Virus record (IMG/VR): IMGVR_UViG_3300006217_002764
Source of the DNA: a virus
Lineage: Duplodnaviria > Heunggongvirae > Uroviricota > Caudoviricetes
Length of the DNA stretch: 64,000 nt
Strand: one strand, 5' to 3'
In this document: in pieces, positions 1-64,000 of the stretch
Layout: each line of letters opens with the position of its first letter
Position numbering within the stretch: position 1 is the first letter of the stretch
Translations under genes and position numbers: made by a program
The notes under the pieces: model-generated
Told to the model about the DNA's origin: nothing
Database searches by the model: none
What the model saw: only the letters and a program-made list of their open reading frames with translations

Positions 1-647
1 ATGACCGCGAACATGGCGAACCGTGGCCGGCTGCGATGCGCTTCGACGGCGCTGATCAACGGGAACAACGCTTTTCCGGTCTGTTGTGCGAGACGTGCAC
101 TATTGTCTTTCGGCATGCACCCCACACTGACGCGGGCACACATCGTGTTCGAAGACACCAACTCACTGTCGTTCTCGGTCGTCGCGTATTCAGACGCCAC
201 CCAATCGCGTACACGGTCATCCTCAACGGTTTTGCCCTTGAGCCGTAGATGTATGGAGACGTACGAGTTCGGGGGCATGTTCGCTTCGATGCTTTTGCGC
301 ATCCCCGACCAGTCGCTGCGCATGTCTTTCATGATACTGCGCGCGTTGAGTTTCGCATTGCTGGGGATGATGGGGTGGCTGATATTGCGCGCATCCTCAG
401 GCAGTTCGGGATCCCGCCCGCCCGGCAATGGTTCGCATCCGAACCCCGCGAGTTTGCCTGCCGCCTCAAGTTCGGAAGGTAGGCCGTACAGGTATTCGTG
501 TACGGGGTCGTCGCCGGATTTGACCAATAACAGTATCGCCCCGTCAAGGTTCGGGGGAACGTTGTCGGTGATCACACGGTGTTCGTCATCATTGTGTTGC
601 GCGAGGGTGCGGATGATGTGCATCCACTGAGGAGTTTCACGTCCCAT
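1..647 (-). CDS. hypothetical protein, 3' end beyond window edge
   Basis: My own reverse translation from ATG at 647 (RBS aaaaggaacc upstream) gives over 215 codons with no stop to position 1. The ORF track missed it because it runs off the edge. No recognisable motif. Confidence 0.5.
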   Translation of the reverse strand, partial: MGRETPQWMHIIRTLAQHNDDEHRVITDNVPPNLDGAILLLVKSGDDPVHEYLYGLPSELEAAGKLAGFGCEPLPGGRDPELPEDARNISHPIIPSNAKLNARSIMKDMRSDWSGMRKSIEANMPPNSYVSIHLRLKGKTVEDDRVRDWVASEYATTENDSELVSSNTMCARVSVGCMPKDNSARLAQQTGKALFPLISAVEAHRSRPRFAMFAV

Positions 648-749
648 GGTGGTTCCTTTTCTGACATTCCTATGGTTTCATGGTTTTGTGGATATTGGGC
701 GGGAACAATTGAACGGCTGGTATCGCACGTTTGAGTCAGCTATGGCGGT

Positions 750-1190
750 TTATGACACGTCCCCTCCCCCATGATCGAACAACGCGCCATAGGGGAAGTC
801 CTCGGGGCGTTCCGGTTTGCACAGATGTTCACGGAGCAGCAGTTCATACAACCATGCGGCCATACGCACACTTGACTCGCGTGATTCCAACGCCCAAGCC
901 AGACTCGTGTACCCGTCCGGCATCGTGCTCGTATCCCCGATAAGCTCACGGGTCTTACGAATCCACCGTATCGCACGGTCACGTGTCGTACCGAACATCA
1001 CCGCATCCAACTGCCAGAGCCTGATCTTGCCCAGCTCAGGGTGCCTGCGCATGTTCTCCAACAGGAACGGCATCACCTTATGCCGTTGCCCCGTCTCGCA
1101 CAGTTCACGCACCTTCGCCAACGCCATGGCACGCATATGCTGTGCACGTTCCAACGCCGCGACCGCACGGGGGAAATCCTCCTTTGTCAT
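750..1190 (-). CDS. hypothetical protein, last gene of parA-like operon
   Basis: 146-aa ORF. ATGA start/stop overlap with the upstream gene at 1187-1190 suggests translational coupling. Confidence 0.5.
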   Translation of the reverse strand: MTKEDFPRAVAALERAQHMRAMALAKVRELCETGQRHKVMPFLLENMRRHPELGKIRLWQLDAVMFGTTRDRAIRWIRKTRELIGDTSTMPDGYTSLAWALESRESSVRMAAWLYELLLREHLCKPERPEDFPYGALFDHGGGDVS

Positions 1191-2509
1191 GCGTCCACCT
1201 CCTCGAAATGTGATTCGCCTTCACCAGGGAGCGACAACGGGTTAGGGTACAGGTCGGCGTGTGTCTGATCCCCGAACCTGCGCCGATGCGCCCTGTTGTT
1301 GCAAGTGAACCCGGTGAACCCTCCCCGCCACTGTTCAGGCAACACCCATTGCGACGGGTCAACACCCCATTCAGCGGATAGTTGGCGCCGCACATTCTCC
1401 CACCCCCAATCACGTACCACCCGGGGGTCACGCACCACTGGGGTAACGGAACGCCAATGTTCATCAAACAGACTGCGCGCCGCCCCAAGCATATCCGTAT
1501 ATGAACCGAACCCCTCAACCGGCTGCCCGGTCTGCTCGTCGAACCAATCCTCCCAACGTGCCCATCCAAGGCGGGCCGCCACGGACGGTTCGCCCATCAT
1601 CATCTCCGCCATGCCACCCACATGCTCCACGGCGGTGGACACCGCCGGGTAAGCACCGCGCTGCGTGTCCTTCACGAACAGGAACACGCACACCAATCCA
1701 CGGCGCTGCATCGGTGAATGCGCGAGGAACCGCGCCCAGTTGCGCATCTTCTGCTCCGTGCCGTCCGCGTGCACCTGCACTTCAATGCCAGCAAACACAT
1801 TGTTGTCGCACATGGCCAACACGTCCGTGCACGACATGCGTTCCATGCCGGACTCGTCCAAAGCAAGACGGTCAATGTACCGGAAACCACCGTACCCATC
1901 ACCATTCGTGAACTGGACACGTGGATCACGGGACAACATCAACCCGACATGGGAAGCAATGGTGTTGTGCCTCGCATGTGGACGGGACAACACCACACGG
2001 TTCTCCGCGTACATCTTATGCTGCCATTGGTCAGCGCTCACCAGCTTGAGCAGGTCCTTCACCAGTTTCGCCCTGTTGCCCAACGTCACCCATGTCTCAG
2101 GGCACTGCTCCCCGGTCACACGCTCATACCGCGCGAACCCTACGTTCAAAGCCCCCAACCGCACCAACGCCCCATAAAGGTTCGGTACATCACGGGTGAA
2201 CGTGGGCACCTCCCCCACAGCCAAACCACCCTGCAATTGCGAGACCGTGCACGTCTGCCAACTGATCAACGCATCCACGATGTTGAGTACATGCGCACGG
2301 TTCGCGCGTACCATCGCCTCCGCAAACACCCGGTTCGCCACATACCACGGGTGCAGTTGCGCAATCGAACGTTGATGATCGGACCTGTACACTTCGTCAC
2401 CACGAATCCAATCCACATCCGACGACCCCCGCCACAGGTCAGGCACCACAGGGTTGACGGGGACACGGTTCAACCATTTCGAACGATCCGCTATCTCCTG
2501 TGGAACCAT
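1187..2509 (-). CDS. hypothetical 440-aa protein in operon with ParA-like ATPase
   Basis: Long uninterrupted ORF that overlaps the 3' end of the ParA-like gene. No motif I can name. Confidence 0.55.
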   Translation of the reverse strand: MVPQEIADRSKWLNRVPVNPVVPDLWRGSSDVDWIRGDEVYRSDHQRSIAQLHPWYVANRVFAEAMVRANRAHVLNIVDALISWQTCTVSQLQGGLAVGEVPTFTRDVPNLYGALVRLGALNVGFARYERVTGEQCPETWVTLGNRAKLVKDLLKLVSADQWQHKMYAENRVVLSRPHARHNTIASHVGLMLSRDPRVQFTNGDGYGGFRYIDRLALDESGMERMSCTDVLAMCDNNVFAGIEVQVHADGTEQKMRNWARFLAHSPMQRRGLVCVFLFVKDTQRGAYPAVSTAVEHVGGMAEMMMGEPSVAARLGWARWEDWFDEQTGQPVEGFGSYTDMLGAARSLFDEHWRSVTPVVRDPRVVRDWGWENVRRQLSAEWGVDPSQWVLPEQWRGGFTGFTCNNRAHRRRFGDQTHADLYPNPLSLPGEGESHFEEVDA

Positions 2510-3666
2510 GACCTCTTCTCCTTCCGCTGTTTGACTTCATACTTCATTGGGTCGAACCCGACTTCGGGCATCAACCATGACAGGACACGTTCACGCGCCA
2601 TGTCCGCACAAGGGTCAGCCCACCCCATCTCACCATTGTTCAGATGGTTGGCCGCTTCGACACTCATATGCTCCACACCAAGGAACGTGCCATACTCCTC
2701 ATAATCGAACTGGCGGTAATCCTTCAACCCGATCGGCACCGTATCCTTGATGCCGACAAGTTCCCGAGGGATTTCCTCAGCACGCAACGCGCCCAACAGG
2801 TTCGCTGCATCCGCCTGCGTCTGGCGTCCAGCACGCACAATCAGCAGAAAAGGGTCACCGGCCATCACGTTGGGAATAAGCAGATCGCCGGCTGCCGTAC
2901 CATGCGTGTACAGGTCATCCGCATTGATGCGGTCAAGGTCAATGATGACCAACTGCCATAGGCGTCGCGCCTGCCTGACATACCTTCGGTAGGTCTCCCA
3001 TGTGACAGGCACTCCCGCTGGTGGCGCGAACACGACATCGTACCCCACACCCAGATGCTTGCCCGCGGTCGCGGCCACCTGCGGCCGCATCCCTCCCCTC
3101 CATGTGGCTATGGTGGGCACCTCCAAGCGCATACCCGGGTCAAAGAAACTGCGTTGCGACGACTGGGCCATGTTCCCGTCCACCAGCAGTGTGCGAACCC
3201 CCATCTGTGTGGCACGTTCTGCAAGCCTGCGGCATGATGTGGTTTTGCCGACGCCACCCGTGTTCGATGTGACAGGAAGCAGCACGCCAACTGCGCTCAC
3301 CTTCCCCGCAAGCACATCGGATACAAGCCTTCGATCGACAACATGCACCCCCCAATATTCCTTGGCTATGTCACCAACCGTCCAAGCCTCATGCCGTTCC
3401 AAGACCCCTGTGGTACCGTACGGTGGATTGTTTTCACCGCACCACAGGATTTCCCAACCTGATTTGGAGACCGGGAGCCAATTCGCCGCACTGTTCGTGA
3501 ACACCACGCCACGCTGACCGGATGGCACAGGATGCTCCACCAGGAACCGTGCCTGCTCCTCGACCTGTATACCCACCGGCACGGTGTACACCGATGCGGG
3601 AATCGATTTGAGACGTGTCCTCAATGCATCAAGAAGCGGCGATTCCCCGATAATAAGGCTACGCAT
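2491..3666 (-). CDS. ParA/MinD-family P-loop ATPase (CpaE/partition-like)
   Basis: Deviant Walker A SNTGGVGKTT typical of the ParA/MinD/CpaE family. It has an N-terminal extension of about 130 aa before the ATPase domain. Confidence 0.75.
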   Translation of the reverse strand: MRSLIIGESPLLDALRTRLKSIPASVYTVPVGIQVEEQARFLVEHPVPSGQRGVVFTNSAANWLPVSKSGWEILWCGENNPPYGTTGVLERHEAWTVGDIAKEYWGVHVVDRRLVSDVLAGKVSAVGVLLPVTSNTGGVGKTTSCRRLAERATQMGVRTLLVDGNMAQSSQRSFFDPGMRLEVPTIATWRGGMRPQVAATAGKHLGVGYDVVFAPPAGVPVTWETYRRYVRQARRLWQLVIIDLDRINADDLYTHGTAAGDLLIPNVMAGDPFLLIVRAGRQTQADAANLLGALRAEEIPRELVGIKDTVPIGLKDYRQFDYEEYGTFLGVEHMSVEAANHLNNGEMGWADPCADMARERVLSWLMPEVGFDPMKYEVKQRKEKRSWFHRR

Positions 3667-4365
3667 AACATCAGCTCCTTTCTTTTTCGTTCCAAGAATA
3701 GGGTATGTTCCGGCTTTTCGTGACGGAACATGGGTATTTCACGGAAAGCGGCGGTCACTTTCCCTAGTCTTCGTTATCTGATTCCATCCATTACACGGCA
3801 TTACGTTCCGCTACACGATATTCAATTGGCATTGCATACCGTTGCCCTTCACTAGATCCCATTCCATTCCCATCATCAGATACTCAGACTGTCGCCCCTA
3901 CCATGCGCCCTGCGGCTTATGGAGTACGTGGAAAAGTCCCAAGCCTCTTTCAGGAGCGCATGCTCTTCGTGCATGCTTGGTTCATGACTGGACGTCATGC
4001 CCCATCCTTTCAGTCAGCTTTCCTGATCGTCTTGTTTCTTTTGCTGTTGCCTTTTCTTTGGTTTTCTTGGATTTTCCGGTTCTGTGTTTCGTGTTCCTGT
4101 GTGCTCCTTTTTGTTGATTCGTCGTCTGGTTTTCTGTGATCAGCGCTTCGCTGGTTTTGGGTTCGTCTTTTGTCCGGGGAACAATTCCCCGAACCTCTTT
4201 TTGTGTTCCCTGCTGCTCTTGATGAGATGGGGGCGGGGCGCGATTCCTTTATCAGTATATGCTAGACTGAACTTGTTGGCTAACCGCCGTCGGCGGCACA
4301 TCGTTCCGTTCGTTGAACGCTGTCGGTGGATGCCATATCCATCCACAAACCATAGGAGGAGCCAC

Positions 4366-5040
4366 ATGGCCGCATGGGACTACACCAACAATTGGGGCAA
4401 TGACATTGCCGCAGACAATACTCAGGAACCAGCCGTACCGGAAGACGCAATTGAACAAGACACCGCCTCGGGGGAGGAAGCGGAACCGGAAACACCGAAC
4501 GCGTTCCCAGGGGAATCCGATAAGACGACATCCAGTGAACCAGCCGAAGAATCCACTGTCGCACCTTCCACGGCCTCCACGAAACGGAAGGCGGTGAAAA
4601 AGAAGAAAGACACGATCGCGAACGTTGACGCCAAGGATGTGCGCAAGCTTTATGATGTCGTTGAATATCTCAAGTCGGATGAGCATGCGGTCGCCGTCGC
4701 CAAGCTGATGACCAATTCGAACAAGTCTGATGTGTTCGAGCTGGCTGCTGAATTGACCAATGGCCGTAACGCTGTCCGTATCCGCAAGTTTGTGGATATG
4801 GCGCAAAAGCTTGGTGGCGCGACCAGTGCGACGGTCATGGCATTGGTCATCATTGAGTTCACCTCCCACCGTGATGGCGTGAAGGATGTGTTTGGCCTGC
4901 TGAACGCGGTTGCGCCGGATCGTGAGTTCGGGCGTGTGAACAAGCCGGAACCGGAGAAGTATTTCGATTACGCGTCGCAAATCGCCTCGAAGTGGGGCGA
5001 TGGCGTGGATATGGGTATCGTGCCGTTGCTGCGAATCTGA
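4366..5040 (+). CDS. hypothetical acidic protein
   Basis: ATG at 4366 preceded by RBS AGGAGG. Acidic N-terminal half and Lys-rich linker. Confidence 0.55.
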   Translation: MAAWDYTNNWGNDIAADNTQEPAVPEDAIEQDTASGEEAEPETPNAFPGESDKTTSSEPAEESTVAPSTASTKRKAVKKKKDTIANVDAKDVRKLYDVVEYLKSDEHAVAVAKLMTNSNKSDVFELAAELTNGRNAVRIRKFVDMAQKLGGATSATVMALVIIEFTSHRDGVKDVFGLLNAVAPDREFGRVNKPEPEKYFDYASQIASKWGDGVDMGIVPLLRI

Positions 5041-5198
5041 ATTGGTGTGTCGGTATCCGATATTGGCGGGTGGCCTCTGGGTCATCCGCTTTTTGCATTT
5101 GACGGCATGAATAACGTTCATATGTGCTATACTGGTTTTGTCCACAAAAACATGGGCGGCGATCCTGCCGCGCACCACAAAAAAGGAGCCACGTCAGC

Positions 5199-5579
5199 AT
5201 GCAAACCCATAGGGTCATCACTGCGAAACTCCATCCGATGTATTGGGGTCTGATTCACTCGTGTGAGAAGACCATCGAAGTTCGTGACAATCAGGACACA
5301 GACGTATGCGCGGGTGATGTGTTCCAATTCATCCATCCGACCACTCGTGAGATTCTCGGGTACGCGCGCATCAAGGCCATGGTCGAACTCCCGGACGGGT
5401 GGACGTTGGGGATGGTCGCGAGCATCGCCCGCATCAGCATGACGGATGCGGAACGTCTGTTCGGTTATCTGACCGTGGAGGGCCGGGGTGAAGCGTATCT
5501 GAACCTGTATGAAATCGAGCCGGTGGATACGACCGCCATGTTGGAACAGTTCGCAAAGGAGAACAAGAACCATGAGTGA
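5199..5579 (+). CDS. ASCH (PUA-like) domain protein
   Basis: ATG at 5199 after RBS AAGGAG. Sequence LHPMYWGLIHSCEKTIEVR...GDVFQF resembles the ASCH fold. Promoter motif lies 60 nt upstream. Confidence 0.55.
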   Translation: MQTHRVITAKLHPMYWGLIHSCEKTIEVRDNQDTDVCAGDVFQFIHPTTREILGYARIKAMVELPDGWTLGMVASIARISMTDAERLFGYLTVEGRGEAYLNLYEIEPVDTTAMLEQFAKENKNHE

Positions 5580-5871
5580 GACGACAGTGAAGGAAGACGT
5601 GACGCGCATTCCTGATAGCAAGGGCCTGTACTTGGACAAAAAAGGCGACCTATGGGGTGTGAGCAAGGAGCTCATAGCATTGCAACTCACAGACGAAGAA
5701 GGATTCTGTGAATTCTACTATGACGATTCCTGCTATACCTTCGACTCCCGAAATGATAGCCCCATATTGGAATACACGGATTTCCTTGATCTGACTAACT
5801 CTCGTGATGCCCGTCAAGCCGCTGAATTGTATGCGCCCTTTACCCGCGTCACGGGTTTCGTCACTGAATAA
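5572..5871 (+). CDS. hypothetical protein
   Basis: ATGA overlap with the ASCH gene stop. 99 aa. Confidence 0.45.
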   Translation: MSETTVKEDVTRIPDSKGLYLDKKGDLWGVSKELIALQLTDEEGFCEFYYDDSCYTFDSRNDSPILEYTDFLDLTNSRDARQAAELYAPFTRVTGFVTE

Positions 5872-5895
5872 CGATCGTAGAGTTGGGAGGTTCTG

Positions 5896-6288
5896 ATGCT
5901 TGACGCTCGAATGCAACAAGCGTATCTGGCGTCGTTCCAATACGACGACATCGACCATGAGGCCTTGCCCGGTGATGATGATTACACGCCGCGTGTGGGA
6001 GACGAGGGCGTGTTGTACATGGATTATCCGGATGGGTCAGGTGACGCGGAGGAACTGATGTTCCGTGTCGGGGCTATGGGTTCAGGCCTGCCGGTCATCG
6101 AGACGCGCACATCCACCGATACTGATTGGGATGAGGAGCCGCTGCTGTTCTTCGATCTGGTCGATCCCAGCGGCGGCATGATCCTTGTGTTGCAATCCCG
6201 TGCACATGTGGGCGAACCGCCCCAATACCCGTACGACATGACGGAAACCGATCCGAAACTCTTCGACCTCGACAAGGAGAACCTATGA
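5896..6288 (+). CDS. hypothetical acidic protein
   Basis: 130-aa ORF. Stop overlaps the RNA ligase start (ATGA). Confidence 0.5.
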   Translation: MLDARMQQAYLASFQYDDIDHEALPGDDDYTPRVGDEGVLYMDYPDGSGDAEELMFRVGAMGSGLPVIETRTSTDTDWDEEPLLFFDLVDPSGGMILVLQSRAHVGEPPQYPYDMTETDPKLFDLDKENL

Positions 6289-7394
6289 GCCGCAAACTCG
6301 TCAGCGTCCAGACCATCAGCCGGATCGAACCAATCCCGGGAGCCGACCGTATCGTGCTCGCGCACGTGCTGGGTTGGAAGGTCATCATCAGCAAGGACAT
6401 GCACCTATCCGTGGGCGACAAGGTTGCGTATTTCGAAACGGACAGCCTGCTGCCCGAATCGGATCCACGCTACACGCAGTTCATGCCGCGTGGCATACGC
6501 CACGTGCGGTTGGAGGACGGCGCCATGGTCACGGGGCATGTGCTGCGCACCATGAAGATGCGCGGCGTGTACTCACAAGGCTTGGTCATGCGATTGGATG
6601 ATCTGGGGTTGTCGGACACGCTGCCGGTGGGTACGGACATCACTGAAGCATGCAATGTCATCAAATACGAGCCGCCCGTGTTCACCGGCCGTGGCGCCAA
6701 CCGTCAGGACAAGGCATTGCAGCGCGCCATGCAGGGCATCATCGGCGAGTTCAACGCGCCATGCTCCAAGTCGGATGCCCCACGTGCCCAGACCCTCACC
6801 GGCATCTGGCATGAACTATGCAAACTGGAGGCGGTGCCTACGGTGAAAGTAGACGGGATGAGCCTGACGTTCTTCTTCGACGGCAGCGAGTTGCACATGT
6901 TCACCCGCAACTATGAGGTCGATCCCACACACCCGGATTGGCGGGACGCATGCGAGCTCGCGCACCGTTATTTCACCTCACGTATCGGCGGGTTGAGCGT
7001 GTTCGACATCGGCATGGGCATGTGTGTGCAGACCGAATACGCCGGACCCGGCATCAACGGCAACCGGCAGAAGCTAGCCAAGCGTGACCTGTTTGTGTTC
7101 GCCGTCTGGCAGGACGGAGAGAAACTGCCGCGTGACGAATGGGAGGATTCGTTCCTTGCGCGCGCGGCCCCTGAAGTCAACCCGTGGGAGTACCCGCTCG
7201 CCGACAGCATGGACACGTTGATCAGTGCCGTGGACGGCATGCGCGGCCACATCACCCCCGACGCGTTGGACGAAGGCATCGTCTGGCATCTCGACCCGAA
7301 CCAGCCCATTCCCGACACGGTACGCGGCGAGTTGGGAGACAACCTGTGTTTCAAGATCATCAACAACTCGTACCTGACCAAACACCACCTGTAA
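6285..7394 (+). CDS. ATP-dependent RNA ligase (N-terminal OB/tRNA-binding-like domain plus nucleotidyltransferase)
   Basis: Ligase motif I KxDG (VKVDGMSLTF) with a downstream covalent nucleotidyltransferase-like region. The N-terminal VSVQTISRIEPIPGADRIVLAHVLGWKVIISK resembles the OB fold seen in DRB0094-type RNA ligases. Confidence 0.65.
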   Translation: MSRKLVSVQTISRIEPIPGADRIVLAHVLGWKVIISKDMHLSVGDKVAYFETDSLLPESDPRYTQFMPRGIRHVRLEDGAMVTGHVLRTMKMRGVYSQGLVMRLDDLGLSDTLPVGTDITEACNVIKYEPPVFTGRGANRQDKALQRAMQGIIGEFNAPCSKSDAPRAQTLTGIWHELCKLEAVPTVKVDGMSLTFFFDGSELHMFTRNYEVDPTHPDWRDACELAHRYFTSRIGGLSVFDIGMGMCVQTEYAGPGINGNRQKLAKRDLFVFAVWQDGEKLPRDEWEDSFLARAAPEVNPWEYPLADSMDTLISAVDGMRGHITPDALDEGIVWHLDPNQPIPDTVRGELGDNLCFKIINNSYLTKHHL

Positions 7395-7407
7395 GGAGCA
7401 GTGACTT

Positions 7408-7842
7408 ATGGAACAATTGGAACTCTTCACTCTTGGAAACAATCTCGTCACAGCCGGGCACTGCCTGGACGCCTTGGCAAAGGCGAACGACATGATGCAA
7501 GCCCTGTTGAACGCCACCCGCGTCAGCGACGTCCATGACATGCACGACGACTACCCGACCCTGCCCGCCATCGTGTTGCCGTCCGAAACAACACCGGTGC
7601 AAGCATACGCGTTTCGCACCCGGTTGGCTGACTGCGAGGTCTACACCTGCGTGACAGTGAACCCGGATGATGTGGCCTGTGGCGTATTCAGCCCGGACGA
7701 CAACACATGGACACCCTACGAATTGGCCCAATCACTGACTGAGGACGCCGGTTACGGCGCGGACAACGACCTGTTCGACCTGACCTACAGCACACTGTTC
7801 GACCGTCTCGACCTCAAGCACATGGACACCATCGAAATCTAA
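7408..7842 (+). CDS. hypothetical protein
   Basis: 144-aa ORF in a co-directional gene string. Confidence 0.45.
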   Translation: MEQLELFTLGNNLVTAGHCLDALAKANDMMQALLNATRVSDVHDMHDDYPTLPAIVLPSETTPVQAYAFRTRLADCEVYTCVTVNPDDVACGVFSPDDNTWTPYELAQSLTEDAGYGADNDLFDLTYSTLFDRLDLKHMDTIEI

Positions 7843-7851
7843 GAGCGAACA

Positions 7852-8559
7852 ATGACTGGGAAAGAACCGACGAAACTCACCCTCATCGACACACCACTAG
7901 GGCACACCGCCTGGAACATGGACGATAACAACCTACTGCTGGTGTCCAGTGAAAACGAGCAGGAGACCACTGGGCTGTTGACGCGAATGGCCCAACAGGT
8001 GCGAAAGATGGGAGGGCGCGCGGTGTGCGCGGACACGGAACACGATTGGCCCACCCCGGGCCAGGGTGTCGATTCCGTCAAACCACGACAGTATGAATTG
8101 CTTCGCGCATACTGCGCACTGGCCCATGCCGTAGCACAGGTACGTGCCGAACAAGCTTCTCTCGCATATCCACCCTTCGTCATATTCATCGACCATTTCG
8201 ATCTGATGATGATGCGGGTCAACGAGCAGCCAACCCCCCACAAGACGGCCGGCATCCTACACGACATGCAACAACAGCTGGCCTCGATCATGTCCCATAC
8301 GGGAGTTGGGGTCGGTGTCGTGTTGTGCGCACAGAAGTTCGACACAGGTGTTCAGGCTGCCACGAAATGGGTTTTCCCGGAATGGTTGGATTCCGCCGAC
8401 CGTGTGCATGTCGATAAGCAGGGGCACATCCGTATCGAGCAGGGGGATGTGGACCTTTCCCTCACAATTCAGGATGAGGGGGCGGCATACGACCTGCTGA
8501 TGGAAGCCTTGATGGACGCCTTGCAACGGTTGAAACACACAGGAACAGAGGAGGAATAA
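7852..8559 (+). CDS. hypothetical protein
   Basis: 235-aa ORF. Weak Walker-B-like FVIFIDHFD. No clear family. Confidence 0.5.
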   Translation: MTGKEPTKLTLIDTPLGHTAWNMDDNNLLLVSSENEQETTGLLTRMAQQVRKMGGRAVCADTEHDWPTPGQGVDSVKPRQYELLRAYCALAHAVAQVRAEQASLAYPPFVIFIDHFDLMMMRVNEQPTPHKTAGILHDMQQQLASIMSHTGVGVGVVLCAQKFDTGVQAATKWVFPEWLDSADRVHVDKQGHIRIEQGDVDLSLTIQDEGAAYDLLMEALMDALQRLKHTGTEEE

Positions 8560-9174
8560 ATGTCGTACCAGTCTTGGCTTGACGCATGGAACGCGTATAA
8601 GGATTCAAAACAACCTGTCTGGCAGTACATCAGCGAACACGGGTGGGATGCCAAAACATGGTCATGGCTCGTCCCCTCGGCCGCCATGGCCCTGCTCATC
8701 CTCGCTGTCGTCGTATGTCTTGCCGGTGGCGCTATCCACAAGTTGCGAGTGAAGCGCGCCCCGGTCGAACAGCATGCGGACGTCGCCCTCAAGACGAAGA
8801 TCGACAACATTCCTTGGCTGCTGTGGGCTGTCGCGTCATTCATCCCTCTAGGTTTGACCATGATCGCGCTCCCCGACATAGGTTTCAATCCGGTTTCCAT
8901 CCAGACCGTCCAAGAACCCGTGTCGTTCACGCAATATGTCGAACAAGCCACGGGCACCCGTGACCTGACCTGCACCAAGGGAACCGGTGAGGAAACCTCC
9001 ACAATCGGCCCCTATGAGGATGCTGTGCCTGCCACGGGGTTCTACCAGTGCAACGCGATCCTCAAGGACGGTTCCATCCCAAACCTGACCCTGCACGTAG
9101 ATCAGGAGGCCCGTGAGTTCACTCTGGCGGATGCGGCCGCCGGGCAACCAGTGACAGAGAAAGCCTATCGATGA
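8560..9174 (+). CDS. membrane protein
   Basis: Two predicted TM helices (LVPSAAMALLILAVVVCLAGGAI and ASFIPLGLTMIAL). Confidence 0.5.
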   Translation: MSYQSWLDAWNAYKDSKQPVWQYISEHGWDAKTWSWLVPSAAMALLILAVVVCLAGGAIHKLRVKRAPVEQHADVALKTKIDNIPWLLWAVASFIPLGLTMIALPDIGFNPVSIQTVQEPVSFTQYVEQATGTRDLTCTKGTGEETSTIGPYEDAVPATGFYQCNAILKDGSIPNLTLHVDQEAREFTLADAAAGQPVTEKAYR

Positions 9175-9367
9175 TCGGTACGGAACAGGTGGAGCGTGCC
9201 GCGTTTGCGCTCATGTGCACGATGACGAATTGGGCGGATGGTGATAGGACGCCGCAAACGGTGAAGCGTGAGTATTGGATGCGGATGAACCCGGACGTCA
9301 AGGAACAGTATTACGGGTGGGCGCGCACCGTATTGGACGCTGCCACCCAAGGCGACGAGGAGGAAGC

Positions 9368-10579
9368 ATGAAGGACTGCAAACACGGACAGGTGCGTGAG
9401 AATAAGCGATATCTCACGCTCGGTTCCACCAAGCGGGGTAAACCATGCTTATGGGATCCGGTCAAAGAAAGCGGTATGTTGCTGGTCACAGGACCGACAG
9501 GTTCGGGGAAAACCTGCCTATTGGCAATGCTGGCCACGCAGACGCTGACCAATGGAGGGCGCGTGTTCTACACGTCCTTGGCAAAAGACTCCGATTTCCC
9601 TGATGCAGTGCTCCGGCATTGCGATTCCGTCACGGGCATAGGTGACTTCGCTGGTGTGGTCGATCATCTCGAACGCCTATGTGACGAGTTGGAGCAGCGG
9701 GCTGCTCTTGTGGTGGAACACCATACGGACTCCATCTACAAGATCGACGAAAGCATGGTATCCGCTGGTGAACAGCATCTGATTGCACCCGTGACTGTGA
9801 TCATCGATGATTTCGATTACCTGTTCCAATGGTGGCACACACACCCGGAGGAATATGCCCGAAAATTGGATGTCTACAGGCTTATGGGCAGCCTTGCCGC
9901 ACTGGTGGGACGGGGACGTCTGCTCGGAATACGGTTGGCCATGGCTGCACAGCACTTCACCATCGATGATATGGTGTCGGTTCCCCCTATCGGTCATGCC
10001 CTGCGGTTCGGCGTCGAAGTGCAGACACTTCTTTCGCCACGCTGGCACGCGGACTACTTCTCCCGCTATGCCAAACAGTCAGGCATCCTCCAGCTCGCCT
10101 GTTTCGACGGCGAACAACTGGCGGATACGCACGCCGGCCTCCCACAAAAACCACGGGCGGACACAAGTGGCAAACGCGACCTGCGGTTCACCGGCGATAG
10201 TGACGACATGCATGTTCTCGTCCCGTTGAGCAATAACACGTTCGCCTGCCGGCCGGACGAATGCCCAGTGGTGTTGACCAACCACAGTACCGAGGATGAC
10301 ATCATCCTCGAATGCGCACGCTTGTTGGACATGTTGGAACCAATGCGCGACCACAGTGACCGGTTACTGCCCAGCGCGTATTGGAACACATGCAGTGCAC
10401 TGCACCAGCTGGTTGCAGCATTCACGGATTGCGATCCAAAAACCACAATCGCCCAATCATACGGGGGTCTGCCACGTGTCACCTGCCTGCATGGGGAATT
10501 CGACTCATGGGAAGCGTACGCGCAACATGCAATCCACTACACGCCTGAACCGGATAATGGGAAAGGAGTGGAATCATGA
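9368..10579 (+). CDS. FtsK/SpoIIIE- or VirD4-like P-loop ATPase (putative conjugative coupling/translocase protein)
   Basis: Walker A LVTGPTGSGKTCLL and Walker B-like VTVIIDDFD. ATG at 9368 overlaps the stop of the upstream small ORF. Confidence 0.55.
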   Translation: MKDCKHGQVRENKRYLTLGSTKRGKPCLWDPVKESGMLLVTGPTGSGKTCLLAMLATQTLTNGGRVFYTSLAKDSDFPDAVLRHCDSVTGIGDFAGVVDHLERLCDELEQRAALVVEHHTDSIYKIDESMVSAGEQHLIAPVTVIIDDFDYLFQWWHTHPEEYARKLDVYRLMGSLAALVGRGRLLGIRLAMAAQHFTIDDMVSVPPIGHALRFGVEVQTLLSPRWHADYFSRYAKQSGILQLACFDGEQLADTHAGLPQKPRADTSGKRDLRFTGDSDDMHVLVPLSNNTFACRPDECPVVLTNHSTEDDIILECARLLDMLEPMRDHSDRLLPSAYWNTCSALHQLVAAFTDCDPKTTIAQSYGGLPRVTCLHGEFDSWEAYAQHAIHYTPEPDNGKGVES

Positions 10580-11154
10580 CGTTCGATTTGACGGATTGGT
10601 GGCCTGTGCGGATGGTAGGTGGCCTTGACTGGAGGGTGGAGTTGGCACTCATAGTTTTTCTTGGTGCCGCTATCGCCGTGACGTTTCACCTCGTGAAGGC
10701 CGTCAGAAACAGTGGTATCGCATGGGTCCGGAATCATCATGTGGTTGTTTCCGTACTGATTTTCGTGTGGTGCGGTATGACAGTTTTTACGCTTGGCAGG
10801 ATGATACTGGACTATCCCGCAGCCACACGGCAGACAACCACCTTGGGCACCTACATCACCGAACAGGCGGAGGCGTACACGCCGGCGCTGACTAACGTGG
10901 AGTGCGAAACACCCGCGACGGACAACAAGAACACGCTCCTTGAACAGGAGGGACGCTACCTGCGAACATGGCGGTTTGACGGCAAACCCGTCAAAGGCAG
11001 TGTGAGTATCGCTACTTCCAAGGCAACCGGATGGTTCTCCAGTACCCCACCCACCGCAACCCTTGTCGATTCGCATGGTGGTGTGTGGTGCCCCGTGGAA
11101 TGGAAAACGTCAAACGGATGCGAACCGGTTTCCAAGCCGCCGGAGGCATCATGA
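10576..11154 (+). CDS. membrane protein
   Basis: Hydrophobic N-terminal helices. ATGA overlap with the upstream ATPase. Confidence 0.45.
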   Translation: MTFDLTDWWPVRMVGGLDWRVELALIVFLGAAIAVTFHLVKAVRNSGIAWVRNHHVVVSVLIFVWCGMTVFTLGRMILDYPAATRQTTTLGTYITEQAEAYTPALTNVECETPATDNKNTLLEQEGRYLRTWRFDGKPVKGSVSIATSKATGWFSSTPPTATLVDSHGGVWCPVEWKTSNGCEPVSKPPEAS

Positions 11155-11732
11155 TGATGGGTTTGGAACCGTACCTTGACCAATACCGGCAGTGGGTGGA
11201 CACATTGCATACGCCGCATGGTGGTGAACTGTTTCCCGCATGGTGGCAAGCGAAGACCGTTAATCTTGCCCATGTTGTTCTTGCGCTGCTCGTCATGATG
11301 ATGGCACTGGCCGCGGTGTGGGTCGTGGTGAAAGGTTCGGTGAACGCCATCCTCCTCATCAGGGGGAGGCAACCACATTCAGCAAGGCATTGCATGGGGT
11401 GGTTCCTCCAAGCCGGACTCTGCGTATGCGCGGCGGTAACCCTGTTCTTCACAGGGGTTCCGAAATGGTACACAGCCATCCCGCAGCCGACACAGACCAT
11501 CGCCAACTACGTCGAACGGCAGGCCGGTGTCTCGCATATGGCATGCAAACGGCTCCCAAAAACGCCCATAGACACCTATGACCCTAAGAACCTGCTGGAT
11601 TTGACCGGCTACTATCCGTGCACCGTCACCCTGCCGGATGGGGCCGCCGTGAACGCCACGTTGAACATCCGCGGCACTCAGTTCTCCCTTACGCAAACCT
11701 CGAACGGCAAACTATTGACGAAAGGATCCTAA
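11151..11732 (+). CDS. membrane protein
   Basis: ATG (MMMGLEPY) overlaps the previous stop. Several TM segments. Confidence 0.45.
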   Translation: MMMGLEPYLDQYRQWVDTLHTPHGGELFPAWWQAKTVNLAHVVLALLVMMMALAAVWVVVKGSVNAILLIRGRQPHSARHCMGWFLQAGLCVCAAVTLFFTGVPKWYTAIPQPTQTIANYVERQAGVSHMACKRLPKTPIDTYDPKNLLDLTGYYPCTVTLPDGAAVNATLNIRGTQFSLTQTSNGKLLTKGS

Positions 11733-11734
11733 TC

Positions 11735-11989
11735 ATGGCTTCGATGACCGGACCGCTACGACGCATATGGGCGCACTTGGCCTGCCATGGCTGGCCGCTC
11801 ATGGTGGGCGGTTTTTTGAGCGGGTTCGCATTCCGTTTTTCCTTATATGACAACCTGTGGTTCATCCTCCCCGCATTGGCCGGCATCCTACTGGTCATCC
11901 CCCTCATCACCGCCACCATAACGGACACGATCACAACAGTGAAACATTGGCGAGAGGAACCGCCAAGCACGAAAGGAAGCAAACAATAA
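11735..11989 (+). CDS. small membrane protein
   Basis: 84 aa, two TM helices. Confidence 0.4.
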   Translation: MASMTGPLRRIWAHLACHGWPLMVGGFLSGFAFRFSLYDNLWFILPALAGILLVIPLITATITDTITTVKHWREEPPSTKGSKQ

Positions 11990-12156
11990 TGCGACGAATC
12001 TGGTCATGGCTGGACAACAGCATAGTGGCCCTGCTGATCACATTCCCGTTCAGTCTTGGCGTGGTCCTCGCTGACAACATATCCCCTTGGTTCCTCATGC
12101 TGTCCGCATTGTCGGCATTGTTGTGGATCCCATACGTCACGGGTGTGGCACAGTAG
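11989..12156 (+). CDS. small membrane protein
   Basis: 55 aa, two TM helices. Stop overlaps the previous gene. Confidence 0.35.
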   Translation: MRRIWSWLDNSIVALLITFPFSLGVVLADNISPWFLMLSALSALLWIPYVTGVAQ

Positions 12157-13728
12157 CTAGTTTTGTACTAAGTCATGGTACTTACTAGTTCCGGCCAGTT
12201 TCCCGTTGGCTGGTGCGGGTCGCTGTCCACCCGGAGCGCCTGTAACGTCCGGGACCGCGCCGTCTATCGGCTGGTTCCAGCGTTGCCGGAATCGCCAGTC
12301 GAGTAGTTGGCGGGTGTTCTTGCGCGCCTTGGGGCCCGTGTTGTCCGGATGTTGCCACGAACGTCGTGACTGGATGACACGGGCCGCGTTGATGTCGGCG
12401 TGCATGGTTTTGCCGCAGAAACGGCAAGTGAATCTGGCTCGGCTGGCACGGTTCTTTTTGTCCGTGTATCCGCAGCCGGAGCATTCCTGTGACGTGTATT
12501 GTGCGGGTACCTGTTCAACCGTGATGCCCGCGGTTTCCTGTATGGCTTCGAGTTTGCGTTTCAGTGCGGCGCGGCCGGTGCGGGTGATGAGACGGTTCAT
12601 GCGTTTGCTCATGCCGCCTCCCCGGAAGTCGAGGCGTTCGACCACGAGCGTCTTGACTTGTTCGGGGTCGTGTTTCAGGGCGAGCTGGTTGATGATGCGC
12701 CCCACCTCGTTCTTCACGGTTTCGCGGATGCGTCGGTTGAGGCGTTCGTGTTCCCGGTCGCCTTTTCTTTTCAGGCTGCGTTTGGCGAGCCACTGGTCAT
12801 GCTCGATCAGCTGTTCATCCAACACGCGCAGTCGTTCGAGCATTTTTCTGCCGAACAGGTGTCCGTCGCTGGTGGCGAGGAGTGCGTCGGCCATACCGAA
12901 ATCGAGGCCCACGGTGCGTCCGGTGTCGCGTTGTGCACTGTCGGGGATGTCGAGCACGAGACTCATCGAGAAATCCTTCGTGCCCTTGACGCGATGCAAC
13001 TGGACCACGCCGCACATGCCACCACCCCGTGCTACGGCATCCTCATAGGCGTGCTCGAAATGCGTGTTGGCCAGCAAGCCGACTTCGACAGGCTTTCCCT
13101 TGGTGAGGGTACTGGTCTTGACCCACCATGAGACGCGTGGATGGTCTGTGTTGTCTGGACGTTCCGGCTTGGCGACGATACGGTCCAGCACCAACGTATT
13201 CACGCGCCCCATATCGGGAAACCTGTTGCTCTTGGTGGCTTGTTTGACCAAGAGGCGCGCCAGTTTCAACAGGCGTGGCTCCACGTCCACCATGACCTTG
13301 TTCCTGACCTTCATGCCACACGGTACGAGCACACCGTCCTTGTCGGGTTTCCATGGCAGTTGGAACTCGGGTTTCCACCACGCATGCCACTTGTTGACCC
13401 GCAGCAGCACCAGCTTGTCGTCATCCGTCAGGGACGAATCCGTGACGAGATGGCGTACGCGCAGTTCCAGCAACGCCTGCCATGATAGGAGCTGGGTGCG
13501 TACCATGTTGCCCACGCTTTTCATCTGCCGCGCCGACAAGCCCCCAACGCTTGTCTTGTCCGGCAACGCCACATACAAGGGCAGGTCGGCGCCCTGCTGC
13601 AACCGGACATGCCAGTACGCCATCGTTTTCTTCAACGCGTCCCTGAACGGCGCGAACAGCGCGTTAAGCGCGTTAAGCTTACCTGCGTTTAAGTCGAGGA
13701 TTCCATGCAGATACGCGCGCTTCATCAC
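12157..13728 (-). CDS. tnpB: TnpB-like RuvC/zinc-finger protein (IS607-type OrfB)
   Basis: RuvC motifs GLDFG and VVERLDF, C-terminal zinc finger CSGCG...CRFCG, and DINAARVI. Confidence 0.8.
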   Translation of the reverse strand: MMKRAYLHGILDLNAGKLNALNALFAPFRDALKKTMAYWHVRLQQGADLPLYVALPDKTSVGGLSARQMKSVGNMVRTQLLSWQALLELRVRHLVTDSSLTDDDKLVLLRVNKWHAWWKPEFQLPWKPDKDGVLVPCGMKVRNKVMVDVEPRLLKLARLLVKQATKSNRFPDMGRVNTLVLDRIVAKPERPDNTDHPRVSWWVKTSTLTKGKPVEVGLLANTHFEHAYEDAVARGGGMCGVVQLHRVKGTKDFSMSLVLDIPDSAQRDTGRTVGLDFGMADALLATSDGHLFGRKMLERLRVLDEQLIEHDQWLAKRSLKRKGDREHERLNRRIRETVKNEVGRIINQLALKHDPEQVKTLVVERLDFRGGGMSKRMNRLITRTGRAALKRKLEAIQETAGITVEQVPAQYTSQECSGCGYTDKKNRASRARFTCRFCGKTMHADINAARVIQSRRSWQHPDNTGPKARKNTRQLLDWRFRQRWNQPIDGAVPDVTGAPGGQRPAPANGKLAGTSKYHDLVQN

Positions 13729-14309
13729 GCACCGTCCTCATCAGCTGGTGCCTGTAATGCCTTGACCGCATGCCTCACGCGACGCTTTGACCCGCGCAAC
13801 CCGTACAGGCGCGCCGTGAACGAATACAGGACACTGGTCATGTCGGCCATCAGGTCGCTCGTATCATCCTGTGCCTCGTTGGCCACGACCACGCTGCGCC
13901 CCTGCCTGCCCAGCAGCACGCGGAACCATTCGAACCCGACCCGTGTCAGACGGTCTTTGTGCTCCACGACCAGAGTGCCCCACTCGTCGGATTCCAACAG
14001 GCGCGTCAGCTTGACTCTATGGTCGTTGACGCCGGAACCGACTTCCTTGACAACCTTGACGACCCGGTATCCGGCAGCGTTGGCGAACGCGACCATGCGC
14101 TGCGCCTGACGTTCCAAGTCATCCCGCTGCCGGTTCGTGGACACGCGCGCATACACTGCCGCGTTCCTCAAATTCTCGACCTTCGGATCGGGCACGACCA
14201 CATGACCTGCCTCGTCCAAGTATGCGCCGGGGATACGCCCTTTCTTCCACCGCAGGTACGCACCCTTGTAGGTGATACCCTCATTCTTCGCATACTGGGA
14301 CAATTTCAT
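13725..14309 (-). CDS. tnpA: IS607-family serine recombinase transposase
   Basis: N-terminal MerR-like HTH plus the resolvase catalytic motif AVYARVSTNRQRDDLERQ. Confidence 0.8.
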   Translation of the reverse strand: MKLSQYAKNEGITYKGAYLRWKKGRIPGAYLDEAGHVVVPDPKVENLRNAAVYARVSTNRQRDDLERQAQRMVAFANAAGYRVVKVVKEVGSGVNDHRVKLTRLLESDEWGTLVVEHKDRLTRVGFEWFRVLLGRQGRSVVVANEAQDDTSDLMADMTSVLYSFTARLYGLRGSKRRVRHAVKALQAPADEDGA

Positions 14310-14360
14310 GGCATCCAGTATACCACAAATGGGGCGGAATGTGATAGAATCAGAAAATAG

Positions 14361-14933
14361 TTACAACACCATGCGGTCGAGGTCACGGATCATGAACTGC
14401 CGGTCCACCATGTCGGGTTTGAAGCCCAACTGTTTGAGTTCGGCTGCCGTGTATCCCCGTTTCATCAGGTCTTTGAACACGTATTCCTGGCCGAGCGGGG
14501 TGAGCCGCACATACCCTGTTGCCGGCTTCCATGACCATCCGTTCTTGAAGTATTCGATGGCGGTATGCTCGTCGGGCATGGGTTGCAATGTCTGCATCGG
14601 GCATTTCTGGTTTAAGCATGTGGCGTGCATGAAGAAATCGACCGGCCTGTCCGTGAACTCCCGCACGTTCGAATACGGCGGGAAACATGTCGCAACCACG
14701 TTCGCATACCCGGTGTTGCACATGGGGCAACCACGCTCCATGCGGATCGCAGCCAATTCCACTTGCCGTTCCGCCTTCCGGACGGCACGTTCCGCTTGCT
14801 TGATGGCCTGCTGCTTCTCCATATCCACGGCCATACGCTCCACAAGCACACGAGGAAACCCCGTACGCTTGCACACCTCATCCACCGGACGGCGCTGCTC
14901 CAGCAACAACCACGCGAGCTCACTGTAATTCAT
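14361..14933 (-). CDS. hypothetical Cys-containing protein
   Basis: ORF with CPMCNTG...C motif. Unknown family. Confidence 0.45.
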   Translation of the reverse strand: MNYSELAWLLLEQRRPVDEVCKRTGFPRVLVERMAVDMEKQQAIKQAERAVRKAERQVELAAIRMERGCPMCNTGYANVVATCFPPYSNVREFTDRPVDFFMHATCLNQKCPMQTLQPMPDEHTAIEYFKNGWSWKPATGYVRLTPLGQEYVFKDLMKRGYTAAELKQLGFKPDMVDRQFMIRDLDRMVL

Positions 14934-14970
14934 GCAACGCCCCAATACGATTGATCACACCAATGAGGGC

Positions 14971-15513
14971 CTAGTTCGGGAACACGGTTTCGACTCCTGT
15001 GCCGGTACGGCGCAAGCGGTCGAGGTCATGTCGGATGGAGGCGTCATCGTGTCCGCGTTCCTTGAGGGTGATGGAACGTAGATCAAAATCCGGAGAGAGC
15101 GTGCTGTCGCCCATAGGAAGAAAATCGCATGGGTCCCCTGCGTTGAATTTGAACACTGCGAGTTTTGTCCTCAACTGGTTGAGTTGCGCGTCCACTCCCT
15201 TGATCCATTCGGGGATGTTCGTGGAATCATCGTAATGGACATGGTATTTGTCGCCGGGTTGCAGCACATTGCTTTTGAGGTTCATGGCGACGAGTTGGGT
15301 GCGCAGGTCTTCGTATGCGGCAATGGTGCGGTTGAGTTTGCGGATGGTGTGTTCGCAGATCTGCAATGGTGTGCGCTGGTATTCCGTGATGGGAGGGATA
15401 TGCATCGTGATCGGCTCGGCCTGGGACTGTGATTGTTCAGCGTTGGTCTTGATACGATCGAGGACGGGCTGTCGGTGCGGTGCGGTCATGGGCGTGGTTC
15501 CTTCTCGGTCCAT
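14971..15513 (-). CDS. hypothetical protein
   Basis: 180-aa ORF. A conserved promoter motif lies immediately upstream at 15515-15548. Confidence 0.55.
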   Translation of the reverse strand: MDREGTTPMTAPHRQPVLDRIKTNAEQSQSQAEPITMHIPPITEYQRTPLQICEHTIRKLNRTIAAYEDLRTQLVAMNLKSNVLQPGDKYHVHYDDSTNIPEWIKGVDAQLNQLRTKLAVFKFNAGDPCDFLPMGDSTLSPDFDLRSITLKERGHDDASIRHDLDRLRRTGTGVETVFPN

Positions 15514-15514
15514 A

Positions 15515-15548
15515 AGGTTGTTTTGTGGATAATGTCAGTATAGCATAT
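15515..15548 (-). promoter_or_regulatory. element-wide conserved promoter motif (extended -10 TGCTATACTG plus TCCACAAA)
   Basis: Minus-strand reading gives cagacatatatgcTATACTgacattatccacaaaac. Same motif upstream of at least 14 genes. Confidence 0.55.
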
Positions 15549-15674
15549 ATGTCTGTCGTCGCAGACGCATATAAGCACAGAAACCGAACCAGGGCCTTGC
15601 GCGGAAAACCGTCTCGCTATTGGACGCGACACGCGGTGCTATACTGAACTCGTGCAAAAAGATACAATTGAGGC

Positions 15675-16235
15675 ATGACCACGACACACAACACTCCACA
15701 GACCACACCCCTACGCGGGGACACCCTGCTCGTCGTCCTCAGCCCGGCGATAAGGCCAGGGAAGGCATACATACCCCCCGAGCCATTGATGCGCGAGTTC
15801 CTGCATGTAGCCAACGAGAATGATGGCAGACTCCTATGGGTGTCGAACCGTGGCATGAAGGCGGCAACCAAAAAGAACCGGAGCATCGTCTTCGCAAGCA
15901 GTGCGACACCACTTATGGTATGCGCAGATATCGTCGGCAGCGGTACTCCATACAATCCAAAGACTTGGAAACGATCCGACCCCTACCAGCCGATCAGCAC
16001 CGAAATGGAACCGAGGCGCAGTTGGATCAAACTCGACAATGTTCGGGAACTCCAAGGCTTCGACCCGTCGGATTACATGGTGCATACACCCGATGGCGTC
16101 ATGGGCCTCGAAGAATTCCTGAACAAGCGGATAACGGGGTCGGTGATCAAAGATGGTCAACGTCGGTACTTCGAGACCGGACGACATGCAAGCCTGCTCT
16201 CCATCACAGACAAAACCGATTGCCCGAAGGCATAG
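15675..16235 (+). CDS. hypothetical protein
   Basis: 186-aa ORF. Confidence 0.45.
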   Translation: MTTTHNTPQTTPLRGDTLLVVLSPAIRPGKAYIPPEPLMREFLHVANENDGRLLWVSNRGMKAATKKNRSIVFASSATPLMVCADIVGSGTPYNPKTWKRSDPYQPISTEMEPRRSWIKLDNVRELQGFDPSDYMVHTPDGVMGLEEFLNKRITGSVIKDGQRRYFETGRHASLLSITDKTDCPKA

Positions 16236-16247
16236 ACAGCCGTGCGG

Positions 16248-16583
16248 CTACGACTGCTTTTCTAACGTGGCCTCATGGGCACGCACATCCTGATCGACCT
16301 GCGCCACAATCTCCTCGACGATGCGCCGCAATTCCGGATTCTGCTCCAGGTCGAAACCATACGCCCGGTTGAACGGTCCCTTGACGTTCATGTATTTGGA
16401 TGAGGACATGTCCACACGGCTCACTCGCCAACCATCATCGCCGCGGTCAAGGATGGCGAACACTGTCCTCCCCAATCCGAAGATGCCATCGGGTCGCGTG
16501 ACCTCGATGGGCTGGTGAAGTCTTCGTGTCACCTCGACATGGACTCGACGGCTTTCCATGACTCCACGTGACATGCTAATCAT
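16248..16583 (-). CDS. hypothetical protein
   Basis: 111-aa ORF overlapping the next gene by 8 nt. Confidence 0.4.
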   Translation of the reverse strand: MISMSRGVMESRRVHVEVTRRLHQPIEVTRPDGIFGLGRTVFAILDRGDDGWRVSRVDMSSSKYMNVKGPFNRAYGFDLEQNPELRRIVEEIVAQVDQDVRAHEATLEKQS

Positions 16584-17112
16584 CCTTTCTCATCGCGAAA
16601 ATGACGGACATCTTGCTGTTCTCCAGACACTCCGTCAAAGGCATTGACACCACTTCGACATCAGAGGACCTGTAGGTGTCCTTCATGTAATCGTCGAACG
16701 GGAAGTTTCGCCCCTGCTTCAGATTGAATAATTTCACCCACCGGGTCGCCTTCGGGGCCAGGAACTCAGGGGGTGCTGTGTATTTGTCTCCATCATCCAT
16801 GCCTCTCAGGTAGCCTTTGCCCGCATCATAGATTGATCCGCTGATGTATTCATCGCCGTCCGGGAGCTTTCTCCACATGACGAAATAAGTGCACAATTTG
16901 ATATTGCGGGCTGATGCGATGCTGTTGAAGGGGACCAGGACTTTACCATTATTCTGCCGTGCGTGTTTCATAATTGCGTCAAAATAGGTTGGGCCGCCTT
17001 CCCAGTTGTACCGGGCGATGGTGTCCTTGTCCAAGCGTACTGAGTCTTTTCCCAGCCGGTCTTCTCCGACGCGCATGAATACGGTGCGTCTCTCCATGAG
17101 CGAGGTTGCCAT
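16576..17112 (-). CDS. hypothetical protein
   Basis: Start chosen at MATSLMERR. The longer ORF would run into the promoter region. Confidence 0.45.
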   Translation of the reverse strand: MATSLMERRTVFMRVGEDRLGKDSVRLDKDTIARYNWEGGPTYFDAIMKHARQNNGKVLVPFNSIASARNIKLCTYFVMWRKLPDGDEYISGSIYDAGKGYLRGMDDGDKYTAPPEFLAPKATRWVKLFNLKQGRNFPFDDYMKDTYRSSDVEVVSMPLTECLENSKMSVIFAMRKDD

Positions 17113-17237
17113 GATGCTCCTTTCCACGGCCGGAACCGTCGGTTTGCAGACAGGTTCAGTATACCACGGGACTGAACATGCCCACAAAAACACCATATAT
17201 GCTAAATTGAACATATCCACAAAACCAAGGGCCCTAT

Positions 17238-19874
17238 ATGGTGAAATCTCAACTCATACCAGAAAGCTACATCGCTCCATCCAGCCGATACGGCATGCTA
17301 CGCAGCGCCACCCCGACAGGGGATGTCTGGCTGTACGCTGCCATCCCCCAAATCGAAAATCTGATGGGGGGCACGGACAACCAGCACAGAATCGACGCCA
17401 AACAACAGCTTCAACACTTCTTCGAGGGATTGGCGGCCTTGGTCCCCCACGCGGCGATGCAACGTCGCGACATGCTCAAACGCTACTACCGTGAAATCCA
17501 CTTGCTTACCAGCTCCATGAGCGTGCGATACCGTCCTCCCCGAAGCGAACGTGGCACCCTGATCGGCGAGGAACAGTCCTATGCGTACGGTGACTATTTC
17601 ACCCGCAAACAATTCGCCGTCATCGGGGTCAAGCTCATCCCGTCTGGACGCGCCACCAAACACGACCGACATAAATCCTTGCTGACCCGAATAATGGATT
17701 GGTTCGATTCCGTCGCGTTCTCCATTGCAAACGGCTGCCAACCCTTCGAGGACTACCTAGAAGACAAAGACATCATTGAAAGCATCATGAGCGAAGCCGG
17801 GCTGCGCCCGTTCAGCCGTATGGACGCCACGGAATTCGAACACATTCGTAACCAGATGGAAACATGGTGGGTGAGCCGCCCCACTTCCAACGGGCTGCCC
17901 ATCATCGCCGAATACGATCACGTGCATTTCTTCCCCAATGAAGGACGGTGCCAAGACGCAAAAAACAAATACAACCGTGACGTGGATTGCGTGGATTGGA
18001 ACATCGACGGAGAATACCCCGCCACTGTTTGCGCTCTTAAATCAACCAGTTTCAACCACACCCCCATCGAAAATCCAAGCAGCCTATGGATTGCGAACCT
18101 CATGGCATCCGCGCGTGGGGGTGGTGCAAGCGCCATGGCGGTAAGCGTCCGTGGGATTGTGGAACCGGCGAAAGTGACCGCTCAAGAGATTCGAAGAAAC
18201 AAACGAACATTGGATGAAACAGTCGGCGCCAGGGAGGAAAAAGGCCATGATGCGACCGGCGACATGTTGGACGCCCAAGAAAACCTGCACGAAGGCAATG
18301 ACCTATACCGGTTGCGTAGTGTGCCTCCCACATTGACCGAGACAAGCGTGTTCGCATGCGTCGCAGGGCGAGCTGACAGGGCTGCCCGCAACCTCGAGTA
18401 TGTCCCCTACGTGGATTTTGTCGCATTGAACTCTGCGAACCAGCAGCTCATGGCGTTCAAAAGCATGCAGGCATGTTCGGATGTGCGGCTCATCCCCTAC
18501 GAACGGCATTTGTCTAGCACCTGCTTGTCAGGAGGTGGGGCGGGATCTCTCGCCGTGGCAGGTGATGACGATGGAGCGTTGGTCGGATTCACCGAAGCGA
18601 ACCGTCAACCCGTCTACGTAGGCCCCTCTATCGCATCCGTCAAGGATAAGAGGCCTGCCATGCTCATCATCGGCGACACTGCTTCCGGCAAGTCCATGCT
18701 TATGACGAAACTCTGCTACGAATGGTCTCTCATTAATACGCCAGATGGCAAACGGACTCCCGTCATCCTGTTCAACCCTAAGAAAGGCAATGATTTCGAG
18801 GATGCGGTAACCGCGGTCGGAGGCACTGTGGTCAGATTGGATTCCGAGGTGGCGAACGGCACGTTTGATCCGTTTAATGTCATCCCCAATCAAGATGAGG
18901 CGTTGCAGACCGCGACAACGATGATCGCCGACATCCTCAAAATGTCCAACGACAGTGTGGAGGACGAGCTCGCCGTTTCATGCATGCTTAAATACGGTTT
19001 GAGCCGTGGCATGCAATGCTGTGGCACAATGGTCGCTTGCGCAGCACGGGATTATCTTGAATATCAACGTAAAGGAGTTGATCCAGAGCATCTACCGGAC
19101 GGCAACATCCTCCCGGCAAACACATTGGCCATGGCGGACAAGATTCGCCGCGCATTGAGCACCAACCAGTTCCTGCGGTTGATCTTCGGGACAGAGGACG
19201 GCACGAAACCGTTGCGCGTGTCCGAAGGATGGACGTTGGTGAACGCCGGCAACCGCAACATCATGCCTGAACCAAATTCCCGAGCCAGTATGACCGGACG
19301 CATCCAACAATGGGCGATGTTCATGATCGTCATGGGTTCTTTCAGCGCGGTTGAGGAACGTGATGGCGTTGTAGCTGTAGATGAGGCGTGGTCCATCCTT
19401 GACCCTGATTCGCCGACGTGCGCATTGATTGATCAGAAGCTGCGCACAGCACGTTCCATGCGTGTCACTCCAGTGTTCGCCAGCCAAAAGGTCAAAGAAT
19501 TCATTGGTGCGAACATGGTGGGCGGGTTCAGCCGTGCGTTCTTGCTGTCCATGTCCGACACGTCGGACGAGAAGGCCTCCCCTGCCCGCCTTGCGTTGAA
19601 ACTGCTCGATATTCGTGATGAGAACGACGTCATCCTCAACCGTATGCGCGCTGATGCCGAAAAGGACAACGGTGATCCGAACTGGTCAAGCCTCAAAGCA
19701 TTGTATAATTCAGGCACTCGAGACAATATCCGCGGCTCGGTAGCCTATTTCATTGACGGGGAGAAACAACCGACCCCGATCGAAATCGTCATACCGCCAG
19801 ACCTGTTGCGCAAGATATCAACGAACGCGATAGACAAACGCAACCGTCTCGCCACCCACCAACAAGTGGCATAA
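17238..19874 (+). CDS. VirB4-like conjugative transfer ATPase (large P-loop NTPase)
   Basis: 878 aa. Walker A IIGDTASGKS about 480 aa in, and Walker B VAVDEAWSIL (the DEAW motif typical of the VirB4/TraC family). Two promoter-motif copies upstream at 17165-17232. Confidence 0.55.
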   Translation: MVKSQLIPESYIAPSSRYGMLRSATPTGDVWLYAAIPQIENLMGGTDNQHRIDAKQQLQHFFEGLAALVPHAAMQRRDMLKRYYREIHLLTSSMSVRYRPPRSERGTLIGEEQSYAYGDYFTRKQFAVIGVKLIPSGRATKHDRHKSLLTRIMDWFDSVAFSIANGCQPFEDYLEDKDIIESIMSEAGLRPFSRMDATEFEHIRNQMETWWVSRPTSNGLPIIAEYDHVHFFPNEGRCQDAKNKYNRDVDCVDWNIDGEYPATVCALKSTSFNHTPIENPSSLWIANLMASARGGGASAMAVSVRGIVEPAKVTAQEIRRNKRTLDETVGAREEKGHDATGDMLDAQENLHEGNDLYRLRSVPPTLTETSVFACVAGRADRAARNLEYVPYVDFVALNSANQQLMAFKSMQACSDVRLIPYERHLSSTCLSGGGAGSLAVAGDDDGALVGFTEANRQPVYVGPSIASVKDKRPAMLIIGDTASGKSMLMTKLCYEWSLINTPDGKRTPVILFNPKKGNDFEDAVTAVGGTVVRLDSEVANGTFDPFNVIPNQDEALQTATTMIADILKMSNDSVEDELAVSCMLKYGLSRGMQCCGTMVACAARDYLEYQRKGVDPEHLPDGNILPANTLAMADKIRRALSTNQFLRLIFGTEDGTKPLRVSEGWTLVNAGNRNIMPEPNSRASMTGRIQQWAMFMIVMGSFSAVEERDGVVAVDEAWSILDPDSPTCALIDQKLRTARSMRVTPVFASQKVKEFIGANMVGGFSRAFLLSMSDTSDEKASPARLALKLLDIRDENDVILNRMRADAEKDNGDPNWSSLKALYNSGTRDNIRGSVAYFIDGEKQPTPIEIVIPPDLLRKISTNAIDKRNRLATHQQVA

Positions 19875-19890
19875 AGAGAAAGGCACCACC

Positions 19891-20733
19891 ATGACAAGCA
19901 CGAACCCCAACGCGGAACCGTACGATTACGAAATCACCTCAACTCCACACGCAGACACCTCGTTAGACGAGTACAACACCAACAGCAGTGAACCAACGCT
20001 ATGGGATTTCGAAGGGTTCACATCCGGTACACCGTTCCTGTTGGAGCGCCCCAGCCGGTATATCACGCGCATGCGCCGCAGCATGAATTCTCTACTGGCC
20101 CTCCCTGAGCGGGACACACAGGAAAGCATCGACTCCCGTATCCTGTGGTCCCCCATCGTGGAACTCCCCATCCCACTTGCGCAAAAAGACGACACCGCCC
20201 GCACCATGGCCGCCGTCTCATACCCCTTCATGTATGTACCGCAGAACCAGCCCCTCACCGGCAACATGGACCCTGAACGGTATGCGTTGACATTGCATGT
20301 GTACCTCGCCGCCACACAGGCCATCGTCTACGACACGCAGCATATCCATGACTTGTATACGTATGGCGTGGATGCTAGTTCATTCCTCGTTGATGATGCC
20401 ACATGGGAGCGGGCTGGAATGGTCGCGGATTATTACGCTGGTGCTTTGCGTGATTTGAACATTGGACGGTTGACCCAGTTTATGCTCGCCGACATGGACA
20501 ATGAATATGATGCATGGGATCGGCTCATGCTGACATGGGGTATCGATGTGGAGGACAAGCAGCATCCGGGCGAGGTATCCGAATCCATTGTTGGCCAATT
20601 GTTGGATCGTGGTGCCCAAGCCAGTACGCGGATGGCATCCATGTACGATAAGGTCTTCGACTTGTCAGATACGGAAAGTGGCACTGTGCTCCCATACAAT
20701 GCTTTCCACGAGAATGACACTGACGGTCTCTGA
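19891..20733 (+). CDS. hypothetical acidic protein
   Basis: 280-aa ORF 16 nt downstream of the ATPase. Confidence 0.5.
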   Translation: MTSTNPNAEPYDYEITSTPHADTSLDEYNTNSSEPTLWDFEGFTSGTPFLLERPSRYITRMRRSMNSLLALPERDTQESIDSRILWSPIVELPIPLAQKDDTARTMAAVSYPFMYVPQNQPLTGNMDPERYALTLHVYLAATQAIVYDTQHIHDLYTYGVDASSFLVDDATWERAGMVADYYAGALRDLNIGRLTQFMLADMDNEYDAWDRLMLTWGIDVEDKQHPGEVSESIVGQLLDRGAQASTRMASMYDKVFDLSDTESGTVLPYNAFHENDTDGL

Positions 20734-20821
20734 CGCCCTATTGGCAGACGCAATGAGGAAGGTTTCCTCGTGCATGAGATAGGCGAGGACGGTATATGAG
20801 GTATACCGTACAGCCAGTACA

Positions 20822-20971
20822 GGAGTTTCCATGCCTGTACGGGGATGCCCAGGTCGAACCGCCCCTCCCACTCACGCAGGTAGGAGTGTCCTCGCTTGTA
20901 CGGGGCATCCGCAGACCGTCCACCAGACGAATCTCACCAGTCTGGAGTGTCCTCGCTTGTACGGGGCATCC
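20822..20971 (-). CRISPR. mini CRISPR-like array (3 repeats of 28 nt, 2 spacers of 32-33 nt)
   Basis: Identical repeats GGAGTGTCCTCGCTTGTACGGGGCATCC at 20883-20910 and 20944-20971 (plus strand). A degenerate copy GGAGTTTCCATGCCTGTACGGGGATGCCC sits at 20822-20850. Spacers are unique. The degenerate repeat is distal to a conserved promoter motif at 21236-21266 on the minus strand, which gives a leader of about 270 nt. Confidence 0.4.
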
Positions 20972-21235
20972 CCTATCCAAACCGTTGCAAAACCAAGGTT
21001 CTGCAACATTAGGGAACCCGAAAAACTTCAGCTTGCCCCACACGCGTGGACATGACCACCTTGCGGCGGTCAGCTTCAAGTCTCACACCACCAGTTCGAC
21101 GGCTGCTTGATAGGCGTTTCATCGAACCTGTCCAGCAAACCCGAAGGTGGCTGGCACTGGGTTCTCCACGCCCGTTGTCCGTATCCGCCACACTCTCGAA
21201 AAGTGTGGTTCGTGTCCTGCACAAGCCTCTTATGC

Positions 21236-21266
21236 AGCTGTCTTCAGTATAGCACATACATGTTTA
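21236..21266 (-). promoter_or_regulatory. conserved promoter motif upstream of the CRISPR-like array
   Basis: Minus-strand reading gives catgtatgtgcTATACTgaagacagc. Partial match to the element-wide motif. Confidence 0.4.
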
Positions 21267-21482
21267 TGAAGCGGGCCGTCGCGTCAACATCACCCCGTCC
21301 ACGTATTGTTCGACCATCATCGGCTCGTGTATGTACGCTGGCGCCCGTGTTCGCCGTTGTGCATGCCAGTTGGCGCCATATCTTGCGGTGCCATGATGCG
21401 GCTCGCCGTACATACAGTGTGATTTGCACCAGACATGGGAGCCGTGAAATACTGAAACCGTACACAAAACGGGAAGACAACG

Positions 21483-21932
21483 GTGGGAATCATGGCTGAC
21501 GTGTTCGATGTCGCGGCGTACATCCTGAACAAACAGGGACGCATGACGACGATGAAATTGCAGAAACTCTGCTACTACGCGCAGGCATGGCATCTGGTAT
21601 GGGCGGAGAAACCACTGTTCGACGAACCCATTCAAGCGTGGGCGAATGGCCCGGTATGCCCAGAACTGTACCAAGCACATAAAGGGAAGTTCGACATCGA
21701 TGCCCGTGAGCTTCCACAGGGCAACCCGCAGGCATTGACGGATCGAGAACGCAGGGACATCGACGAGGTTCTACGTTTCTATGCGCCCATGGGAGCCTAT
21801 CACCTCAGTGAACTCACCCATCATGAGGATCCCTGGAAGGATGCCCGCGGGGACCTACCGGTAGGGGCCAGATGCAATACGGTCATAACCTTGGCCGCAA
21901 TGGCCGAATATTACGGTTCTATCACTGACTGA
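21483..21932 (+). CDS. Panacea-domain (SocA/GepA-like, DUF4065) protein, putative antitoxin
   Basis: Hallmark KLQKLCYYAQAWHLVW plus downstream conserved aromatic and Pro residues. Confidence 0.65.
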   Translation: MGIMADVFDVAAYILNKQGRMTTMKLQKLCYYAQAWHLVWAEKPLFDEPIQAWANGPVCPELYQAHKGKFDIDARELPQGNPQALTDRERRDIDEVLRFYAPMGAYHLSELTHHEDPWKDARGDLPVGARCNTVITLAAMAEYYGSITD

Positions 21933-22438
21933 TGTCACGCAGACGATCATTGCGGAACCGTGCAAGGCCACAAGCCTCGGCGGAGAGGGTTCCGCAGGCG
22001 GCGCTGAACAGACACGGCGCGTATCGGGTACCCAAGAACGCTGACAGTTTCGACGGTCTGCCGGACAAGCATCATATCGTGTTCCGTTTCGACTGTGTGG
22101 ATATAGAAGCCGATTGCCCGTGGTCGTTGGCGGACATCACCCAGACCGATCACGTGACGTTGCTGCGCAAACTCCGAGAGTTCGAATGCTGCACCCTCAG
22201 TGAAATACTCAGTCCAAGCTATAAGGCTTTCCACCTGTATACGAATTTCAGTGATTGTCCGAACAGGAAGGCGGTGAGGCGTCTGGGTGAGCGCTACGAG
22301 TGCGACAGTGATGCCATCGCACGGTTCCGTCTTGGCGGGACGGAACGGTTGTATGGTTTTCTTGTCGGCCATGAGTTTCATATTCTGTGGTGGGACAAGG
22401 ATCATGAGATCTGGCCGAGCAGGAAGAAGAATACCTGA
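21932..22438 (+). CDS. hypothetical protein translationally coupled to the Panacea gene (candidate toxin)
   Basis: TGATG overlap with the Panacea gene. 168 aa. No recognisable fold. Confidence 0.45.
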   Translation: MSRRRSLRNRARPQASAERVPQAALNRHGAYRVPKNADSFDGLPDKHHIVFRFDCVDIEADCPWSLADITQTDHVTLLRKLREFECCTLSEILSPSYKAFHLYTNFSDCPNRKAVRRLGERYECDSDAIARFRLGGTERLYGFLVGHEFHILWWDKDHEIWPSRKKNT

Positions 22439-22492
22439 AGACCGTTGGGCGTCCACATGGGATGCACTTGCCTCGGCGGTAGAACGCCAAGC

Positions 22493-23521
22493 TCACGCTC
22501 GCATTTTATCGTCGATGCTGATTGGGTCGAGTATGTGCACGACGCTTCCGGTGTTCAGGCTTTTGTAGGTCAGTTGGCGGGTGAATTCGGCGAATGCCGC
22601 GTCCGTGAGGCTTTGCGCGAGCATGTGGTGTCGCATGCCGCGTTTGATGTTGACTTTCTGTATGTTGATGACGGCGTATTGGTCCACAAGCCGGCGGGTC
22701 AATTCGTGCAGCATCGTGTCACGCAACGCTTTGATGCGCTTGTGGATGCGGTTGACCTTGCGGCGTTGCTCCTCGTAGCGGACGCTTCCACGGGCTTTGC
22801 GTGACAGGTCACGGGACGCCTTGCGCAACCCCTCCAACGCCTGCCGGTATGGTCGCGGCAGATCGATCCGGGTACCGTCCGACAGGATGATGTGTTCCAA
22901 GGTGAACACGCACCAGATGTCGGGTTTTGTGTTCACGGGTGGCGCCGGTTCGGGGGTTTCGCACAATAGGCTCGCGTACCATGTGTCGTGTTCGCAACGG
23001 ATGGTGGTGGTTTTCACCTTGCGGCCGGCCACGAGCCGGTGGATGTTGCGCAAGGTGTGCACGCGTCCGATGCGGGGCAGTCTGATGCCATGGTCGTCGG
23101 GGATGGTGATGGCGCTGAATGCGAACGATTTGACCGCGCTACGGGGTTTGAACTTGGGGAAGCCGACGGGGGATCCTTTGCGTTTGCCTGACAGGCTTTT
23201 GAGGAAATTGCTGGATGCTTTGCCGAGGTTGTCGAACGCGCAGTTATAAACCTGTGAGGCGACCTCATCCCACCATGGGGCCAACCGGTCGCGGTTGGCG
23301 CGCCACCAGTAGCCGAGTTTGATGACATTGTTGTCGATTTTGATGAGGTCTTTCTTGCCGACGCCTGATTCGACCTGCGCCTTGCGCTCCTCCAACTGTT
23401 CCTTCATATGTTGCAACGCGGCGTTGTACGCGAAACGTGCCGCGCCCGCGTACATGCGGAACATGCGCTCTTGTACGGGGGTGGGGTCGAGCGGGACTTT
23501 CACCGCCTCATACGTGGTCAT
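22493..23521 (-). pseudogene. tnpB: TnpB-like gene truncated before the zinc finger
   Basis: N-terminal TnpB signature VKVPLDPTPVQERMFRMYAGAARFAYNAAL and RuvC-II region INIQKVNIKRGM...LTDAAFAEF. The ORF stops right after ILDP, where the YTSQ..C..CG zinc finger should follow. Confidence 0.55.
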
Positions 23522-24072
23522 GACCGGTTCTCATTGTTGGTTGTGGTGCTTTGCACCAATGCGGTTTTGAGCGACACATATCCCATTAGTGGATGTGGAC
23601 GCGGACCGCCGTAGGTGCGGATGGACATGTCCCCGTCCGTGTCGAACATGGCGACCAGTTCTCCGGCTTCCCCGAGCGCGAGTAGCGCCGACTGCCAGAG
23701 CAATGCCGACCGCAACGCACCATCCGGGTTCGCGCCACCGTAGGCATCCATGTTGCCGCATCGTTGCCGGAGCGCATCCAACGCGACGGCCGCACGATTG
23801 TCGTATTCCGACGCCCAACCTTCGTAGAACACCCGACCGTCAGGCGCTACGACGAGCCATGCGGCGCTGTCGTAATCGTCAAAGCGCCTGCGCATACGGT
23901 ACGCCTGTTCGTGGCTCAGCAGTCCGTGTTTCTCCAGCTCGACATAGATGTCCCCATGTGGGCGGATGAGATTATGGGGAACATCAGGCAAGGGCGTCAG
24001 GTCGTCGATCAGCGCACTGGTCTTCGGTTCGAGAATATCCGGTATCATGACGGTTCCCTCCCTTGGGATCAA
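23518..24072 (-). CDS. hypothetical protein
   Basis: 184-aa ORF in the minus-strand operon. Confidence 0.45.
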   Translation of the reverse strand: MIPREGTVMIPDILEPKTSALIDDLTPLPDVPHNLIRPHGDIYVELEKHGLLSHEQAYRMRRRFDDYDSAAWLVVAPDGRVFYEGWASEYDNRAAVALDALRQRCGNMDAYGGANPDGALRSALLWQSALLALGEAGELVAMFDTDGDMSIRTYGGPRPHPLMGYVSLKTALVQSTTTNNENRS

Positions 24073-24479
24073 CAGTATTGGAGCAGGTCTCGCACGGTCA
24101 GTCCGTGCAGGCCGGTGGCGTGGTCGGTCAGGTACTGTTCGACCTCATGGTTCATATCGTCATCGGGTATGCCTTGTTTCAGTGCTTGGAATTGCATGTC
24201 AATGATGGTGTCATGCAGCTCGTTGTGTCTGTCCCACCATGCGCGGGCGCGTTGCTTCACGTTCTTCGCGCTTGTTTTGCGTGCGCGCATCGTGCGCTTA
24301 TACCCGTGCGCACGATGCGCGGCTTGCGCGGTTTTGTATCCATGGCCTTGCGCGTCATCGACAATCCGGCCCGTGGACTCGTCCACGAGCCGCCAACGGG
24401 TCTCTGTACGGTCAAAATCGTATTCATCCCCGGCGGGAACCATGACCGGGTACGGGACGGCTTTAATCTGGCTGGTCAT
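24069..24479 (-). CDS. hypothetical protein
   Basis: 136-aa ORF with overlapping start and stop codons. Confidence 0.45.
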   Translation of the reverse strand: MTSQIKAVPYPVMVPAGDEYDFDRTETRWRLVDESTGRIVDDAQGHGYKTAQAAHRAHGYKRTMRARKTSAKNVKQRARAWWDRHNELHDTIIDMQFQALKQGIPDDDMNHEVEQYLTDHATGLHGLTVRDLLQYC

Positions 24480-25075
24480 GATGCCTCCTTACTGGCGTGG
24501 TCGTACAAATACAATGCGTCCCGTTTGACCTCCACCCGTTCCAGCATGTCGCCCAATTGGCGGGTGTCGAACCCGTGCGAGCAGACCAGGTGGTAGCCGT
24601 TGATAGTGGCGATGACGGTGACCGCGCCCGGCGCCTCACTCTCCTCGTAGATGCGTTCGATGCGCCGGCGCAACGCTTCGGCACGGATCCAGCTTGGATC
24701 GTCCACGTCGAGCAGCCAGTGGCGTTCGGCGCGTTGTTCGGGTTGCATGGCGACGCTCAGGGCCATCTGATCGAGGGTGGCCATGTCCATGTCCGTCGTG
24801 TCGATGAGCACATGCATGAGCGCGGTGCGAGTCTTCGCGTTGTCGCGTGCGTTGACAGACACGTAGAAGCGGCTCACCTCGCCCGGTTTGCCTTGGTTCA
24901 CGAACCGGGTGAACCGGTCGCGCAGTTCGAAGGGTCTCTTGCGGGTCAGGAACGACTCGCACCGTTCTACGAACCCGTCCACCTGTTGGTTGTCCTTGCG
25001 GCGGGAACGGAACAGGACACCATGCAACGGACGGCTGTCGGCGGTGATGCGTTTGGGATGGTAATGGTTGCTCAT
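24476..25075 (-). CDS. hypothetical protein
   Basis: 199-aa ORF. ATGA overlap with the kinase-ligase gene. Confidence 0.45.
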   Translation of the reverse strand: MSNHYHPKRITADSRPLHGVLFRSRRKDNQQVDGFVERCESFLTRKRPFELRDRFTRFVNQGKPGEVSRFYVSVNARDNAKTRTALMHVLIDTTDMDMATLDQMALSVAMQPEQRAERHWLLDVDDPSWIRAEALRRRIERIYEESEAPGAVTVIATINGYHLVCSHGFDTRQLGDMLERVEVKRDALYLYDHASKEAS

Positions 25076-26805
25076 GATGCGGTCTCCTTGTCATGGTGGG
25101 CCAGCCAGTCGGTGACTTGGGTCATGTCCACCGCATCCCGGTCGAATGCGCTTTGATGGTAGACGAGTTGTTCGCGTGGGATCGCAGCCAACACGGCCCG
25201 CACCAACCGCGAGCGTTCCGAATCGTCCTGCGGGACGGGCTTGCCGCGCAGCAGGATGTTCTCCAGTACGGGGCGCAAACGTTTCGACTGGAGGTACAGG
25301 TCGGATTTGACTTTCACCATGTACCCGTCCGCACCGTAGATGACCACGCCCTCGCGTGATGATAGGGCCGCATCATGCAAGGCTTGGCGCAGTCCGGTCT
25401 CGTCCTGAATCATGTACCAGTCTGGACGGTACGGAAACAACGTGTTCAACAGGCTGTCCGCCTGCATGTCGATGGCGAATTCCACATGGTTGTGGATTGC
25501 ATGCAGGTAATACAGGCGTGACTTGTCGTAGTGGATGATGTGCTGGTCGGATTCCGCGTCCACGATCTCACAGGCCACGGTGACATCATGCGCACGCATG
25601 GTCTGCCATATCTCATGCCGCGTGTATGGGTCGGGCAGGTCACGGAGGAACGCTTTCTCAATCAGCGGCGAATAGTCGGTCTGGCCGCTCTTCGAATAGA
25701 AACGGAACACGCCCTCCTGTTCGGTTGCGCCGATCAATCCGAGGAAACCGTTCTCCTTCATCTCCACGCGCGCCGGGTACGTCATATGTTCCAGCACGTT
25801 GTCAAGACTGGTCTGCTTGTTCTCCCCGAGGTTGAAGAACTTGTCGAACCCACGCATCACCACGTCACCGGCGCTGTTGAGGAACAGGCCGCGGGCCTTC
25901 GACGAGTATTCGTCCCATGCGTGGTTGCGGAACGCGTCCCGGGTGAAATTGCACGCCCATAGATCTTCCTCGCCACGTACCGGCATGACGCGCACATTCG
26001 GGTTGTCGCGCATCTGGTCCAACAGGGTCGGTTCCGGTTCGGGGCAGGGCAGGTCGTCCGTGTTGCTCATCCGCCAGTCCAACCACTGTTGCGATGCACC
26101 GTGGCACAGCCAAGTGCAGTACACGTCGGACGGCATGAGTGGATTGTTCACCGCGGGCACACACAGCATGTCAGCGGTGTGGTTGCGGCCGTGCTGGGAG
26201 GGGAGAAACGCTTTGACCATGCGGAACGTGTCCACGCTCAACGGTTTGCATGCCATCCGGTACGCGCCCATCGCGTCGACCAACGCGAATGTGTGGCTGT
26301 GTTCGCTGGGACGCCACATGTGGCGTCCGGCGGGTTCGACGGGCACATGCACCCACTGCATGGGTGTGGAGATACTGTCCGTATACCGTTCGTACTGGGC
26401 CCGCAAATACTCCTCGGGCACCTGGTCGTCCTCGGCGCGATGGCGGTTGCGTTCCAGCAACGTGTCCAACGGTACGGGGAATGCCACGGTTTGCACGTCC
26501 GCGTTGCAGTCGGCGGCCAACCCTACCAGTTCATGCACGCGTTCCATGTTGGCGTTCTGTGCGTCCATGATCACGTTCAGGCCTTTGCGCAACGCGTCGC
26601 AGACCATGGCGTGCGCCGTACGCACAATCAGTTTCTCTGTTGTCGCAGTGCGATGCGCATGGTAGGCGGCCAGACTTCCCGCCGTCATACGTCGCAACCC
26701 ATCCAAGGACACGATGATCGTATCTGGATGGTTCGTCACGCACTTGCGCGCCCATGTGCTTTTGCCGCTCGCGGGCAGCCCGCGCAGGATGACCAACGTC
26801 GCCAT
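25072..26805 (-). CDS. polynucleotide kinase (P-loop) fused to RNA ligase (nucleotidyltransferase)
   Basis: N-terminal Walker A VILRGLPASGKSTWARK (T4 Pnk/AAA_33-like kinase). C-terminal ligase motif I KENG (RVEMKENGFLGLIG). Confidence 0.6.
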   Translation of the reverse strand: MATLVILRGLPASGKSTWARKCVTNHPDTIIVSLDGLRRMTAGSLAAYHAHRTATTEKLIVRTAHAMVCDALRKGLNVIMDAQNANMERVHELVGLAADCNADVQTVAFPVPLDTLLERNRHRAEDDQVPEEYLRAQYERYTDSISTPMQWVHVPVEPAGRHMWRPSEHSHTFALVDAMGAYRMACKPLSVDTFRMVKAFLPSQHGRNHTADMLCVPAVNNPLMPSDVYCTWLCHGASQQWLDWRMSNTDDLPCPEPEPTLLDQMRDNPNVRVMPVRGEEDLWACNFTRDAFRNHAWDEYSSKARGLFLNSAGDVVMRGFDKFFNLGENKQTSLDNVLEHMTYPARVEMKENGFLGLIGATEQEGVFRFYSKSGQTDYSPLIEKAFLRDLPDPYTRHEIWQTMRAHDVTVACEIVDAESDQHIIHYDKSRLYYLHAIHNHVEFAIDMQADSLLNTLFPYRPDWYMIQDETGLRQALHDAALSSREGVVIYGADGYMVKVKSDLYLQSKRLRPVLENILLRGKPVPQDDSERSRLVRAVLAAIPREQLVYHQSAFDRDAVDMTQVTDWLAHHDKETAS

Positions 26806-26832
26806 CGTTCGATTCCTTTCCGTAAGTCGTGT

Positions 26833-27570
26833 TCAGCGGTGCCGTTTCAGCGTGGGATGCGGCTCCGGCGGGAAGGAGATCAACCGTTCCGCGTCGACGA
26901 AATGCCACAGCACCTGTTCCTCGCTCACCGGCCGCATGTTCCATGCGTCCACACCGATGTTGAGCTCACGCGGGTTGGCGAACTCGAACGGGTCCGTGGA
27001 GTGTGTATGCCCGTGCAGCAGCCAGCTGAAGCCGTTGTCCACGAACGCATACTGGGCGTATTGCGGGTCGCATGCGTTCGTGCTCAACCCGCTGGGCGTG
27101 GGCTGTTCGAAATGGTGGCGGAATTGGAAGTGCGACAAGAGCACGTTGAGTTTGCCGATGGTGGTCGCACCCCCGGTATCGACGGTGACGAACACGTCCA
27201 ACAGTTGCCGCATCTGCGAGTATCCGCAGCGCAGGTCCTCATGGTTACCGAGGATCAGGTGCCGCCTGCCGCGTGGCACGCGCAGCCCTTCGAGGGTTTG
27301 CAACGCGCCGGTCAGGCTTGCCCGTCCGCCGGTGCTCAAGTCCCCCAGCACGTAGAGTTCGTCTTCCTCCCCGACCCGTTCGTTGATGTTGTCGATGATG
27401 GTGTGGTCGTGGCGCTGCCAGTCCACCATGTCAGCGAGTTTCCAACGGTTCGTGCGCGCGTATTCGCGTAGGTCGGCGGCGGCCAGATGCGCGTATTCAG
27501 GTTTTGCGTATCCACGCAACGCGGCCACGAACGGGTGGTGCAAATGCAAATCGGAAGTGAAATACTTCAT
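26833..27570 (-). CDS. calcineurin-like metallophosphoesterase
   Basis: Motifs SDLHLHH, YVLGDLS, GNHE and GHTH. Start MKYFTSDLH at 27570. Confidence 0.7.
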   Translation of the reverse strand: MKYFTSDLHLHHPFVAALRGYAKPEYAHLAAADLREYARTNRWKLADMVDWQRHDHTIIDNINERVGEEDELYVLGDLSTGGRASLTGALQTLEGLRVPRGRRHLILGNHEDLRCGYSQMRQLLDVFVTVDTGGATTIGKLNVLLSHFQFRHHFEQPTPSGLSTNACDPQYAQYAFVDNGFSWLLHGHTHSTDPFEFANPRELNIGVDAWNMRPVSEEQVLWHFVDAERLISFPPEPHPTLKRHR

Positions 27571-27583
27571 GGCTTGTTCTCCC

Positions 27584-28030
27584 TTAGTCTTTGCTGATGG
27601 ACTCGTCGATGGGGGCCCAACCAGTGTTCTCGTCGTACAGGTCGCGCACGGACCATGCATCATTGACGAACAGGTACACGTATTCGGCCCACATGCCACG
27701 TGCGGCCTCCACGAATGCGTCACGGTCCACATATACGGCGGCCTGCATGGCATCATTCTTGCCGTAGGTGCTGGCGGCCGCTGTTTTCGAAGGCGGATAG
27801 CCGTTCTTGTCGATGTCGCGGCGTTTCTCCGCATCGTCCATGAATGCGGCAGGCGTCTGCCCGAGCACGTCGATCTCACCCAACGCCATGAGCTCCTCCA
27901 CTTGCACCCCATCTGTGTAATGGTCGCGCAACACTTTCCCGTTGTATGACGGGTACCCGTCGCACTGGCAGTAGATGGCCGTGATGGAACCGTCCCCATG
28001 CTGCATGCCGATCAAGCTACGAGTAGTCAT
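27584..28030 (-). CDS. hypothetical protein
   Basis: ORF immediately upstream of the phosphoesterase. Confidence 0.4.
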   Translation of the reverse strand: MTTRSLIGMQHGDGSITAIYCQCDGYPSYNGKVLRDHYTDGVQVEELMALGEIDVLGQTPAAFMDDAEKRRDIDKNGYPPSKTAAASTYGKNDAMQAAVYVDRDAFVEAARGMWAEYVYLFVNDAWSVRDLYDENTGWAPIDESISKD

Positions 28031-28179
28031 CCTTTTCTCCTTTGTGTCGATGTCTTTTGTGAATACGGATTCAGGCTTTCCCGCACTTGGATATCTTGCC
28101 CACCCCGCCATTGATCGTGACGTGTTCGCTTCTCATGATTACTCCTTGTCTCGGTCTCTGATTTCGAACTCGTTGAGGA

Positions 28180-28506
28180 TTACTTTTCGCTGTGGAGCTC
28201 CTTGGGGATTTGCCTGATGACCGCGCTCATCATCTCCAGCCAGTCGGCGAGGATGTCAGCGTGTGCGGCATCGCAGTGGATTTCCAACACGGGCGGTTTG
28301 CCGTTGTGGGGTGCGCGGAAGCTCACGACCTGTGTGGTGTGGGTGCGCGCGCCCTGTTGCGTGGTCATGGTCAGGTCGATGCTGTTGGGGCGCGTCCCCT
28401 CGTCGTCGTATCGCCTCATGTTGAGCGAGTCTGCCATAAAATCCCAGTACGATTCGTCTTCCGGGTCCGGGTGTTCCGGGGTCAGATTGTTGACGAACAC
28501 TCGCAT
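28180..28506 (-). CDS. hypothetical protein
   Basis: Start MRVFVNN. The overlapping 247-aa ORF in another frame was judged an artifact. Confidence 0.4.
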   Translation of the reverse strand: MRVFVNNLTPEHPDPEDESYWDFMADSLNMRRYDDEGTRPNSIDLTMTTQQGARTHTTQVVSFRAPHNGKPPVLEIHCDAAHADILADWLEMMSAVIRQIPKELHSEK

Positions 28507-28547
28507 TTCGTCTCCTTGCAATGGTTGGTGATGTGTGTCTTGGTGCT

Positions 28548-28943
28548 TCAGGCAGCCAATGGCAGACGGTTCGCATGACGCGCGCGGCGGATAGTCTCCG
28601 CGAGGGTCTCCCCGCTGCATTCCAGCCCTGAAATCTGCTCGTACAGGTCGCTGGTCGGACAGGTGTGGCTGCCGTCGTCCCAATAGGGGTAGAGGTCGTC
28701 ATGCAGGTCGCTACGGTCGAGCAGTGTGCCGGCCCGTGAGGAAACCTCAAGTGCGGCGTCCTGCAAGGCGGCGGCGTACCCGTCGAACAGGTCCTCCCCC
28801 AGTCGCATACGGTTGCTTTCCACGAGCTTCCACTGTGCGGCCACCTCGTCGTACCCTGTTTCCAGATCGTCGATGGTGCCCGTCGGGTCGACAAGGCCCG
28901 CGACCTCATCAAGGGGGTACAGGCCGTTGATGCCATACGCCAT
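28548..28943 (-). CDS. hypothetical acidic protein
   Basis: 131-aa ORF with the promoter motif immediately upstream at 28955-28986. Confidence 0.5.
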   Translation of the reverse strand: MAYGINGLYPLDEVAGLVDPTGTIDDLETGYDEVAAQWKLVESNRMRLGEDLFDGYAAALQDAALEVSSRAGTLLDRSDLHDDLYPYWDDGSHTCPTSDLYEQISGLECSGETLAETIRRARHANRLPLAA

Positions 28944-28954
28944 GATGTGCTTCC

Positions 28955-29030
28955 TCCTGTGGTTTTGTGGATAATCTCAGTATAGCACATATATCGCATG
29001 TTCTCCCCCGGCGTGTTCTCCTATACTGGA
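28955..29030. promoter_or_regulatory. divergent conserved promoter motifs
   Basis: ttgtggataatctcagtatagcacatat (minus promoter) and cctatactggaaccatccacaaaa (plus promoter for the hydrolase). Confidence 0.5.
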
Positions 29031-29072
29031 ACCATCCACAAAACCACCCCGAACCCATACAAGGAACGCCCC

Positions 29073-30362
29073 ATGTCCTCCAAAACCGGCAGCATGATCG
29101 CAGCAGGCGCCGCAGCAGCGATCGCACCAATCCTCATAATGACCACCATGACCACCAGCATGCTCTCCGGCATGGGCACCATCATCGCCACCGAAGCAGG
29201 GAACGCCGCAATCAACGCCAGTGCCGCCGATTGCGAAGAGACCACGGAAACCACCGTTGCGACGATAAGTATCGGCAAGCTGGAAGGCGACAGCACTGCC
29301 GCCCGTCTCGCGAACGCGTTCTCCAAGGCCGGGTTCTCCAAGGAAGCAACTGCGGGAATGATGGGCAATGTGCAATGGGAGTCGGGGTTCCGCGCCGATT
29401 CCATCAATGAGATCGGCGCCACGGGAATCATGCAATGGTATCCAGGCAGCAAGATCACCGACTGGTTCAACACGCAGGACGACCTCAAGGGCCGGCCGGC
29501 CACTGACGAGGAAGGCCAGATCCGCATGGCGGTGTGGGTCGGACAGGACACCAGCTCGTGGAACAATGTGTTTCTATCCAAGGCCAAGGCCGAGGGGATG
29601 CGCGCCATCGGCGACGATCTCTACCGGTCGTGGCGGGAGGCGTCCAGTCCGGAGGATGCGGCCCTCGCTTGGCATTGGGGGTTCGAACGTGCCGACGATT
29701 CGACCGGGCCACGACGGCAGACCGCCGCACGCGGTTTCTACGACAAGGGGCTGGAAGGGCTTTCATTCACTGGGAAACCCAACAGTGACAACACCGCCGA
29801 GACAACCTCAACGCGGTGCAGCACAACCAACGGAGGATCCAGTGGGAACGTCAAAGCAGGATCCGCGGGCGGTGCGCCGGATGATACCGACAATTATGCG
29901 TGGATGTGTTCCGCGATCGGCGTATGCAAGGACGGCGACGGGTTCGAAGGCAGCCCGAAAGTCAAGTATCCGCACAACGTGTCAAGGTACCAGTGCGTGT
30001 GGTATGCGTGGAACCGTCTCGGTATGATCCACGGCAACGACGGATGGGATACGGTCATGGGCAACGGTGGCGTCATCGCCTCCAATCTGCAAGGAAAACC
30101 CGGATGGACCGTGGACGGCTCTCCCCACCCCGGGGACGGAGTGAGCCAATTGGGTGGCGCATTGGGCGGGGACACGTCGGTCGGGCACGTCGCCGTCGTC
30201 GAGGATGTGAAGACGGAAGGCGGCAAATGGAAGATACGCATCAGCGAGGGCAACTGCGACGGTACCGGTGCTGGCAACTGGACCGGATACCGGACCCGTT
30301 GGCTCACACAGGACCAGTTCGCGGGCGCCCAGGTGTTCTTCCGCAACGGCGCATGGAAATAG
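29073..30362 (+). CDS. secreted/membrane cell-wall hydrolase (lysozyme-like domain plus CHAP amidase/peptidase domain)
   Basis: N-terminal hydrophobic segment and a muramidase-like region (MGNVQWESGF...IMQW). C-terminal CHAP-type Cys...His signature (QCVWYAWNRLG ... GHVAVVEDV). Confidence 0.65.
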   Translation: MSSKTGSMIAAGAAAAIAPILIMTTMTTSMLSGMGTIIATEAGNAAINASAADCEETTETTVATISIGKLEGDSTAARLANAFSKAGFSKEATAGMMGNVQWESGFRADSINEIGATGIMQWYPGSKITDWFNTQDDLKGRPATDEEGQIRMAVWVGQDTSSWNNVFLSKAKAEGMRAIGDDLYRSWREASSPEDAALAWHWGFERADDSTGPRRQTAARGFYDKGLEGLSFTGKPNSDNTAETTSTRCSTTNGGSSGNVKAGSAGGAPDDTDNYAWMCSAIGVCKDGDGFEGSPKVKYPHNVSRYQCVWYAWNRLGMIHGNDGWDTVMGNGGVIASNLQGKPGWTVDGSPHPGDGVSQLGGALGGDTSVGHVAVVEDVKTEGGKWKIRISEGNCDGTGAGNWTGYRTRWLTQDQFAGAQVFFRNGAWK

Positions 30363-30368
30363 GCGCCG

Positions 30369-31307
30369 CTAACTGGCGCATGACGCGATGCAGATGCCCA
30401 TTTTCCCAGCGTCCCACAGCGTCCAATCCACGTTGTCCATCTCGCCCATGTTCTCCACGCCGCGCAACCACCGTCCGGCCGGCAGATGAGCGAGGCCCAT
30501 GCGCGGCCGTCCTTTGACAGGGATGACTTGGCGGTGTCCGTCGCCGAGGTTGGCAGGCATGTCCTCGTCCCATTCGTTCAGATAGGGGTTGATCCACCAA
30601 TAATCAGACTTGTGGTGCTGGATCGATGTCACACGTCCGTCAGCATCGAAGGTCAGGGTGTCTTTGACCGGGTAGGTGCGCCATGCGGGGGTGATCGCAT
30701 ACCAGTCGCCGTAATGGTAGCTGTCCCCATCCTGCAACAGGATGGCGCGCACATCGCCGGTGACCTCCACTGTTCCGTCGTCAAGCACACGTGCTTGTGG
30801 CTCGCCGCTCCAACGGCTTCCGTAGGACCATGCTTCATGCGCCCACCATTGGCCCATGGAGGGTGATTGAGTGCAAGCGCCGTTCATATCCAAAGTGCAG
30901 GGGACGCTGGACGTGTCGGGGCCCCATGTGTCCTTGATGTCGAGTGAGGTGAGGCTTTTCAACGGGTTGCCGCTGATTGGGGTAGCGTGCAGTTGGTTGA
31001 GTGCTTCATCTACGTTCTTGTACGCGTATGTGGCTGCTGGCTGGTTGGCGTCCGCACCCCAATCGCGCATGGCATGTTCGACCTGCACCGCCATATTGGC
31101 ACGGGCCTGTCGTTCCTCCTCGGTCAATGAGGGTTGCTGGGGTGTGCTTTTCGCCTGCGATGGCGCCACGGTTGACACAGAGGGTGACGCAGACGAGGAC
31201 GGGTTCTCTCGGGTGGCGGTGCTCAGGATCACCCCCACAATGATGGCCGTCAAGGCGATGATCGCGATGACGGCCGAGGTTTTCTTTCCGTTACCCATAC
31301 ACGTCAT
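30369..31307 (-). CDS. membrane-anchored hypothetical protein
   Basis: N-terminal TM helix AVIAIIALTAIIVGVIL followed by a Ser/Pro-rich linker. Confidence 0.5.
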   Translation of the reverse strand: MTCMGNGKKTSAVIAIIALTAIIVGVILSTATRENPSSSASPSVSTVAPSQAKSTPQQPSLTEEERQARANMAVQVEHAMRDWGADANQPAATYAYKNVDEALNQLHATPISGNPLKSLTSLDIKDTWGPDTSSVPCTLDMNGACTQSPSMGQWWAHEAWSYGSRWSGEPQARVLDDGTVEVTGDVRAILLQDGDSYHYGDWYAITPAWRTYPVKDTLTFDADGRVTSIQHHKSDYWWINPYLNEWDEDMPANLGDGHRQVIPVKGRPRMGLAHLPAGRWLRGVENMGEMDNVDWTLWDAGKMGICIASCAS

Positions 31308-31717
31308 CCCTTGGCGGGGCGAACAATGTGTTTGATGGCGCTCGATGGGATGTAGACGTCTGAACCGTTGACGGCGCGGACATGGGTGAGCTTGGAGGCT
31401 TCGAAGTCAACCGGTTCATCGACGGTGACCGATGCGCCATCGTCAAGGATGACGCGCGTCATACCCTGTGTCTGCTCAACCGGGATGATGCTTACTGTAT
31501 CGAGAACAGCTTGTGTGGGGACAACGCGCAGTCCGGGGGTGAACATGTCATGGCCAAAGAAGGGTGGGCGTAGGCAATCAGGTTCCTCATTCCAGCGGAT
31601 GTCCCCGGCTTCGTTGATGCCCGTGACGTTGATGACGGTCTCTATGTAGCCTTTGAGGGGATTGACCCAAGCAACCAGATAGGCGCCGGTGTGGTCGATG
31701 GTTTTGCTGTCGATCAT
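31304..31717 (-). CDS. hypothetical protein
   Basis: 137 aa. Promoter motif at 31738-31768 immediately upstream. Confidence 0.5.
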   Translation of the reverse strand: MIDSKTIDHTGAYLVAWVNPLKGYIETVINVTGINEAGDIRWNEEPDCLRPPFFGHDMFTPGLRVVPTQAVLDTVSIIPVEQTQGMTRVILDDGASVTVDEPVDFEASKLTHVRAVNGSDVYIPSSAIKHIVRPAKG

Positions 31718-31830
31718 ATGTGTGACCCTTTCCGTGGTTTGTGGACAAGTTCAGTGTAGCATATTATGGATGTAATGCCGGTATAGGCCAGTACAATAAA
31801 CAACCAACGCAACCCGATGGGAGGGCGGAC

Positions 31831-32802
31831 GTGACTACAAAGAAAACCGATGGGAAACACAGCGGCAAACCACCGATCCCGATGACCATGCGGCAACTCG
31901 AACTCGCCGCCGACATCGACACGCATACCCCCACACCGCAACAGGTCGGCTACGGTCATTCGATTCTCACCGCGACCCTTTACCCCGCCGTCCCCCCGGC
32001 GCCCGGCACTGACTTCGTCTCCAAACGCAACGGCAGTTTCGAATACATGCTCGAGGCGGGCGTGGATGAAGAGACCCATGAACGAGATTTCCCATATGGC
32101 AAATACCCGAGGCTCATCATGGCGTGGATGGCGAAACAGATACGTTCCGCTCATGGCCATAGGACGGACACGGTGGACCCCGAGACGAGGACCATCACCA
32201 TCCCCACCATCAACCGCCTATGTGACGAGATGGGTGTGGGACATGGCGGCAAGACCGCAGAAGCGGTGCAGGAGCAGTTGAGGCGATTGCTTGCGGCGCG
32301 CATCAGCGTCCGCCGTCGTGGGGGCTTCTCCGAGCGGAAGGGCAACAAGGTCAGCCAGATCCTCTACCTGCCGTTCGCCCGCGCCATCGAGTATACGGAC
32401 GATGAGCGGGGGCGTGCCTATTCGGGTGCGAGGTTCATATTGACGGAGGACGCGTATGAACGGCTTAAATTGGAGAGTGCCCCGTTTGACACGAGGGTCA
32501 GCGAGTATCTGTTGGCAGGACGTTCTGTGATGCCGTATGACCTGTATCTGTGGCTCAACGGGTCGATGGCGGGGTTGACCCATCCGGTCACGGTGTCATG
32601 GGAATGGCTGTATGAGCAGTTCGGTGATGGGATTGCGAGTATGAGCCGGTTCAAGGCGACGTTCAAGCGTGCGTTGGCGAAGGTGCTGGAGGTGTATCCG
32701 GCTGCGAATGTGTCGGTTCCCCCGCGGGGCGAGGGTGTGGTGCTCAAGCCGTCGTTGACAAGTGTGGAGATGCGTGATCCGAAACATGGTTTGTCGCGAT
32801 AG
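31831..32802 (+). CDS. putative replication initiator (Rep-like DNA-binding protein)
   Basis: GTG start after RBS GGGAGGG. The gene ends inside the first iteron copy and is followed by a tandem iteron array and an AT-rich stretch. No catalytic motif. Confidence 0.45.
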   Translation: MTTKKTDGKHSGKPPIPMTMRQLELAADIDTHTPTPQQVGYGHSILTATLYPAVPPAPGTDFVSKRNGSFEYMLEAGVDEETHERDFPYGKYPRLIMAWMAKQIRSAHGHRTDTVDPETRTITIPTINRLCDEMGVGHGGKTAEAVQEQLRRLLAARISVRRRGGFSERKGNKVSQILYLPFARAIEYTDDERGRAYSGARFILTEDAYERLKLESAPFDTRVSEYLLAGRSVMPYDLYLWLNGSMAGLTHPVTVSWEWLYEQFGDGIASMSRFKATFKRALAKVLEVYPAANVSVPPRGEGVVLKPSLTSVEMRDPKHGLSR

Positions 32803-33020
32803 TCCCCACGTTGAGCAGAGATTCTTGTTGCAATACCGTCCAGCTTGCTTTCTGGGGCCAGTGAACTGGGTTATTTAGTGGAGCAGCTGCTTGATGGACA
32901 CAAGATACGGGAGCACAAGGGGACTATCGCGATAAAAACAAACACGGAAAGACCGTCACGCACAGCTCCATAGCAATATTTCATGCCCTGCCGCAAGATT
33001 GAGGGGACTATCGCGACAGG
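32797..33020. repeat. iteron copies (one direct, two inverted) flanking the rep gene 3' end
   Basis: TTTGTCGCGATAGTCCCCAC at 32797, with inverted copies GGGGACTATCGCGA at about 32911 and 33003. Confidence 0.6.
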
Positions 33021-33028
33021 ACGCCCAT

Positions 33029-33541
33029 TCAGGACGCGGCAACACCGTAGTCATCGATATCCTCGACATCAGCCTCGCTGCGCCCTTCGGAAGCATTCGA
33101 CTCCCCGATCTCAGGACGACTGCCGTCAGAACCCTCAAAAACGCCCTCCTGAGCCCCTTTCCCGGCAAATACGGTAAACAACACCAAGAGCAGAAGAAAA
33201 ACGATTCCAGAAGCGATTACAGCAAGAACAAGCCCTGAAGACCACGACGACGAGAACAACCAATCAACAAACGAACCATCCACCACCTCCGAAGCCGATT
33301 CAGGATCATCCTCAAGCAACGAAGAGCGAACCGACGACACATCTGCCAAATGAGACAACCACCCCACCATCGGAGCCCCCACCGTGGCCCCAACGCTTCC
33401 AATCCAACACAGAAGCCTATAACGGGCAACCCAACGTGAACACACTGAGAACATACGACGCATGGAAACCACCTCGATACCGTTGCCGTCAAGACGTAGG
33501 ATTCGAAACCAGGAAACGAACCACCACAGCATCCACGCCAT
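33029..33541 (-). CDS. hypothetical membrane protein
   Basis: ORF with a strong TM helix GIVFLLLLVLFTVFAG. The call is uncertain because the region is repeat-rich. Confidence 0.35.
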   Translation of the reverse strand: MAWMLWWFVSWFRILRLDGNGIEVVSMRRMFSVCSRWVARYRLLCWIGSVGATVGAPMVGWLSHLADVSSVRSSLLEDDPESASEVVDGSFVDWLFSSSWSSGLVLAVIASGIVFLLLLVLFTVFAGKGAQEGVFEGSDGSRPEIGESNASEGRSEADVEDIDDYGVAAS

Positions 33542-33659
33542 CCCCGCTCACGCCGAAGGCGGATCAAGCGAACAGGGGTTCGAGGGGCGCTTCCGATAGG
33601 TTTGACATGAACGATATCGGGTGCGCGCTGAGCATGGTCTACGGCACTCGGTTTTTCGA

Positions 33660-33720
33660 ATTTCTCGCCAACTATTATATATATTACTATATTACACTAT
33701 TAGGGGGTGCCCTGAGGTCA
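33660..33720. other. AT-rich stretch (candidate DNA-unwinding element of oriV)
   Basis: tttcgaatttctcgccaactattatatatattactatattacactatta in an otherwise 60% GC background, directly before the iterons. Confidence 0.45.
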
Positions 33721-33736
33721 ATCGGCAGTAGGGCTG

Positions 33737-33897
33737 AGGTGGAATCGTTTGTCGCGATAGTCCCCATGTTTTGTCGCGATAGTCCCCATTTTCATTCGCG
33801 ATAGTCCCCATTTTCATTCGCGATAGTCCCCACGGTTTTGGCCCCTAACCCCCTGTTTGTCGCGATGGTCCCCATAGTTTTGTCGCGATAGTCCCCA
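33737..33897 (+). repeat. iteron array, 6 direct copies of TTTGTCGCGATAGTCCCCAT at 22-24 bp spacing
   Basis: Copies at about 33740, 33762, 33786, 33809, 33852 and 33876, with minor variants (TTCATTCGCGATAGTCCCCA, GCGATGGTCCCCA). Confidence 0.7.
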
Positions 33898-34096
33898 TAA
33901 TTCAAAAGTTATCCACATTGGTGCAAAGAATGATGCAGCAGTAAGCGTAAGCCTGTGGATAAAGGACGCATGTCCGCGGCGGCAGCGATCTTCCTCAAAA
34001 CTCGGGGCGTGCTGCAAAACACTATATGCTATACTGAACGTATCCACAAAACCCATGGCCTCCACAGGCCCATACCGAAAAGGAACCCATGCAACC

Positions 34097-34438
34097 ATGG
34101 ACACCGCATCCGACCTCATCCGACAATTGCACATCACCATCGCACCGGAAAACAACCTAACCACAATGGGTCTGCTCCACCACGCCCAACTCCGGCGCCA
34201 ACGCGAACACATCACCTGCCCCGAGCACAACGTGGACAACCACACGCGAGAACGCTGGGCTGTCGATTACATCCGCCACAAACTCACCAACTACGACGAA
34301 ATCGTAGCCAGATCCGACAGCCAACGAACCGCCAGCCGGATCAAGAACGCCGTGCTTGAACTCATCGCACGCACCTACCCCACCTACCGGAACGCATGCC
34401 AGATGCAACGCGTCCCCATCCCTGGCGTCGCCGCCTAA
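34097..34438 (+). CDS. hypothetical protein
   Basis: Start MDTASD chosen downstream of the promoter motif at 34023-34052. Confidence 0.4.
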   Translation: MDTASDLIRQLHITIAPENNLTTMGLLHHAQLRRQREHITCPEHNVDNHTRERWAVDYIRHKLTNYDEIVARSDSQRTASRIKNAVLELIARTYPTYRNACQMQRVPIPGVAA

Positions 34439-34465
34439 ACACCATCCATAAAAGCAAGGACACAT

Positions 34466-34936
34466 ATGCCACACTTGGGAACACTCGATTACTCCACCAT
34501 CTCCGTCTCTGCATACGGGCGGGCCACGCCGCGCAAACAAGACACCAACAGGCTGCGCGGCGCACTCTTCCACACTTCATACGAACCCCAATACGACACA
34601 GATGGGAAACAGCTCCCCCTCTACGCTTGCGTCAACCGACTCCTCATGTTCTTCGGACACGAACCTATCGACATCGACAGGATCGAACGCGAATACTACA
34701 AGGTATGCAACATGATGCACATTGACCTACCGGAAGACCCTGTACCCTATCAGAAATGCGAAGATTGCGCGTACACACAGGTCGCGGCTATCACCTTCGC
34801 CAACCGGATCATTCACGCCATGCCCGACGACAAGATCACTCCACGGCGCGAGCACAGCATGGCCATCAACTTCATCGACATGGACAAGCCGTACACGGAG
34901 CGTGCAGCCCGCCGACACCTCAAGGAAGCCAATTGA
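34466..34936 (+). CDS. hypothetical Cys-containing protein
   Basis: 156-aa ORF. Confidence 0.45.
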   Translation: MPHLGTLDYSTISVSAYGRATPRKQDTNRLRGALFHTSYEPQYDTDGKQLPLYACVNRLLMFFGHEPIDIDRIEREYYKVCNMMHIDLPEDPVPYQKCEDCAYTQVAAITFANRIIHAMPDDKITPRREHSMAINFIDMDKPYTERAARRHLKEAN

Positions 34937-35688
34937 CACCGGAACACGAAGCGAGGCGGACCATTGAATCCGCAAGACGGCAAAGCCGAGCCATCGCCAG
35001 CCGTTCCACCCCACTCAGGGCGATTGAATGGCTTCTTGAAATGGAGTCCAACATCGCACGATTGATGGGGACGCTCGTCGCACATGCCATCAGTGACGGG
35101 TGTGATGTGCGGATGGTGGCCGCCGCGCTCCGCGTGTCGGAAAACACCGTGCGCAACAAGTGGGGAAGCCAGATCGAACAAGCACGAGACGGACGCCTAG
35201 CGTCTCTAAGCCAAGCGCACTATCCGTCCCTGTGGGAACAGCGGTTGGTGGAACAAGCCAAACGCATCAACACCGAAGACCCGAATCAGGCTCTCGAATG
35301 GATCCGCAGTGTATTCGCGCAATGGTTGGTACTGCTCGACAACTGGGTTCAGACAGCATTCGAACACGGGTATGGCGTCAAGGACATCGCCGGCATCATG
35401 GGTATTGAGCCGGCCACCGTGTCTCGAAAATACAAGACGGCCATCGCGCGTGCGAACTTGGCGCGAACCCGTGCCGAGGCATTCCCCGTACCCATCCTCC
35501 CCCATTGGCGCGCCTTCCAGCATGATTGCTACCAGCAAGGGGTCAAGGCAACCATTGCTGCGTTTGCCTCCAAATACCCACAGGCGAATTATTCAGCGGT
35601 ATGGCGCGCGATCCATCGAGAGCTCTGCGCTTCCGTCGACGACCCATGCCAAGCTGTGGGCGACCGAAAGGATCCTCCGCGAACATGA
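34933..35688 (+). CDS. DNA-binding regulator with two sigma-70 region-4-like HTH segments
   Basis: TTG start overlapping the previous stop. HTH-like segments VSENTVRNKW and IMGIEPATVSRKYKTAI. Confidence 0.45.
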   Translation: MTPEHEARRTIESARRQSRAIASRSTPLRAIEWLLEMESNIARLMGTLVAHAISDGCDVRMVAAALRVSENTVRNKWGSQIEQARDGRLASLSQAHYPSLWEQRLVEQAKRINTEDPNQALEWIRSVFAQWLVLLDNWVQTAFEHGYGVKDIAGIMGIEPATVSRKYKTAIARANLARTRAEAFPVPILPHWRAFQHDCYQQGVKATIAAFASKYPQANYSAVWRAIHRELCASVDDPCQAVGDRKDPPRT

Positions 35689-35909
35689 ACCGTGACCCCC
35701 GCAGCCTCGACCCGTTGGCACTCCCCCTGCACCAATATGTCATGCTCGACACCGAAACCACCGGATTGGATCCGAGGACGGGGGCAAGACTGCTGGAGAT
35801 CGGCATCCTACAAGGTGAATCCCCAGCCGTGGTAGAAGACGTCTCCGATGTGTGGTGTGCGGGTGGTGGTGTTCATGGCGTCGCTCCTTGGTGCATGGGT
35901 TTTCGTTGA
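35688..35909 (+). pseudogene. N-terminal fragment of a DEDD (DnaQ-like) 3'-5' exonuclease
   Basis: Exo I motif VMLDTETTGLDPRTGARLLEIGIL, then the ORF ends after 74 aa. The truncation point coincides with a copy of the second conserved promoter/5'UTR motif. Confidence 0.45.
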
Positions 35910-35950
35910 CAAAACTAACTATAGTCCAATCAGTTTATTCAAGCAAGTTT
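35884..35950 (-). promoter_or_regulatory. conserved promoter/5'UTR palindrome motif (type 2), minus-strand copy
   Basis: Minus-strand reading gives ctgattggacTATAGTtagttttgtcaacgaaaaccc...AAGGAG and an ATG opening a 22-codon micro-ORF. Confidence 0.45.
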
Positions 35951-36061
35951 CGGAGCGTCGCGGTGGCACAAGGGCACGATAAATGTGAACCATATATATT
36001 ACATGTGTATATGGAGAGCAGCGCGTTTCCGTGCGACATGCCGAATCTTGTATATGTATAC

Positions 36062-36114
36062 TGATTGGGCTATAGTAGTGTTTGTCAACGAAAACACCAC
36101 ACAAGGAGAAGCGC
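36062..36114 (+). promoter_or_regulatory. conserved promoter/5'UTR palindrome motif (type 2)
   Basis: ctgattgggcTATAGTagtGTGTTTgtcaacgAAAACACcacaCAAGGAGaagcgcATG. Confidence 0.5.
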
Positions 36115-36636
36115 ATGAACCCCGCGACCAACCCCAACAACACCGCCGGCACCGAGTTCGCCCGCGTGCATGACTACCTGCACGGCCGCCGCCCCTTAGA
36201 TGCTAGCCTCGCTTCTGTCGCGGCGTCCATGCTGTCCATGCGGCTGGCCGTGCGCGACGCGCTCATTCTCGCGGCCATACGCCCCGACGCGGTGGACGCG
36301 GACACGATGTACGCATTCGCATTCACCCCGCACGAGCCGCACACCGCGACGCTCATGAGCCGCCTGCTCACCAATGCATTCGACACCGGCGACGGCTACG
36401 AGCCACAGGTCATCGAACGGTTCGACGAACTCGTAAAGGCCGCGTCAAACGAACAGGACGCGCCGGCCGCGCAATGCCTCGCCGTGCGCGCCTACCTCGC
36501 ATGGTGGCAGCGCGACAGGGACACCGCGATGCGCTACGCAGTCGAAGCGTTGGACATCAGCGAGGATTGCACGCTCGCGGCCATCGTGCTCGCCGCCTTC
36601 TCCCGCGGTATCCTGCCGCGCGGTCAGGAGCGATGA
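36115..36636 (+). CDS. hypothetical protein
   Basis: ATG 7 nt after the conserved AAGGAG. Confidence 0.5.
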   Translation: MNPATNPNNTAGTEFARVHDYLHGRRPLDASLASVAASMLSMRLAVRDALILAAIRPDAVDADTMYAFAFTPHEPHTATLMSRLLTNAFDTGDGYEPQVIERFDELVKAASNEQDAPAAQCLAVRAYLAWWQRDRDTAMRYAVEALDISEDCTLAAIVLAAFSRGILPRGQER

Positions 36637-36885
36637 CATAGATCGGCCCTGTTTCGGCGGAGTGCGACCCGGCCCCCTCTTGTCGCGAAAGACAGGGAGG
36701 GGCCGGTCGCGTTTCCTGCTGCCTGGGTAGTGTTCGCCAACGGATTCGACTGTAGCGTTGTCGGGATATTCGTTCGGGTTCGCGAAAGATGCCATGTCAC
36801 TTGTGTTCGCGGGGTTCTTCGTTGATATGATTGCTGTGGGCGTGGATTACTGGAGGCGTGAGCGACGCGCCAAGACTTGAGTTAA

Positions 36886-36944
36886 TACTCTGATTGAGCT
36901 ATAGTGGTGTTTGTCAACGAAAACACCGCCCAAGGAGCAACACC
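36886..36944 (+). promoter_or_regulatory. conserved promoter/5'UTR palindrome motif (type 2)
   Basis: ctgattgagcTATAGTggtGTGTTTgtcaacgAAAACACcgccCAAGGAG. Confidence 0.5.
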
Positions 36945-37274
36945 ATGAAGACCCTCACCTACCATGCCGACACCCACACCACCATCATCAACGAATGCGA
37001 CGAAGATAATGCCCTCGCCCACCTTCAGCACGAGGTCGGCGGATACGTCGAACACGTGGACGCCTCCCCGTTGGGTGTCGACGGACTCGACATCTGGATC
37101 AACGACATGGGCGCCGCCGACGGACTGCCGTACGCTTTCAGCCTGCCCCACCCTGGCGGTCGCGTGGACCTGTTCGGCAATGTCGTGTTCACCCGCTGCG
37201 ACGAATATGGCGACACCATCGGCCTGACCGACGGCGACATCAAGGCGCTTGAGGCCAAGCTGCACGCGGCGTAA
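36945..37274 (+). CDS. hypothetical protein
   Basis: 109-aa ORF driven by the type-2 motif. Confidence 0.5.
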   Translation: MKTLTYHADTHTTIINECDEDNALAHLQHEVGGYVEHVDASPLGVDGLDIWINDMGAADGLPYAFSLPHPGGRVDLFGNVVFTRCDEYGDTIGLTDGDIKALEAKLHAA

Positions 37275-37392
37275 GCCCATAGGATGACTGTGCCGGATAC
37301 GGGAAAGGGGCGCCGCGGCGCCCCCAGTGAACTTTTTCCGCGGACTTGGCGGATAAGCTGTATACCATTGTACCCGGAAAGGAAGGTGGCGC

Positions 37393-37785
37393 ATGGTTGC
37401 CGACCCACAGATCACAGTGGAACACACCGAAGACGGCGTGCTGCTCACGATCACTGACGCCGCGAGGCTCTCGCTGCCATTGTCCGCCTCCATGGCACAC
37501 ACCTTGGCGACGATGATCGACACATGCATGAAGACAGGCGAACGGCAGACTACTGGTTCGGTGGACGTGTGGCGCGCCCGCCCCGGCGCCTACGGGCTGC
37601 ACCTTGTGGTCAACAGGGTATCGTGGACGTGCCCGGCAATGGAATCATGGGCGATCGAGGAGATCGCCGACGGCTTGGAGGCGGTGCCGTTGGAGGACGG
37701 GAAGCGGGGTCGCACCTTGCTTGACGAGCTCTCCGCAGAAGTGAACCCGGAGGACATGCTTGACAATCCGTTGAGGCGCGAGTAG
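37393..37785 (+). CDS. hypothetical protein
   Basis: 130-aa ORF. Confidence 0.45.
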   Translation: MVADPQITVEHTEDGVLLTITDAARLSLPLSASMAHTLATMIDTCMKTGERQTTGSVDVWRARPGAYGLHLVVNRVSWTCPAMESWAIEEIADGLEAVPLEDGKRGRTLLDELSAEVNPEDMLDNPLRRE

Positions 37786-37869
37786 GGCGCCAGACCTCGC
37801 TGCCGGCGGGTGGCTCCCGGTGGGCTTCGAGCGCTGTATATAATGTGATAGGAAAGGACAACGTGGAGC

Positions 37870-38853
37870 ATGGATCGACTTGACGACGAGAACATCGCGC
37901 TGCTCACGCTGCTCTACTCCTGCAAACGACCCGACAGTTGGAAGAGCCTGACTAACCAGTGTCTGGTCGAGGGAAGCGCGCGGCGGGTGTTGATGAACCG
38001 GCTGGACGCGCAAAGCAACCCGTTGCGCGAATTCGACGAGGTAGAACCCGAAGATTTCGCCTTGTTCCCCGAACCGTTGAGCGACGCGCGCCAGCGAGAA
38101 TACGACGCCGCGGCTAGGGAAGCAGAGCGAGACTACGACGAGTGGATGCGCGCCGAGTTGAGGTTCGTCAGCATCTTCGATTCCGACTATCCGCATCTGC
38201 TGCTTGATAGCGTGGACGCCCCGCCGTTCATGTTCTCCAAAGGCCTGCTTCTGTCTGACGATCGTGGTGTCAGTGTCGTAGGGTCGCGCCATGCCAGTCC
38301 GCAAGGTCTGGAGTTCGCGCAGGAAGTCGCAGCGATGCTCGCGAAGCGGAGTTTGACCGTTGTCGCAGGATTGGCCGAAGGTGTGGATACCGCGGCGCAT
38401 CAGGCTGCATTGGATGCCGGTGCGAGGACCGTCGCGTTCATCGGCACCGGCATCAACCGCGCCTACCCCGCATCCAACCGTGCTTTGCAGGAACGCATAG
38501 CGCATGAAGGATTGGTGTTGTCCCAGTTCAAGCCGGACGCGCCACCGACTCGCCAGACGTTCCCTATGCGCAACGCGGTCATGTCATCCTACGGGTTGGC
38601 GTCCGTCATCTGCGACGCCGGGGAACATTCCGGCACGCGCATCCAAGCAAGGCAGGCCATGCAGCACGGCCGGCCGATCATCTTCCGTCAGCAGGTCGTT
38701 GAGCAGACGCGATGGGCGCATAGCTATCTGGACAAGCCCAACGTGTACGTTGCTCGCACCGTAAACGATGTGGCGCGGTTCATTGACGCCATCTTCCACA
38801 CGGCGCTTGTGCAGGTGGACGACGACTATCTGCGTATACCGTTGGGAGTGTGA
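37870..38853 (+). CDS. dprA: DprA/Smf-like DNA-processing protein (Rossmann/SLOG fold)
   Basis: VVGSRHASPQG...VVAGLAEGVDTAAHQAALDAG...FIGTGINRAYP...FPMRNAVMS...VICDAGEHSGTRIQARQAMQHGRPI matches the DprA core. TATAAT at about 37832. Confidence 0.7.
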   Translation: MDRLDDENIALLTLLYSCKRPDSWKSLTNQCLVEGSARRVLMNRLDAQSNPLREFDEVEPEDFALFPEPLSDARQREYDAAAREAERDYDEWMRAELRFVSIFDSDYPHLLLDSVDAPPFMFSKGLLLSDDRGVSVVGSRHASPQGLEFAQEVAAMLAKRSLTVVAGLAEGVDTAAHQAALDAGARTVAFIGTGINRAYPASNRALQERIAHEGLVLSQFKPDAPPTRQTFPMRNAVMSSYGLASVICDAGEHSGTRIQARQAMQHGRPIIFRQQVVEQTRWAHSYLDKPNVYVARTVNDVARFIDAIFHTALVQVDDDYLRIPLGV

Positions 38854-39668
38854 TGATGGACGGGGCCAGTGAAATCCGCAGACGGCATGAGGCGTCATTG
38901 GCGGCCACGGTGGGCAGTTTCGCACAGAGCGTCGTCTACCGCAGTACCAGAGATCACGTCTGCCCTATCTGTGGCGGGGCAAAGAAAGATGGATACGCGT
39001 GGTGTGTCTCATGTAGCGCCCATCATCATTCGCCATACAAGGCGCAGCTGGCGGATATGGTTCGCATCTTCGCGTATGCGCCGATGGAATGCTCCAGCGA
39101 TGTATCCAATCAGATGACACGGTACATGTACCGATACAAGGAAGACCGGGCCGGTTCCGAACTGGCGCAGGCGGCGGTCACAGAGATTCTGGTCACGGAG
39201 CTGGTGTTGCGTTGGGGCTGCATAAAAGAGGTCTCGGGAGGCGTAGCGCCTACCGCGTGGTCAACCATCCCCTCGACCACGAACAGCCCGAGGGCCGGTA
39301 TCGAGCATCCTTTGCATCGCATTGTCCGTCAGGTTTTGCCCCGTGTCCCGGAGGTCAAGCTGAGGGCGGTAGGCGCGAAAGGCAGGAGCTTGTCGCCTGA
39401 TCTGTTCCAGATGGAGTGCGAGTGTGCGCCTGACACGCTTCGGCATGTGTTGCTGATCGATGACACGTGGGCCACCGGGGGCAATGTGCAGTCGGCCGCG
39501 GTCTCGTTGAAGCGCGCCGGCGCGCAACGGGTCACGGTGTTCTGTGTGGCGCGTGTTGTGAACTATGCGTTTTGCGCCTCGATAGGCGAGGGGGTGGCGG
39601 ACGGTTTCCGTTCGCTGTCTTTCCGCGGCGGTCAGTGGTGCCCGTGGCATTGCATGGTCGAACCGTAA
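38850..39668 (+). CDS. ComF-like phosphoribosyltransferase-fold protein with N-terminal Cys4 zinc finger
   Basis: CPICGG...CVSCS finger, then the PRPP-binding signature HVLLIDDTWATGGNVQSAAVSLKRAGAQRVTVFCVAR. Start overlaps the dprA stop. Confidence 0.6.
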   Translation: MMMDGASEIRRRHEASLAATVGSFAQSVVYRSTRDHVCPICGGAKKDGYAWCVSCSAHHHSPYKAQLADMVRIFAYAPMECSSDVSNQMTRYMYRYKEDRAGSELAQAAVTEILVTELVLRWGCIKEVSGGVAPTAWSTIPSTTNSPRAGIEHPLHRIVRQVLPRVPEVKLRAVGAKGRSLSPDLFQMECECAPDTLRHVLLIDDTWATGGNVQSAAVSLKRAGAQRVTVFCVARVVNYAFCASIGEGVADGFRSLSFRGGQWCPWHCMVEP

Positions 39669-39710
39669 CGTGCTTTGTTGTGGCGTATGTTTTGCGGCGG
39701 CTTGCAATAA

Positions 39711-39768
39711 TAATCTGATTGGGCTATAGTTGTGGTTGTCAACGAAAACACACCACAAGGAGACCATC
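39711..39768 (+). promoter_or_regulatory. conserved promoter/5'UTR palindrome motif (type 2)
   Basis: ctgattgggcTATAGTtgtggttgtcaacgAAAACACaccaCAAGGAGaccatcATG. Confidence 0.5.
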
Positions 39769-40563
39769 ATGGACACCAAGCAAAGCGCCACCCTGTTGTG
39801 CGCCGCTATCGACAAGGACGGCGAACCATACACCACACAGATTGTCGCCTTCATCTCCCCCGGCCTGCCGTACTTCTCGATCATCGGCATGCCCGACACC
39901 TTTTTGGGAGGCGTACGCGAACGCATCCACACCGCCATGGGTGCACAAGGGTTCACATGGCCCGCCACGCGCGTCACGGCCAACATCATGCCCGCCAGCA
40001 GGCACAAGGACGGGCGCGCGCACGAACTCGCCGTCGCCGCCAGCATCCTGTGCGCCAACGGTGTCCTGGACAAAGCGCTGTTCGACCATGCGGCCCTGAT
40101 CGGCCGCCTCGACGACGATGGAGACTGGCATAGCGGCGGGCGCATCCAGCGCGTCGAACACCTGCCCGAACTCGTACGCCATCTCGCTACGCAGGATGTG
40201 CGCACCATCATCATTCCCGCAGCAAACACGGATGTCGAACCCATCGACGGCGTACGGTTCATCCGCGTATCCACGTTGGCGGACCTGACCACCATCAATG
40301 AAGGCACCCGGCCAGTGTGCGACCGTATCGACCGGTTGGTGAATGAGGCGCGCGGCGTCATGGACACCCGGCAGGAAGAACTATTGGACGCGCGCATCCG
40401 GGAACTCGAAGACGCAGTGGACACGCTCAACAGCGTCATCGAACAAGAAGAACGCGACCCCAACGCACGGGAATCGGCCGACATCGCCGAAGCCGAACAA
40501 ACCATCGACGAACTACAGGACCAGCTCGACACACTGAACGACAAGGAAAGGGAAGAATATTGA
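39769..40563 (+). CDS. ComM/YifB N-terminal-domain protein lacking the AAA+ ATPase module
   Basis: ISPGLPYFSIIGMPDTFLGGVRERIHTAMGAQGFTWPATRVTANIMPASRHKDGRAHELAVAASIL aligns to the ComM N-terminal (Lon-like) domain. The C-terminal half is an acidic coiled-coil. No Walker motifs. Confidence 0.55.
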   Translation: MDTKQSATLLCAAIDKDGEPYTTQIVAFISPGLPYFSIIGMPDTFLGGVRERIHTAMGAQGFTWPATRVTANIMPASRHKDGRAHELAVAASILCANGVLDKALFDHAALIGRLDDDGDWHSGGRIQRVEHLPELVRHLATQDVRTIIIPAANTDVEPIDGVRFIRVSTLADLTTINEGTRPVCDRIDRLVNEARGVMDTRQEELLDARIRELEDAVDTLNSVIEQEERDPNARESADIAEAEQTIDELQDQLDTLNDKEREEY

Positions 40564-41027
40564 AAGCACCCGACACCGACCAAGCGACCCGCTTGGCCCG
40601 CGGCCAACGGTTAAAAACCATGCGCACGGCCGCAGGCCTGTCGCAAAGCCAACTCGCCGCATCCATGAGCGCACGCTACAGCGTCAGCCGCTACGAGACC
40701 GGCAGCCGCGACGCGGGCAACATGACCCTGGGAATGGCAAGCAAACTCGCCACCGCCCTAGGCATGGACGTGGACACCTTCACCCAAACCCTATTGGACA
40801 TCCCCGCGTGGCCCACCCTGCCCGCACGCCGCTACGAAACCCTCAAACGCCGCCTACGCCGCCTCGACCACACCCAAGCATGGCTCGCCGAACAGACCGG
40901 ACTCACCCCGTTGCAGGTCAGCCGGTACGCGACCGGCAATACGTACCTGACCCAGTTGAGCCTGGAACGCGCCACCCGGATCGCGCAGGCCCTGCAAGCG
41001 GACCTCGCGGACTTGTCGCAATGGTGA
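40560..41027 (+). CDS. tandem XRE-family HTH transcriptional regulator
   Basis: TTG start overlapping the upstream stop. Two Cro/C1-type HTH units (LKTMRTAAGLSQSQLA and AWLAEQTGLTPLQVSRYATG). Confidence 0.55.
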   Translation: MKAPDTDQATRLARGQRLKTMRTAAGLSQSQLAASMSARYSVSRYETGSRDAGNMTLGMASKLATALGMDVDTFTQTLLDIPAWPTLPARRYETLKRRLRRLDHTQAWLAEQTGLTPLQVSRYATGNTYLTQLSLERATRIAQALQADLADLSQW

Positions 41028-41078
41028 TCGAGGCTGCCGCGACTTGCACAAGTGTATCCCTTGAGATACAATCATGGT

Positions 41079-41390
41079 ATGAGGATACTAACCACCAGAG
41101 AGTACGAGCGCTGGCTCTCGAAACTCAAAGACAAACAAGCGAAAGCGCGAATCATCCTCAAAACAAACCAGATCCAGCAAAGCGGCATCAAGACCGCCGA
41201 CTTCAAACACGTGGGACGGGAGGTTCTGGAACTGCGGTTCCACTTCGGAGCCGGATACCGCGTATATTGCGCCACCAAGCAAGACACCCTGCTCCTGCTG
41301 CTCACAGGCGGAGACAAAAGCTCCCAGCGCAAGGACATCGAAACCGCTCAACGGCTTCTGGATGAAGCCAGAAAGGAACATCAATGGTGA
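41079..41390 (+). CDS. HigB/RelE-superfamily addiction-module killer protein
   Basis: REYERWLSKLKDKQAKARI...VGREVLELRFHFGAGYRVYCATKQDTLLLLLTGGDKSSQ matches the addiction-module killer family. Confidence 0.6.
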   Translation: MRILTTREYERWLSKLKDKQAKARIILKTNQIQQSGIKTADFKHVGREVLELRFHFGAGYRVYCATKQDTLLLLLTGGDKSSQRKDIETAQRLLDEARKEHQW

Positions 41391-41671
41391 ACATCAGCGA
41401 ATGGGACGCCAGCGAATACCTCGACGACGAGGAAACCATCCTCGAATACCTCAACGCCGCCGCCCAGGCAGGCGACCCCCGGCTGCTCCAAACCGCACTT
41501 GGGGACGTCGCCAAAGCACGTGGCATGGCACAGGTCGCCAAAGACGCCGGAGTCGGCCGTGAAAGCCTGTACAAGAGCCTCAGCCCAAGTGGCAACCCAT
41601 CGTTCGGCACGATCATGAAAGTCGTACGTTCTTTGGGCGGGCGCATCACCATCGAACCCGCCGCCGTCTAA
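41384..41671 (+). CDS. HigA-type HTH antidote protein
   Basis: ATGGTGA overlap with the toxin gene. DPRLLQTALGDVAKARGMAQVAKDAGVGRESLYKSLS matches the addiction-module antidote family. Confidence 0.6.
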   Translation: MVNISEWDASEYLDDEETILEYLNAAAQAGDPRLLQTALGDVAKARGMAQVAKDAGVGRESLYKSLSPSGNPSFGTIMKVVRSLGGRITIEPAAV

Positions 41672-42021
41672 CCCGGAAAACTGCGGCTGCCCCGTCCGAA
41701 CATGTGTCGGACGGGGCAGCCGTGGTAGAGAAAATGCCGGCACGACAAAACATGCCGGACGACACAAGTTAGCGTACCACAATCCGGCACCAGCACCGGC
41801 GGGCAGCTGCGCGATCAGCGCCGTATGCAACGGCAGACAGGAACGGATACGGCTGGCGGTTCGACAGTTGAGCACAACAAAAGGGTGTGATAGCCGAAAC
41901 TTCCAGCCATCACACCCTGAAATACCCTTTGGTTGTTTAATGTCAACGAAAACACCCAAGGAGCACAAACCAGTATAACACGTTTAGATACTAACAGCAG
42001 CCCAAATCCCGCCCATGCTGG

Positions 42022-43299
42022 TCACCACTCGTCGCGCAGGCGGTCCAGTTCGTCGAACGGTGCCGCCAGTTGCATCATGTAATCCGCCTGCCTGCTCTCA
42101 TCGGCCTCGTTGAACACGTCCATGCCATGCTCATCCCTCGTCGGAAGGTACACATGGAACCGGTCGAGCATTCCCTCATGTTCCATGTATACGTGCAATG
42201 CGTCAAGGAAATACGGCGAATGCGTCGTGACCAGCACCTTGACATCCATGCGTTGCGCCATCATCACCAGTATCTTCGCATAGCTGAGCTGCCATTTGGG
42301 ATGCAGATGGATTTCCGGCTCGTCCAATATCAGCACCGTGCCCGCCCTGACCACGCCAGTGGATAGCAGCCGGTGCAGCATCAGGAGGGATTTGACACCC
42401 ATGGACGCGTTGTGCAGTTTCAACGCCTCACCATCACGCACATCCAACGTCCGATCGCGGAACTGCCGCCCCTGCATATCTGGGCGCCTGTCCAACGAAA
42501 CTGGTGTGATGTGTTCGATCGCGCGCATCACCTCCAGCACCCTGTCGTCCGGCTGCCACTCCTCCACGATCGCATTGTGGGTGGCGTCCGTGATCGCCCG
42601 CAACGCCACATGACGATCGTCCTCGCGGGGACGGCCGTACAATACATGACCGTACAAGCCGGTCAGGTTCTCGATCAACGCCGGGGTGTCCACCCACACC
42701 GCGTTCGGTCCCGCGAACGAGTCCCCGTCGAAAACATGGTCATCCGGCATGTCCCATGACATCGATGTCACCGCCCCGTCATCGGTATGCAACGCCAGAC
42801 GATGCCCCTTCCCATAGCCATCCACACGGGACAACGCATCCTCGTCGAACAGCGAGGACAAGCGCAGGTCGATCTGGGATGCCGCGTACTCCGTCAACCG
42901 CATGTTCACTGCGGCTTCGATCTGCGCGCGGACGGCATTGACGTCTTGCATCCGGATGCCTTCACTGTGCAAGGCAGTGATGAAATCCTCCACATCCATG
43001 TCTGTCGATTCCATAAACCGATCGGTCTGCTCATGCACCTGAAGGACCGTCTGCCGCCGCTGAGCCCATGTCTCGTCCTCATCCGACGGGACCATCCCGC
43101 TTTGCACGGCCTGTCGTATGGCCCGGCGTGTGGCATCCGTCATGCGCCGATCCAAGTCGAACCGTCCGTCGATCAACGCCAACGCCGCCTTGCCTATAGT
43201 GGACTTGCCCGTGTTGTTCTCACCGGCGATGACCGTGACCCCATCAAGCCTGATATGCGCTTCAGCGATACGACCGATTCCCATGACCTCAAGTTCCAT
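42022..43299 (-). CDS. AAA_21/ABC-like ATPase of the OLD/Gabija/PARIS ATPase class
   Basis: Walker A GENNTGKST, Walker B/D-loop LILDEPEIHLHP, and H-loop VTTHSPYFL. Confidence 0.6.
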   Translation of the reverse strand: MELEVMGIGRIAEAHIRLDGVTVIAGENNTGKSTIGKAALALIDGRFDLDRRMTDATRRAIRQAVQSGMVPSDEDETWAQRRQTVLQVHEQTDRFMESTDMDVEDFITALHSEGIRMQDVNAVRAQIEAAVNMRLTEYAASQIDLRLSSLFDEDALSRVDGYGKGHRLALHTDDGAVTSMSWDMPDDHVFDGDSFAGPNAVWVDTPALIENLTGLYGHVLYGRPREDDRHVALRAITDATHNAIVEEWQPDDRVLEVMRAIEHITPVSLDRRPDMQGRQFRDRTLDVRDGEALKLHNASMGVKSLLMLHRLLSTGVVRAGTVLILDEPEIHLHPKWQLSYAKILVMMAQRMDVKVLVTTHSPYFLDALHVYMEHEGMLDRFHVYLPTRDEHGMDVFNEADESRQADYMMQLAAPFDELDRLRDEW

Positions 43300-43364
43300 G
43301 CCGACCATTCAGCCGTCTCCCGTCGATAACTTCCATGCCGCCAAACGGATTGCCTACAAGCCGT

Positions 43365-43529
43365 TCACTCCACCTGTAATCTGCGCCGGCGTTCATGTTC
43401 TTTCTTGGCCGCCTCAATGAAATCCTTGGTGAAGGAACGCTCGAGGCTGTCCCAGTACTGTCTTGCGTTCAAATTGCGTCCGGTGGGCGCGGTCGGCTTC
43501 CGGGGCGTGTTCGACATGCTTCCGATCAT
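43365..43529 (-). CDS. small basic protein, tandem paralog A
   Basis: 54 codons ending ...FTKDFIEAAKKEHERRRRLQVE. About 70% identical at the DNA level to the adjacent copy. Confidence 0.3.
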   Translation of the reverse strand: MIGSMSNTPRKPTAPTGRNLNARQYWDSLERSFTKDFIEAAKKEHERRRRLQVE

Positions 43530-43720
43530 TGCGTTGACCTTTCTTTCACCGCTGCCGATGGGATTGGGCAAGGGCCACCGGCCTGCATTCGCCGTCGCCG
43601 CTCGTATTCCTTCTTGGCCTTTCGAAGGAAATCCTGGTTGAACGATCGTCGCAGACTCTCCCCGTACTCTTTCGGGGTCAGGCCGCGTCCGGTGGGCGCG
43701 CTCGGCTTGTCGGGTGTGGG
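43526..43720 (-). CDS. small basic protein, tandem paralog B
   Basis: MSGTMPPTPDKPSAPTGRGLTPKEYGESLRRSFNQDFLRKAKKEYERRRRMQ... paralog of A. Confidence 0.3.
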   Translation of the reverse strand, partial: PTPDKPSAPTGRGLTPKEYGESLRRSFNQDFLRKAKKEYERRRRMQAGGPCPIPSAAVKERSTQ

Positions 43721-43759
43721 CGGCATGGTTCCGGACATTTGAGGCACTCCTTGCTGGCG

Positions 43760-43855
43760 GGATTGTTCCTTGTAGGACGGCCCGGAATCGAACCGGCGCC
43801 ACCACCCGAGCACGAATGGTGACGAACCTGCTGTACCGCCCTGGATACCGACCGG
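43760..43855 (-). other. tRNA-like fragment (T-arm plus acceptor present, no clean cloverleaf)
   Basis: GGTTCGATTCC T-loop and a pairing acceptor (agggcgg/ccgtcct). The internal region has direct rather than inverted repeats. Confidence 0.3.
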
Positions 43856-44042
43856 CGTCTAGAATCCGGTCGGAGAACCCGGTCCCAGTCATCCTCCCTT
43901 GCCGCCATTGTCTCCTCCGCAACAGAGGGGGCCGCCGGGTCGAGAGGCTCCCGTTCTCCCACGTTCGCAGCCAATACTCCTCCCCGTCTTCAATCGGGGG
44001 AACAGCTACCCGTTCGGTGAGATCCCGGACGGAACCGGATTC

Positions 44043-44115
44043 GTGGGCTGGCGGGATTCGAACCCGCGACCTCCGGATTAAACGTCCGGTGCTCTGTCCT
44101 CTGAGCTACAGCCCC
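44043..44115 (-). tRNA. tRNA-Lys(TTT)-like with unusual G33 (anticodon loop cgTTTaa)
   Basis: Hand-folded. D-stem gctc/gagc, anticodon stem ccgga/tccgg, T-arm gcggg-TTCGAAT-cccgc. 1:72 is G:A. Confidence 0.45.
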
Positions 44116-44256
44116 GCGCATGCCCACCGTCATGATCGGCCGGATATGCGGGATGCGTTCACCATCGCCTTATGGTGTTGCCGAAGATGGCGTGTCTTCG
44201 ACCGTTCCGATCTTTAATAGGATCGTAGACGAGCCTGCACCAAGGCCCGACCTGCG

Positions 44257-44325
44257 TGGGGCGGCCGGATTCGAACCAGCATCCGCTAGCGCTCTGCCAT
44301 TTGAGCTACGCCCCCGGTGGGATGG
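44257..44325 (-). other. truncated tRNA-like element (acceptor, D-arm and T-arm but no anticodon arm)
   Basis: About 64 nt. gggggcg-ta-gctcaaatggcagagc...gctgg-TTCGAAT-ccggc-cgcccc. Confidence 0.35.
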
Positions 44326-44413
44326 CGATCAACCCATCCCCTCCACCTGCACCGATACCGGTGGGGCCCCGTATTGGCGGGGCCATCGGCTCGGGGATAC
44401 CGGTCCGATCGGA

Positions 44414-44484
44414 ACCGGAATCGCACACCGGGATGGAATCGAACCACCGCCTGCGGTTTTGGAGACCGCCGTCCTACCATTGGA
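44414..44484 (-). tRNA. tRNA-Trp(CCA)
   Basis: Hand-folded. Anticodon loop ctCCAaa on stem gcggt/accgc, D-stem gtcc/ggac, T-loop TTCGATT, acceptor with two G-U pairs. Confidence 0.55.
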
Positions 44485-44659
44485 CCACCGGCATATATGG
44501 TGCGCGTCCCTCATGGGCAACGCACCACCGTCCCATGCGTCCGCCTACCATCACGACCTATAGCCACGCCCCTTGATGGGCACAACAACGCCGCTCGGCA
44601 AGCCGACCACACGGGCCCGCATCCAAAACCGTCAACTGGCGTTCCGGTTGGATGCCTCG

Positions 44660-44732
44660 CAGGCGAGGCAGGATTCGAACCTGCAACCCACGGTTCCAAA
44701 GACCGTCGTGCTGCCAATTGCACCACTCGCCT
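44660..44732 (-). tRNA. tRNA-Gln(TTG)
   Basis: Acceptor aggcgag/ctcgcct perfect, D-stem gtgc/gcac, anticodon loop ctTTGga, T-arm gcagg-TTCGAAT-cctgc. Confidence 0.6.
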
Positions 44733-44947
44733 ATACCATGCGGCCTATGCGGCCGCGATGGTCACGGTTTGCGCGCCCAATCACCCGCTGGGCACCCTCC
44801 GCCGGTGCCGGAGGAGACGGACATTGCCCGCCTGTACGCCACCATGCTCTGCTTGGTCTGCCACGACAAGGTGGATGCCGCGGGAAGCCCGTATCATGGA
44901 CCCCTATGCCTGCCCATTGGACGCCGGGCAGGTGGCGTATCCTTTCG

Positions 44948-45020
44948 TGCTTTCGGCGGGATTCGAACCCGCGGCCTTCCGCTCCGGAGGCGGACGCCCT
45001 ATCCACTGGGCCACGAAAGC
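44948..45020 (-). tRNA. tRNA-Arg(CCG)
   Basis: Acceptor gctttcg/cgaaagc perfect, D-arm gccc-agtggata-gggc, anticodon loop ctCCGga, T-arm gcggg-TTCGAAT-cccgc. Confidence 0.65.
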
Positions 45021-45059
45021 GTAGTGTCCAGCGCCGTGCCAACGGCTGTGCACGTGCCT

Positions 45060-45110
45060 GATACGCACCGTGCGTGGAATCGAACCACGATCGGGATCGC
45101 CACCATAACC
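45060..45110 (-). other. tRNA fragment (isolated T-arm hairpin)
   Basis: cgtgg-TTCGATT-ccacg without matching acceptor or D-arm. Confidence 0.3.
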
Positions 45111-45233
45111 CGGTCGCCGCCCCCGCACCCCATACCGGGAGGGGCCGCACCACCAACCACACCGCTTTCATATCAGTACTCACGGCCAGCCGCGTGCGCA
45201 ACCGGTTCACAGCGCTTTCCAGCTCTGGACTCG

Positions 45234-45307
45234 TGCCCCCGGCAGGATTCGAACCTGCGACCGGACGGGTAGAAACCGTCTGCTCTGATCCACTGAGCTA
45301 CAAAGGC
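45234..45307 (-). tRNA. tRNA-Arg(TCT)
   Basis: D-arm gctc-agtggat-cagagc, anticodon loop ttTCTac on stem gacgg/ccgtc, T-arm gcagg-TTCGAAT-cctgc, acceptor with three G-U pairs. Confidence 0.55.
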
Positions 45308-45538
45308 AATCTCTTTCCCCCCGAGCGTATGAGTACGACCACCCGAGGGGAAAGAGCTGGAATGCCGGATTCGTTTTCACCAGCAGCGCCAAGGTACGGT
45401 GCGTGAGCTCCGTTTTAAGCGTACCGTCCGTTAGGTTACTAGCCTGACTGTGAAGCCCGAACGTGCCTTGCCCTCCATACCGTAGGGCGTTTCAGCCAAT
45501 TCCATGGACACCGAGTGATGGCCGTCACCCGGTGCCTG

Positions 45539-45613
45539 TGCTTCCCACGGGATTCGAACCCGTACTGAACTGGGTTTGAGCCAGTCACCTCTACCGGATT
45601 GGGTTAGAGAAGC
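45539..45613 (-). tRNA. tRNA-like with anticodon CAA (Leu codon UUG) but short variable arm
   Basis: Anticodon stem actgg/ccagt perfect with loop ctCAAac. T-arm acggg-TTCGAAT-cccgt. D-stem has one mismatch. Class-I architecture is atypical for Leu. Confidence 0.4.
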
Positions 45614-45712
45614 GTGACCACCTACCCCGCCTGACACGGAGCCGGCCAGCCGTCAGGAAACCAGCCTTCCATAATCGTGGCATCACAGCCGATGATCGAA
45701 CTGCTTCTTTCG

Positions 45713-45785
45713 TGCTCCCCGTGGGACTCGAACCCACAACCCAAGGCTTAAAAGGCCCCTGCTCTACCAATTGAGCTAGAAAAGC
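45713..45785 (-). tRNA. tRNA-Lys(TTT)
   Basis: D-arm gctc-aattggta-gagc, anticodon loop ctTTTaa, T-arm gtggg-TTCGAGT-cccac, acceptor with G-U pairs. Confidence 0.55.
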
Positions 45786-45817
45786 AATGGTGCACAAAAT
45801 AACCTAATCAGATTTTG

Positions 45818-45848
45818 CGAACATGTTCAGTTTAGCACATATAGACGA
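45818..45848 (-). promoter_or_regulatory. conserved promoter motif at head of tRNA array
   Basis: Minus-strand reading gives atatgtgcTAAACTgaacatgttcgc, 30 nt upstream of the first tRNA 5' end. Confidence 0.45.
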
Positions 45849-45898
45849 CCTCTGCAAATCTATGTACATCTCCTTGTTTTGGATCATCGGTATGCGGA

Positions 45899-46309
45899 TC
45901 AATCGACGCGAATACGTGTGTATGGTGCGAGCTCCGGCAAGGCATGGGTGGTAAAACCTTGGGCTGCCACAGCAGTGGTGTATGCCTGCATGTGTTTGTC
46001 GATGATCCATGTGCGGCCTTCCCTGTCCTTCCATAGTCCGGGGGTGTCGGGCATGCCGGGCTCCGGTGTTGGTGTGGCGGTTGTGGAGCGTTTGATTTTG
46101 ACAATGTGGTAGAGGGCGTCCGCTATGGGGTAGATGCGCCTGTCGGAAGCTCCGAGCATGTCCTGCACTCCCAGGGGGAAGAACAGGACGGTGAACCGGA
46201 TGCGTTTGTGTCGCCACCGTAGGGTCACTTTGTCCCCGGTGCGCACCATGGCGAACAGGTCATGTTGCGAGGCGTGTTCGGGCAGGGGGATGGTCGTCCA
46301 TCGGGTCAT
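45899..46309 (-). CDS. hypothetical protein (paralog family with 46584..47075, shared GLWxDxxGxxWxxD motif)
   Basis: 136-aa ORF with motif PGLWKDREGRTWIID. Confidence 0.5.
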   Translation of the reverse strand: MTRWTTIPLPEHASQHDLFAMVRTGDKVTLRWRHKRIRFTVLFFPLGVQDMLGASDRRIYPIADALYHIVKIKRSTTATPTPEPGMPDTPGLWKDREGRTWIIDKHMQAYTTAVAAQGFTTHALPELAPYTRIRVD

Positions 46310-46587
46310 GGCTGTACCTCATTGTTCGGGATTGGCGTGTATACGGCTAGCAGATCGTACGCCATGATGTCGTTTTCGTTGAAGTCCACGGCGCAACGCA
46401 CGCCTTCATGGTCGCGACCGGTGAAGGACCATGTGCCGGCTCCGGAGTATGTGCGGCGGACTTCGAACGCTTGGATGTCAGTTGGGTCGTAGTGATCGCA
46501 TGTAACGATCAGATCGTTCACGTTGATCGTCCCGTAGTCGAATCCTTCGGATAGGTCGAGGCTTTCGTATCCTCGTGGTGCTCTCAT
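46306..46587 (-). CDS. hypothetical protein
   Basis: 93-aa ORF with an overlapping start. Confidence 0.4.
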   Translation of the reverse strand: MRAPRGYESLDLSEGFDYGTINVNDLIVTCDHYDPTDIQAFEVRRTYSGAGTWSFTGRDHEGVRCAVDFNENDIMAYDLLAVYTPIPNNEVQP

Positions 46588-47075
46588 GCTTCCTCCTTGC
46601 TGGTGGTGTCTAGGATTGTGGTGAGTTTCGTAAACGGCGCGTACGGGGCGTAGTCAGGGCAAAGGGCAACCAATCCGAGATATGTCCACGCGCCGCAACC
46701 CCACACGATTCGCGCTGCGAGAGTTGGGTCGACGACCCAAATATTTCCCTTGGAGTCCTCCCACAGACCCTGCGAGTCGGGGAGCATGTTCTCCACCGGG
46801 CGTTTGATGGACGTGATCTCATAGAGGTACGGCGGTTTGCCATTTGGTGTTTTGATGAGGTAGTCCCTCTCATCGCCCATCACGTTGACGGTCACGATGT
46901 TCCTGCCAAGCCAACGGACTGTGCCGGTTATTTTGACGCTTTCCGACTTGTCCCCGTTCTGCCGCAGTAGTGTCACGATGTCACCGACGTTGAGCATGGC
47001 GCGCAGTTCCTTGTGCGCACCCGAGTATTTCACGCACTTCCTGTTGCCGATATAACTGTGCTTGCTGGTAATCAT
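46584..47075 (-). CDS. hypothetical protein (paralog of 45899..46309)
   Basis: QGLWEDSKGNIWVVD motif shared with the paralog. Confidence 0.5.
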   Translation of the reverse strand: MITSKHSYIGNRKCVKYSGAHKELRAMLNVGDIVTLLRQNGDKSESVKITGTVRWLGRNIVTVNVMGDERDYLIKTPNGKPPYLYEITSIKRPVENMLPDSQGLWEDSKGNIWVVDPTLAARIVWGCGAWTYLGLVALCPDYAPYAPFTKLTTILDTTSKEEA

Positions 47076-47473
47076 GATTCCTCCTGCGATGAATGAGGCT
47101 CGCTATCACTGATCGGCGTGAGTTCCCTGCCGGTGGCGTTGTATACAAGGCGCCAATGTTCGGTTGTGCAACAGTCCGGCAAGGGTTGGAATCTGCCGAT
47201 ATGGCAGTCTTTGCGAAATTGGTTCAAATAGAATCGTTGTGTGACGGTGATGCTGTGCCCCGGCAGCAGGGTCGCTTGCAACAGGTCCGGCAGGCCTTCC
47301 GGGACCGTGGCGCCGCAGATGCGCAAGGTGAACCCGCTCACGGGGTAGATCTCTATGGCTTCGGTTGAATCGTTGTGGACGCGGTAGCGTAATTCCATCA
47401 TGCCGCCCGACCATCCGTCCAAACGGATATGGTCAATCCGCGCCTTATCGGTCTGGATGGGTGGGAACGCCAA
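47072..47473 (-). CDS. hypothetical protein
   Basis: 133-aa ORF. Confidence 0.45.
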   Translation of the reverse strand: MAFPPIQTDKARIDHIRLDGWSGGMMELRYRVHNDSTEAIEIYPVSGFTLRICGATVPEGLPDLLQATLLPGHSITVTQRFYLNQFRKDCHIGRFQPLPDCCTTEHWRLVYNATGRELTPISDSEPHSSQEES

Positions 47474-47599
47474 AGGCAGGCCGAGTTTTGTGACATGCTC
47501 TCCCCGCTTATAGAAGCGGGGGCTTCCTGCTCAAGAACCCTGACGGATTCAGTGTCAACAGGCTATCCCCGTATGCCCTACGGTTCATGATGTGTTCGG

Positions 47600-48790
47600 T
47601 TATGAGTCGTGCGGATCGCTAACGATACGTTCGGCTTCGTTTCGTATGTTCAGCGCGGCGTTCACATCCCGATCGTGGAGAGTACCGCACTGCGGGCATG
47701 CCCATTCACGTATGGACAGGTCCTTTACCGCACGATTGCGGTATCCGCACGTATGGCATAGTTGGCTGGACGGGTACCATGCGTCCACTCGGATGAATTG
47801 TTTTCCGGCGTGTTCGAGCTTGTAGCGCAACAGGTCGCAGAACATGCCATACCCGTTGTCGAGCGTGCTTTTCGCCAGCCCGCTTTTCGCTGTGCGCCCG
47901 TTCGGTAGATACCTGTTCGGGTCGTGCGGGTCGGTTTTGGGTTTCGGCCTGCGCGTCATACCTTGCAGATTCAAGCTCTCCACGGCGATGGCGTCACAGC
48001 TCGCGACGAGTTTGTTCGCGGTCTTGTGTTGGAAGTCCCGACGACGATTCGCTGTCTTTTCGAACAGGCGGGCGACTCGTATGCGTTGTTTCCTCCAATT
48101 GGCCGAGCCTTTCACCATATGTGCCAGGCGACGTTGCTCGCGCGCCAAGCGTGGTTCCATGTCACGGTAGTATCCGGGGTATTGGGCGTGTTCGCCTTCG
48201 CTGGACACATACAGGCCGTGGGATGCGTAGTCCAGTCCGATGATGTGCGCGGGCGGTGTCGGGTCAGGCATTTGGTTCTCATGCTCGAACAGCACCGTCA
48301 CGATGTACCTGTCGGATCGGGTGTGTTCCACGGTCGCTGATTTGAGTTTCCAGTCGGCGGGAATGTGTTTGTGTTGACGGACGGTGACCCATCCCAGTTT
48401 CGGTAGTCGTAGCCTCCTTGCGTTGTCGGACAGGCGGATGCTGTTGTTGATCGAGTTGGTGGTGTATGCGGCTTTCGAGTGATGCTTCGACTTGTATTTC
48501 GGGAACCCCGCGTGCTTATGGTCGAAGAAGTTCCGGTATGCCTTTTGCAGGGCGAGTTGCGCGTTGCACAACGCCATGCTGTCCACTTCGCGCAGGAACG
48601 GGTATGCGTCCTTGTACATGGCGGGTGTGGGATTGCATGATTCCCACGTGGTCTGATAGTGCGCGATGCGGGTTTCGAGCATGAGGTTGTACACGAACCG
48701 GGTGCAGCCGATGGTGCGGTCGATCATGGCCGCCTGTTCCCGGGTGGGGTATGCGCGGAACCTGACGGCGGTGTGCTGTGTGATGTTCAT
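47600..48790 (-). CDS. tnpB: TnpB (IS605 OrfB, RuvC-like plus zinc finger)
   Basis: N-terminus AVRFRAYPTREQAAMIDRTIGCTRFVYNLML. RuvC motifs IGLDYA, AVESLNLQGM and DVNAALNI. Zinc finger CHTCGY...CPQCG. Confidence 0.8.
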   Translation of the reverse strand: MNITQHTAVRFRAYPTREQAAMIDRTIGCTRFVYNLMLETRIAHYQTTWESCNPTPAMYKDAYPFLREVDSMALCNAQLALQKAYRNFFDHKHAGFPKYKSKHHSKAAYTTNSINNSIRLSDNARRLRLPKLGWVTVRQHKHIPADWKLKSATVEHTRSDRYIVTVLFEHENQMPDPTPPAHIIGLDYASHGLYVSSEGEHAQYPGYYRDMEPRLAREQRRLAHMVKGSANWRKQRIRVARLFEKTANRRRDFQHKTANKLVASCDAIAVESLNLQGMTRRPKPKTDPHDPNRYLPNGRTAKSGLAKSTLDNGYGMFCDLLRYKLEHAGKQFIRVDAWYPSSQLCHTCGYRNRAVKDLSIREWACPQCGTLHDRDVNAALNIRNEAERIVSDPHDS

Positions 48791-49218
48791 ACGTCGCGTT
48801 CCTTGCCTTGGTTTTCGATGTAGCGGCGTATCACTTCGATGGGTGCGCCTCCCGTGGTGAGCAGGCAGAAGCTGCGGCTCCAGAAGTATTCGCGCCACAG
48901 TTTCTTGCGTATTTGCGGATACTCCTGTTTAAGCAGGCGTGAGCTGGCGCTTTTGTACGCGTTGATGAACTTCGACAACTCGCTCTTGGGTTGGGCGCGG
49001 AACAGGACGTGCACGTGGTCGAGGTCATGGTTCCATTCCTCGACGGTTATCCCGTACTTGGGTGCGATGTACTCGAAGATTTCCCGCGCGCGAGCGGAGA
49101 TTTCGTCGTCGAACACTTTGCGCCGGTATTTCGTGACGAGCACGAGATGATAATGCATGAGGAACACCGAATGATGATTCGACTCCAGTTTCACTACTAT
49201 CACCTCGCTTTCAAGCAT
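48787..49218 (-). CDS. tnpA: IS200-type Y1 HUH transposase
   Basis: HUH motifs HYHLVLV and HVHVLF, plus the catalytic Tyr region. ATGA overlap with tnpB. Confidence 0.8.
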   Translation of the reverse strand: MLESEVIVVKLESNHHSVFLMHYHLVLVTKYRRKVFDDEISARAREIFEYIAPKYGITVEEWNHDLDHVHVLFRAQPKSELSKFINAYKSASSRLLKQEYPQIRKKLWREYFWSRSFCLLTTGGAPIEVIRRYIENQGKERDV

Positions 49219-49463
49219 GTACGACTGATAATGATTCTACCATATGTCGCACGCCGATTCATCCCCCGCCTACGCTCCCGCTAAGAGGCGGGGGAATCCT
49301 CGGCGCCACCGTTGAAGGATTTCGCACCATTCCATCCGGTCAACGTGCAATACCGTCCACTGGGCGACACCACTGCCGAATGGCAGGACGCGACCGAGGA
49401 CATGGCAATGAGATGGTGACTGACCAATAACCGACCACAAACACTACCAGAAAGAATCCGGCC

Positions 49464-50192
49464 ATGAAAACATGGGAAGCCCCGATGGAAGACGAGAACG
49501 GAACCATTCTCAACCGGTACATCATCACTGAATGCGAGAGCGTGGACGATGTCCTCAGCCTTGACGCAACCGTGGAGGGACAGCGGTTGCAACGTGCGTT
49601 GACGGCACCTCATATCAGTGACATCGATGAATGGTTATGGGATTTGGAAGACAATCAGGATCCCGACGCCCTCCGCCCGGATGAGGTCGTGTTCCTCGAC
49701 GACGAGCATACGTGGTACCACGTCAAGGGATCCGGCCTATGCCTCGCGAACGGTTGCTCAGCGGAATATTGGCTGCCATACATGTTCACGGACGAGAATC
49801 GTTGGGAAACGTTCTACCTCGACCGTGACCACAGTAAACTGTTTCATTCCGGGATGCCGAGACTGTGGACAATGAACCCGTCCGCATTCATGCCCTGCAA
49901 CGATTGGCAGGAAGGATACACCGTCGCCAATCCAGAAAGACCCGCTTCCGTCTACGGTCAGCAAGACCCGTTTATCCAAGGACGCACCCCTGATGACGCG
50001 TTAATCTTCCATCAGGGCGATTCCGCCTCACCTGAAGATTGTTGTCGGGACGATTCTGTGTCAGTGTCCCTCGCGCAATACCAGAAAATATTGCGCGAGT
50101 ACGCGCCGTTCGAAGCGGTGGAGCTACGCTACCACCCCAAGAACAACACGGATGCCGGATGGACGGACATGGAACCCGCCAAGGAGGAATGA
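49464..50192 (+). CDS. hypothetical protein (paralog of 50958..51607)
   Basis: Shared blocks VDDVLSLDATVEG, VVFLDDEHTWYHVKGSGLC and SLAQYQKILREYAPF. Confidence 0.5.
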   Translation: MKTWEAPMEDENGTILNRYIITECESVDDVLSLDATVEGQRLQRALTAPHISDIDEWLWDLEDNQDPDALRPDEVVFLDDEHTWYHVKGSGLCLANGCSAEYWLPYMFTDENRWETFYLDRDHSKLFHSGMPRLWTMNPSAFMPCNDWQEGYTVANPERPASVYGQQDPFIQGRTPDDALIFHQGDSASPEDCCRDDSVSVSLAQYQKILREYAPFEAVELRYHPKNNTDAGWTDMEPAKEE

Positions 50193-50665
50193 TGAGCGCA
50201 AGAAACAAGCCAGACAACCTTGAGCAACCCGTCGTTTACAAGTGTGAGGATTGCAGCAAGCCCACGCACACCTGTGCCTGCGGGCACTGCCACAACCACA
50301 TATGGCGGTGCCTACGATGTGGTAGGAAACTCTGCGCGGAATGCGATTTCACCTTCGACGGCCTTTGCGGGGAATGCTACCGCAAGCCGGAACAAGAACT
50401 CACCTACCGGCAGCTCGCCTTCGATTCCTACCATGCCAACCACCGACTGCTCAGAAACCTCATAGAGATCCGGGAACGACACGGCATCAGCCAGGCGGAA
50501 CTCGCCGAACGCATGAACATACCCGTGCAAACCATCATCGGCATCGAGAACGGCTCACTGGAATTCCTGCCATACCTGACCGATTACGCGTTGGAAGTCG
50601 GCGCGCTCGTCGAATACAAGATCACACCATACGACATCACCATAACGGAAGGAGAACGGGAATGA
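50191..50665 (+). CDS. Cys-rich zinc-ribbon plus XRE-type HTH regulator
   Basis: CEDCS...CACGHC...CLRCGRKLCAEC...CGEC, then the HTH RERHGISQAELAERMNIPVQTIIGIENG. Confidence 0.55.
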
Positions 50666-50957
50666 GCGGAGTGGACACGTTCGATGATGCGAAAGCCTGC
50701 GGCTACTACGCCGGATATAGAGGTTGCGAACAGGAGAAGCACCATGACCCGCAGCGTTACGCGTGGGGCAGGGACGATTTCGAACACCAACGCAACACCG
50801 TCCACCATGTCACATGTTCCCCATATACGAACAATCTGGACGTGTATTCGCGTATGCGGCTGTTCTTCCCACCGGTCATCGAGACCAGATTGCTCTGACA
50901 TCGCATATTCCCCAGCGTGCGACCCGCCACCGCCAACCAACAGAAAGGAAACCATTA

Positions 50958-51607
50958 TGAAAACAGTGCAGCAAGAATATTGTGTTTATGTGGGCGATGA
51001 AGAGGAAGAGACCACTCTACCCATCACCATGTGCGAAACCGTTGAGGATGTGCTGAGCCTTGACGCAACCGTGGACAAGGAACGACTACGGCGCGCAATC
51101 GCTCACCCACTCGATGACACAACGATCGAAGCTGACTGGGCCGACGATCTTGCCAATGACCCGGAAGGTGAGGGGATATTGCGACCGGATGAGATGGTGT
51201 TCCTCGACAAGGGCCTGAACTCCTGGTTCGTGAAGGGATCCGGCATGTGCTACGGCTACGACGGCTGCTGCATGGAGGATCTCATCCCCTACTTGTATAA
51301 CAAGCCACGGCGTGAGAACGGTCTGTTGTACACAGACAGGAACAACGACCTTTGGGTAATGGAAAGACCAGTCCTCACGCCGGTCGCGGATCGGGAATGC
51401 TGCCTTGCTGTCGCGGATCCGTTCATTGACATCAACAAAACATGTGATGGAATGTTTTTCCACCGTAAAGATAAAACGTCACCAGACTTTTATCTTTTCG
51501 GCTTCTCCCTTGCGCAATACCAGCATGTGCTGCGCTGTCATGCGCCACTTACCCAAATCGAAGTGGAAGCCCACCCCATGTCATACGACGAATGGCTAAA
51601 CTCCTGA
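50958..51607 (+). CDS. hypothetical protein (paralog of 49464..50192)
   Basis: VEDVLSLDATVDK, MVFLDKGLNSWFVKGSGMC and SLAQYQHVLRCHAPL. Confidence 0.5.
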
Positions 51608-51620
51608 AAGGAAAATCATC

Positions 51621-53087
51621 ATGATTACCGGCACCATCATCGCAGCGGTCGCTGTATTGCTGCTCATCATCCTTCTCTGCATGGGGTACGTGTCCGCGCC
51701 CCCGAACAAGGCGATCATCATCACCGGGTTGGGCAAGCAACGCACCCTGATCGGACGGGCGGGGTGGATGATCCCGTTCTTGGAGAAGAAATCCTATCTG
51801 GACATCGAACAGTTCAACGTGGATGTCGTCACTTCTGATTTCGTACCCACGCTCGATTTTATCAATGTGAAAGCCGACGCCGTGGTGAAAGCCAAGATCG
51901 GCACCACGCCGGACATGATCGCCGCGGCAGCACAGAATTTCCTCGGCTGGAAGACCAAAGACATCGCCGACTCCGTGCGTGACGTGCTGGAAGGCAACCT
52001 ACGTGAGATCATTGGCAAAATGGATTTGAAAGCCATGGTCAACGACCGGCAGCAGTTCGCCGAACAGGTGCAGGACAACGCGGCGCCGGACTTGGCGAAG
52101 ATGGGTTTGCAGATCATCGCGTTCACCGTGCAATCATTCAAGGACGATTCGGACGCGATCAGGAACCTCGGCATCGACAACATCGTCACTATCCAGAAGG
52201 ACGCGGCCAACGCGAAAGCGAAAGCGGAACGGGAGATGGCCGAGGTCAAAGCCGCGCAACAGCAGGCCGCGAACGAAGCACAGGTGGCGTCCGACTTGGA
52301 GATCGCGCAGAAGCAGAACGATCTCGCCATCCGCAAGGCCGAGCTCAAAAAGCAATCCGACGTGGAACAGGCACGCGCCGACGCCGCCTACGACATCGAA
52401 CAACAGAACCAGCGCAAGGAGATCGAACGCACCACGGCGGAAGCTGAAATCGTCAAACAGACGAAACAGGCCGAAGTCAAGGAACGCGAGGTGAGCGTCA
52501 AGGAGCAGGAGCTCAACGCGACCGTGCGCAAACAGGCCGAGGCCGACAAGTACGCCGCCCAACAGAAGGCCGAAGCCCAGCTGATCGAACGGCAACGCCA
52601 AGCGGACGCGGAACTTTACGAAGCCCAGCAGAACGCCGAGAAGCAGAAGGCGGAAGCCGAGGCGGCCCGCTACGCCGCCGAGCAGGAAGCGGCAGGCGTC
52701 GCGGCGAAGGGTGAAGCCGAAGCGTCCGCGATCCAAGCGCGCCTCAACGCGGAAGCCGAAGGTCTGTCCAAGAAAGCGGATGCGATGAAGAAATACGGCG
52801 AAGCCGCCATCATGCAGATGCTTGTCGAAGCATTGCCTGAGGTCGCTAAGAACGTTGCCGCCCCATTGGCGAATGTGGACACGATCACCATGTACGGCGA
52901 AGGCAACGGCGCGCAGATGGTTAGCGACATCATGACCACCATGAGCAAAGTCAGTGAGGGCATGGGGTTGAACATCCCCGAACTGTTGCAAGCCACTCTC
53001 ACCGGACGTGCAGCAGGCAACGCGATCGGTCAGGAACTCACGGACACAAAAACCACGCCCACGCCGACAGGGAATCTGGCGAACTGA
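51621..53087 (+). CDS. flotillin-like SPFH/band-7 membrane protein
   Basis: N-terminal TM helix, SPFH domain, then a long Ala/Glu/Lys-rich coiled-coil (flotillin EA repeats). Confidence 0.7.
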   Translation: MITGTIIAAVAVLLLIILLCMGYVSAPPNKAIIITGLGKQRTLIGRAGWMIPFLEKKSYLDIEQFNVDVVTSDFVPTLDFINVKADAVVKAKIGTTPDMIAAAAQNFLGWKTKDIADSVRDVLEGNLREIIGKMDLKAMVNDRQQFAEQVQDNAAPDLAKMGLQIIAFTVQSFKDDSDAIRNLGIDNIVTIQKDAANAKAKAEREMAEVKAAQQQAANEAQVASDLEIAQKQNDLAIRKAELKKQSDVEQARADAAYDIEQQNQRKEIERTTAEAEIVKQTKQAEVKEREVSVKEQELNATVRKQAEADKYAAQQKAEAQLIERQRQADAELYEAQQNAEKQKAEAEAARYAAEQEAAGVAAKGEAEASAIQARLNAEAEGLSKKADAMKKYGEAAIMQMLVEALPEVAKNVAAPLANVDTITMYGEGNGAQMVSDIMTTMSKVSEGMGLNIPELLQATLTGRAAGNAIGQELTDTKTTPTPTGNLAN

Positions 53088-53232
53088 TACCCTTCCCCAT
53101 TGAGCTGATTGGGGGCATGCCTTTTCGGTATGCCCCCAATCTTATTTGGCATGTTACTCAACCGATGCTGAGATGCACCGTTGGTCCATGCAGATAACGG
53201 TCTTATTGCCATTCCGGCATGCCAGACTGTCG

Positions 53233-53442
53233 TCATTGGCTTGTCACCCCAATGCCTAATGCGACTATAGCGGTGATGAAACAGCTGGTCGCAAGCACAC
53301 CTGCAACCGTTGCAATGATGCGATAGGGCCGGTCATCACTGATTGACATATTCGACCGGTGTATACAAACCATGCTGAACACGGTCAATCCGATGGCGAA
53401 TACGAGCAGGATGATCGCATACCAAATCCAGCCGTTCACTGT
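53233..53442 (-). CDS. small two-TM membrane protein
   Basis: Probable GTG start. Helices WIWYAIILLVFAIGLTVF and IIATVAGVLATSCFITAIVALGI. Confidence 0.3.
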   Translation of the reverse strand, partial: TVNGWIWYAIILLVFAIGLTVFSMVCIHRSNMSISDDRPYRIIATVAGVLATSCFITAIVALGIGVTSQ

Positions 53443-54116
53443 TCGTCCTCCCGGTGCATGTGGGTGCGCAGGCCTTCGTCGAACATGCCACGCTTCATGT
53501 TCTTGAGGGTGCATTCGGTGTTGGCCAATCCCAGTTCGGCCGTGGTGATGCCGAATGCGGCGCACAAGTTGGTGGTGGTTTGCAACAAGTCGGCGATCTC
53601 ATCGACGAGATCAGCACGGTTGACAAGGGTTTGTCCGTCCATGACTGTGACGGTTCGGATGGTTTCCTTCGTGGCGTCCACGACCTCGGCCGCCTCCTCC
53701 AGCACTTTCAATGCCTGCCATTTGTCCATGCGTTGGTGGGACGGATGGAAGATGGGCCATGTGCCCAACTCCAATGTAGGCAGTGTGTCTATACGCGCCA
53801 AACATTGGTCGCATACGCCCACGCGCATGTCATCATCATCGCGGTCGAACAGCCACCCGGTGAACTCGCTCCGGTCAGCCTGCTCCACATGCCGGCCACA
53901 GGTTTCGCAACTGGCCGTCCAATGCTCGAAGCACCGGCAGTCCCAGTCGGTGTGATACAAATCCGGCCATGCCTGCCAACCGTCGTTGACCGCATCGGCC
54001 GCGGCCTGCTCTTTGTCCGCATACAACCCATACTCGTCGTACCGCAAGCCGCACACCTCGCATTGCGGCATGTAGTATGGTTTGCCATCCTGTTGTTCGA
54101 TATGCCAGCTCGTCAT
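53436..54116 (-). CDS. zinc-ribbon plus MazG-like nucleotide pyrophosphohydrolase
   Basis: N-terminal CEVCG...CETCGRH...CDQC. C-terminal MazG-like helices KWQALKVLEEAAEVVDA ... LVDEIADLLQTTTNLCAAFGIT. Confidence 0.55.
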   Translation of the reverse strand: MTSWHIEQQDGKPYYMPQCEVCGLRYDEYGLYADKEQAAADAVNDGWQAWPDLYHTDWDCRCFEHWTASCETCGRHVEQADRSEFTGWLFDRDDDDMRVGVCDQCLARIDTLPTLELGTWPIFHPSHQRMDKWQALKVLEEAAEVVDATKETIRTVTVMDGQTLVNRADLVDEIADLLQTTTNLCAAFGITTAELGLANTECTLKNMKRGMFDEGLRTHMHREDEQ

Positions 54117-54469
54117 CGGCCACCATCCTTTCCTACTGCCGTGCATTCATCGTCGTGCGCGCATTGCGGACACAGGCCTTCGGGGGTATCGTCCAGAAGC
54201 CATTCGTTGAACAATGTGACAGCGCCTTCCTCGTGCTTGCCGCATTTTGCGCAGTCTGCGATCCAATGGTCATCGCACCGGTGACGTATGATTCCCGTAC
54301 TTTCGTTCAGCCAGACTTGCCAACCGTTGCCTGTCGCCGTTTCATCGGCTTCATCCGCGTCGGGGAACAGGCACGTGTTCTCAATCACATTCCCCGCTGT
54401 TTTGCCGCATACTTCACACCGTGCCCGGTAGTAGAGCGTCTCCGCCCGTAGCTCCATGTCATAGCTCAT
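54113..54469 (-). CDS. Cys-rich zinc-ribbon protein (paralogous to the N-terminus of the MazG-like gene)
   Basis: CEVCGK...CAKCGKH...CPQC repeats. Confidence 0.45.
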   Translation of the reverse strand: MSYDMELRAETLYYRARCEVCGKTAGNVIENTCLFPDADEADETATGNGWQVWLNESTGIIRHRCDDHWIADCAKCGKHEEGAVTLFNEWLLDDTPEGLCPQCAHDDECTAVGKDGGR

Positions 54470-54486
54470 TATTCGCCTTTCCCTCT

Positions 54487-55056
54487 TCACCCGTGGATCG
54501 CATGCCTGGTGAAGTCTCTCCAGCACGTCCATGTGCGGTGTGCGCATTCGATCTGTGGCGTATGTTCCATCAACACATTGGCATGTTCGATGGTTCGCAA
54601 GCGCATAGCCGTGACAGGGCACGCGTACGCATAGTCGTCGAGCAGGAAACGGTACGTGTCCACCAGCCGCCCGTAGGCCGTGTCGATGTTCTCATCGCCT
54701 TGGTGCACGAGGGAGGCGACGCTGTCCAACAGGTCGGCGTAGGCGAACATGACCGCGTCCACCTGCCCGTACTCGTTGAGATCATAATAGGTTTCATCCA
54801 CCCGACATCCAGCTAAAACGTGCACGTCGCCGGTGTCCAAACCGTGTGCGGCCAACATGATCGCCTCCATGACGTCCATGTTCGCTTCCGTCTCGCGCAC
54901 AGTGCCGTCCGCTTCCCGTGACGCGATCTTCACGCCTAGCCAGGAAGGTGTTGCATACCGTTCTTCGCGTATGCTGTCCACCATGATTTCGTGTCCTTTC
55001 TGTGTAGAGTCTGATTGATGGTCGTCGCCAACGTAATCAGTGTGAATCCGATTCAT
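54487..55056 (-). CDS. hypothetical protein
   Basis: Acidic ORF. Start uncertain (MNRIHTD or MVDSIRE). Confidence 0.4.
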   Translation of the reverse strand: MNRIHTDYVGDDHQSDSTQKGHEIMVDSIREERYATPSWLGVKIASREADGTVRETEANMDVMEAIMLAAHGLDTGDVHVLAGCRVDETYYDLNEYGQVDAVMFAYADLLDSVASLVHQGDENIDTAYGRLVDTYRFLLDDYAYACPVTAMRLRTIEHANVLMEHTPQIECAHRTWTCWRDFTRHAIHG

Positions 55057-55237
55057 TTGCCAGTTCCTTGTTGTCTTCTGCCGGATTGTTCTGCAACGCG
55101 TTGATGCGGATGCGAATGCTGTTGATATCCTCGGCGCCACCGTTGAATTGGCGGCGGTCGAGCAGCGCGCATATGACGAATACGGCGATGATCGCTGCTA
55201 GGACAAACCAGCAGCCCATGATGAATGCATTATCCAT
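55037..55237 (-). CDS. small membrane protein
   Basis: 66 aa with one TM helix CWFVLAAIIAVFVICALL. Confidence 0.35.
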   Translation of the reverse strand: MDNAFIMGCWFVLAAIIAVFVICALLDRRQFNGGAEDINSIRIRINALQNNPAEDNKELANESDSH

Positions 55238-55247
55238 GAACGTCTCC

Positions 55248-55475
55248 CTACCGCACCGATGCCAGTAGGATGAGCGTCCATGCCACCCACCATGCGAGCC
55301 CGGTCAATGTGTATGCGCGTCCGCTCAACGTGTCCTTGCCTTGGCGGGTACACCACTGGTCGACGAGGATGCCGGTGGGCAGGGCGCACGCCATGCCGAG
55401 ACCGGACGCGAACCATGCGCACACCACGAATGCCAACATGCGCCCAATGGCGATGAATTCGGGTGTCAGTGTCAT
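55248..55475 (-). CDS. small membrane protein
   Basis: 75 aa with two TM helices. Confidence 0.35.
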   Translation of the reverse strand: MTLTPEFIAIGRMLAFVVCAWFASGLGMACALPTGILVDQWCTRQGKDTLSGRAYTLTGLAWWVAWTLILLASVR

Positions 55476-55864
55476 GCTGTCTCCTTGACGGTTGTCGTCG
55501 TGTGTGCTTCGCATCCGTTGCCGCAGCATTCGGAACACATGGGCGTGCCGCATTCGTCGCATTTGTCCACGCACCATCCGCACAGCGTGGCCCCGCATTT
55601 GGCACATTCAGGCAGGGATTCGCCGGTCTTGCATGTGGGGCACAGGCGCGCCCCGCAATGGCCGCATAGGGTGATGCACTCGTTGCAGCACGCGGTGTCG
55701 CAGGTCTCACATGCACGTGTCACTACACAATGGCTGCACATGGGTGTGCCGCATTCCTCGCAGATGGCCGTGTTCTTGGGGCTATAGTAGATCCGCTTCC
55801 CGCATGCGCAGTACGTGGTAGGGGCGTGTGTGCAGGTAATGGGTTCATGCAGTGTGCGAAGCAT
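55472..55864 (-). CDS. Cys-rich protein with about 12 CxxC pairs (repeated zinc-ribbon modules)
   Basis: CACGK..CEECG..CSHC..CETC..CNEC..CGHCG..CPTC..CAKCG..CGWC..CDECG..CSEC. Confidence 0.5.
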   Translation of the reverse strand: MLRTLHEPITCTHAPTTYCACGKRIYYSPKNTAICEECGTPMCSHCVVTRACETCDTACCNECITLCGHCGARLCPTCKTGESLPECAKCGATLCGWCVDKCDECGTPMCSECCGNGCEAHTTTTVKETA

Positions 55865-55880
55865 GGTGTGTTTCCTTCTT

Positions 55881-56108
55881 TCAACGCATGTTCATGCGGC
55901 ATTCGATGATGTCTGTGATGACTGCGCCGATTGGTATGGCGCTTGCGATTAGTAGGGCGAACATGCTGAGTGCAAGCAGGGGGTGTTCGCATGCATTGTT
56001 CCCAAGAAGGATGATGACCGATGCGATTAAGGCTGGCATGGCGAGTGTGGCATGGATGAGGTGCTGTCGCCTTGATTGGATGATCTGTGCATATTTCTTG
56101 GGTGTCAT
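55881..56108 (-). CDS. small membrane protein
   Basis: Two TM helices. Conserved promoter motif at 56123-56155 immediately upstream. Confidence 0.4.
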   Translation of the reverse strand: MTPKKYAQIIQSRRQHLIHATLAMPALIASVIILLGNNACEHPLLALSMFALLIASAIPIGAVITDIIECRMNMR

Positions 56109-56122
56109 GGTCGGACTCCTTG

Positions 56123-56155
56123 GTTTGTGGATAATCTCAGTATAGCACATATGGA
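56123..56155 (-). promoter_or_regulatory. conserved promoter motif
   Basis: ttgtggataatctcagtatagcacatat on the plus strand, a near-identical copy of the 28955 instance. Confidence 0.5.
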
Positions 56156-56244
56156 TTGATGTCATCCACATCGCATGTCGCGCTCTATAAGAATGCCGCC
56201 CCACCTTACAAGAGGCAGATCGGCATTCCCGTCAACTCACCAAA

Positions 56245-59040
56245 TCAGCCATCCAGCGAATCCGAAACGGATTGCGACGAACCGTCACCACCCGTATCAG
56301 TCGCATCTCTCCCAGCATTCTTGTCAGACTGATCGTCATTGACATTCTTGCGATTGCGGCGCAAGCGCAACACGCACGCATACAACACCGCGCCAATCGC
56401 CACCAACGCCCCTGCGAGAGCCGCGACCATACCAGTGTTCACGCCCGTGTTGGCAAGCTGGCCATCCAAAGCCACACCAGAGGATCCCGCGCCCTTGGCC
56501 CCAGCCACCGCATGCACCTTGTACACGGTCTTCACCAGCCCGTCACCACTGGTCACGGTCAACACCGCATCAGCGCCATGCTTGTCCACAGCCACGCTCA
56601 TGCCACTCGCCTTGTCGTACTGGGCGACAACCGTCCACTCGTCCGGGTCGGCGACCTTGACCTCATACTCCAGCTTCTTCGGGTCGAAACCCTCAACGGC
56701 TTTACCGTCCACGCTGATACCATCCAACACAGCCTTGTTCGTAGCCGGTGTCAGATACGTCGCCTTGTAGACGTGCTGCGCGAACGCCTGACCGTTCGGC
56801 GCGAGCACATTGACCGTATACGTGAACGTCATCCCATCACGCGCCACGGTCACCGTGGATGATTGGCCAACCTTCGCCTCATACGAGAACACACCGCCTT
56901 CGGGAATCCGGAACTCAGCTGAGTTCTGCGGCACATACTTACCCGAGGCGTCCACGTATCCCACGGAGGCAAGGTTCGTGTCCGCATCCGAATCCGCTTC
57001 GACGCTTGCTGTCTGCACGATCGGCGTCTTGGGTTGGAAATCGGTCACCGCGGTATGCACCGGACGTGTGACAGTCACCGAATACGTGCGAGACGTCCCA
57101 GAAGCAGTGTCCGTCACAATCCATTCCTGCCGTGTGGATTGTGCGGACTGCACCACATTGCCCGCCTTGACGTTCACCCCATCCGGGGCGATGGGAAGCA
57201 GATACGGTGACTGGTTCGCGTCCTTGAGGGCGATGGTGTAGTCCAGACGGTTCGGATTCCAATCATCGATCAGATCCCCTTTGACGTCCTTGCCGGAATA
57301 GTCCACGTAGATGCCTTCAAGTTTGGCGGGGCTGTCGGCCACAATATCCGCCTTGGCGAAGTTGACACGCACCGTGTACGGGATGCCATTGACTTCGACT
57401 TTGAGGATACGGCTGGCGCCGTCCAACGTGACCGTCGGAGTGCCTACAGTGGCATCCACACCCGCTTGCGTCGCCAATGCGAACGAATCCCCCACCGCCG
57501 ATGCGGGCAGTGTGATCGCGTAATCATGCTTGGCGGGGTTGAAATCCGTGAGCGTGATGGTCTTGGATTCACCCTTCGCGTTTGTCTGGGTGATGGTGAA
57601 CGCGGTGATCGCGTCATTGTAGGCGCGGTCTGCGACCGTCTGCACCCTATAGGATTGTTCACCGATTTTCCCCTCGGCTGTGCCATTCATGCGCAGGAAT
57701 TTGACATCGGCGCCATCAATGGTTTGGGTGATGGTTTCAACCTTGCCGTCCCATGTGATCGGAGCTGTATCGCCGTTGGAGAGTATCACCTTGTCCGTAT
57801 TGGGCTTGTTAGCGGAATCCAGCGTATAGTTCGTGTCCGTCGCTGTGAAGAGCCCATCGTCCCCCTTCGTGAAAGAAGAACCGTCCTTGATGGTGATGGG
57901 AGTCCCGGTGGTGGAGCCTTCCTTGATGTTGCCGAAGATCTGGAACGCGGGATGCTCGCCGTTCGCTTCGGCGGTGTAGCGGATTGTGCCGGTGATGGTA
58001 TCCACACCGAGCTGGTCGCCGGGCTTGGTGGTGACGTACCAGTCATTGCGGTCCAAGGTGACGGTCATGCCGTCGCTGTTGGTCGCGGTCAGGGTCTTCG
58101 GCATCCTGTCGTAGGCGGCGGTGAAGTTTGAGCTCATCGCGCCGCCCTTATACAGGAGGTTCGTTTTTACGCCGTCTGCATCGACGAACGTCCACGTGCC
58201 ATTGGTGTCCTCGGCTTCGGGGTCGTCCGCGGCGGCGTGCAGGATGATTTCGACCTTCTGTCCCGCGATCTCGCCTTTGGCTGTACCGACGGATTTGAGC
58301 AGGTGGCGTCCGTTCTCCACGGCTTTCTGTGGTTCACCCCATGTGACCAGCAGGCTTGGCAGGGTGTCGTAGTGGCCGTTGAATCCTTCACGGTCGGGGT
58401 TGTAGAAGATGACCTTTTCGCAGCTGCCTTGCCACCCGTCGCCGTTCTGGTTTTTGAACATTTCGAATGTGTGCTGGTAGTCGAAGCGGTAGGTGTCGTC
58501 ACCGGCCTTGCGCGTCGCATAGGAAGCACGGTCGAGATTCCAGAATCCGATAGGTTCGGCGTCGTAGGTGGCGTAGGTGATCCTGATGGGCATGCCGTCC
58601 ACGACGCCGGAGAACTGCCGCGAGTTCGCCTTGGTGGTGCCCAGCGGCACAGGGGTGTCCGCGTTGAAGCCACTGGCGGCGAGTTGCACGCGTTTGCTTT
58701 TGGTGCCGTCCTTGTAGGTGACGCTTGCTGTCATGGTGAGATCGTTTTCTCCGAGGATGGGGGTCCGGTAGGCGCGGCCGACCCATGCGCCGTCCTCCCA
58801 TGCCATGTTGTCGCTGGTGCCGATGGCGAAGCTGGTGCCGAAGTTGACGGTGTCGATGTCGATCCGTTTGACGTTCGCGGCCTTGGCGTCCAGTGAACCC
58901 GCATTCGAGGTTGTGGATACGGTCGGCGCCGATGATGGTGCATCCTGTGCGGTGGCGGGCAGCGTCATGCCGCCGGAGAGTGTCGCGGCCGCAATCAGGG
59001 ACGCAATCGTCGTCGTGGTTGTCTTCAATGGTTTGTTCAT
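56245..59040 (-). CDS. giant LAXTG-anchored cell-surface protein (putative adhesin)
   Basis: Signal peptide MNKPLKTTTTTIASLIAAATLSGGMTLPATAQD. C-terminal sorting signal LANTG plus hydrophobic helix plus RLRRNRKN (class-E sortase-type LAxTG). Repetitive beta-rich body. Confidence 0.7.
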   Translation of the reverse strand: MNKPLKTTTTTIASLIAAATLSGGMTLPATAQDAPSSAPTVSTTSNAGSLDAKAANVKRIDIDTVNFGTSFAIGTSDNMAWEDGAWVGRAYRTPILGENDLTMTASVTYKDGTKSKRVQLAASGFNADTPVPLGTTKANSRQFSGVVDGMPIRITYATYDAEPIGFWNLDRASYATRKAGDDTYRFDYQHTFEMFKNQNGDGWQGSCEKVIFYNPDREGFNGHYDTLPSLLVTWGEPQKAVENGRHLLKSVGTAKGEIAGQKVEIILHAAADDPEAEDTNGTWTFVDADGVKTNLLYKGGAMSSNFTAAYDRMPKTLTATNSDGMTVTLDRNDWYVTTKPGDQLGVDTITGTIRYTAEANGEHPAFQIFGNIKEGSTTGTPITIKDGSSFTKGDDGLFTATDTNYTLDSANKPNTDKVILSNGDTAPITWDGKVETITQTIDGADVKFLRMNGTAEGKIGEQSYRVQTVADRAYNDAITAFTITQTNAKGESKTITLTDFNPAKHDYAITLPASAVGDSFALATQAGVDATVGTPTVTLDGASRILKVEVNGIPYTVRVNFAKADIVADSPAKLEGIYVDYSGKDVKGDLIDDWNPNRLDYTIALKDANQSPYLLPIAPDGVNVKAGNVVQSAQSTRQEWIVTDTASGTSRTYSVTVTRPVHTAVTDFQPKTPIVQTASVEADSDADTNLASVGYVDASGKYVPQNSAEFRIPEGGVFSYEAKVGQSSTVTVARDGMTFTYTVNVLAPNGQAFAQHVYKATYLTPATNKAVLDGISVDGKAVEGFDPKKLEYEVKVADPDEWTVVAQYDKASGMSVAVDKHGADAVLTVTSGDGLVKTVYKVHAVAGAKGAGSSGVALDGQLANTGVNTGMVAALAGALVAIGAVLYACVLRLRRNRKNVNDDQSDKNAGRDATDTGGDGSSQSVSDSLDG

Positions 59041-59089
59041 GCTGGGCCTTTCGAATGAGGGCACGCGGATTGTGCGTGCCCTCATCTCT

Positions 59090-59125
59090 CATGGTTTGTG
59101 GACTATTTCAGAATAGCATATATGG
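59090..59125 (-). promoter_or_regulatory. conserved promoter motif
   Basis: ttgtggactatttcagaatagcatatatgggg. Minus-strand promoter for the surface-protein gene. Confidence 0.45.
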
Positions 59126-59136
59126 GGTTAACGGAA

Positions 59137-60522
59137 TCAACGAAGGTCGTGATGTTCGATGATCGCGGCAGCGACATCATCTGCCGTACGCCAAACGTTA
59201 TCATTGTTGTGGTGTTTGGCGGCTTCGCGTACCTGTTCGGCCGTGCGTCGCGCTTGGTCCTTGTTGCCGGTGCGGTAGTCGGCGAACGCCCCTAGGGATG
59301 TGGCGAGCCATCCCGCCCCATGTGTGTCGTCCGCGTTGTTGGCGACACAATCCATGATGGTGGACATCTTCTCAGCATCCTGTTGGCTCCATGTGTCGGT
59401 CTCCGAAGACAGTCGGTGTCGCAACCTTTGCGCCAGACCGGGTTCGTCGCCGCTTCGTGTGGATGTCATGGCGGTGACGACATCCACGGTTTCGGCGGGG
59501 TCATGGTTCAATCCCAATGCGATCGTGGACATGGTGTCCATGTCGGCGGTCGGGTTGGGTGCATCGAGGATCCTGTGTGTGGCGTCCCTCACGTTGGCGG
59601 TGAGTGTGCCGTCATTGCCCGTATAGGCGGATTCGCGCATGCAGATGACATCGTTCAGGTCACGGCCCGCGTATTGCGCGTTGCGTTCGTTCTGCCGGTA
59701 CATGTCAGCAGTGGCCCGGTCCTGTTCGCTCAACAGGGTGTCGGATTCACGCAGATGGTGGTTGCCTCCATCCTCGTAGATATATTGCTCGTATGCGTCT
59801 TCGTTGTTGTTCATGGTGATGATTTGCTTGGGCGACAGGGATTCCACGTTGAGGCCGGGATGACGGCAGGACAGTTCGTATGCGGCCCGCGCGTACACGG
59901 GTTTGCCCGCCCATGCCTGTTCCCATTCGGCATCGCTGACGAACCCGTCGGGTGTGGCGTGCACGTGTTCGCCTGGTTCGAAGTCCATGGATTCGCGGGA
60001 TTGTCCGGCTAATTGTTCGCCGGTCCGTCGGATGTCGGATGCCATGCCTTCGCCGATGGGTTCGTCGAGATCATAGTCGTCTTCTTCGTACTTTTCCGTA
60101 TAGTACGCATAGGTGGGATGCTGGTCGTACGTGTCGGTGTAGATGTCCCCCTCATCGTAGGCGGCTTCGATCTCGTCCGGGGACATTTTCGCCACGTCAT
60201 CGCTGGTGTATCTGCCGTTGTCGGCGAGCATCCACGCCTTCTCCTCCAACGGGTGACCGTCCCATACTTCATCCCAATCCTCTTCGGTGACGTAATCGCC
60301 GAAATCGTTGATCCGGTAGCAACCGCCGATGGGAAGGTCATCCCAGTCCTGTTTGCGTTCGAACAATCCTTCGGCGATGGTGTTCGCATTGTCGATGAAC
60401 TGTTCACCCACAGGCAGACTGTTGGTTGTTGGCGTGGGTACACGCAGTTTGCTGTCCTTGTTCATGTCGATGAACCGTCCGTCCAATCCGCGTGCATGCT
60501 CGTTGGGTTTGAAGTTGCTCAT
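59137..60522 (-). CDS. acidic hypothetical protein (paralog of 60547..61575)
   Basis: Shared N-terminus MSNFKPNEHARGLDGRFID and block KQDWDDLPIGGCYRINDFGDYVTEEDWDEVW. Confidence 0.55.
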   Translation of the reverse strand: MSNFKPNEHARGLDGRFIDMNKDSKLRVPTPTTNSLPVGEQFIDNANTIAEGLFERKQDWDDLPIGGCYRINDFGDYVTEEDWDEVWDGHPLEEKAWMLADNGRYTSDDVAKMSPDEIEAAYDEGDIYTDTYDQHPTYAYYTEKYEEDDYDLDEPIGEGMASDIRRTGEQLAGQSRESMDFEPGEHVHATPDGFVSDAEWEQAWAGKPVYARAAYELSCRHPGLNVESLSPKQIITMNNNEDAYEQYIYEDGGNHHLRESDTLLSEQDRATADMYRQNERNAQYAGRDLNDVICMRESAYTGNDGTLTANVRDATHRILDAPNPTADMDTMSTIALGLNHDPAETVDVVTAMTSTRSGDEPGLAQRLRHRLSSETDTWSQQDAEKMSTIMDCVANNADDTHGAGWLATSLGAFADYRTGNKDQARRTAEQVREAAKHHNNDNVWRTADDVAAAIIEHHDLR

Positions 60523-60546
60523 GGTAGTGTCCTTCCTTGAATGGTG

Positions 60547-61575
60547 TTATTGTTTGTCGTTCAATCGATCCAGCACGGATTGCACGATGTGGCGTGTCTT
60601 CGCGGTGTATGTGTCAGATCGCTTGTCCACGTAATCCAACGCTTCACGTGCTTCCCGCACAGCACGGTGCCTCTCCCCCAATGCGAGATGGCCGACCGCG
60701 GCTTGTGCCATGGCGAGGGATGCTTGATTGTCGTCGTTGTGGCAGTGGTCAGCGACTTGGTTCAATACGGTGATCATGCGTTGCGTGTGCTCACGGTTGA
60801 CACCACGTCCGGATGCTGCACGCTGTACGAGAGTGTCTATGCTGGCTTCCCAATGGTCGGGATAGTGGTCCACGTCCATAGCGGGGATCATCGTGTTCAG
60901 GTTGCGCAGGGATTCGTATTGCGGACTGTAGTCCATGGCTACGCTGAGGGTGCCGATGGCGTCTTTGTCGTCTGTTGGCATAGTTTCCGCCATGAGCCGG
61001 TTGCGGGCCGAGTCGGAAGTGGCGCCACCGCCGAAACCGTTGCGATGCTTGTGTTCGATGACCTGCTCCATGTCCATGCCGGCATAGGCGCGGTTGGCTT
61101 CCTGCATGGCTTTGTCGGCGTCCAGACTCTTGGCGTCCTCAAGGTCGTTCTCATGCTTCTCCGTATAGAATGAGACATCAGGGTTTAAATCATCGTCGTC
61201 GTAGGCGGCTTCGATTTCCCGTGGTGTCATATTCGGCAGGTCTTCAGAGTCGAACCATTCATTTGTCACACCCATCCATGCTTTCATTTCCAGTTCATGA
61301 TCCAGCCACATGCGATCCCAATCGTCTTCGGTGACATAATCACCCCATTCGTTAAGCCGATAGCAGCCGCCAGCCGGCAACTCATCCCAATCCCGTTTAT
61401 GGTCGAACAGTTCTTCAGCGATGCCGTACATGTCCTGCGAGAACCGGTCGCCGACTGGTAGGTCCTGTGGGCGTGGGGGGAAGTGGGACGTTCATCCTAG
61501 GTGTACCGTTTTTGTCAATGAACTGGCCGCCGATTCCCCTTGGGTGATCGCTTGGTTTGAAGCTATTCATGGTGA
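60547..61575 (-). pseudogene. paralog of 59137..60522 interrupted by a frameshift in a G6/C6 homopolymer
   Basis: ATG at 61575 gives MNSFKPSDHPRGIGGQFIDKNGTPRMNVPLP, then a stop. Removing one C from the C6 run (plus-strand gggggg at 61473-61478) restores ...PPRPQDLPVGDRFSQDMYGIAEELF in frame with the 60547..61431 ORF. Confidence 0.5.
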
Positions 61576-61590
61576 TCTTCTTGCCCTTTC

Positions 61591-61893
61591 TTATTGTCTG
61601 GCGTAGCGGCAGTGGGCTCCTTTTCCTCCTCCGTTGGCACAAGATGGACGCTTTCGGGCCCGGGCGGCGTGCAACTGGTTTATTAGGTGGCGAATCCCTT
61701 CACGACCCCAATGTGCCGGAATGGATAGCAGCAATCCACTTGAGACAATCAGACCGGTGACGGTGAGCAATGCTTCGCGCCAATCGACGACCCCATCTTG
61801 GGGCACGACCGCTCCAGCATAGGCGATGGTCAGCAATGCGACCCCGATACTGGTTCCGACGCGCAGAAGGACGGTCCGCCAATTGAGCCGCAT
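61591..61893 (-). CDS. small membrane protein
   Basis: Start MRLNWRTVLL with two TM helices. Palindromic promoter motif upstream at 61908-61960. Confidence 0.4.
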   Translation of the reverse strand: MRLNWRTVLLRVGTSIGVALLTIAYAGAVVPQDGVVDWREALLTVTGLIVSSGLLLSIPAHWGREGIRHLINQLHAARARKRPSCANGGGKGAHCRYARQ

Positions 61894-61981
61894 CTCGTCT
61901 CCATCTATATATGATAATCTGAGGCTATCCACAAATATATGGATAGCCTCAGTATACACATGGAAAAGTCGATTTGGGCCG

Positions 61982-62890
61982 TCAGGCGCTGGCGCCGACC
62001 GCGAACCGTTCCGCCCGATACAGGTCCCCGGCGTCGAACTCGATTTCGGTTGGTTGCTTCGGGTACCCGTGGCGGACCGCATAGCGTGCAGCGGCGTCCA
62101 CCCCTTCACCAAGTCCTTCACGCTCACCTTTTTCACGCATGGCGGCGATCCCGTTGAGTGCTTGACGCAAAGCGTTTTTCGCCATGTCCTCGATGGGGTT
62201 GTCGCGGCTGATGGTGAACGGCTGCCAATCGCATGCACCGGTCTTCTCGAACACCCAGAACTGGCATGCCTTCGGCATGCGGGCTGTGCGTTCGAACAGG
62301 TTGGGGTCGGTCATGGCGACGGCCTGCCGGTAGAACAGCGCTTGGATGTGGTACCCGTATTTGATGGCTTCCCGGTGGAAGTCGTCGGCCGATGCGGATT
62401 GAGCGGTTTTGAAGTCCACGATGTAGTCGGTTCCGCGTGGAATGAGGTCGGGTTTGGCTTTGAGGCGCAGCCCGGTCTTGCGGTCGGTCCAGAAGATTGT
62501 GTTCTCGCACCATCCGTCCGCGATCAGGTCGTAGAGTTCGGGGGTGTCGTCGATGAGGTTCTGTTTCATGCGTTCGAGTTTTTGCATGTCGTCCCAGCTG
62601 ACGATGATTGCGCCGGATTCGAGTTGTTCATCTCTCCATTCCCGGTTGGCTTTCTTGGTGAAGGTCTCACCTTCGGGGAGGGCTACTACGGGGGCGGTGC
62701 CCATGATGTAGGCGTGGAAGGCGGTCCCGAAGCGCATGGCGGACGTGTCCGTATGGGTGCCGGGGTTGAGTCGGCCGTATCCCCATTCGGCGGGGTTGCG
62801 TAGGAATTGTTTGAGTTGGCTTTGGTCTATGGCGGGGTCGGCGAAGTACGTTTCGTCGTCCATGTCTTCATAGTGGGTGGCGTTGGTCAT
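61982..62890 (-). CDS. PD-(D/E)xK nuclease of the Cas4/RecB/YqaJ-like (phage exonuclease) family
   Basis: Motifs DLIPRGTDYIVDFKT (D...(D/E)xK) and YGYHIQALFY (QxxxY). ATG at 62890. The upstream part of the listed 661-aa ORF is antisense to the next gene. Confidence 0.6.
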   Translation of the reverse strand: MTNATHYEDMDDETYFADPAIDQSQLKQFLRNPAEWGYGRLNPGTHTDTSAMRFGTAFHAYIMGTAPVVALPEGETFTKKANREWRDEQLESGAIIVSWDDMQKLERMKQNLIDDTPELYDLIADGWCENTIFWTDRKTGLRLKAKPDLIPRGTDYIVDFKTAQSASADDFHREAIKYGYHIQALFYRQAVAMTDPNLFERTARMPKACQFWVFEKTGACDWQPFTISRDNPIEDMAKNALRQALNGIAAMREKGEREGLGEGVDAAARYAVRHGYPKQPTEIEFDAGDLYRAERFAVGASA

Positions 62891-62907
62891 TATGTTCCTT
62901 ACAGTGG

Positions 62908-62997
62908 TGTTTGTGGACATGTTCAGTATAGCAGTGTTGTGGCGACACGCCCAAATGTCAAAAACGCCAATAAGTGCTATACTGAACATGTCCACAA
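62908..62997. promoter_or_regulatory. divergent pair of conserved promoter motifs forming an inverted repeat
   Basis: ttgtggacatgttcagtatagca ... tgctatactgaacatgtccacaaa, facing the nuclease (minus) and SSB-like (plus) genes. Confidence 0.55.
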
Positions 62998-63019
62998 ACG
63001 CCAAGCCAAGGAGACCAAC

Positions 63020-63907
63020 ATGGAGAGACTCAAGGAAACATTCATCAAAACAGGCATCGCACAACTCGGATATTCCCACCTCTACCAGCCCGGCGTCTAC
63101 AAAGGCAAGGACGACGACAAAAAGAAAGAGGACGACAAGGAGACAACCCCCAAATACGAGGCCACCATGATCCTCGACAAGGTGGAGGACGCCGACACCA
63201 TCGCCCGCCTCAAGAGTGCGCAGGACGAAATCGTCGCAATGCTCAAAAAAGCGAAGAAATGGAGCAAAGAGAAAGCCGTCTATCTGCCATTGGTAGACTG
63301 TGACGAGGCTGAAGCCACACTTGAGGACGGCACCATCGGCACCAAAGCCGACAAGAACCCTCGCCTCAAAGGCAAATGCATGCTCCGTGCCAAAACCCGC
63401 AACCGCGCCCCCGTCTACTATCTGGGCGACGACGAGGTGACCCGTGAACTTCCTACACCGATCATCAACCCCGACGAATCGGACGAGCAGGAAGTCGAAC
63501 GCAGCGAGGAAATCGCACAGCAATGGCGTGACAAGGTGTTCGCCGGACAGAACGCCATCTTGTCGGTCACCCTCTACGACTTCCCCACTAAACTGCCAAG
63601 CGGTCAAGGCGTAGGCGCGGAATTGAACAGTGTGTACATCGTCGGAGGCGGCACTCCATTGGGCACGCTTCGATTCGAGGAGATGTTCACAGACGAGGAC
63701 ATCGCCGACATCGCCGCATGGGTGCGCAAGAACGTGCGTGGCGCCACGCTCAAGGCAGCGGCGAAACACGCCGACAAGGAAGATGTGGCCGTGGACGACG
63801 AGACCGGGGAGATTGAGGAGAAGCCCCACAAGCGTCGTGTGCGCAAGCCTGAACCGGAACCAGAGCCGGAAGAGGATGTGGACGAAGACGACATCGACGC
63901 GTTCTAG
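63020..63907 (+). CDS. phage-type single-strand DNA-binding-like protein with acidic C-terminal tail
   Basis: Acidic C-terminal tail ending EEDVDEDDIDAF (SSB-like aromatic terminus). Lys/Asp-rich flexible segment. Paired with the Cas4-like nuclease, as in phage DUF2800/DUF2815 pairs. Confidence 0.45.
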   Translation: MERLKETFIKTGIAQLGYSHLYQPGVYKGKDDDKKKEDDKETTPKYEATMILDKVEDADTIARLKSAQDEIVAMLKKAKKWSKEKAVYLPLVDCDEAEATLEDGTIGTKADKNPRLKGKCMLRAKTRNRAPVYYLGDDEVTRELPTPIINPDESDEQEVERSEEIAQQWRDKVFAGQNAILSVTLYDFPTKLPSGQGVGAELNSVYIVGGGTPLGTLRFEEMFTDEDIADIAAWVRKNVRGATLKAAAKHADKEDVAVDDETGEIEEKPHKRRVRKPEPEPEPEEDVDEDDIDAF

Positions 63908-63912
63908 TCTAG

Positions 63913-63995
63913 CCTCCCGCTGAACATGCAGAAGGGGAGGGTCTCCCCCCAGGGGGGGAACAGCCACCTTCCCAATTGGTTTTTCGGGTTTTTTG
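63913..63995 (+). terminator. Rho-independent terminator candidates
   Basis: GC hairpin cctccc...ggggagg followed by cccccc-agg-ggggg and a T-rich tail ttggtttttcgggttttttgggg. Confidence 0.45.
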
Positions 63996-64000
63996 GGGTG

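Follow-up and report, generated by a model that had tools for sequence, protein, structure and literature searches.

Gene content of the locus

The window, meaning the whole stretch of 64,000 nucleotides that was analysed, derives from a Bifidobacterium-associated phage-like element, and 15 kb of it gave no match to INPHARED by megablast. All three open reading frames named in the original prediction are present at the positions given there. These are panA (21492..21932, plus strand), encoding a stand-alone Panacea (DUF4065/SocA-like) antitoxin; panT (21932..22438, plus strand), encoding a 168-aa toxin of Kurata cluster T1 and the NCBIfam MAG6450 family; and a tnpB-like gene (22493..23521, minus strand), encoding a nuclease-dead TnpB/Cas12-like protein of 342 aa. 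As had been described, the tnpB-like gene lies next to the pair on the opposite strand; it is convergent with panT, and 54 nt separate the two stop codons. On the far side of panA, and likewise on the minus strand, are the displaced original 3' end of the tnpB-like open reading frame (21264..21375), a scaffold (omega/tracr-like) RNA (21040..21239) and a CRISPR-like mini-array (20822..20971).

The Panacea domain claimed for the first gene was found in a Pfam profile search, in which SocA_Panacea (PF13274) matched PanA at 1.8e-19 (71.1 bits; cut-off 25.7). PanA contains KLQKLCYYAQAWHLVW and also matches phrog_1281 at 3.7e-38. The panA open reading frame including a GTG at 21483 covers 21483..21932 and encodes 149 aa, and from the ATG at 21492 the product has 146 aa. 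The ATG is the likelier start because a GGTGGGA Shine-Dalgarno-like motif, read by eye, lies just 5' of it, and gene calls in sibling contigs give the same 146-aa form.

PanAT pair and toxin family

The junction of panA and panT reads ctgacTGATGtc (TGATG), so the PanA stop codon (21930-21932) and the PanT ATG (21932-21934) share one base. The proposed antitoxin-first, overlapping two-gene module was hence confirmed, with the Panacea gene first and a one-base overlap. Conservation of the Panacea-partner association, which had been put forward as a check, is also apparent: in 76 of 80 genome loci, which come from many phyla, the open reading frame directly 5' of panT and on its strand encodes a Panacea protein, a Panacea gene precedes the panT homolog in every metagenomic context examined, and a natural PanA-PanT fusion protein occurs (P0012).

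Judged from its sequence, panA-panT is a PanAT module of the known cluster T1 and an ordinary member of it. It shares with the T1 pairs of Kurata et al. a stand-alone Panacea gene in first position, the -1 overlap, a homologous toxin and a distribution over many phyla; examples are the pairs of B. italicum Rab10A (WP_095613121.1 / WP_133064606.1) and C. cadaveris (WP_074844973.1 / WP_074844970.1). It differs from other T1 pairs in being located on a phage and inserted in another gene, and no mechanistic difference can be read from the sequence. The partner had been regarded as a candidate for a new toxin type, but its family is already catalogued as T1, including the toxin of B. italicum Rab10A (locus L015), which at 75% identity is the nearest named relative. 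The search returned 27 close homologs, and the PanT family comprises 2245 clusters at 50% identity; Frankia canadensis (L039) and F. coriariae (L032) are also among the PanT homologs. T1 heads the list of predicted PanAT pairs in Kurata et al. 2022 (PMC8832971; PNAS 119:e2102212119), and Dataset S1 of that paper contains B. italicum Rab10A, Frankia canadensis and F. coriariae as T1 A/T pairs, among which that of B. italicum has a gap of -1. The sole T1 pair tested there is that of C. cadaveris, whose toxin was recorded as 'toxic ... mRNase' in E. coli and was not neutralised by its cognate PanA in this host (PMC8832971). The status of T1 as a toxin-antitoxin system is therefore only half validated.

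By profile, 119 of 131 diverse PanT relatives match NCBIfam NF046006 MAG6450 at E<=0.01 (best 4.4e-10), a family with a name that implies no function. PanT of the window scores beneath all curated family cut-offs; against NF046006 it reaches 14.9 bits (E 0.03; curated cut-off 40), with the C-terminal motif matched. A Pfam search with this protein and the 131 relatives gave 0 matches, the RelE/ParE families (ParE_toxin, HigB, YoeB, YafQ, Gp49) included, and a PDB sequence search with PanT gave no match either. The validated PanT of B. ruminantium was considered as a possible counterpart and ruled out; that toxin belongs to cluster T25 and is MazF-like, so its family differs from that of PanT in the window.

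With this module, the widespread cluster T1, listed first among the PanT clusters, gains a copy carried by a phage. T1 is of note since rescue by an antitoxin has yet to be demonstrated for any of its members, and the Bifidobacterium phage copy, with its confident RelE-like model, is thus a reasonable test case.

Possible role of PanAT on the phage

In a type II system of this kind, the stand-alone Panacea protein would bind and neutralise PanT directly. PanA would be made first and from one transcript with PanT, presumably via stop-start coupling; a consensus promoter and terminator scan of panAT yielded nothing above background. The most likely use of the pair on a phage is as cargo for addiction, exclusion or abortive infection.

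It is conceivable, but rather doubtful, that the pair is no classical addiction module and serves the phage as a switch for defence or exclusion; Panacea would then sense a trigger, for instance a competing phage, and free the toxin to cause abortive infection. A sensor role of Panacea is favoured by Ernits et al., and the surroundings of the pair point in the same direction. The slot occupied by PanAT holds other cargo in siblings, namely two genes of no known function in L107, and in L094 type I R-M-like genes lie directly past the slot, 5' of the broken effector gene; in B. longum-type contexts a prophage integrase adjoins the pair. PADLOC further aligned the C-terminal part of Menshen NsnC (PDLC03891; positions 193-280 of a 284-position model) with PanT residues 66-160 at E 6.5e-6, which is a weak, domain-level likeness, and NsnA and NsnB are absent at the PanAT locus. 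Against a switch stand the lack of a known trigger and the PADLOC search of PanA, which found no match. A defence switch and a toxin-antitoxin pair are compatible and not opposed to each other.

Predicted fold and activity of PanT

The partner had been said to lack a recognisable fold, which was right only at the level of Pfam and did not hold for the predicted structure (pLDDT 84.3); this structure is RelE/ParE-like. According to this model, PanT consists of a basic disordered N-terminus (approximately residues 1-45) followed by a core with the fold of the RelE/ParE superfamily. RNases were on top of the structure-match ranking, with RelE at 8.0, HigB at 6.8, YoeB at 6.1 and YafQ at 5.9. Residues R139, D155 and H158 are invariant in the family and R117 and W153-W154 nearly so, and all of them are located in the C-terminal sheet and tail.

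H158, D155 and the conserved arginines appear similar to the acid-base sites of RelE/YoeB/YafQ-type toxins. The match ranking and these conserved residues suggest that PanT may be an RNase of the RelE/HigB/YoeB type, which would cleave mRNA, probably on the ribosome, and stop translation. An alternative is that PanT is not an mRNA endonuclease and acts as a ParE-like gyrase poison or as another non-RNase member of the same fold. This is unlikely in view of the RNases leading the structural ranking and the apparent resemblance of the conserved residues to RNase sites, and the SI of Kurata et al. calls the tested T1 toxin an 'mRNase'. PanT nevertheless stands apart from RelE, HigB, YoeB and YafQ, with which it shares just 9-15% identity and no sequence-family match. 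It carries in addition the basic disordered N-terminus of about 45 residues and an N-terminal strand and loop (FRFDCVD...CPWS), and its partner is a Panacea protein, whereas the RelE/HigB/YoeB-type toxins are paired with RelB, HigA or YefM.

Insertion of PanAT into the tnpB-like unit

Alignments place the PanAT block between the body of the dead tnpB-like gene on one side and its original 3' end, the scaffold RNA and the array on the other. The block extends from about 21376 to 22547 by comparison with B. animalis prophages and from 21258 to 22452 by comparison with locus L112. Relatives devoid of the toxin-antitoxin pair are collinear across the gap in blastn, tblastn and alignments, and window positions 21046-21375 align by blastn with positions 5276-4946 of L101.

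An imperfect duplication of about 60 nt of the 3' end of the dead gene flanks the block. Copy A (22520..22579, minus strand), recognised in alignments, is in frame and forms the present C-terminus; it is 72% identical to copy B over 61 nt. The copy A region is 91% identical to L112 over 125 nt, reaching past the stop codon to window position 22453. Copy B, together with a tail, makes up the displaced original 3' end (21264..21375, minus strand), which was found by tblastn with residues 316-352 of P0180 and is supported by blastn and alignments. It encodes ...YIHEPMMVEQYVDGVMLTRRPAS followed by a stop codon and has a 2-nt frameshift compared with relatives. The events may have taken the form of an insertion with duplication, or of a recombination between two phages. 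Since the pair lies between the gene body and the displaced 3' end, RNA and array, the proposed insertion into tnpB holds. PanAT thus sits within a tnpB-like unit, as the collinear relatives and the 3' end and RNA on the far side indicate; the view that this unit is an IS was not upheld.

Scaffold RNA and repeat array

The scaffold RNA (21040..21239, minus strand) was identified by Rfam Transposase-2 (RF03015) and RNAalifold. It begins at AGCUGCAUAAGA and is about 200 nt long, and RNAalifold gave 55 pairs, of which 12 have compensatory changes. RF03015 scores 57.9 bits in the window (gathering score 42.7, E 3.9e-10), with the motif at 21049-21120; it is also present at the canonical TnpB loci L116, L120 and L122. 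In the dead loci without a toxin-antitoxin pair (L101, L104, L194 and L197) and in L199, which has an active effector, the distance from stop codon to Transposase-2 is 122-133 nt. It amounts to 381 nt in L112 and to 1373 nt in the window, the latter because the PanAT cassette displaces the scaffold RNA. Just 5' of the RNA is an extended -10-like element, TGcTATACT (21246..21254, minus strand), which is conserved in L112, L194 and L199 and may act as the promoter of the scaffold RNA and array; a consensus promoter scan did not list it.

Repeat analysis revealed the mini-array (20822..20971, minus strand), consisting of 28-nt repeats and 33-nt spacers. The repeats GGATGCCCCGTACAAGCGAGGACACTCC are located at 20944-20971 and 20883-20910 and a degenerate repeat at 20822-20849, and the spacers (20911-20943 and 20850-20882) are unrelated to each other. 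With a period of 61 nt, the array has three units in the window and one unit fewer in the sibling phages L094/L095, so that the copy number differs among phages of 99% identity. Arrays of 2-8 units are found in the same place in L101-106, L112, L194/195 and L199. A scaffold anti-repeat was sought by eye, and was set aside as it showed only partial complementarity and no covariation between lineages.

The array in L199 adjoins a catalytically intact relative of the dead protein, and its spacer 1 matches 29 of 32 nucleotides of the window (27074-27105, E 2.4e-5). The protospacer (27074..27105, minus strand) lies in a metallophosphatase-like phage gene, is also present in the related phage L196, and accounts for the sole spacer match.

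One could take the repeats of 61-nt period for iterons, or other protein-binding repeats, of a neighbouring replication region and not for a CRISPR-type array, as a RepA_C gene is found in L107 and L112 and the array of L112 lies just past the 3' end of this gene. In addition, neither cas1 nor cas2 was seen, and the spacers of the window have no detectable targets: searches of the window and the fetched loci, and of IMG/VR with 21-nt seeds, gave none, and blastn of the array against INPHARED returned chance-level matches only. However, the 33-nt segments between the repeats are mutually unrelated, and the repeats always follow the TnpB-like scaffold RNA, also at L199 and L101, two loci at which no RepA_C was called. 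Repeats with this period were absent from 80 canonical TnpB loci, and the L199 spacer matches the window phage next to an AA-type 5' flank. Iterons are therefore very unlikely.

A clade of nuclease-dead TnpB-like proteins

Domain profiles, alignment, dN/dS and synteny characterise the protein encoded at 22493..23521. In Pfam it matches HTH_OrfB_IS605 and OrfB_IS605 only, the zinc-ribbon/TNB domain (PF07282) was not found, and the match to the NCBIfam IS607_TnpB profile (431 positions) spans profile positions 4-344. Alignment of the clade shows that all three RuvC positions are altered: the aspartate of RuvC-I is replaced by phenylalanine (GVDLG to CVFTL), the glutamate of RuvC-II by glutamine (IEDLN to IQKVN), and the DRD of the third site is changed to ERH or absent. 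The alignment also reveals an internal deletion of 31 residues that removes the zinc finger. The gene is single-copy in the phages and syntenic in six phage lineages, where it occupies a slot after genes for Pnk/RNA-ligase, a 199-aa protein and a 136-aa protein.

These data identify a phage-encoded clade of nuclease-dead TnpB/Cas12-like proteins which, by its substitution pattern, is under purifying selection and is no IS remnant. The original prediction had the zinc finger lost exactly at the toxin-antitoxin boundary, a claim that has to be withdrawn given that phage relatives of 340-358 aa and 71-87% identity, all devoid of the pair, carry the same 31-residue deletion and the same catalytic changes. 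That an ordinary IS605/IS607 gene was beheaded when the cassette landed and is now a pseudogene is extremely unlikely, since despite the open reading frame ending 54 nt from the cassette, the separation of the gene from its RNA by PanAT and the further disruption in L094, those relatives were already without zinc finger and catalytic residues, tblastn found no zinc-finger remnant anywhere, single-copy occurrence in fixed phage synteny goes along with no TnpA gene being called at the phage loci, and dN/dS within the clade is 0.17-0.32. We consider it very probable that all three parts hold jointly, i.e. the T1 module, the nuclease-dead phage clade and the insertion of PanAT into its unit.

The last approximately nine codons in the window are unlike those of the 355-358-aa forms, an ending in common with L112, which has no toxin-antitoxin pair, and in sibling phage L094 the N-terminal two-thirds of the protein are replaced. 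The dead TnpB may therefore be decaying in the lineage of the window. A scan of IMG/VR with the dead protein returned one distant locus only, and a metagenome scan yielded mostly canonical TnpBs of about 40% identity, along with a single close contig, which is truncated.

Relation to RNA-guided systems

The dead protein resembles the TldR proteins of Wiegand et al. (bioRxiv 10.1101/2023.11.30.569447) in being TnpB-derived, with a mutated RuvC and a C-terminal loss in the ZnF/RuvC region, and in being phage-borne and under selection with an adjacent scaffold RNA kept. The TldR clades described there are associated with fliC, csrA and oppF. It differs from TldR, which uses a single fixed guide, in having a multi-spacer repeat array next to it, and no promoter target was found for it in the window, the fetched loci, the IMG/VR seeds or INPHARED. 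Cas12n (V-N/V-U4; RdCas12n, 9J09) and TranC (LaTranC, 9JFO) share with this system a TnpB-sized protein that is accompanied by a CRISPR array and a long scaffold of tracr-like type, whereas the protein of the window is catalytically dead and devoid of the TNB/zinc-finger domain. Compared with active TnpB of IS200/IS605/IS607, it has no intact RuvC triad, zinc finger or accompanying TnpA, and the omega-RNA scaffold is common to both.

Tentatively, the dead TnpB might belong to a working offshoot of a miniature type V (Cas12n/TranC-like) CRISPR system, one that is encoded by phages and has lost its nuclease activity, although the odds seem to be somewhat against it. If so, the active bacterial version would bear a spacer against the same phage family, and the dead protein, with scaffold RNA and mini-array, would repress genes of the host or of rival phages under RNA guidance. 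Alternatively, the dead protein could act as a decoy and compete with the homologous active system for its RNAs. In either case a cargo slot would exist at the 3' end of the dead gene, with inserts that differ between related phages, PanAT here and the two genes in L107.

The interrupted RNA-guided system is more interesting than the ordinary PanAT pair. With a toxin-antitoxin cassette landing inside such a system on a phage, the locus also reveals nuclease-dead TnpB/Cas12-like proteins that form a clade under selection, have a scaffold RNA and a CRISPR-like array, and possess an active relative with a spacer that matches the same phages. If functional, this clade would link TldR-type regulators, the transition from TnpB to Cas12, and phage counter-defence.

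The active relative (P0186, 394 aa, locus L199) has an intact D, E and DRD as well as the CxxC...CxxC motif. The genes 5' of the dead TnpB (136 aa) and of the active relative (137 aa) are not homologs, so the phage synteny does not extend to L199. Among the matches of P0186, ISDra2 TnpB is closest (1e-49), followed by RdCas12n (1.8e-44) and LaTranC (1e-26). The 5' flank of the single L199 protospacer reads ...TTTCGAA (...GAA/C), which is compatible with the Cas12n PAM 5'-AAN.

The panAT pair and its family

The three open reading frames of the original prediction were confirmed at 21483..21932 (+), 21932..22438 (+) and 22493..23521 (-). The first (PanA) contains the motif KLQKLCYYAQAWHLVW and matches Pfam SocA_Panacea (E 1.8e-19) and phrog_1281 (3.7e-38). 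Its start was taken as ATG 21492, giving 146 aa, because this is the start in the gene calls of two sibling contigs (99% identity) and a GGTGGGA motif lies 5' of it. The partner frame (PanT) and the PanA stop codon share one base (TGATG), and sequence shared with other PanAT loci is limited to 21481-22438/9, the two frames only.

The toxin-antitoxin reading was right, and the association is conserved in other genomes. A word-indexed search identified 27 partner homologs down to 26-32% identity, and in a library clustered at 50% identity a profile search reached 2245 clusters at E<=1e-3, with 1263 remaining at E<=1e-10; the family is large. A genome scan yielded 80 loci in Actinobacteria, Cyanobacteria, Poribacteria, Acidobacteria, Planctomycetes, Chloroflexi, large sulfur bacteria and other groups, and 76 of them have a Panacea-like frame immediately upstream in the same orientation (iterated PanA profile); three of the remaining four are toxin fragments. 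The pair was also present in every metagenomic context of four close partner homologs. In the homologous protein P0012 (274 aa), a Panacea domain is naturally fused to the PanT core. The NCBI family model NF046006 ('MAG6450 family protein') matches 119 of 131 diverse partner relatives but gives only 14.9 bits with the PanT of the window.

The proposal of a candidate new toxin type did not hold. Kurata et al. 2022 predicted 1,268 PanAT loci in 88 toxin clusters (PMC8832971), and the entries for cluster T1 in their Dataset S1 include, in antitoxin-then-toxin order, Bifidobacterium italicum Rab10A (WP_095613121.1/WP_133064606.1, gap -1), Frankia canadensis, Frankia coriariae BMG5.1 and B. longum subsp. 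infantis. The first three organisms were recovered in the genome scan (L015, L039 and L032, respectively); B. longum subsp. infantis was not among its matches. The B. italicum toxin is 75% identical to PanT across all 168 residues. Common to the window and T1 are the Panacea antitoxin before the toxin, the -1 gap and a homologous toxin. The pair is thus a new member of a known, catalogued PanAT family with a recognisable RelE-like fold, and its own interest is low. In B. italicum, the 5' part of panA recurs as an incomplete second copy (L015 3925-4110; 79% identity to window 21488-21673), situated some 420 nt downstream of panT.

Also overturned was the statement that the partner has no recognisable fold. 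Nearly all of the top 25 matches belong to the RelE/ParE superfamily, among them T. thermophilus RelE (83/89 residues, 2.5 A, score 8.0), HigB (6.8), RelE3 (6.6), YoeB (6.1), YafQ (5.9) and ParE (4.6-5.6). Across 131 sequences, R139, D155 and H158 are invariant, and conservation is 90% or more at D57, R117, G142, W153, W154 and P162. PanT begins with a basic stretch of ~45 residues for which disorder is predicted; in P0012 the antitoxin takes its place. From sequence and modelled fold, PanT would be an mRNA endonuclease of the RelE/HigB/YoeB type, and by analogy it would be neutralised through direct binding of the stand-alone Panacea protein. Toxicity of PanT and neutralisation by PanA are predicted functions for the window pair. 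A C. cadaveris T1 member was tested by Kurata et al. and recorded as 'toxic; failed to neutralise; mRNase' (PMC8832971); rescue has been demonstrated for none of the T1 pairs. Direct neutralisation by other stand-alone PanAs was shown in Ernits et al. 2023. In PADLOC, PanT residues 66-160 also matched weakly (6.5e-6) the C-terminal part of NsnC, a protein of the Menshen defence system, a hint that the C-terminus of NsnC may be a PanT/RelE-like domain.

The dead TnpB-like gene

More worth following is the nuclease-dead TnpB system, comprising gene, scaffold RNA and array, which the cassette splits. The 342-aa protein (22493..23521, -) carries HTH_OrfB and OrfB_IS605 domains only, covering positions 4-344 of 431 of the IS607_TnpB profile. 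Its nearest relatives likewise have no zinc-ribbon domain, namely P0176 (87% identity, 341 aa), P0177 (77%, 340 aa) and P0178-P0182 (71-74%, 355-358 aa), the last group including one B. animalis subsp. animalis protein; the domain is present in P0186-P0190 (53-60%, 394-400 aa). In the whole short clade (alignment A2), RuvC-I has changed from GVDLG to CVFTL or CVFGL and RuvC-II from IEDLN to IQKVN or IQQVN, 31 residues with CxxC...CxxC are deleted, and DRD is ERH or absent. With full-length proteins as queries, tblastn revealed no trace of a zinc finger in the window or in three relatives.

The short gene occupies a constant phage slot after metallophosphatase, Pnk/RNA-ligase, 199-aa and 136-aa genes, sometimes with a 176-184-aa gene intervening, and five other lineages have no TA cassette next to it. 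Pairwise dN/dS values in the clade are 0.17-0.32. This, together with the fixed slot, argues that the protein was kept by selection after loss of the nuclease site, the pattern described for TldR proteins, and the earlier view of an insertion sequence gene or its remnant was rejected on the same grounds. The dead gene is older than the cassette. Its product may act as a repressor or a decoy, or the gene may, in the split copy of the window, be decaying.

Two further TnpB-like genes with intact zinc ribbons, 47600-48898 (-; 432 aa, HTH+OrfB+TNB) and 12157-13728 (-; 523 aa, OrfB+TNB), have no detected Transposase-2 RNA beside them and may be IS copies or further domesticated genes.

Position of the cassette

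A Transposase-2 RNA (Rfam RF03015, 57.9 bits) lies at 21049-21120 (-), a motif also found at the 3' end of the canonical TnpB loci L116, L120 and L122. It follows the stop codon by 122-133 nt in the TA-less dead-TnpB loci L101, L104, L194 and L197 and in the active relative L199, by 381 nt in L112, and by 1373 nt, beyond PanAT, in the window. Two blastn blocks are collinear with L101 (window 22548-23512 with 4977-4010; 21046-21375 with 5276-4946), and window 21264-21375 (-) retains coding for ...YIHEPMMVEQYVDGVMLTRRPAS*, the counterpart of the B. animalis C-terminus HVHEPMIVERHVDGMVLARQLAS. The cassette is flanked on each side by a copy of ~60 nt from the 3' end of the gene (72% identity between copies); copy A with ~45 nt past the present stop codon is 91% identical to TA-less L112, in which a 200-nt segment stands where the window has 21258-22452.

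Judged from these alignments, the gene was dead already, and the cassette interrupts its 3' end. The predicted location inside the tnpB unit is thereby supported by the collinear blocks and displaced 3' end; loss of the zinc finger through insertion is contradicted by TA-less relatives that already lack it. The 3' end seems to behave as a cargo slot. The related phage L107 departs from the window at the same point (22548) and lacks the scaffold RNA and array; at L107 1580-2829, two genes without Pfam match (211 and 213 aa) stand where the window has PanAT. In the sibling phage L094 (99% identity; 6562-12030), other sequence has replaced the N-terminal two-thirds of the gene, followed by type I R-M-like genes. 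What is left of the C-terminal part belongs to a fused 748-aa frame adjoining Methylase_S and N6_Mtase genes, which suggest a type I R-M-like cassette. The locus resembles a hot spot for defence cargo.

Scaffold RNA and repeat array

A scaffold RNA and CRISPR-like array (20822-21239, -) belong to the dead gene. The ~200-nt RNA, which runs from 21239 (-), starts AGCUGCAUAAGA and includes the Transposase-2 motif at 21049-21120, is conserved in six loci, with compensatory changes in 12 of 55 predicted pairs, and is preceded by a TGcTATACT element in the window, L112, L194 and L199. Downstream, 28-nt repeats with a 61-nt period enclose unrelated 33-nt spacers. There are three repeat units in the window, two (one fewer) in the sibling phages L094/L095 (99% identical), four in L101-106 and L194/195, seven to eight in L112, and two in L199, beside the catalytically intact P0186 (394 aa; 60% identity to the dead protein). 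In a motif scan, such arrays were absent from 80 canonical TnpB loci and from PanT loci.

The spacers of the window had no detectable target in the data searched. Spacer 1 of L199 (4978-5010) matches window 27074-27105 within the metallophosphatase-like gene (29/32, E 2.4e-5), and also the related phage L196; this phage family thus appears to be a target of an active homologous system. The 5' flank of the protospacer (...TTTCGAA) is, in this single match, compatible through GAA with the reported 5'-AAN PAM of Cas12n. Placed by sequence matches and without subtype, P0186 is nearest to ISDra2 TnpB (1e-49), followed by RdCas12n 9J09 (1.8e-44, partial) and LaTranC (1e-26).

Other features of the phage

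A cluster of seven tRNA genes (Lys x2, Trp, Gln, Arg x2, Leu) lies at 44043-45785 (-), with a weak eighth Rfam tRNA match at 44256-44315; clusters of this kind are typical of larger phage genomes. The product of 25072-26805 (-), a 577-aa polynucleotide kinase/RNA ligase fusion (phrog_8238 2.4e-63, phrog_505 4.5e-28), could repair cleaved tRNA. Both this gene and that of an 878-aa AAA_10 ATPase (17238-19874, +) are kept in related phages.

Follow-up and report, generated by a model that had tools for sequence, protein, structure and literature searches.

A polynucleotide kinase-RNA ligase gene and a linked metallophosphoesterase gene as a probable RNA end-healing and end-sealing module of a Bifidobacterium megaplasmid-like element

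In the conflicts between bacteria, phages and plasmids, toxins and defence nucleases that cut RNA are a major weapon, and repair modules are the counter-weapon. The question raised by the locus described here is whether two adjacent genes in a stretch of 64,000 nucleotides (hereafter the window) form such a repair module, as an earlier note on this DNA had proposed. Our analyses indicate that they probably constitute a two-gene RNA end-healing and end-sealing module, which is carried by a conjugative-megaplasmid-like element of Bifidobacterium (pseudolongum-like). It must be noted that this kind of system is already known, since the pair is annotated in RefSeq as "metallophosphoesterase" and "RNA ligase" in a 169-kb plasmid of B. 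longum, and the joint presence of RNA-repair and tRNA genes in phages is a published theme of comparative genomics.

Both open reading frames (ORFs) were found at the positions that the earlier note had given, and the features of the locus are provided in Table 1. The metallophosphoesterase (MPE) gene is located directly upstream of the kinase-ligase gene, on the same strand, and each start is preceded at 8 nt by a Shine-Dalgarno-like sequence (AAGGGAGA for the MPE and GGAAAGGAA for the kinase-ligase). The start of the 199-aa ORF overlaps the stop of the kinase-ligase gene by 4 bp, which corresponds to translational coupling, while 13 nt separate the end of the 175-aa ORF from the MPE start, also on the same strand. 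The whole run of genes is closely packed on one strand and provided with ribosome-binding sites, and no terminator-like site of the minus strand was detected within it. Among the loci compared, the 199-aa ORF is kept only in the closest relative (L001, 90% identity); it received no assignment in Pfam, NCBIfam, PDB or PADLOC and is possibly an accessory gene of the cassette. The sole homologue of the 175-aa ORF among the same loci was a partial match (L002), and no PDB match was obtained for it. The genes flanking the pair had no matches in Pfam, NCBIfam or PADLOC, and PADLOC identified no ribonuclease, toxin or defence gene beside the cassette that would make the breaks.

Table 1. Organization of the kinase-ligase and MPE locus, in coordinates of the window.
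Feature	Position	Strand	Remarks
Kinase-ligase ORF	25072..26805	-	ATG start, 577 aa
MPE ORF	26833..27570	-	245 aa, read from an ATG inside a longer, mechanically called ORF
Kinase domain, residues 1-148	26362..26805	-	T4-Pnk-type polynucleotide 5'-OH kinase, predicted
Variable kinase/ligase insert, residues about 149-257	26035..26361	-	No Pfam match
Ligase adenylyltransferase domain, residues 258-500	25306..26034	-	Rnl1/Trl1-type N-subdomain, motifs I to V
Ligase C-terminal helical domain, residues 501-577	25075..25305	-	Tentatively Trl1-LIG-like; K508 and R511
199-aa ORF	24476..25075	-	phrog_8839 4.5e-29, function unknown
175-aa ORF	27584..28111	-	phrog_1987 5e-22, function unknown

The N-terminal domain of the 577-aa protein belongs to the T4 Pnk/CthPnk kinase family according to profile, structure-sequence and fold searches, in agreement with the T4-Pnk-like kinase claimed previously. 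In Pfam, AAA_33 was matched on residues 4-144 (E 2.2e-25, 90 bits) and Zeta_toxin reached only 23 bits, while PHROGs gave a polynucleotide kinase match of 4.5e-28. The best solved-structure match of the kinase was T4 Pnk (1ly1), with an E value of 5e-19 for the family profile, which also matched Pnkp1 (1.6e-15) and CthPnk (1e-10). Zeta toxin (0.44) and adenylate kinase (3e-3), the two unrelated kinases contemplated at the outset, were outscored by the polynucleotide kinases in this profile and were rejected. In addition, the model of the domain matched 1ly1 with a TMt of 0.88 (Foldseek). The Walker A P-loop, GxxxxGK[ST], is present as G9-LPASG-K15-S16 and aligns with GCPGSGKST of T4. In T4 Pnk, D35 is the general base, R38 binds the 5' end and R126 is the lid arginine. 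The conserved K15, S16, D35, R38, D81 and R123 of the kinase align with K15, S16, D35, R38, D85 and R126 of the T4 enzyme, and G9, S13, G14, K15, D35, R38 and R123 were invariant in the family alignment (A1).

The C-terminal half, for which a non-ligase family had also been considered, is a member of the Rnl1/Trl1 adenylyltransferase family by both sequence and predicted fold. RNA_lig_T4_1 (PF09511) was matched on residues 303-504 (E 3.5e-29), and PHROGs gave an RNA ligase match of 2.4e-63. The KENG sequence pointed out in the earlier note is motif I, and its K350 was invariant (146 of 146 aligned relatives). Motifs I, III, IV and V (K350-E-N-G, E413, E485-G486 and K498-V-K500) were each kept in 146-147 of 147 relatives. 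R305, K322, F323, K350, G353, K372, E413, E485, G486, K498 and K500, each conserved in at least 140 of the 147, share alignment columns with residues of T4 Rnl1. [quoted passage not shown] The family is large: in bacteria, phages and plasmids it comprises no fewer than 803 clusters (50% identity, E<=1e-10). The insert that separates the kinase from the ligase, missing or unrelated in short-form homologues of 460-490 aa (alignment A1), was predicted as beta-rich (pLDDT 57-91). The AF2 model of the whole protein had a pLDDT of 88.9, and its Foldseek matches were Trl1-LIG, T4 Rnl1, T4 Pnk and CthPnk. No measured activity for any member of the kinase-ligase family was found in the searched literature.

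The ligase is nearer to fungal Trl1-LIG (Rnl6) than to T4 Rnl1. Fungal Trl1-LIG gave the best PDB matches of the ligase half; the family profile matched Trl1 at 2e-18 and T4 Rnl1 at 1.4e-7, and the family HMM scored 80-91 bits with fungal Trl1-LIG fragments vs 42 bits with T4 Rnl1. The same preference was obtained by Foldseek (E 1e-15 and TMt 0.65 for Trl1-LIG, 6e-12 and 0.53 for T4 Rnl1), with about 380 columns aligned against the full Trl1-LIG (TMt 0.62-0.65). Only 77 residues follow motif V, modelled as four helices (502-518, 530-541, 544-547 and 561-576) and two short strands; in the Rnl6 clade, the distinctive C-terminal domain that follows the adenylyltransferase has five helices. In hhalign, the C-domain of the family was aligned with that of fungal Trl1 over 65 collinear columns with a score of 22.0 (P 2.6e-4) but a low probability (42%), and none of 30 column shuffles scored above 15.8; against the C-domain of T4 Rnl1, only 14 columns were aligned (score 12.4, P 0.06). 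The Rnl1-specific C-terminal domain of about 120 aa, to which tRNA specificity is attributed in T4 (PMC11404444), had no counterpart in the 577-aa protein by hhalign.

This likeness raises the question of whether the chemistry is also that of Trl1. According to this alternative, the MPE would act only as a cyclic phosphodiesterase that leaves 3'-OH/2'-PO4 ends, and the ligase would need the 2'-PO4, like the tRNA ligases of fungi and plants, and give a 2'-phosphorylated junction, whose later clearing would be the work of a Tpt1-type enzyme unless it is retained against re-cleavage. In Trl1, a sulfate that mimics the 2'-PO4 is bound by Asn150, His227, Arg334 and Arg337 (PMC6379707), and mutations of the His-Arg-Arg triad demonstrated that it enforces 2'-PO4 specificity (PMC11404444). 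The residues aligned with the four are N352, H422, K508 and R511 (hmmalign, with the RxxR placed on K508/R511), three of them being the same residue and K508 standing for R334. The positions were kept in 143, 142, 145 (K or R) and 145 of 147 family members, respectively, and are occupied by D, I, H and K in T4 Rnl1. These counterparts, near-invariant over 148 members of the family, make a 2'-PO4-dependent sealing pathway in bacteria possible, as judged from sequence. Furthermore, a single mutation is enough for the MPE of CthPnkp to produce 2'-PO4 ends, and yeast Trl1 seals its product (PMC1920235). However, the DxH of our MPE is intact, unlike that of the reprogrammed CthPnkp H189D, and no Tpt1/KptA homologue was detected when the window and 32 related loci, 482 kb in total, were searched with a probe validated with PF01885. 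It must also be considered that a lysine replaces R334, that the match between the C-domains had the low hhalign probability indicated above, and that the pair in the C-domain of T4 Rnl1 is basic as well (H, K), so it may serve general RNA backbone binding. Given these data, Trl1-like chemistry is a tentative alternative that we regard as rather unlikely.

The 245-aa protein is a binuclear metallophosphoesterase, and the calcineurin-type neighbour of the earlier note was recovered by the Metallophos match of Pfam (E 1.9e-6) and by the phosphoesterase family phrog_547 (5.4e-36). The metal-binding motifs DxH, GD, GNH[DE], H and GHxH are all present, and their residues in D7-L-H9, G76-D77, G108-N109-H110-E, H147 and G187-H188-T189-H190 were invariant in 62 homologues. 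The AF2 model (pLDDT 94) showed the MPE fold; its best PDB match was 1xm7, a structure of unknown function, and no PDB match was obtained by sequence. A lambda-phosphatase/CthPnkp type was rejected, as close homology was found neither by sequence nor by fold: motif II is GDLSTGG and not GDxxDRG, lambda-Pase ranked 33 by fold with the CthPnkp phosphatase outside the top 50, and BLASTP against the MPE domains of Twort and Goe11 was not significant. Because the enzyme is not of this type, we infer its role as a 2',3'-phosphoesterase from linkage and not from homology; it is predicted to heal the 3' end, as a 2',3'-cyclic phosphodiesterase, a phosphomonoesterase or both.

The linkage is as follows. 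In 20 of 20 relatives with upstream DNA, which span chromosomal, phage-like and plasmid contexts, a homologous MPE was located directly upstream of the kinase-ligase on the same strand or was fused to it, and at these loci the two frames overlap or nearly abut. Two relatives (P0073 and P0036) are single MPE-kinase-ligase polypeptides, whose N-terminal domains are 54-55% identical to the 245-aa MPE. Moreover, the ligase family occurs in several permutations: kinase-MPE-ligase, kinase-MPE with a separate ligase, and an MPE split from a kinase-ligase. The first one, found in Twort ORF008, SPbeta-like phages and B. castoris, was the commonest (77 of the 150 best cluster representatives). Every other architecture of the family also includes an MPE, and the three activities, always found together, are closely linked in evolution. 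In this regard, the unfamiliar domain order remarked on in the earlier note is indeed unlike those of T4 and CthPnkp, but it is not isolated, being one permutation of a large modular family. Adjacency and fusion support a functional link between the two genes, and with it the place of the phosphoesterase in the set, at which the earlier note could only guess. An independent role of the MPE, in the degradation of cyclic-nucleotide immune signals or as a protein phosphatase, with the kinase-ligase using another 3'-end healing activity, could account for its membership of a generic actinophage 'metallophosphoesterase' family (including gp66 of L5/D29) whose stand-alone genes are common, with no annotation of an RNA ligase at the match or next to it. 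It would also agree with its closest solved structures, which are not RNA-repair enzymes, and with the proposal of calcineurin-like phosphodiesterases as counter-signalling enzymes of phages (PMC7824862). Nevertheless, the constant adjacency across very different genomic contexts, the two independent covalent fusions and the MPE in all other architectures make this explanation improbable.

The element looks like a conjugative megaplasmid of Bifidobacterium (pseudolongum-like). The processing of DNA ends, for example of 5'-OH/3'-phosphate nicks in plasmid DNA during or after conjugative transfer, would fit its conjugation-type genes (a VirB4-like AAA_10 ATPase, an FtsK-like ATPase and a lysozyme-CHAP hydrolase) and the use of both DNA and RNA by Pnk-type kinases including CthPnk, with Pnk-DNA complexes among the matched PDB entries, but it is very improbable given that the ligase belongs to PF09511 with the RNA ligases Trl1-LIG and T4 Rnl1 as nearest characterised relatives, that the OB domain of DNA ligases is absent, and that the same module is found in chromosomes and in lytic-type phage contigs without conjugation genes.

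In the RNA end-healing and end-sealing module that we favour, the substrate would be RNA, probably tRNA. A transesterifying ribonuclease (an anticodon nuclease, toxin or bacteriocin) would cut it, most plausibly within the anticodon loop of a tRNA, and the resulting ends would be a 2',3'-cyclic phosphate and a 5'-OH. The MPE would then open or remove the cyclic phosphate to expose a 3'-OH, and the N-terminal Pnk domain would move a phosphate from an NTP onto the 5'-OH. Finally, the ligase would self-adenylylate on K350, transfer the AMP to the 5'-phosphate and seal the break. Such a pathway may shield the translation of the element and of its host from RNA-cutting defences or competitor toxins.

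With respect to known systems, the top sequence and fold match of the ligase half is fungal Trl1-LIG (Chaetomium thermophilum 6n0t/6n67/8rbj; Rnl6 clade). The likeness includes the KENG of motif I, a His after motif III, a basic i/i+3 pair on the first helix of a short helical C-domain (77 aa here vs 79 aa, residues 328-406; PMC11404444) and the presence of a ligase and a P-loop polynucleotide kinase in one polypeptide. In contrast, the order is ligase-kinase-CPD in Trl1 and kinase-ligase here, the kinase is T4 Pnk/CthPnk-like and not the GTP-dependent one of Trl1, the 3'-healing is assigned to a separate MPE instead of a fused 2H cyclic phosphodiesterase, and the carrier is a mobile element of a prokaryotic host. 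T4 Pnkp and Rnl1, which repair tRNA-Lys after PrrC cleavage, provide the same three activities (here by homology and linkage), with an Rnl1-type N-subdomain, with conserved residues at every position that is catalytic in T4 Rnl1 and with a carrier that is a mobile element also encoding tRNAs. Apart from the ligase differences indicated above, in T4 the polypeptide of the kinase also contains a HAD/DxDxT phosphatase, and the ligase is separate. The Pnkp-Hen1 systems (Clostridium thermocellum Pnkp; Pnkp1-Rnl-Hen1) also combine a P-loop kinase, a binuclear MPE and an ATP-dependent ligase; the kinase domains are homologous, and the phage and B. castoris relatives share the kinase-MPE-ligase order. 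However, TIGR04075 (bacter_Pnkp) gave 37.3 bits vs a cut-off of 750, on residues 3-142 only (the kinase), the ligase is of the PF09511/Trl1-like and not the Rnl4 type, and the MPE differs as described. The same ligase and kinase families occur in the uncharacterised trifunctional proteins of the Staphylococcus phage Twort (ORF008) and of Bacillus SPbeta-like phages. At the catalytic and N/H/K/R positions compared, their residues are the same as here, and they are 27-30% identical over 67-84% of the query. These differ in being single polypeptides of 720-754 aa from phages of Firmicutes, with an internal lambda-Pase-type MPE unrelated in sequence to the 245-aa one.

Among prokaryotic relatives of the eukaryotic tRNA-splicing ligase, this ligase family is the closest, and it keeps residues that align with those enforcing 2'-phosphate specificity. 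It could conceivably, though doubtfully, be the prokaryotic counterpart of the fungal and plant tRNA ligase clade (Rnl6), sealing only the 2'-phosphate ends that the MPE would make as a cyclic phosphodiesterase. If so, 2'-phosphorylated RNA junctions would have a natural origin in bacteria, and this could explain why a Tpt1/KptA 2'-phosphotransferase, for which we know of no substrate, is retained by many of them. Alternatively, the 2'-phosphate might be kept as a mark that blocks re-cleavage, comparable to Hen1 methylation in Pnkp-Hen1. Were the 2'-phosphate specificity to hold, the family would make the origin of Trl1 and a physiological substrate of bacterial Tpt1 directly accessible to experiments. 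The pair itself is a compact, conserved healing-and-sealing unit carried by Bifidobacterium megaplasmid-like elements, chromosomes and phages. Since the ligases of the family are small and modular, they may also become useful laboratory reagents for sealing RNA with a defined end specificity.

The tRNA array mentioned in the earlier note was confirmed at about 17 kb from the cassette and consists of seven tRNA genes (44043..45785, minus strand). Besides the ligase of the cassette, the element encodes another RNA ligase, which is of the DRB0094/Rnl5 type. In large phages, such a combination of tRNA genes and RNA-repair genes is described as a counter to tRNA-cutting defences (PMC7824862, PMC9503650); by parallel with them (PMC7824862), we conjecture that the array may be tied to the repair cassette.

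The fusion gene and the metallophosphoesterase (MPE) gene were both preceded by Shine-Dalgarno-like sequences 8 nt 5' of their starts. Pfam found two domains in the 577-aa protein, AAA_33 (residues 4-144, E 2.2e-25) and RNA_lig_T4_1 (residues 303-504, E 3.5e-29), and Metallophos in the 245-aa protein (E 1.9e-6); independently, PHROGs returned polynucleotide kinase, RNA ligase and phosphoesterase. The earlier note had described an N-terminal T4-Pnk-like P-loop kinase, a C-terminal KENG ligase, an adjoining phosphoesterase gene and a tRNA array, and had proposed Pfam searches of both genes; the ORFs, the families assigned by Pfam and PHROGs and the tRNA genes all agree with it, and its description of the locus is therefore correct in every particular. 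A variable insert of ~110 aa (residues about 149-257), predicted by the structure model to be beta-rich with moderate confidence, separates kinase and ligase; it gave no Pfam match and is missing from a short form of 460-490 aa, and other long forms have unrelated sequence in its place.

Features of the cassette and of the surrounding element
Feature	Coordinates	Strand	Remarks
Kinase-ligase fusion	25072..26805	-	577-aa ATG-initiated ORF (ORF list)
Insert of the fusion	26035..26361	-	
MPE	26833..27570	-	245 aa, read from an ATG within a longer mechanical ORF; directly upstream of the fusion gene
199-aa ORF	24476..25075	-	4-bp overlap with the kinase-ligase gene, translationally coupled; phrog_8839
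168-aa ORF	21932..22438	+	PADLOC: weak NsnC match (E 6.5e-6); just past the TnpB gene ending the run of the cassette
TnpB / IS605-OrfB-type	22493..23521	-	
TnpB / IS605-OrfB-type	12157..13728	-	
TnpB / IS605-OrfB-type	47600..48898	-	
Second RNA ligase	6285..7394	+	DRB0094/Rnl5 type; N-terminal PHA02142 OB-fold domain and RNA_ligase domain
VirB4-like AAA_10 ATPase	17238..19874	+	
FtsK/AAA ATPase	9275..10579	+	
Phage-tail-lysozyme and CHAP hydrolase	28998..30362	+	
ParA-like	2491..3666	-	
Seven tRNA genes	44043..45785	-	Lys-UUU twice, Trp-CCA, Gln-UUG, Arg-CCG, Arg-UCU, Leu-CAA; several isoacceptors (Lys, Arg, Gln) are well-known targets of anticodon nucleases
Exonuclease VIII (RecE-like)	61982..63967	-	661 aa; C-terminal part phrog_412 (1.8e-54)

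In the ligase domain, R305, K322, F323, K350 (of KENG), G353, K372, E413, E485-G486 and K498/K500 were each kept in 140-147 of 147 diverse relatives; their counterparts in T4 RNA ligase (Rnl1), the sequence of which was verified against the deposited T4 genome, are R54, K75, F76, K99, G102, K119, E159, E227-G228 and K240/K242. Judged by sequence and predicted structure, the domain is nearer to the ligase domain of the fungal tRNA ligase Trl1 (Trl1-LIG, Rnl6 clade) than to T4 Rnl1. Searched against the PDB, the single sequence matched fungal Trl1-LIG at E 3e-10 and T4 Rnl1 not at all (E > 1), while the family profile gave E 2e-18 and E 1.4e-7, respectively; the ligase-domain HMM scored 80-91 bits with fungal Trl1-LIG and 42 bits with T4 Rnl1. 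Foldseek with the AF2 model (pLDDT 88.9) ranked them in the same order (Trl1-LIG, E 1e-15, TMt 0.65, ~380 columns; T4 Rnl1, E 6e-12, TMt 0.53).

RNA ligases are sorted into clades by the domain attached to their adenylyltransferase (PMC6379707). After motif V the window ligase has 77 residues and Trl1 79 (aa 328-406, PMC11404444), whereas T4 Rnl1 has ~120. When the C-terminal segment was compared with the fungal Trl1 C-domain (profile-profile, hhalign; Trl1 fragments gathered by a separate homology search), 65 collinear columns were aligned with a score of 22.0 and P 2.6e-4, against a maximum of 15.8 in column-shuffled controls (n=30), and the T4 C-domain aligned with the family segment over 14 columns only. 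Since the hhalign probability was only 42%, the likeness of this C-domain to that of Trl1 is suggestive, not conclusive. A PDB search with just the last 138 aa returned spurious matches only, and the family profile exposed no second Trl1 alignment block, even at a raised E-value cut-off.

In C. thermophilum Trl1-LIG, Asn150, His227, Arg334 and Arg337 hold a sulfate taken as a mimic of the RNA 2'-PO4 (PMC6379707); mutants of the His-Arg-Arg triad, which is credited with enforcing 2'-PO4 specificity, adenylylate RNA 60- to 580-fold more slowly (PMC11404444). The family HMM alignment places these residues at N352, H422, K508 and R511 of the window ligase. Among the 147 representatives, with the proteins of Twort and of SPbeta-like phages included, asparagine stood in 143 at the first of these columns, histidine in 142 at the second, lysine in 140 and arginine in 5 at the third, and arginine in 145 at the fourth; the columns are conserved to the same degree as the catalytic residues. 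In contrast, the corresponding residues are D, I, H and K in T4 Rnl1, and D, I, H and V in a T4-like ligase from Arthrobacter phage Bauer. On this near-invariance one may base the idea that the window ligase shares the chemistry of Trl1 and would require a 2'-PO4 end left by the MPE. We regard it as possible but less likely than not: Arg334 of Trl1 is replaced by lysine (K508), T4 Rnl1 also carries basic residues at both C-domain positions, and no homologue of the 2'-phosphotransferase Tpt1/KptA was found in the window or in 32 related loci. The Trl1-like signature is the part of the finding that merits experiment.

The metal-binding motifs of the 245-aa MPE were all invariant among 62 homologues, and its structure was confidently predicted as an MPE fold. 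It belongs to the actinophage 'metallophosphoesterase' family that includes L5/D29 gp66, and its best match among solved structures was the uncharacterised Aquifex AQ665; in the fold ranking, lambda phosphatase came 33rd and the CthPnkp phosphatase fell outside the top 50. Homology alone is therefore silent on RNA ends, and it is gene linkage that ties the MPE to them. An MPE homologue was found immediately upstream on the same strand in all 20 kinase-ligase loci with upstream sequence (a few of them redundant). These loci lie on Bifidobacterium chromosomes (about ten species), in Collinsella MAGs, on one contig resembling a phage and on two elements of plasmid type; one locus has a TnpB gene inserted between the two genes. 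In addition, two proteins, P0073 and P0036, carry this MPE (54-55% identity) as a fusion to the N-terminus of the kinase-ligase. The place of the MPE in a repair set, as the earlier note had proposed, is thus favoured by linkage and fusion. An origin by splitting off the internal MPE domain of phage kinase-MPE-ligase proteins was rejected, with no significant BLASTP similarity and a different motif II.

For the N-terminal domain, the strongest match of the family profile was to the kinase domain of T4 Pnk (E 5e-19); PSTK, Pnkp1 and CthPnk came next. Invariant residues are those of the P-loop, D35, R38 and R123, which line up with K15/S16, D35, R38 and R126 of T4; D81, also invariant, lies one alignment column off T4 D85, and the predicted structure matched 1ly1 with a TM-score of 0.88 on target. 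An identity as zeta toxin or adenylate kinase, which the earlier note had named as one way it could be wrong, is ruled out by Pfam and by family-profile scores orders of magnitude weaker.

A ligase-domain search of 1.84 billion cluster representatives recovered 1690 relatives at E<=1e-3, of which 803 reached E<=1e-10. By a motif census, the best 150 of the 1690 comprised 77 kinase-MPE-ligase proteins, 46 ligases alone, 18 of the kinase-ligase form of the window, six MPE-ligase and two MPE-kinase-ligase proteins. Pfam confirmed the kinase-MPE-ligase order for four proteins: Twort ORF008, one from an SPbeta-like phage, a phage-like one from a metagenome and one encoded on a B. castoris chromosome. 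Two stand-alone ligases adjoin kinase-MPE genes. The three predicted activities thus always occur together, in shuffled arrangements, and the split form is a minority permutation, not a unique invention. The genome scan for related loci used an alignment of kinase-ligase homologues narrower than the diverse ligase alignment. Twort ORF008 (locus L005, 4001..6265), Goe11_c00950 (L006, 4037..6199) and the B. castoris protein (L025, 8001..10061) each join a kinase, an MPE of the lambda-Pase type and a Trl1-like ligase in one polypeptide of ~690-750 aa, and their annotation goes no further than 'RNA ligase', 'polynucleotide kinase' or 'hypothetical'; they share the domain order of CthPnkp but differ in ligase clade.

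In the mechanism that we propose, the MPE would heal the 3' end and the Pnk domain the 5' end, and the ligase would seal them via a K350-AMP intermediate. tRNA is the likeliest candidate for the substrate, because of the analogy with T4, the tRNA genes of the element and its second RNA ligase. As countermeasures to defences that cut tRNA, large phages are described as bringing together tRNAs, polynucleotide kinases, phosphoesterases and more than one RNA ligase (PMC7824862, PMC9503650). PADLOC found no defence-system match in the cassette genes and no nuclease partner or known defence system beside them. RefSeq already gives the gene pair generic annotations, and comparative genomics has published on modular sets of RNA-repair genes in phages; in the literature searched, the coverage of which was incomplete, we found no description of the kinase-ligase fusion, of trifunctional phage proteins or of a bacterial Rnl6-type ligase.

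The second ligase matched phrog_968 'RNA ligase' (4e-44) and TIGR02306 (DRB0094 / DraRnl, Rnl5-like) with 102 bits, under the 151-bit cut-off; the element is thus predicted to encode two RNA ligases of different clades. The closest homologues of the fusion protein (87-90% identical) came from Bifidobacterium pseudolongum assemblies and gut metagenomes, and the pair of genes also occurs, at ~44% identity, on a circular B. longum plasmid of 169 kb ('metallophosphoesterase' then 'RNA ligase' in RefSeq). When phage and plasmid collections were searched by Megablast with 20000..32000, nothing was returned, so those sets contain no near-identical deposited relative. The VirB4-like, FtsK/AAA, lysozyme-CHAP and ParA-like genes are typical of Gram-positive conjugative elements and plasmids, and bifidobacterial megaplasmids of the pMP7017 type carry tRNA arrays (PMC10832533). 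From these genes, the B. longum pair and such arrays, we conclude that the window belongs to a conjugative megaplasmid-like element.

Among the relatives, only the nearest, L001, conserves the 199-aa ORF (90% identity); LLDVDD and NGYH, seen by eye, had suggested a primase/nucleotidyltransferase, for which Pfam, NCBIfam, PDB and PADLOC gave no support. The first TnpB gene of the table closes the co-directional gene run that holds the cassette, and in the related loci L001, L009, L011 and L033 TnpB genes flank or interrupt the cassette.

Follow-up and report, generated by a model that had tools for sequence, protein, structure and literature searches.

The 64,000-nucleotide stretch of DNA analysed here (the window) very probably carries, at 31831-33962, the basic replicon, with an iteron-controlled, theta-type origin, of a Bifidobacteriaceae-type megaplasmid that resembles pMP7017 and is present at low copy. 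This replicon is a diverged, new member of a known iteron-plasmid family and is related to the experimentally tested origin of pMP7017 from Bifidobacterium breve JCM 7017. Three traits distinguish it, namely a changed iteron flank, an origin core whose orientation to rep is the reverse of that in most relatives, and a pair of TTATCCACA boxes next to the iteron array. A megablast search of plasmid and phage collections returned no DNA-level match to 31500-34500, and the nucleotide sequence of the replicon is therefore not a known one. An earlier sequence-only reading had proposed an iteron oriV with a Rep gene at this place; the proposal is supported and can be specified further as a diverged homologue of the pMP7017 RepB replicon. 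This placement draws on the anatomy of the sequence, on homology that covers Rep and the entire origin core, on the fold of the protein and on its plasmid context, each of which was established directly. The module and its borders comprise the following features.

31738..31764, minus strand: copy of the megaplasmid promoter motif (ATATGCTACACTGAACTTGTCCACAAA on the minus strand), pointing away from rep and predicted to drive 31717..31304 (motif match)
31831..32802, plus strand: rep gene, 323 aa, iteron-binding initiator by homology with two predicted winged-helix domains, orthologue of pMP7017 RepB (Pfam, tblastn, AF2/Foldseek)
32790..32809, plus strand: proximal iteron R1, containing the rep stop codon TAG at 32800-32802 (motif scan)
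32917..32936, minus strand: proximal iteron R2, inverted (motif scan)
33001..33020, minus strand: proximal iteron R3, inverted, with an exact core at 33003-33016
33029..33463, minus strand: potential ORF of 144 aa that includes a hydrophobic segment, separating the proximal iterons from the origin core (gene call in contig L018)
33659..33703, no strand: AT-rich tract, predicted DNA-unwinding element with three ACTAT(A)TTA-type repeats (composition and alignment)
33725..33738, plus strand: box GCAGTAGGGCTGAG, conserved and not an iteron, lying past the unwinding element and ahead of the first iteron (alignment of relatives)
33748..33833, plus strand: four in-phase iterons starting at 33748, 33770, 33792 and 33814, with 22-bp spacing (motif scan)
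33834..33855, no strand: spacer replacing one iteron unit, which makes a 42-bp step (direct sequence reading)
33856..33898, plus strand: two distal iterons starting at 33856 and 33879, with 23-bp spacing (motif scan)
33909..33917, plus strand: TTATCCACA, the DnaA-box consensus, 11 nt past the last iteron (9-mer scan)
33954..33962, minus strand: another TTATCCACA box, in inverted orientation, located 36 nt past the first one (9-mer scan)
34024..34050, plus strand: second copy of the promoter motif, pointing away from the origin and predicted to drive the ORF 34055/34098..34438 (motif match)

The Rep-like gene is real. Its product matches Pfam RepA_C with 33.3 bits against a cut-off of 26, its GTG start at 31831 is preceded by GGGAGG, and gene calls take the same 323-aa frame for P0001, which is 98% identical and present in public assemblies. 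Compared by tblastn with pMP7017, Rep shows 46-50% identity to repB (322 bits) and just 26% identity to RepA (75 bits), and this difference in score makes it an orthologue of the functional RepB, not of RepA. The AF2 model of the protein (pLDDT 81.9, pTM 0.81) was compared with the PDB using Foldseek, where ranks 1-18 are all RctB domains 2-3 or RepE initiators, with E-values from 5e-8 to 2.5e-2 and target-normalised TM-scores of 0.36-0.53 (at least 0.46 for ranks 1-17). The best E-values were 5e-8 to RctB domains 2-3 and 4e-5 to RepE. A Rep-family profile search of PDB sequences gave nothing significant, and the kinship to RepE and RctB is therefore visible at the level of the fold only. Relative to the 97%-identical contig L017, rep carries 32 synonymous and 5 non-synonymous codon differences, a pattern indicating that the gene is under purifying selection. 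Upstream of rep, a simple sigma-70 scan revealed no convincing promoter, TACAAT at 31792-31797 being offered as a promoter element by way of a guess, and 31651-31860 holds no iteron-like site matching GGACTATCG with up to two mismatches.

All nine repeat copies attributed to this region are genuine and far above chance. The 14-nt core TCGCGATRGTCCCC, allowing one mismatch, occurs nine times in 64 kb against 0.07 expected, with every copy inside 32794-33896, while the 20-mer TTTGTCGCGATAGTCCCCAT, allowing three mismatches, occurs seven times in the window against 0.00 expected. The proximal set described from the sequence, with one direct and two inverted copies and one of them overlapping the rep stop, stands as R1 (plus), R2 (minus) and R3 (minus), the stop codon lying inside R1; R3 contains 16 nt that are 100% complementary to R1 and to array copies. 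The array itself requires correction. Its six direct copies hold, but they span 33748-33898 and do not begin at 33737; the start-to-start distances are 22, 22, 22, 42 and 23 bp, and not a uniform spacing of about 23 bp; and the 20-mer said to occur six times is exact in three of the six, with one mismatch at 33856 and a different 5' flank in two. The latter copies, at 33792 and 33814, have the flank TCATTCGCG... and a perfect 14-nt core. The spacer responsible for the 42-bp step contains a degenerate relic, GGCCCCTAACCCCC, with 7 of 14 positions matching the core.

The bases critical for binding by pMP7017 RepB are GGnCnAnnR (PMC8313286), and the bottom-strand iteron of the window, ATGGGGACTATCGCGACAAA, retains all five of them (G5, G6, C8, A10 and G13). 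The core is exact in eight of the nine copies, and the ninth (33860) is altered only at the non-critical T9. Among contigs that are 95-97% identical to the window, the iteron cores are all invariant and the spacers variable; R1 is invariant in both L017 and L018.

Next to the array lies the predicted unwinding element. The segment 33673-33702, located 45 nt upstream of the iterons, is 90% AT and represents the most AT-rich 30-mer of the 64-kb window (mean 42%, s.d. 8.5%). The AT-rich stretch had been placed at 33660-33720, which is correct up to about 33703; 33704-33720 is GC-rich. The tract aligns with the ACTATAA-repeat AT-rich region found beside the in-phase iterons of nine relatives, including pMP7017, and the origin core is alignable from this tract to the first iteron across nine replicons. 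The GCAGTAGGGCTGAG box of this core is identical in L005 and has one to four mismatches in L006, L007, L008 and L003. Short hairpin stems are possible in this box in some relatives, none of them consistent, and Rfam detected no known RNA family in the origin region. The possible ORF at 33029..33463 has no Pfam match and no family match; compared with L017 it has 5 synonymous and 7 non-synonymous changes, and the longer, 170-aa start is lost through a 1-nt indel. This ORF is probably dispensable for replication. At the equivalent place pMP7017 has an unrelated, dispensable small ORF, hptX (PMC8313286), which is missing from the window.

Repeats of the same family occur downstream of rep in 13 related replicons (L001-L008, L010-L012, L019 and L020), nine of which have a structured array. 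L001-L008, L011 and the window (10 of the 12 loci first scanned) have a plus-strand copy whose position relative to the rep stop is between -30 and +29 nt, which L009, L010 and L012 lack, and inverted copies recur in relatives at +60 to +230 after the stop. Three to five copies at 22-bp spacing stand beside an AT-rich region in L001, L003, L005, L006, L007 and L012, followed at the same place of the array by a step of 41-42 bp in L003, L005, L006, L007, L008 and L012; other steps are 42 bp at the end of the run in L010, 64 bp in pMP7017 and 53 bp in L019. The spacer sequence at the 42-bp step is not conserved among relatives. A terminal pair with 23-bp spacing closes the array in L001, L003, L005, L006, L007, L008 and L019. 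The origin core of the window is inverted relative to rep when set against most of these replicons, L008 and L010 being oriented as in the window.

Loci L003-L012 come from primate, bat and bird Bifidobacteriaceae, including B. rousetti, B. santillanense, B. reuteri, B. callitrichidarum, B. aerophilum and Galliscardovia ingluviei. Their Rep proteins are 50-56% identical to that of the window, and they share its array grammar (22-bp runs, 42-bp step, 23-bp pair), its GCAGTAGGGCTGAG box and, in L005-L007, a TTATCCACA about 11 nt past the last iteron; in B. aerophilum and Galliscardovia the array orientation is also the same. In contrast to the window, these replicons are unannotated, their iteron cores end in TCCAC and not TCCCC, in most of them the array lies on the strand opposite rep, and several possess an inverted TTATCCACA upstream of the AT-rich tract that the window lacks.

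Perfect TTATCCACA copies number five in the window against 0.36 expected; besides the two next to the array, three lie inside a 34-bp plasmid promoter motif, a megaplasmid-specific element described for pMP7017 (PMC10832533). In L005, L006 and L007 the first box recurs, equally far past the last iteron. The box at 33954..33962 is not conserved in position, and those three loci have an inverted box upstream of the AT-rich tract instead. No TTATCCACA-type box with up to one mismatch was found beside the array in pMP7017 or in the B. longum plasmid scanned; no DnaA consensus has been reported for the B. longum megaplasmids, and only TTTTACACC-like sequences for pMP7017 (PMC8313286). Since this 9-mer also belongs to a promoter motif found across the plasmid, the binder of the boxes is uncertain, and they may not be DnaA sites. 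Copies of the motif bracket the rep-ori module at 31738-31764 and 34024-34050, and in pMP7017 a copy likewise stands back-to-back with repB (record 120545-120563). The bracketing copies also form a 27-nt inverted repeat, and three roles considered for it, namely operator of rep, promoter of rep or termini of an invertible segment, were rejected because they are two outward-facing copies of the 34-bp motif, the one at 31738 serving the divergent gene and not rep.

A bolder conjecture concerns the order of the core, which runs from the AT-rich tract through the GCAGTAGGGCTGAG box and the iterons at 22/22/22/42/23 bp to TTATCCACA. The core might be a self-contained cassette that within the family has undergone one or more flips with respect to rep, with the TTATCCACA boxes and the TRTCCACA of the promoter motif forming one recognition family, although we regard this combined idea as a long shot. 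Such a flip would possibly arise when iterons of opposite orientation recombine. As the source of the inversion, a flip between the inverted pair at 33003 (minus) and 33883 (plus) was considered and rejected, since the array would be parted from its last iteron and from the TTATCCACA box, an arrangement seen in no relative. If the shared recognition family were real, a single factor, either the DnaA of the host or a regulator encoded by the plasmid, would link the start of replication with the transcription of about one quarter of the plasmid genes.

The closest experimental reference for this module is pMP7017, in which repB and the downstream repeats replicate autonomously (Dineen et al. 2021, PMC8313286). 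This RepB replicon has a copy number of about 1; its RepB binds the 20-mers in EMSA, does not bind its own promoter, and is a dimer with no monomer fraction, unlike RepE and pi (PMC8313286). The four in-phase iterons B12-B15 and the AT-rich region beside them are indispensable, whereas repeats B2-B4 are non-essential and affect stability rather than replication (PMC8313286). The iterons at 33748..33833 correspond in position to the in-phase four next to the AT-rich region of pMP7017, and on our reading of the sequence we take those four to be B12-B15. The same plasmid contains a second RepA_C-type gene accompanied by eight repeats, whose product binds DNA and which does not support replication (PMC8313286); a Rep gene with repeats is therefore not, by itself, sufficient proof of origin activity.

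The window and pMP7017 have in common an orthologous Rep with RepA_C, iterons downstream and not upstream of rep with one copy at the rep stop, mixed direct and inverted proximal copies, and four 22-bp in-phase iterons adjoining an AT-rich tract with ACTATAA-type repeats. They also share the GGnCnAnnR bases, a rep promoter without Rep sites, the 34-bp promoter motif standing back-to-back with rep, tRNA genes in the vicinity and a large number of megaplasmid genes. About 25 ORFs of the window have pMP7017 homologues at 25-52% identity (tblastn), arranged in syntenic blocks and including ParA-like, VirB4-like, CHAP-lysozyme and RepB genes, in keeping with a conjugative megaplasmid that has a common backbone. 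The differences are considerable nonetheless. The window Rep is about half identical (~49%), whereas the RepBs of the known bifidobacterial megaplasmids from B. breve and B. longum are ~89% identical among themselves. The iteron flank has G for T at position 4 and GA for TG at positions 15-16, and the iteron reads ...GTCCCC where all relatives have ...G[TG]CCAC. The window has 9 repeats against 17-18 in pMP7017-type megaplasmids, a core inverted relative to rep, a step of 42 bp against 64 bp and two perfect TTATCCACA boxes beside the array. No second RepA_C homologue (a RepA paralogue) was found within its 64 kb, which are a part of the element.

Homology suggests that the module replicates, and a working model of how it might do so can be taken by analogy from pMP7017 and general knowledge of iteron plasmids, as regards binding, melting, DnaA use and copy control. 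A RepB-type initiator would be produced from 31831-32802, and its two winged-helix domains would recognise the 20-bp iteron with the bottom-strand core GGGGACTATCGCGA. Rep would bind cooperatively to the four iterons placed exactly 22 bp apart, that is, two helical turns on one face of the DNA, and also to the two distal iterons past the 42-bp step. This binding would distort the DNA and open the adjoining 45-bp tract of 78-90% AT; the TTATCCACA box, 11 nt past the array, may be a site for host DnaA, and a host or plasmid helicase would next enter the opened region. The three proximal copies, one in the rep stop and two inverted, would remain outside the opening machinery and most likely titrate or pair Rep-bound sites, contributing to copy control and stable inheritance like B2-B4 of pMP7017.

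Classical iteron replicons, such as those of F RepE, R6K pi, RK2 TrfA, pPS10 RepA and the Vibrio cholerae chromosome 2 initiator RctB, resemble the window in the predicted two-winged-helix fold, in repeats of 20-22 bp phased at two helical turns, in an AT-rich unwinding element beside the array and possibly in the flanking DnaA-box-like sequences. In that class, inverted half-iterons overlapping the rep promoter allow autorepression by Rep dimers. The window has no inverted half-iterons in the rep promoter, its inverted copies being 3' of rep, as are its iterons as a whole, and its Rep has no sequence-level similarity to any solved initiator.

The non-replicating second RepA_C gene of pMP7017, with its eight DNA-bound repeats, raises the alternative of a secondary or silent replicon, in which the Rep-bound repeats would serve mainly incompatibility, copy control or stable inheritance and initiation would take place outside the window. 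The influence of B2-B4 on stability and not on replication points the same way, as does the absence of an origin-type minimum of GC skew at 33 kb. The skew check indeed failed to corroborate the origin: cumulative G-C has a local maximum at 33 kb, within the 64-kb part of the element that was covered, opposite to the global minimum that pMP7017 displays at its iterons, so skew does not mark this position as an origin. However, Rep is orthologous to the functional RepB and not to RepA (322 against 75 bits), the part essential in pMP7017 (four in-phase iterons and AT tract) is exactly what the window and its relatives conserve, and no second Rep was found in 64 kb, which makes a silent replicon quite unlikely.

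Still less probable is a prophage, phage-plasmid or integrated conjugative element, whose rep-iteron module would be the origin of a lytic or excised state or a decaying remnant. In the window, a protein with Phage_lysozyme2 and CHAP domains (28998-30362) is joined by a tRNA cluster and by genes for RNA repair, all of which large phages typically have as well, but the lysozyme-CHAP gene and those around it have syntenic counterparts in pMP7017 next to a VirB4-like ATPase. The 49 ORFs scanned contain no capsid, terminase, portal, tail or tyrosine-integrase domains, tblastn with Rep as query found a single weak match among 50,697 phage records, and rep is under purifying selection with its iterons intact. 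The earlier view of an autonomous or integrative replicon, and not merely a prophage, is thus borne out as regards the replicon, given the ~25 pMP7017 homologues and the lack of phage structural and tyrosine integrase genes; nothing favours its integrative part.

The slightest chance of all belongs to a parS-like centromere, with the repeats bound by a ParB-type adaptor working with a ParA-like ATPase and not acting as Rep iterons: the window does encode a ParA/CobQ-like ATPase (2491-3666, minus strand), and loss of some pMP7017 repeats lowers segregational stability (PMC8313286), but this gene lies ~29 kb from the repeats and has no separate centromere-like repeat family beside it, the repeats always travel with rep in the 13 relatives, the homologous pMP7017 repeats are bound by RepB in EMSA (PMC8313286) through critical bases kept in the window, and a 22-bp in-phase array adjoining an AT-rich tract is origin geometry.

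Read as the replicon of a pMP7017-like megaplasmid, the module is, in conceptual terms, a variant of a characterised system such as one would expect. From the change in its iteron flank, Rep-iteron specificity is predicted to differ as well, and the replicon could thus yield a low-copy bifidobacterial vector that would be compatible with the pMP7017-derived pRD plasmids. The finding places the window in a megaplasmid of the pMP7017 lineage, far outside the nearly uniform B. breve/B. longum group. It also indicates that the experimentally defined origin design of pMP7017, in which the iterons lie on the 3' side of rep, one of them sits at the stop codon and the unwinding element adjoins a structured 22/42/23 array, is common to a much wider set of Bifidobacteriaceae replicons.

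The predicted replication module at 31831-33900 includes an initiator gene for a 323-aa Rep at 31831-32802 (+); in public assemblies, gene callers chose this frame for a protein 98% identical to it. This protein exceeds the Pfam gathering score for RepA_C. A sequence search with the Rep-family profile found no solved structures, and an AlphaFold2 model built from 27 homologues is confident (pLDDT 81.9, pTM 0.81). In a Foldseek search of the PDB its top 18 matches were without exception initiators that bind iterons, namely RctB domains 2-3 (Vibrio cholerae chromosome 2) and plasmid F RepE, the latter including a complex with unwinding-element ssDNA. Since rep differs from its counterpart in a 97%-identical contig by 32 synonymous and 5 non-synonymous codons, it is a functional gene.

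No DNA-level match was found in plasmid and phage collections. At the protein level, Rep finds its top plasmid matches, at 48-50% identity, in the Bifidobacterium megaplasmids: pMP7017 from B. breve and related plasmids from B. longum. The match in pMP7017 is the gene its authors named repB (record 119397-120394, 322 bits), while the paralogue RepA scores only 75 bits at 26% identity. Dineen et al. 2021 (PMC8313286) showed that repB together with its downstream sequence sustains autonomous replication in both B. breve and B. longum, at a copy number of about 1. Repeats B12-B15 and the AT-rich region were found to be essential (PMC8313286). In EMSA, RepB bound seventeen downstream 20-mers (hvrTGGmCTATCrsTGhmdh), with GGnCnAnnR as critical bases and positive cooperativity at adjacent sites 3 bp apart, and did not bind its own promoter (PMC8313286).

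The window carries the following repeats of this kind:

32790-32809, plus strand: proximal iteron; the TAG inside it terminates the upstream gene
32917-32936, minus strand: proximal iteron, inverted
33001-33020, minus strand: proximal iteron, inverted
33748, 33770, 33792, 33814, 33856 and 33879 (starts), plus strand: array of six direct iterons

The 20-mer proposed in the sequence-only reading has seven matches in the window at up to three mismatches (0.00 expected from shuffles). Its 14-nt core TCGCGATRGTCCCC has nine at up to one mismatch (0.07 expected), all inside 32794-33896 and none elsewhere in the 64 kb. In substance the repeat observation is correct. The six direct copies of the array also hold, with two amendments: the start had been placed 11 nt too early, and the spacing is not uniform, the start-to-start steps being 22, 22, 22, 42 and 23 bp. 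The exact 20-mer occurs in only three array copies, and the 5' flank is altered in two. Read on the bottom strand, the iteron is ATGGGGACTATCGCGACAAA, which keeps all five RepB-critical bases and consensus positions 5-14 but differs from the pMP7017 consensus by G for T at position 4 and GA for TG at positions 15-16.

The only close relatives found, contigs L017 and L018 (Logan assemblies SRR10479068 and SRR10799526; 95-97% nucleotide identity), have invariant iteron cores, with substitutions falling in the spacers. Both end at window position 33803, within the array, as expected of short-read assemblies, which thus break at this origin.

Upstream of the array lies an AT-rich tract at about 33659-33703, in which 33673-33702 reaches 90% AT, the highest 30-mer of the entire window (mean 42%, sd 8.5%). 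A conserved box, GCAGTAGGGCTGAG at 33725-33738, which is not an iteron, separates this tract from the first iteron and occupies the same place in L003 and L005-L008, loci of other Bifidobacteriaceae. The window's four in-phase iterons beside the AT-rich tract match in position the four in-phase copies beside that of pMP7017, which we take, from the sequence and not from the paper's figure, to be the essential B12-B15. With RepB homology, iterons retaining the critical bases and an AT-rich tract, the reading of this region as an iteron oriV with its Rep gene is supported. It can be placed precisely, as a new and divergent member of the pMP7017 RepB-type replicon family, which has been characterised by experiment. 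That the repeats form a partition site is improbable, and a silent or secondary replicon is likewise an unlikely reading of the module.

The family is broad. A large protein collection contains 86 Rep homologues; the majority belong to Bifidobacterium species and are 50-61% identical, and several lie on contigs 60-240 kb long. Ten loci from reference genomes, three from metagenome assemblies and two near-identical contigs were compared, and a variant of CGATAGTCCA was the commonest 10-mer in almost every one. Mapping these variants revealed a recurring layout. A copy in rep orientation sits between -30 and +29 nt relative to the rep stop codon, and between one and three inverted copies occur within about 230 nt. 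The array beyond them, followed in the iteron direction, opens with three to five copies spaced 22 bp, continues after a step that is usually 41-42 bp but 64 bp in pMP7017 and 53 bp in L019, and closes with a pair 23 bp apart. Iteron-oriented flanks are homologous, running from an AT-rich tract of ACTATAA-like repeats through the conserved box to the first iteron. The related locus L021 lacks CGATAGTCC-type repeats and has, 3.3 kb downstream of rep (5935-6012), clustered 12-bp ACTTAGGAA repeats that face both ways; iteron sequence and position thus vary more in some branches.

Several features set the window apart. The iteron core ends in TCCCC here and in the near-identical relatives, whereas every other member examined has TCCAC or GCCAC. 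The origin core also lies on the rep strand with the AT tract proximal, an orientation common to B. aerophilum and Galliscardovia, while in nine relatives including pMP7017 it is on the other strand from rep and its AT tract is distal. Since its internal order is identical in both orientations, the core behaves as a unit. Iteron origins such as RK2 oriV depend on the geometry between iterons and unwinding element, which this fixed order fits. Between the proximal iterons and the core, the window has a possible 144-aa minus-strand ORF, and pMP7017 an unrelated, dispensable one.

Rep would bind the in-phase iterons cooperatively and distort the DNA, so that the adjacent AT tract would melt. Helicase loading may be aided by a DnaA-type box at the array's far end, by analogy with RK2, F, pSC101 and P1, where such a box has this role. 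The proximal iterons probably serve copy control or stable inheritance, as judged from repeats B2-B4 of pMP7017, which affect stability only (PMC8313286).

Two perfect TTATCCACA boxes adjoin the array, at 33909 (+) and 33954 (-), and the same sequence lies about 11 nt past the last iteron in the window, L005, L006 and L007. The authors did not find the DnaA consensus in B. longum megaplasmids and reported only TTTTACACC-like sequences resembling DnaA boxes in pMP7017 (PMC8313286). Our scan (up to one mismatch) detected no DnaA-type box beside the array of pMP7017 or the B. longum plasmid, and the sole near-match in L002 sits within an iteron. The rep-origin module is bracketed by a 27-nt inverted repeat (31738-31764 and 34024-34050), both arms being copies, pointing outward from rep and origin, of the 34-bp motif AWAYATGYTATACTGAATATGTCCACATAAAAWA, which in many promoters of pMP7017 overlaps the -10 element (PMC10832533). 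At least nine copies occur in the window against 0.01 expected:

5128, 15524, 28966, 31740, 34030, 56126, 61938, 62912 and 62978: 19-nt core TAYACTGANNNTRTCCACA of the 34-bp motif

A looser 27-nt pattern adds 17197-17223 and 59095-59121. In pMP7017 the core pattern is matched exactly ten times, and a copy likewise stands back-to-back with repB. The presumed regulon is therefore conserved between the two megaplasmids, even at a protein identity of only about 45%. The TRTCCACA part of the motif resembles a DnaA box, and the remaining three perfect TTATCCACA 9-mers of the window all lie within the motif. The origin-side copies could therefore be read by DnaA or by whatever protein reads the promoter motif.

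About 25 window ORFs match pMP7017 by tblastn (25-52% identity) in syntenic blocks, including a ParA/CobQ-like gene and its neighbours, an RNA ligase, a VirB4-like ATPase with its neighbour, a lysozyme-CHAP gene with its neighbour, RepB, a large hypothetical protein and a PD-(D/E)XK nuclease. Eight tRNA genes cluster at 44043-45785 (-), about 10 kb from the origin (ARAGORN: Lys-ttt twice, Trp, Gln, Arg-ccg, Arg-tct and Leu-caa; Rfam adds 44256-44315), paralleling the array adjoining repB in pMP7017 (PMC10832533); the tRNA search of the window detected no tmRNA. Among 49 window ORFs scanned with Pfam, none showed a capsid, terminase, portal, tail or tyrosine-integrase domain. Taken together, the shared ORFs, the tRNAs and the lack of phage domains indicate part of a pMP7017-like megaplasmid and not a prophage, and a phage origin has little likelihood. 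The earlier description of an autonomous or integrative replicon is supported as to the replicon; nothing points to integration. The proposed GC-skew check did not support an origin: cumulative G-C shows a small local maximum at 33 kb, with low amplitudes and only 64 kb of the element in view, whereas in pMP7017 the curve has its global minimum at 118 kb, where the iterons lie.

A fusion of a Pfam AAA_33 P-loop kinase with a T4 Rnl1-like RNA ligase (25072-26805, -) adjoins a metallophosphoesterase (26833-27999, -), and another RNA ligase (6285-7394, +), which contains a PHA02142 OB domain, has a pMP7017 homologue; such RNA-repair-type genes may protect tRNAs against anticodon nucleases. Three TnpB-type genes with Cas12f1-like TNB domains (12157-14309, 22493-23521 and 47600-48898, all -), one paired with a serine resolvase in IS607-like fashion, accompany an Rfam Transposase-2 RNA match at 21049-21120 (-). 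Within a few kb of the origin are genes for DprA (DNA_processg_A; 37870-38853, +) and a ChlI/ComM-like protein (39730-40563, +); in the related contig L020, too, a DprA gene adjoins rep. The window further encodes a flotillin/SPFH-domain protein (51621-53087, +).

The value of this finding is modest, and lies mainly in vector design and in showing the breadth over which the origin design is conserved.
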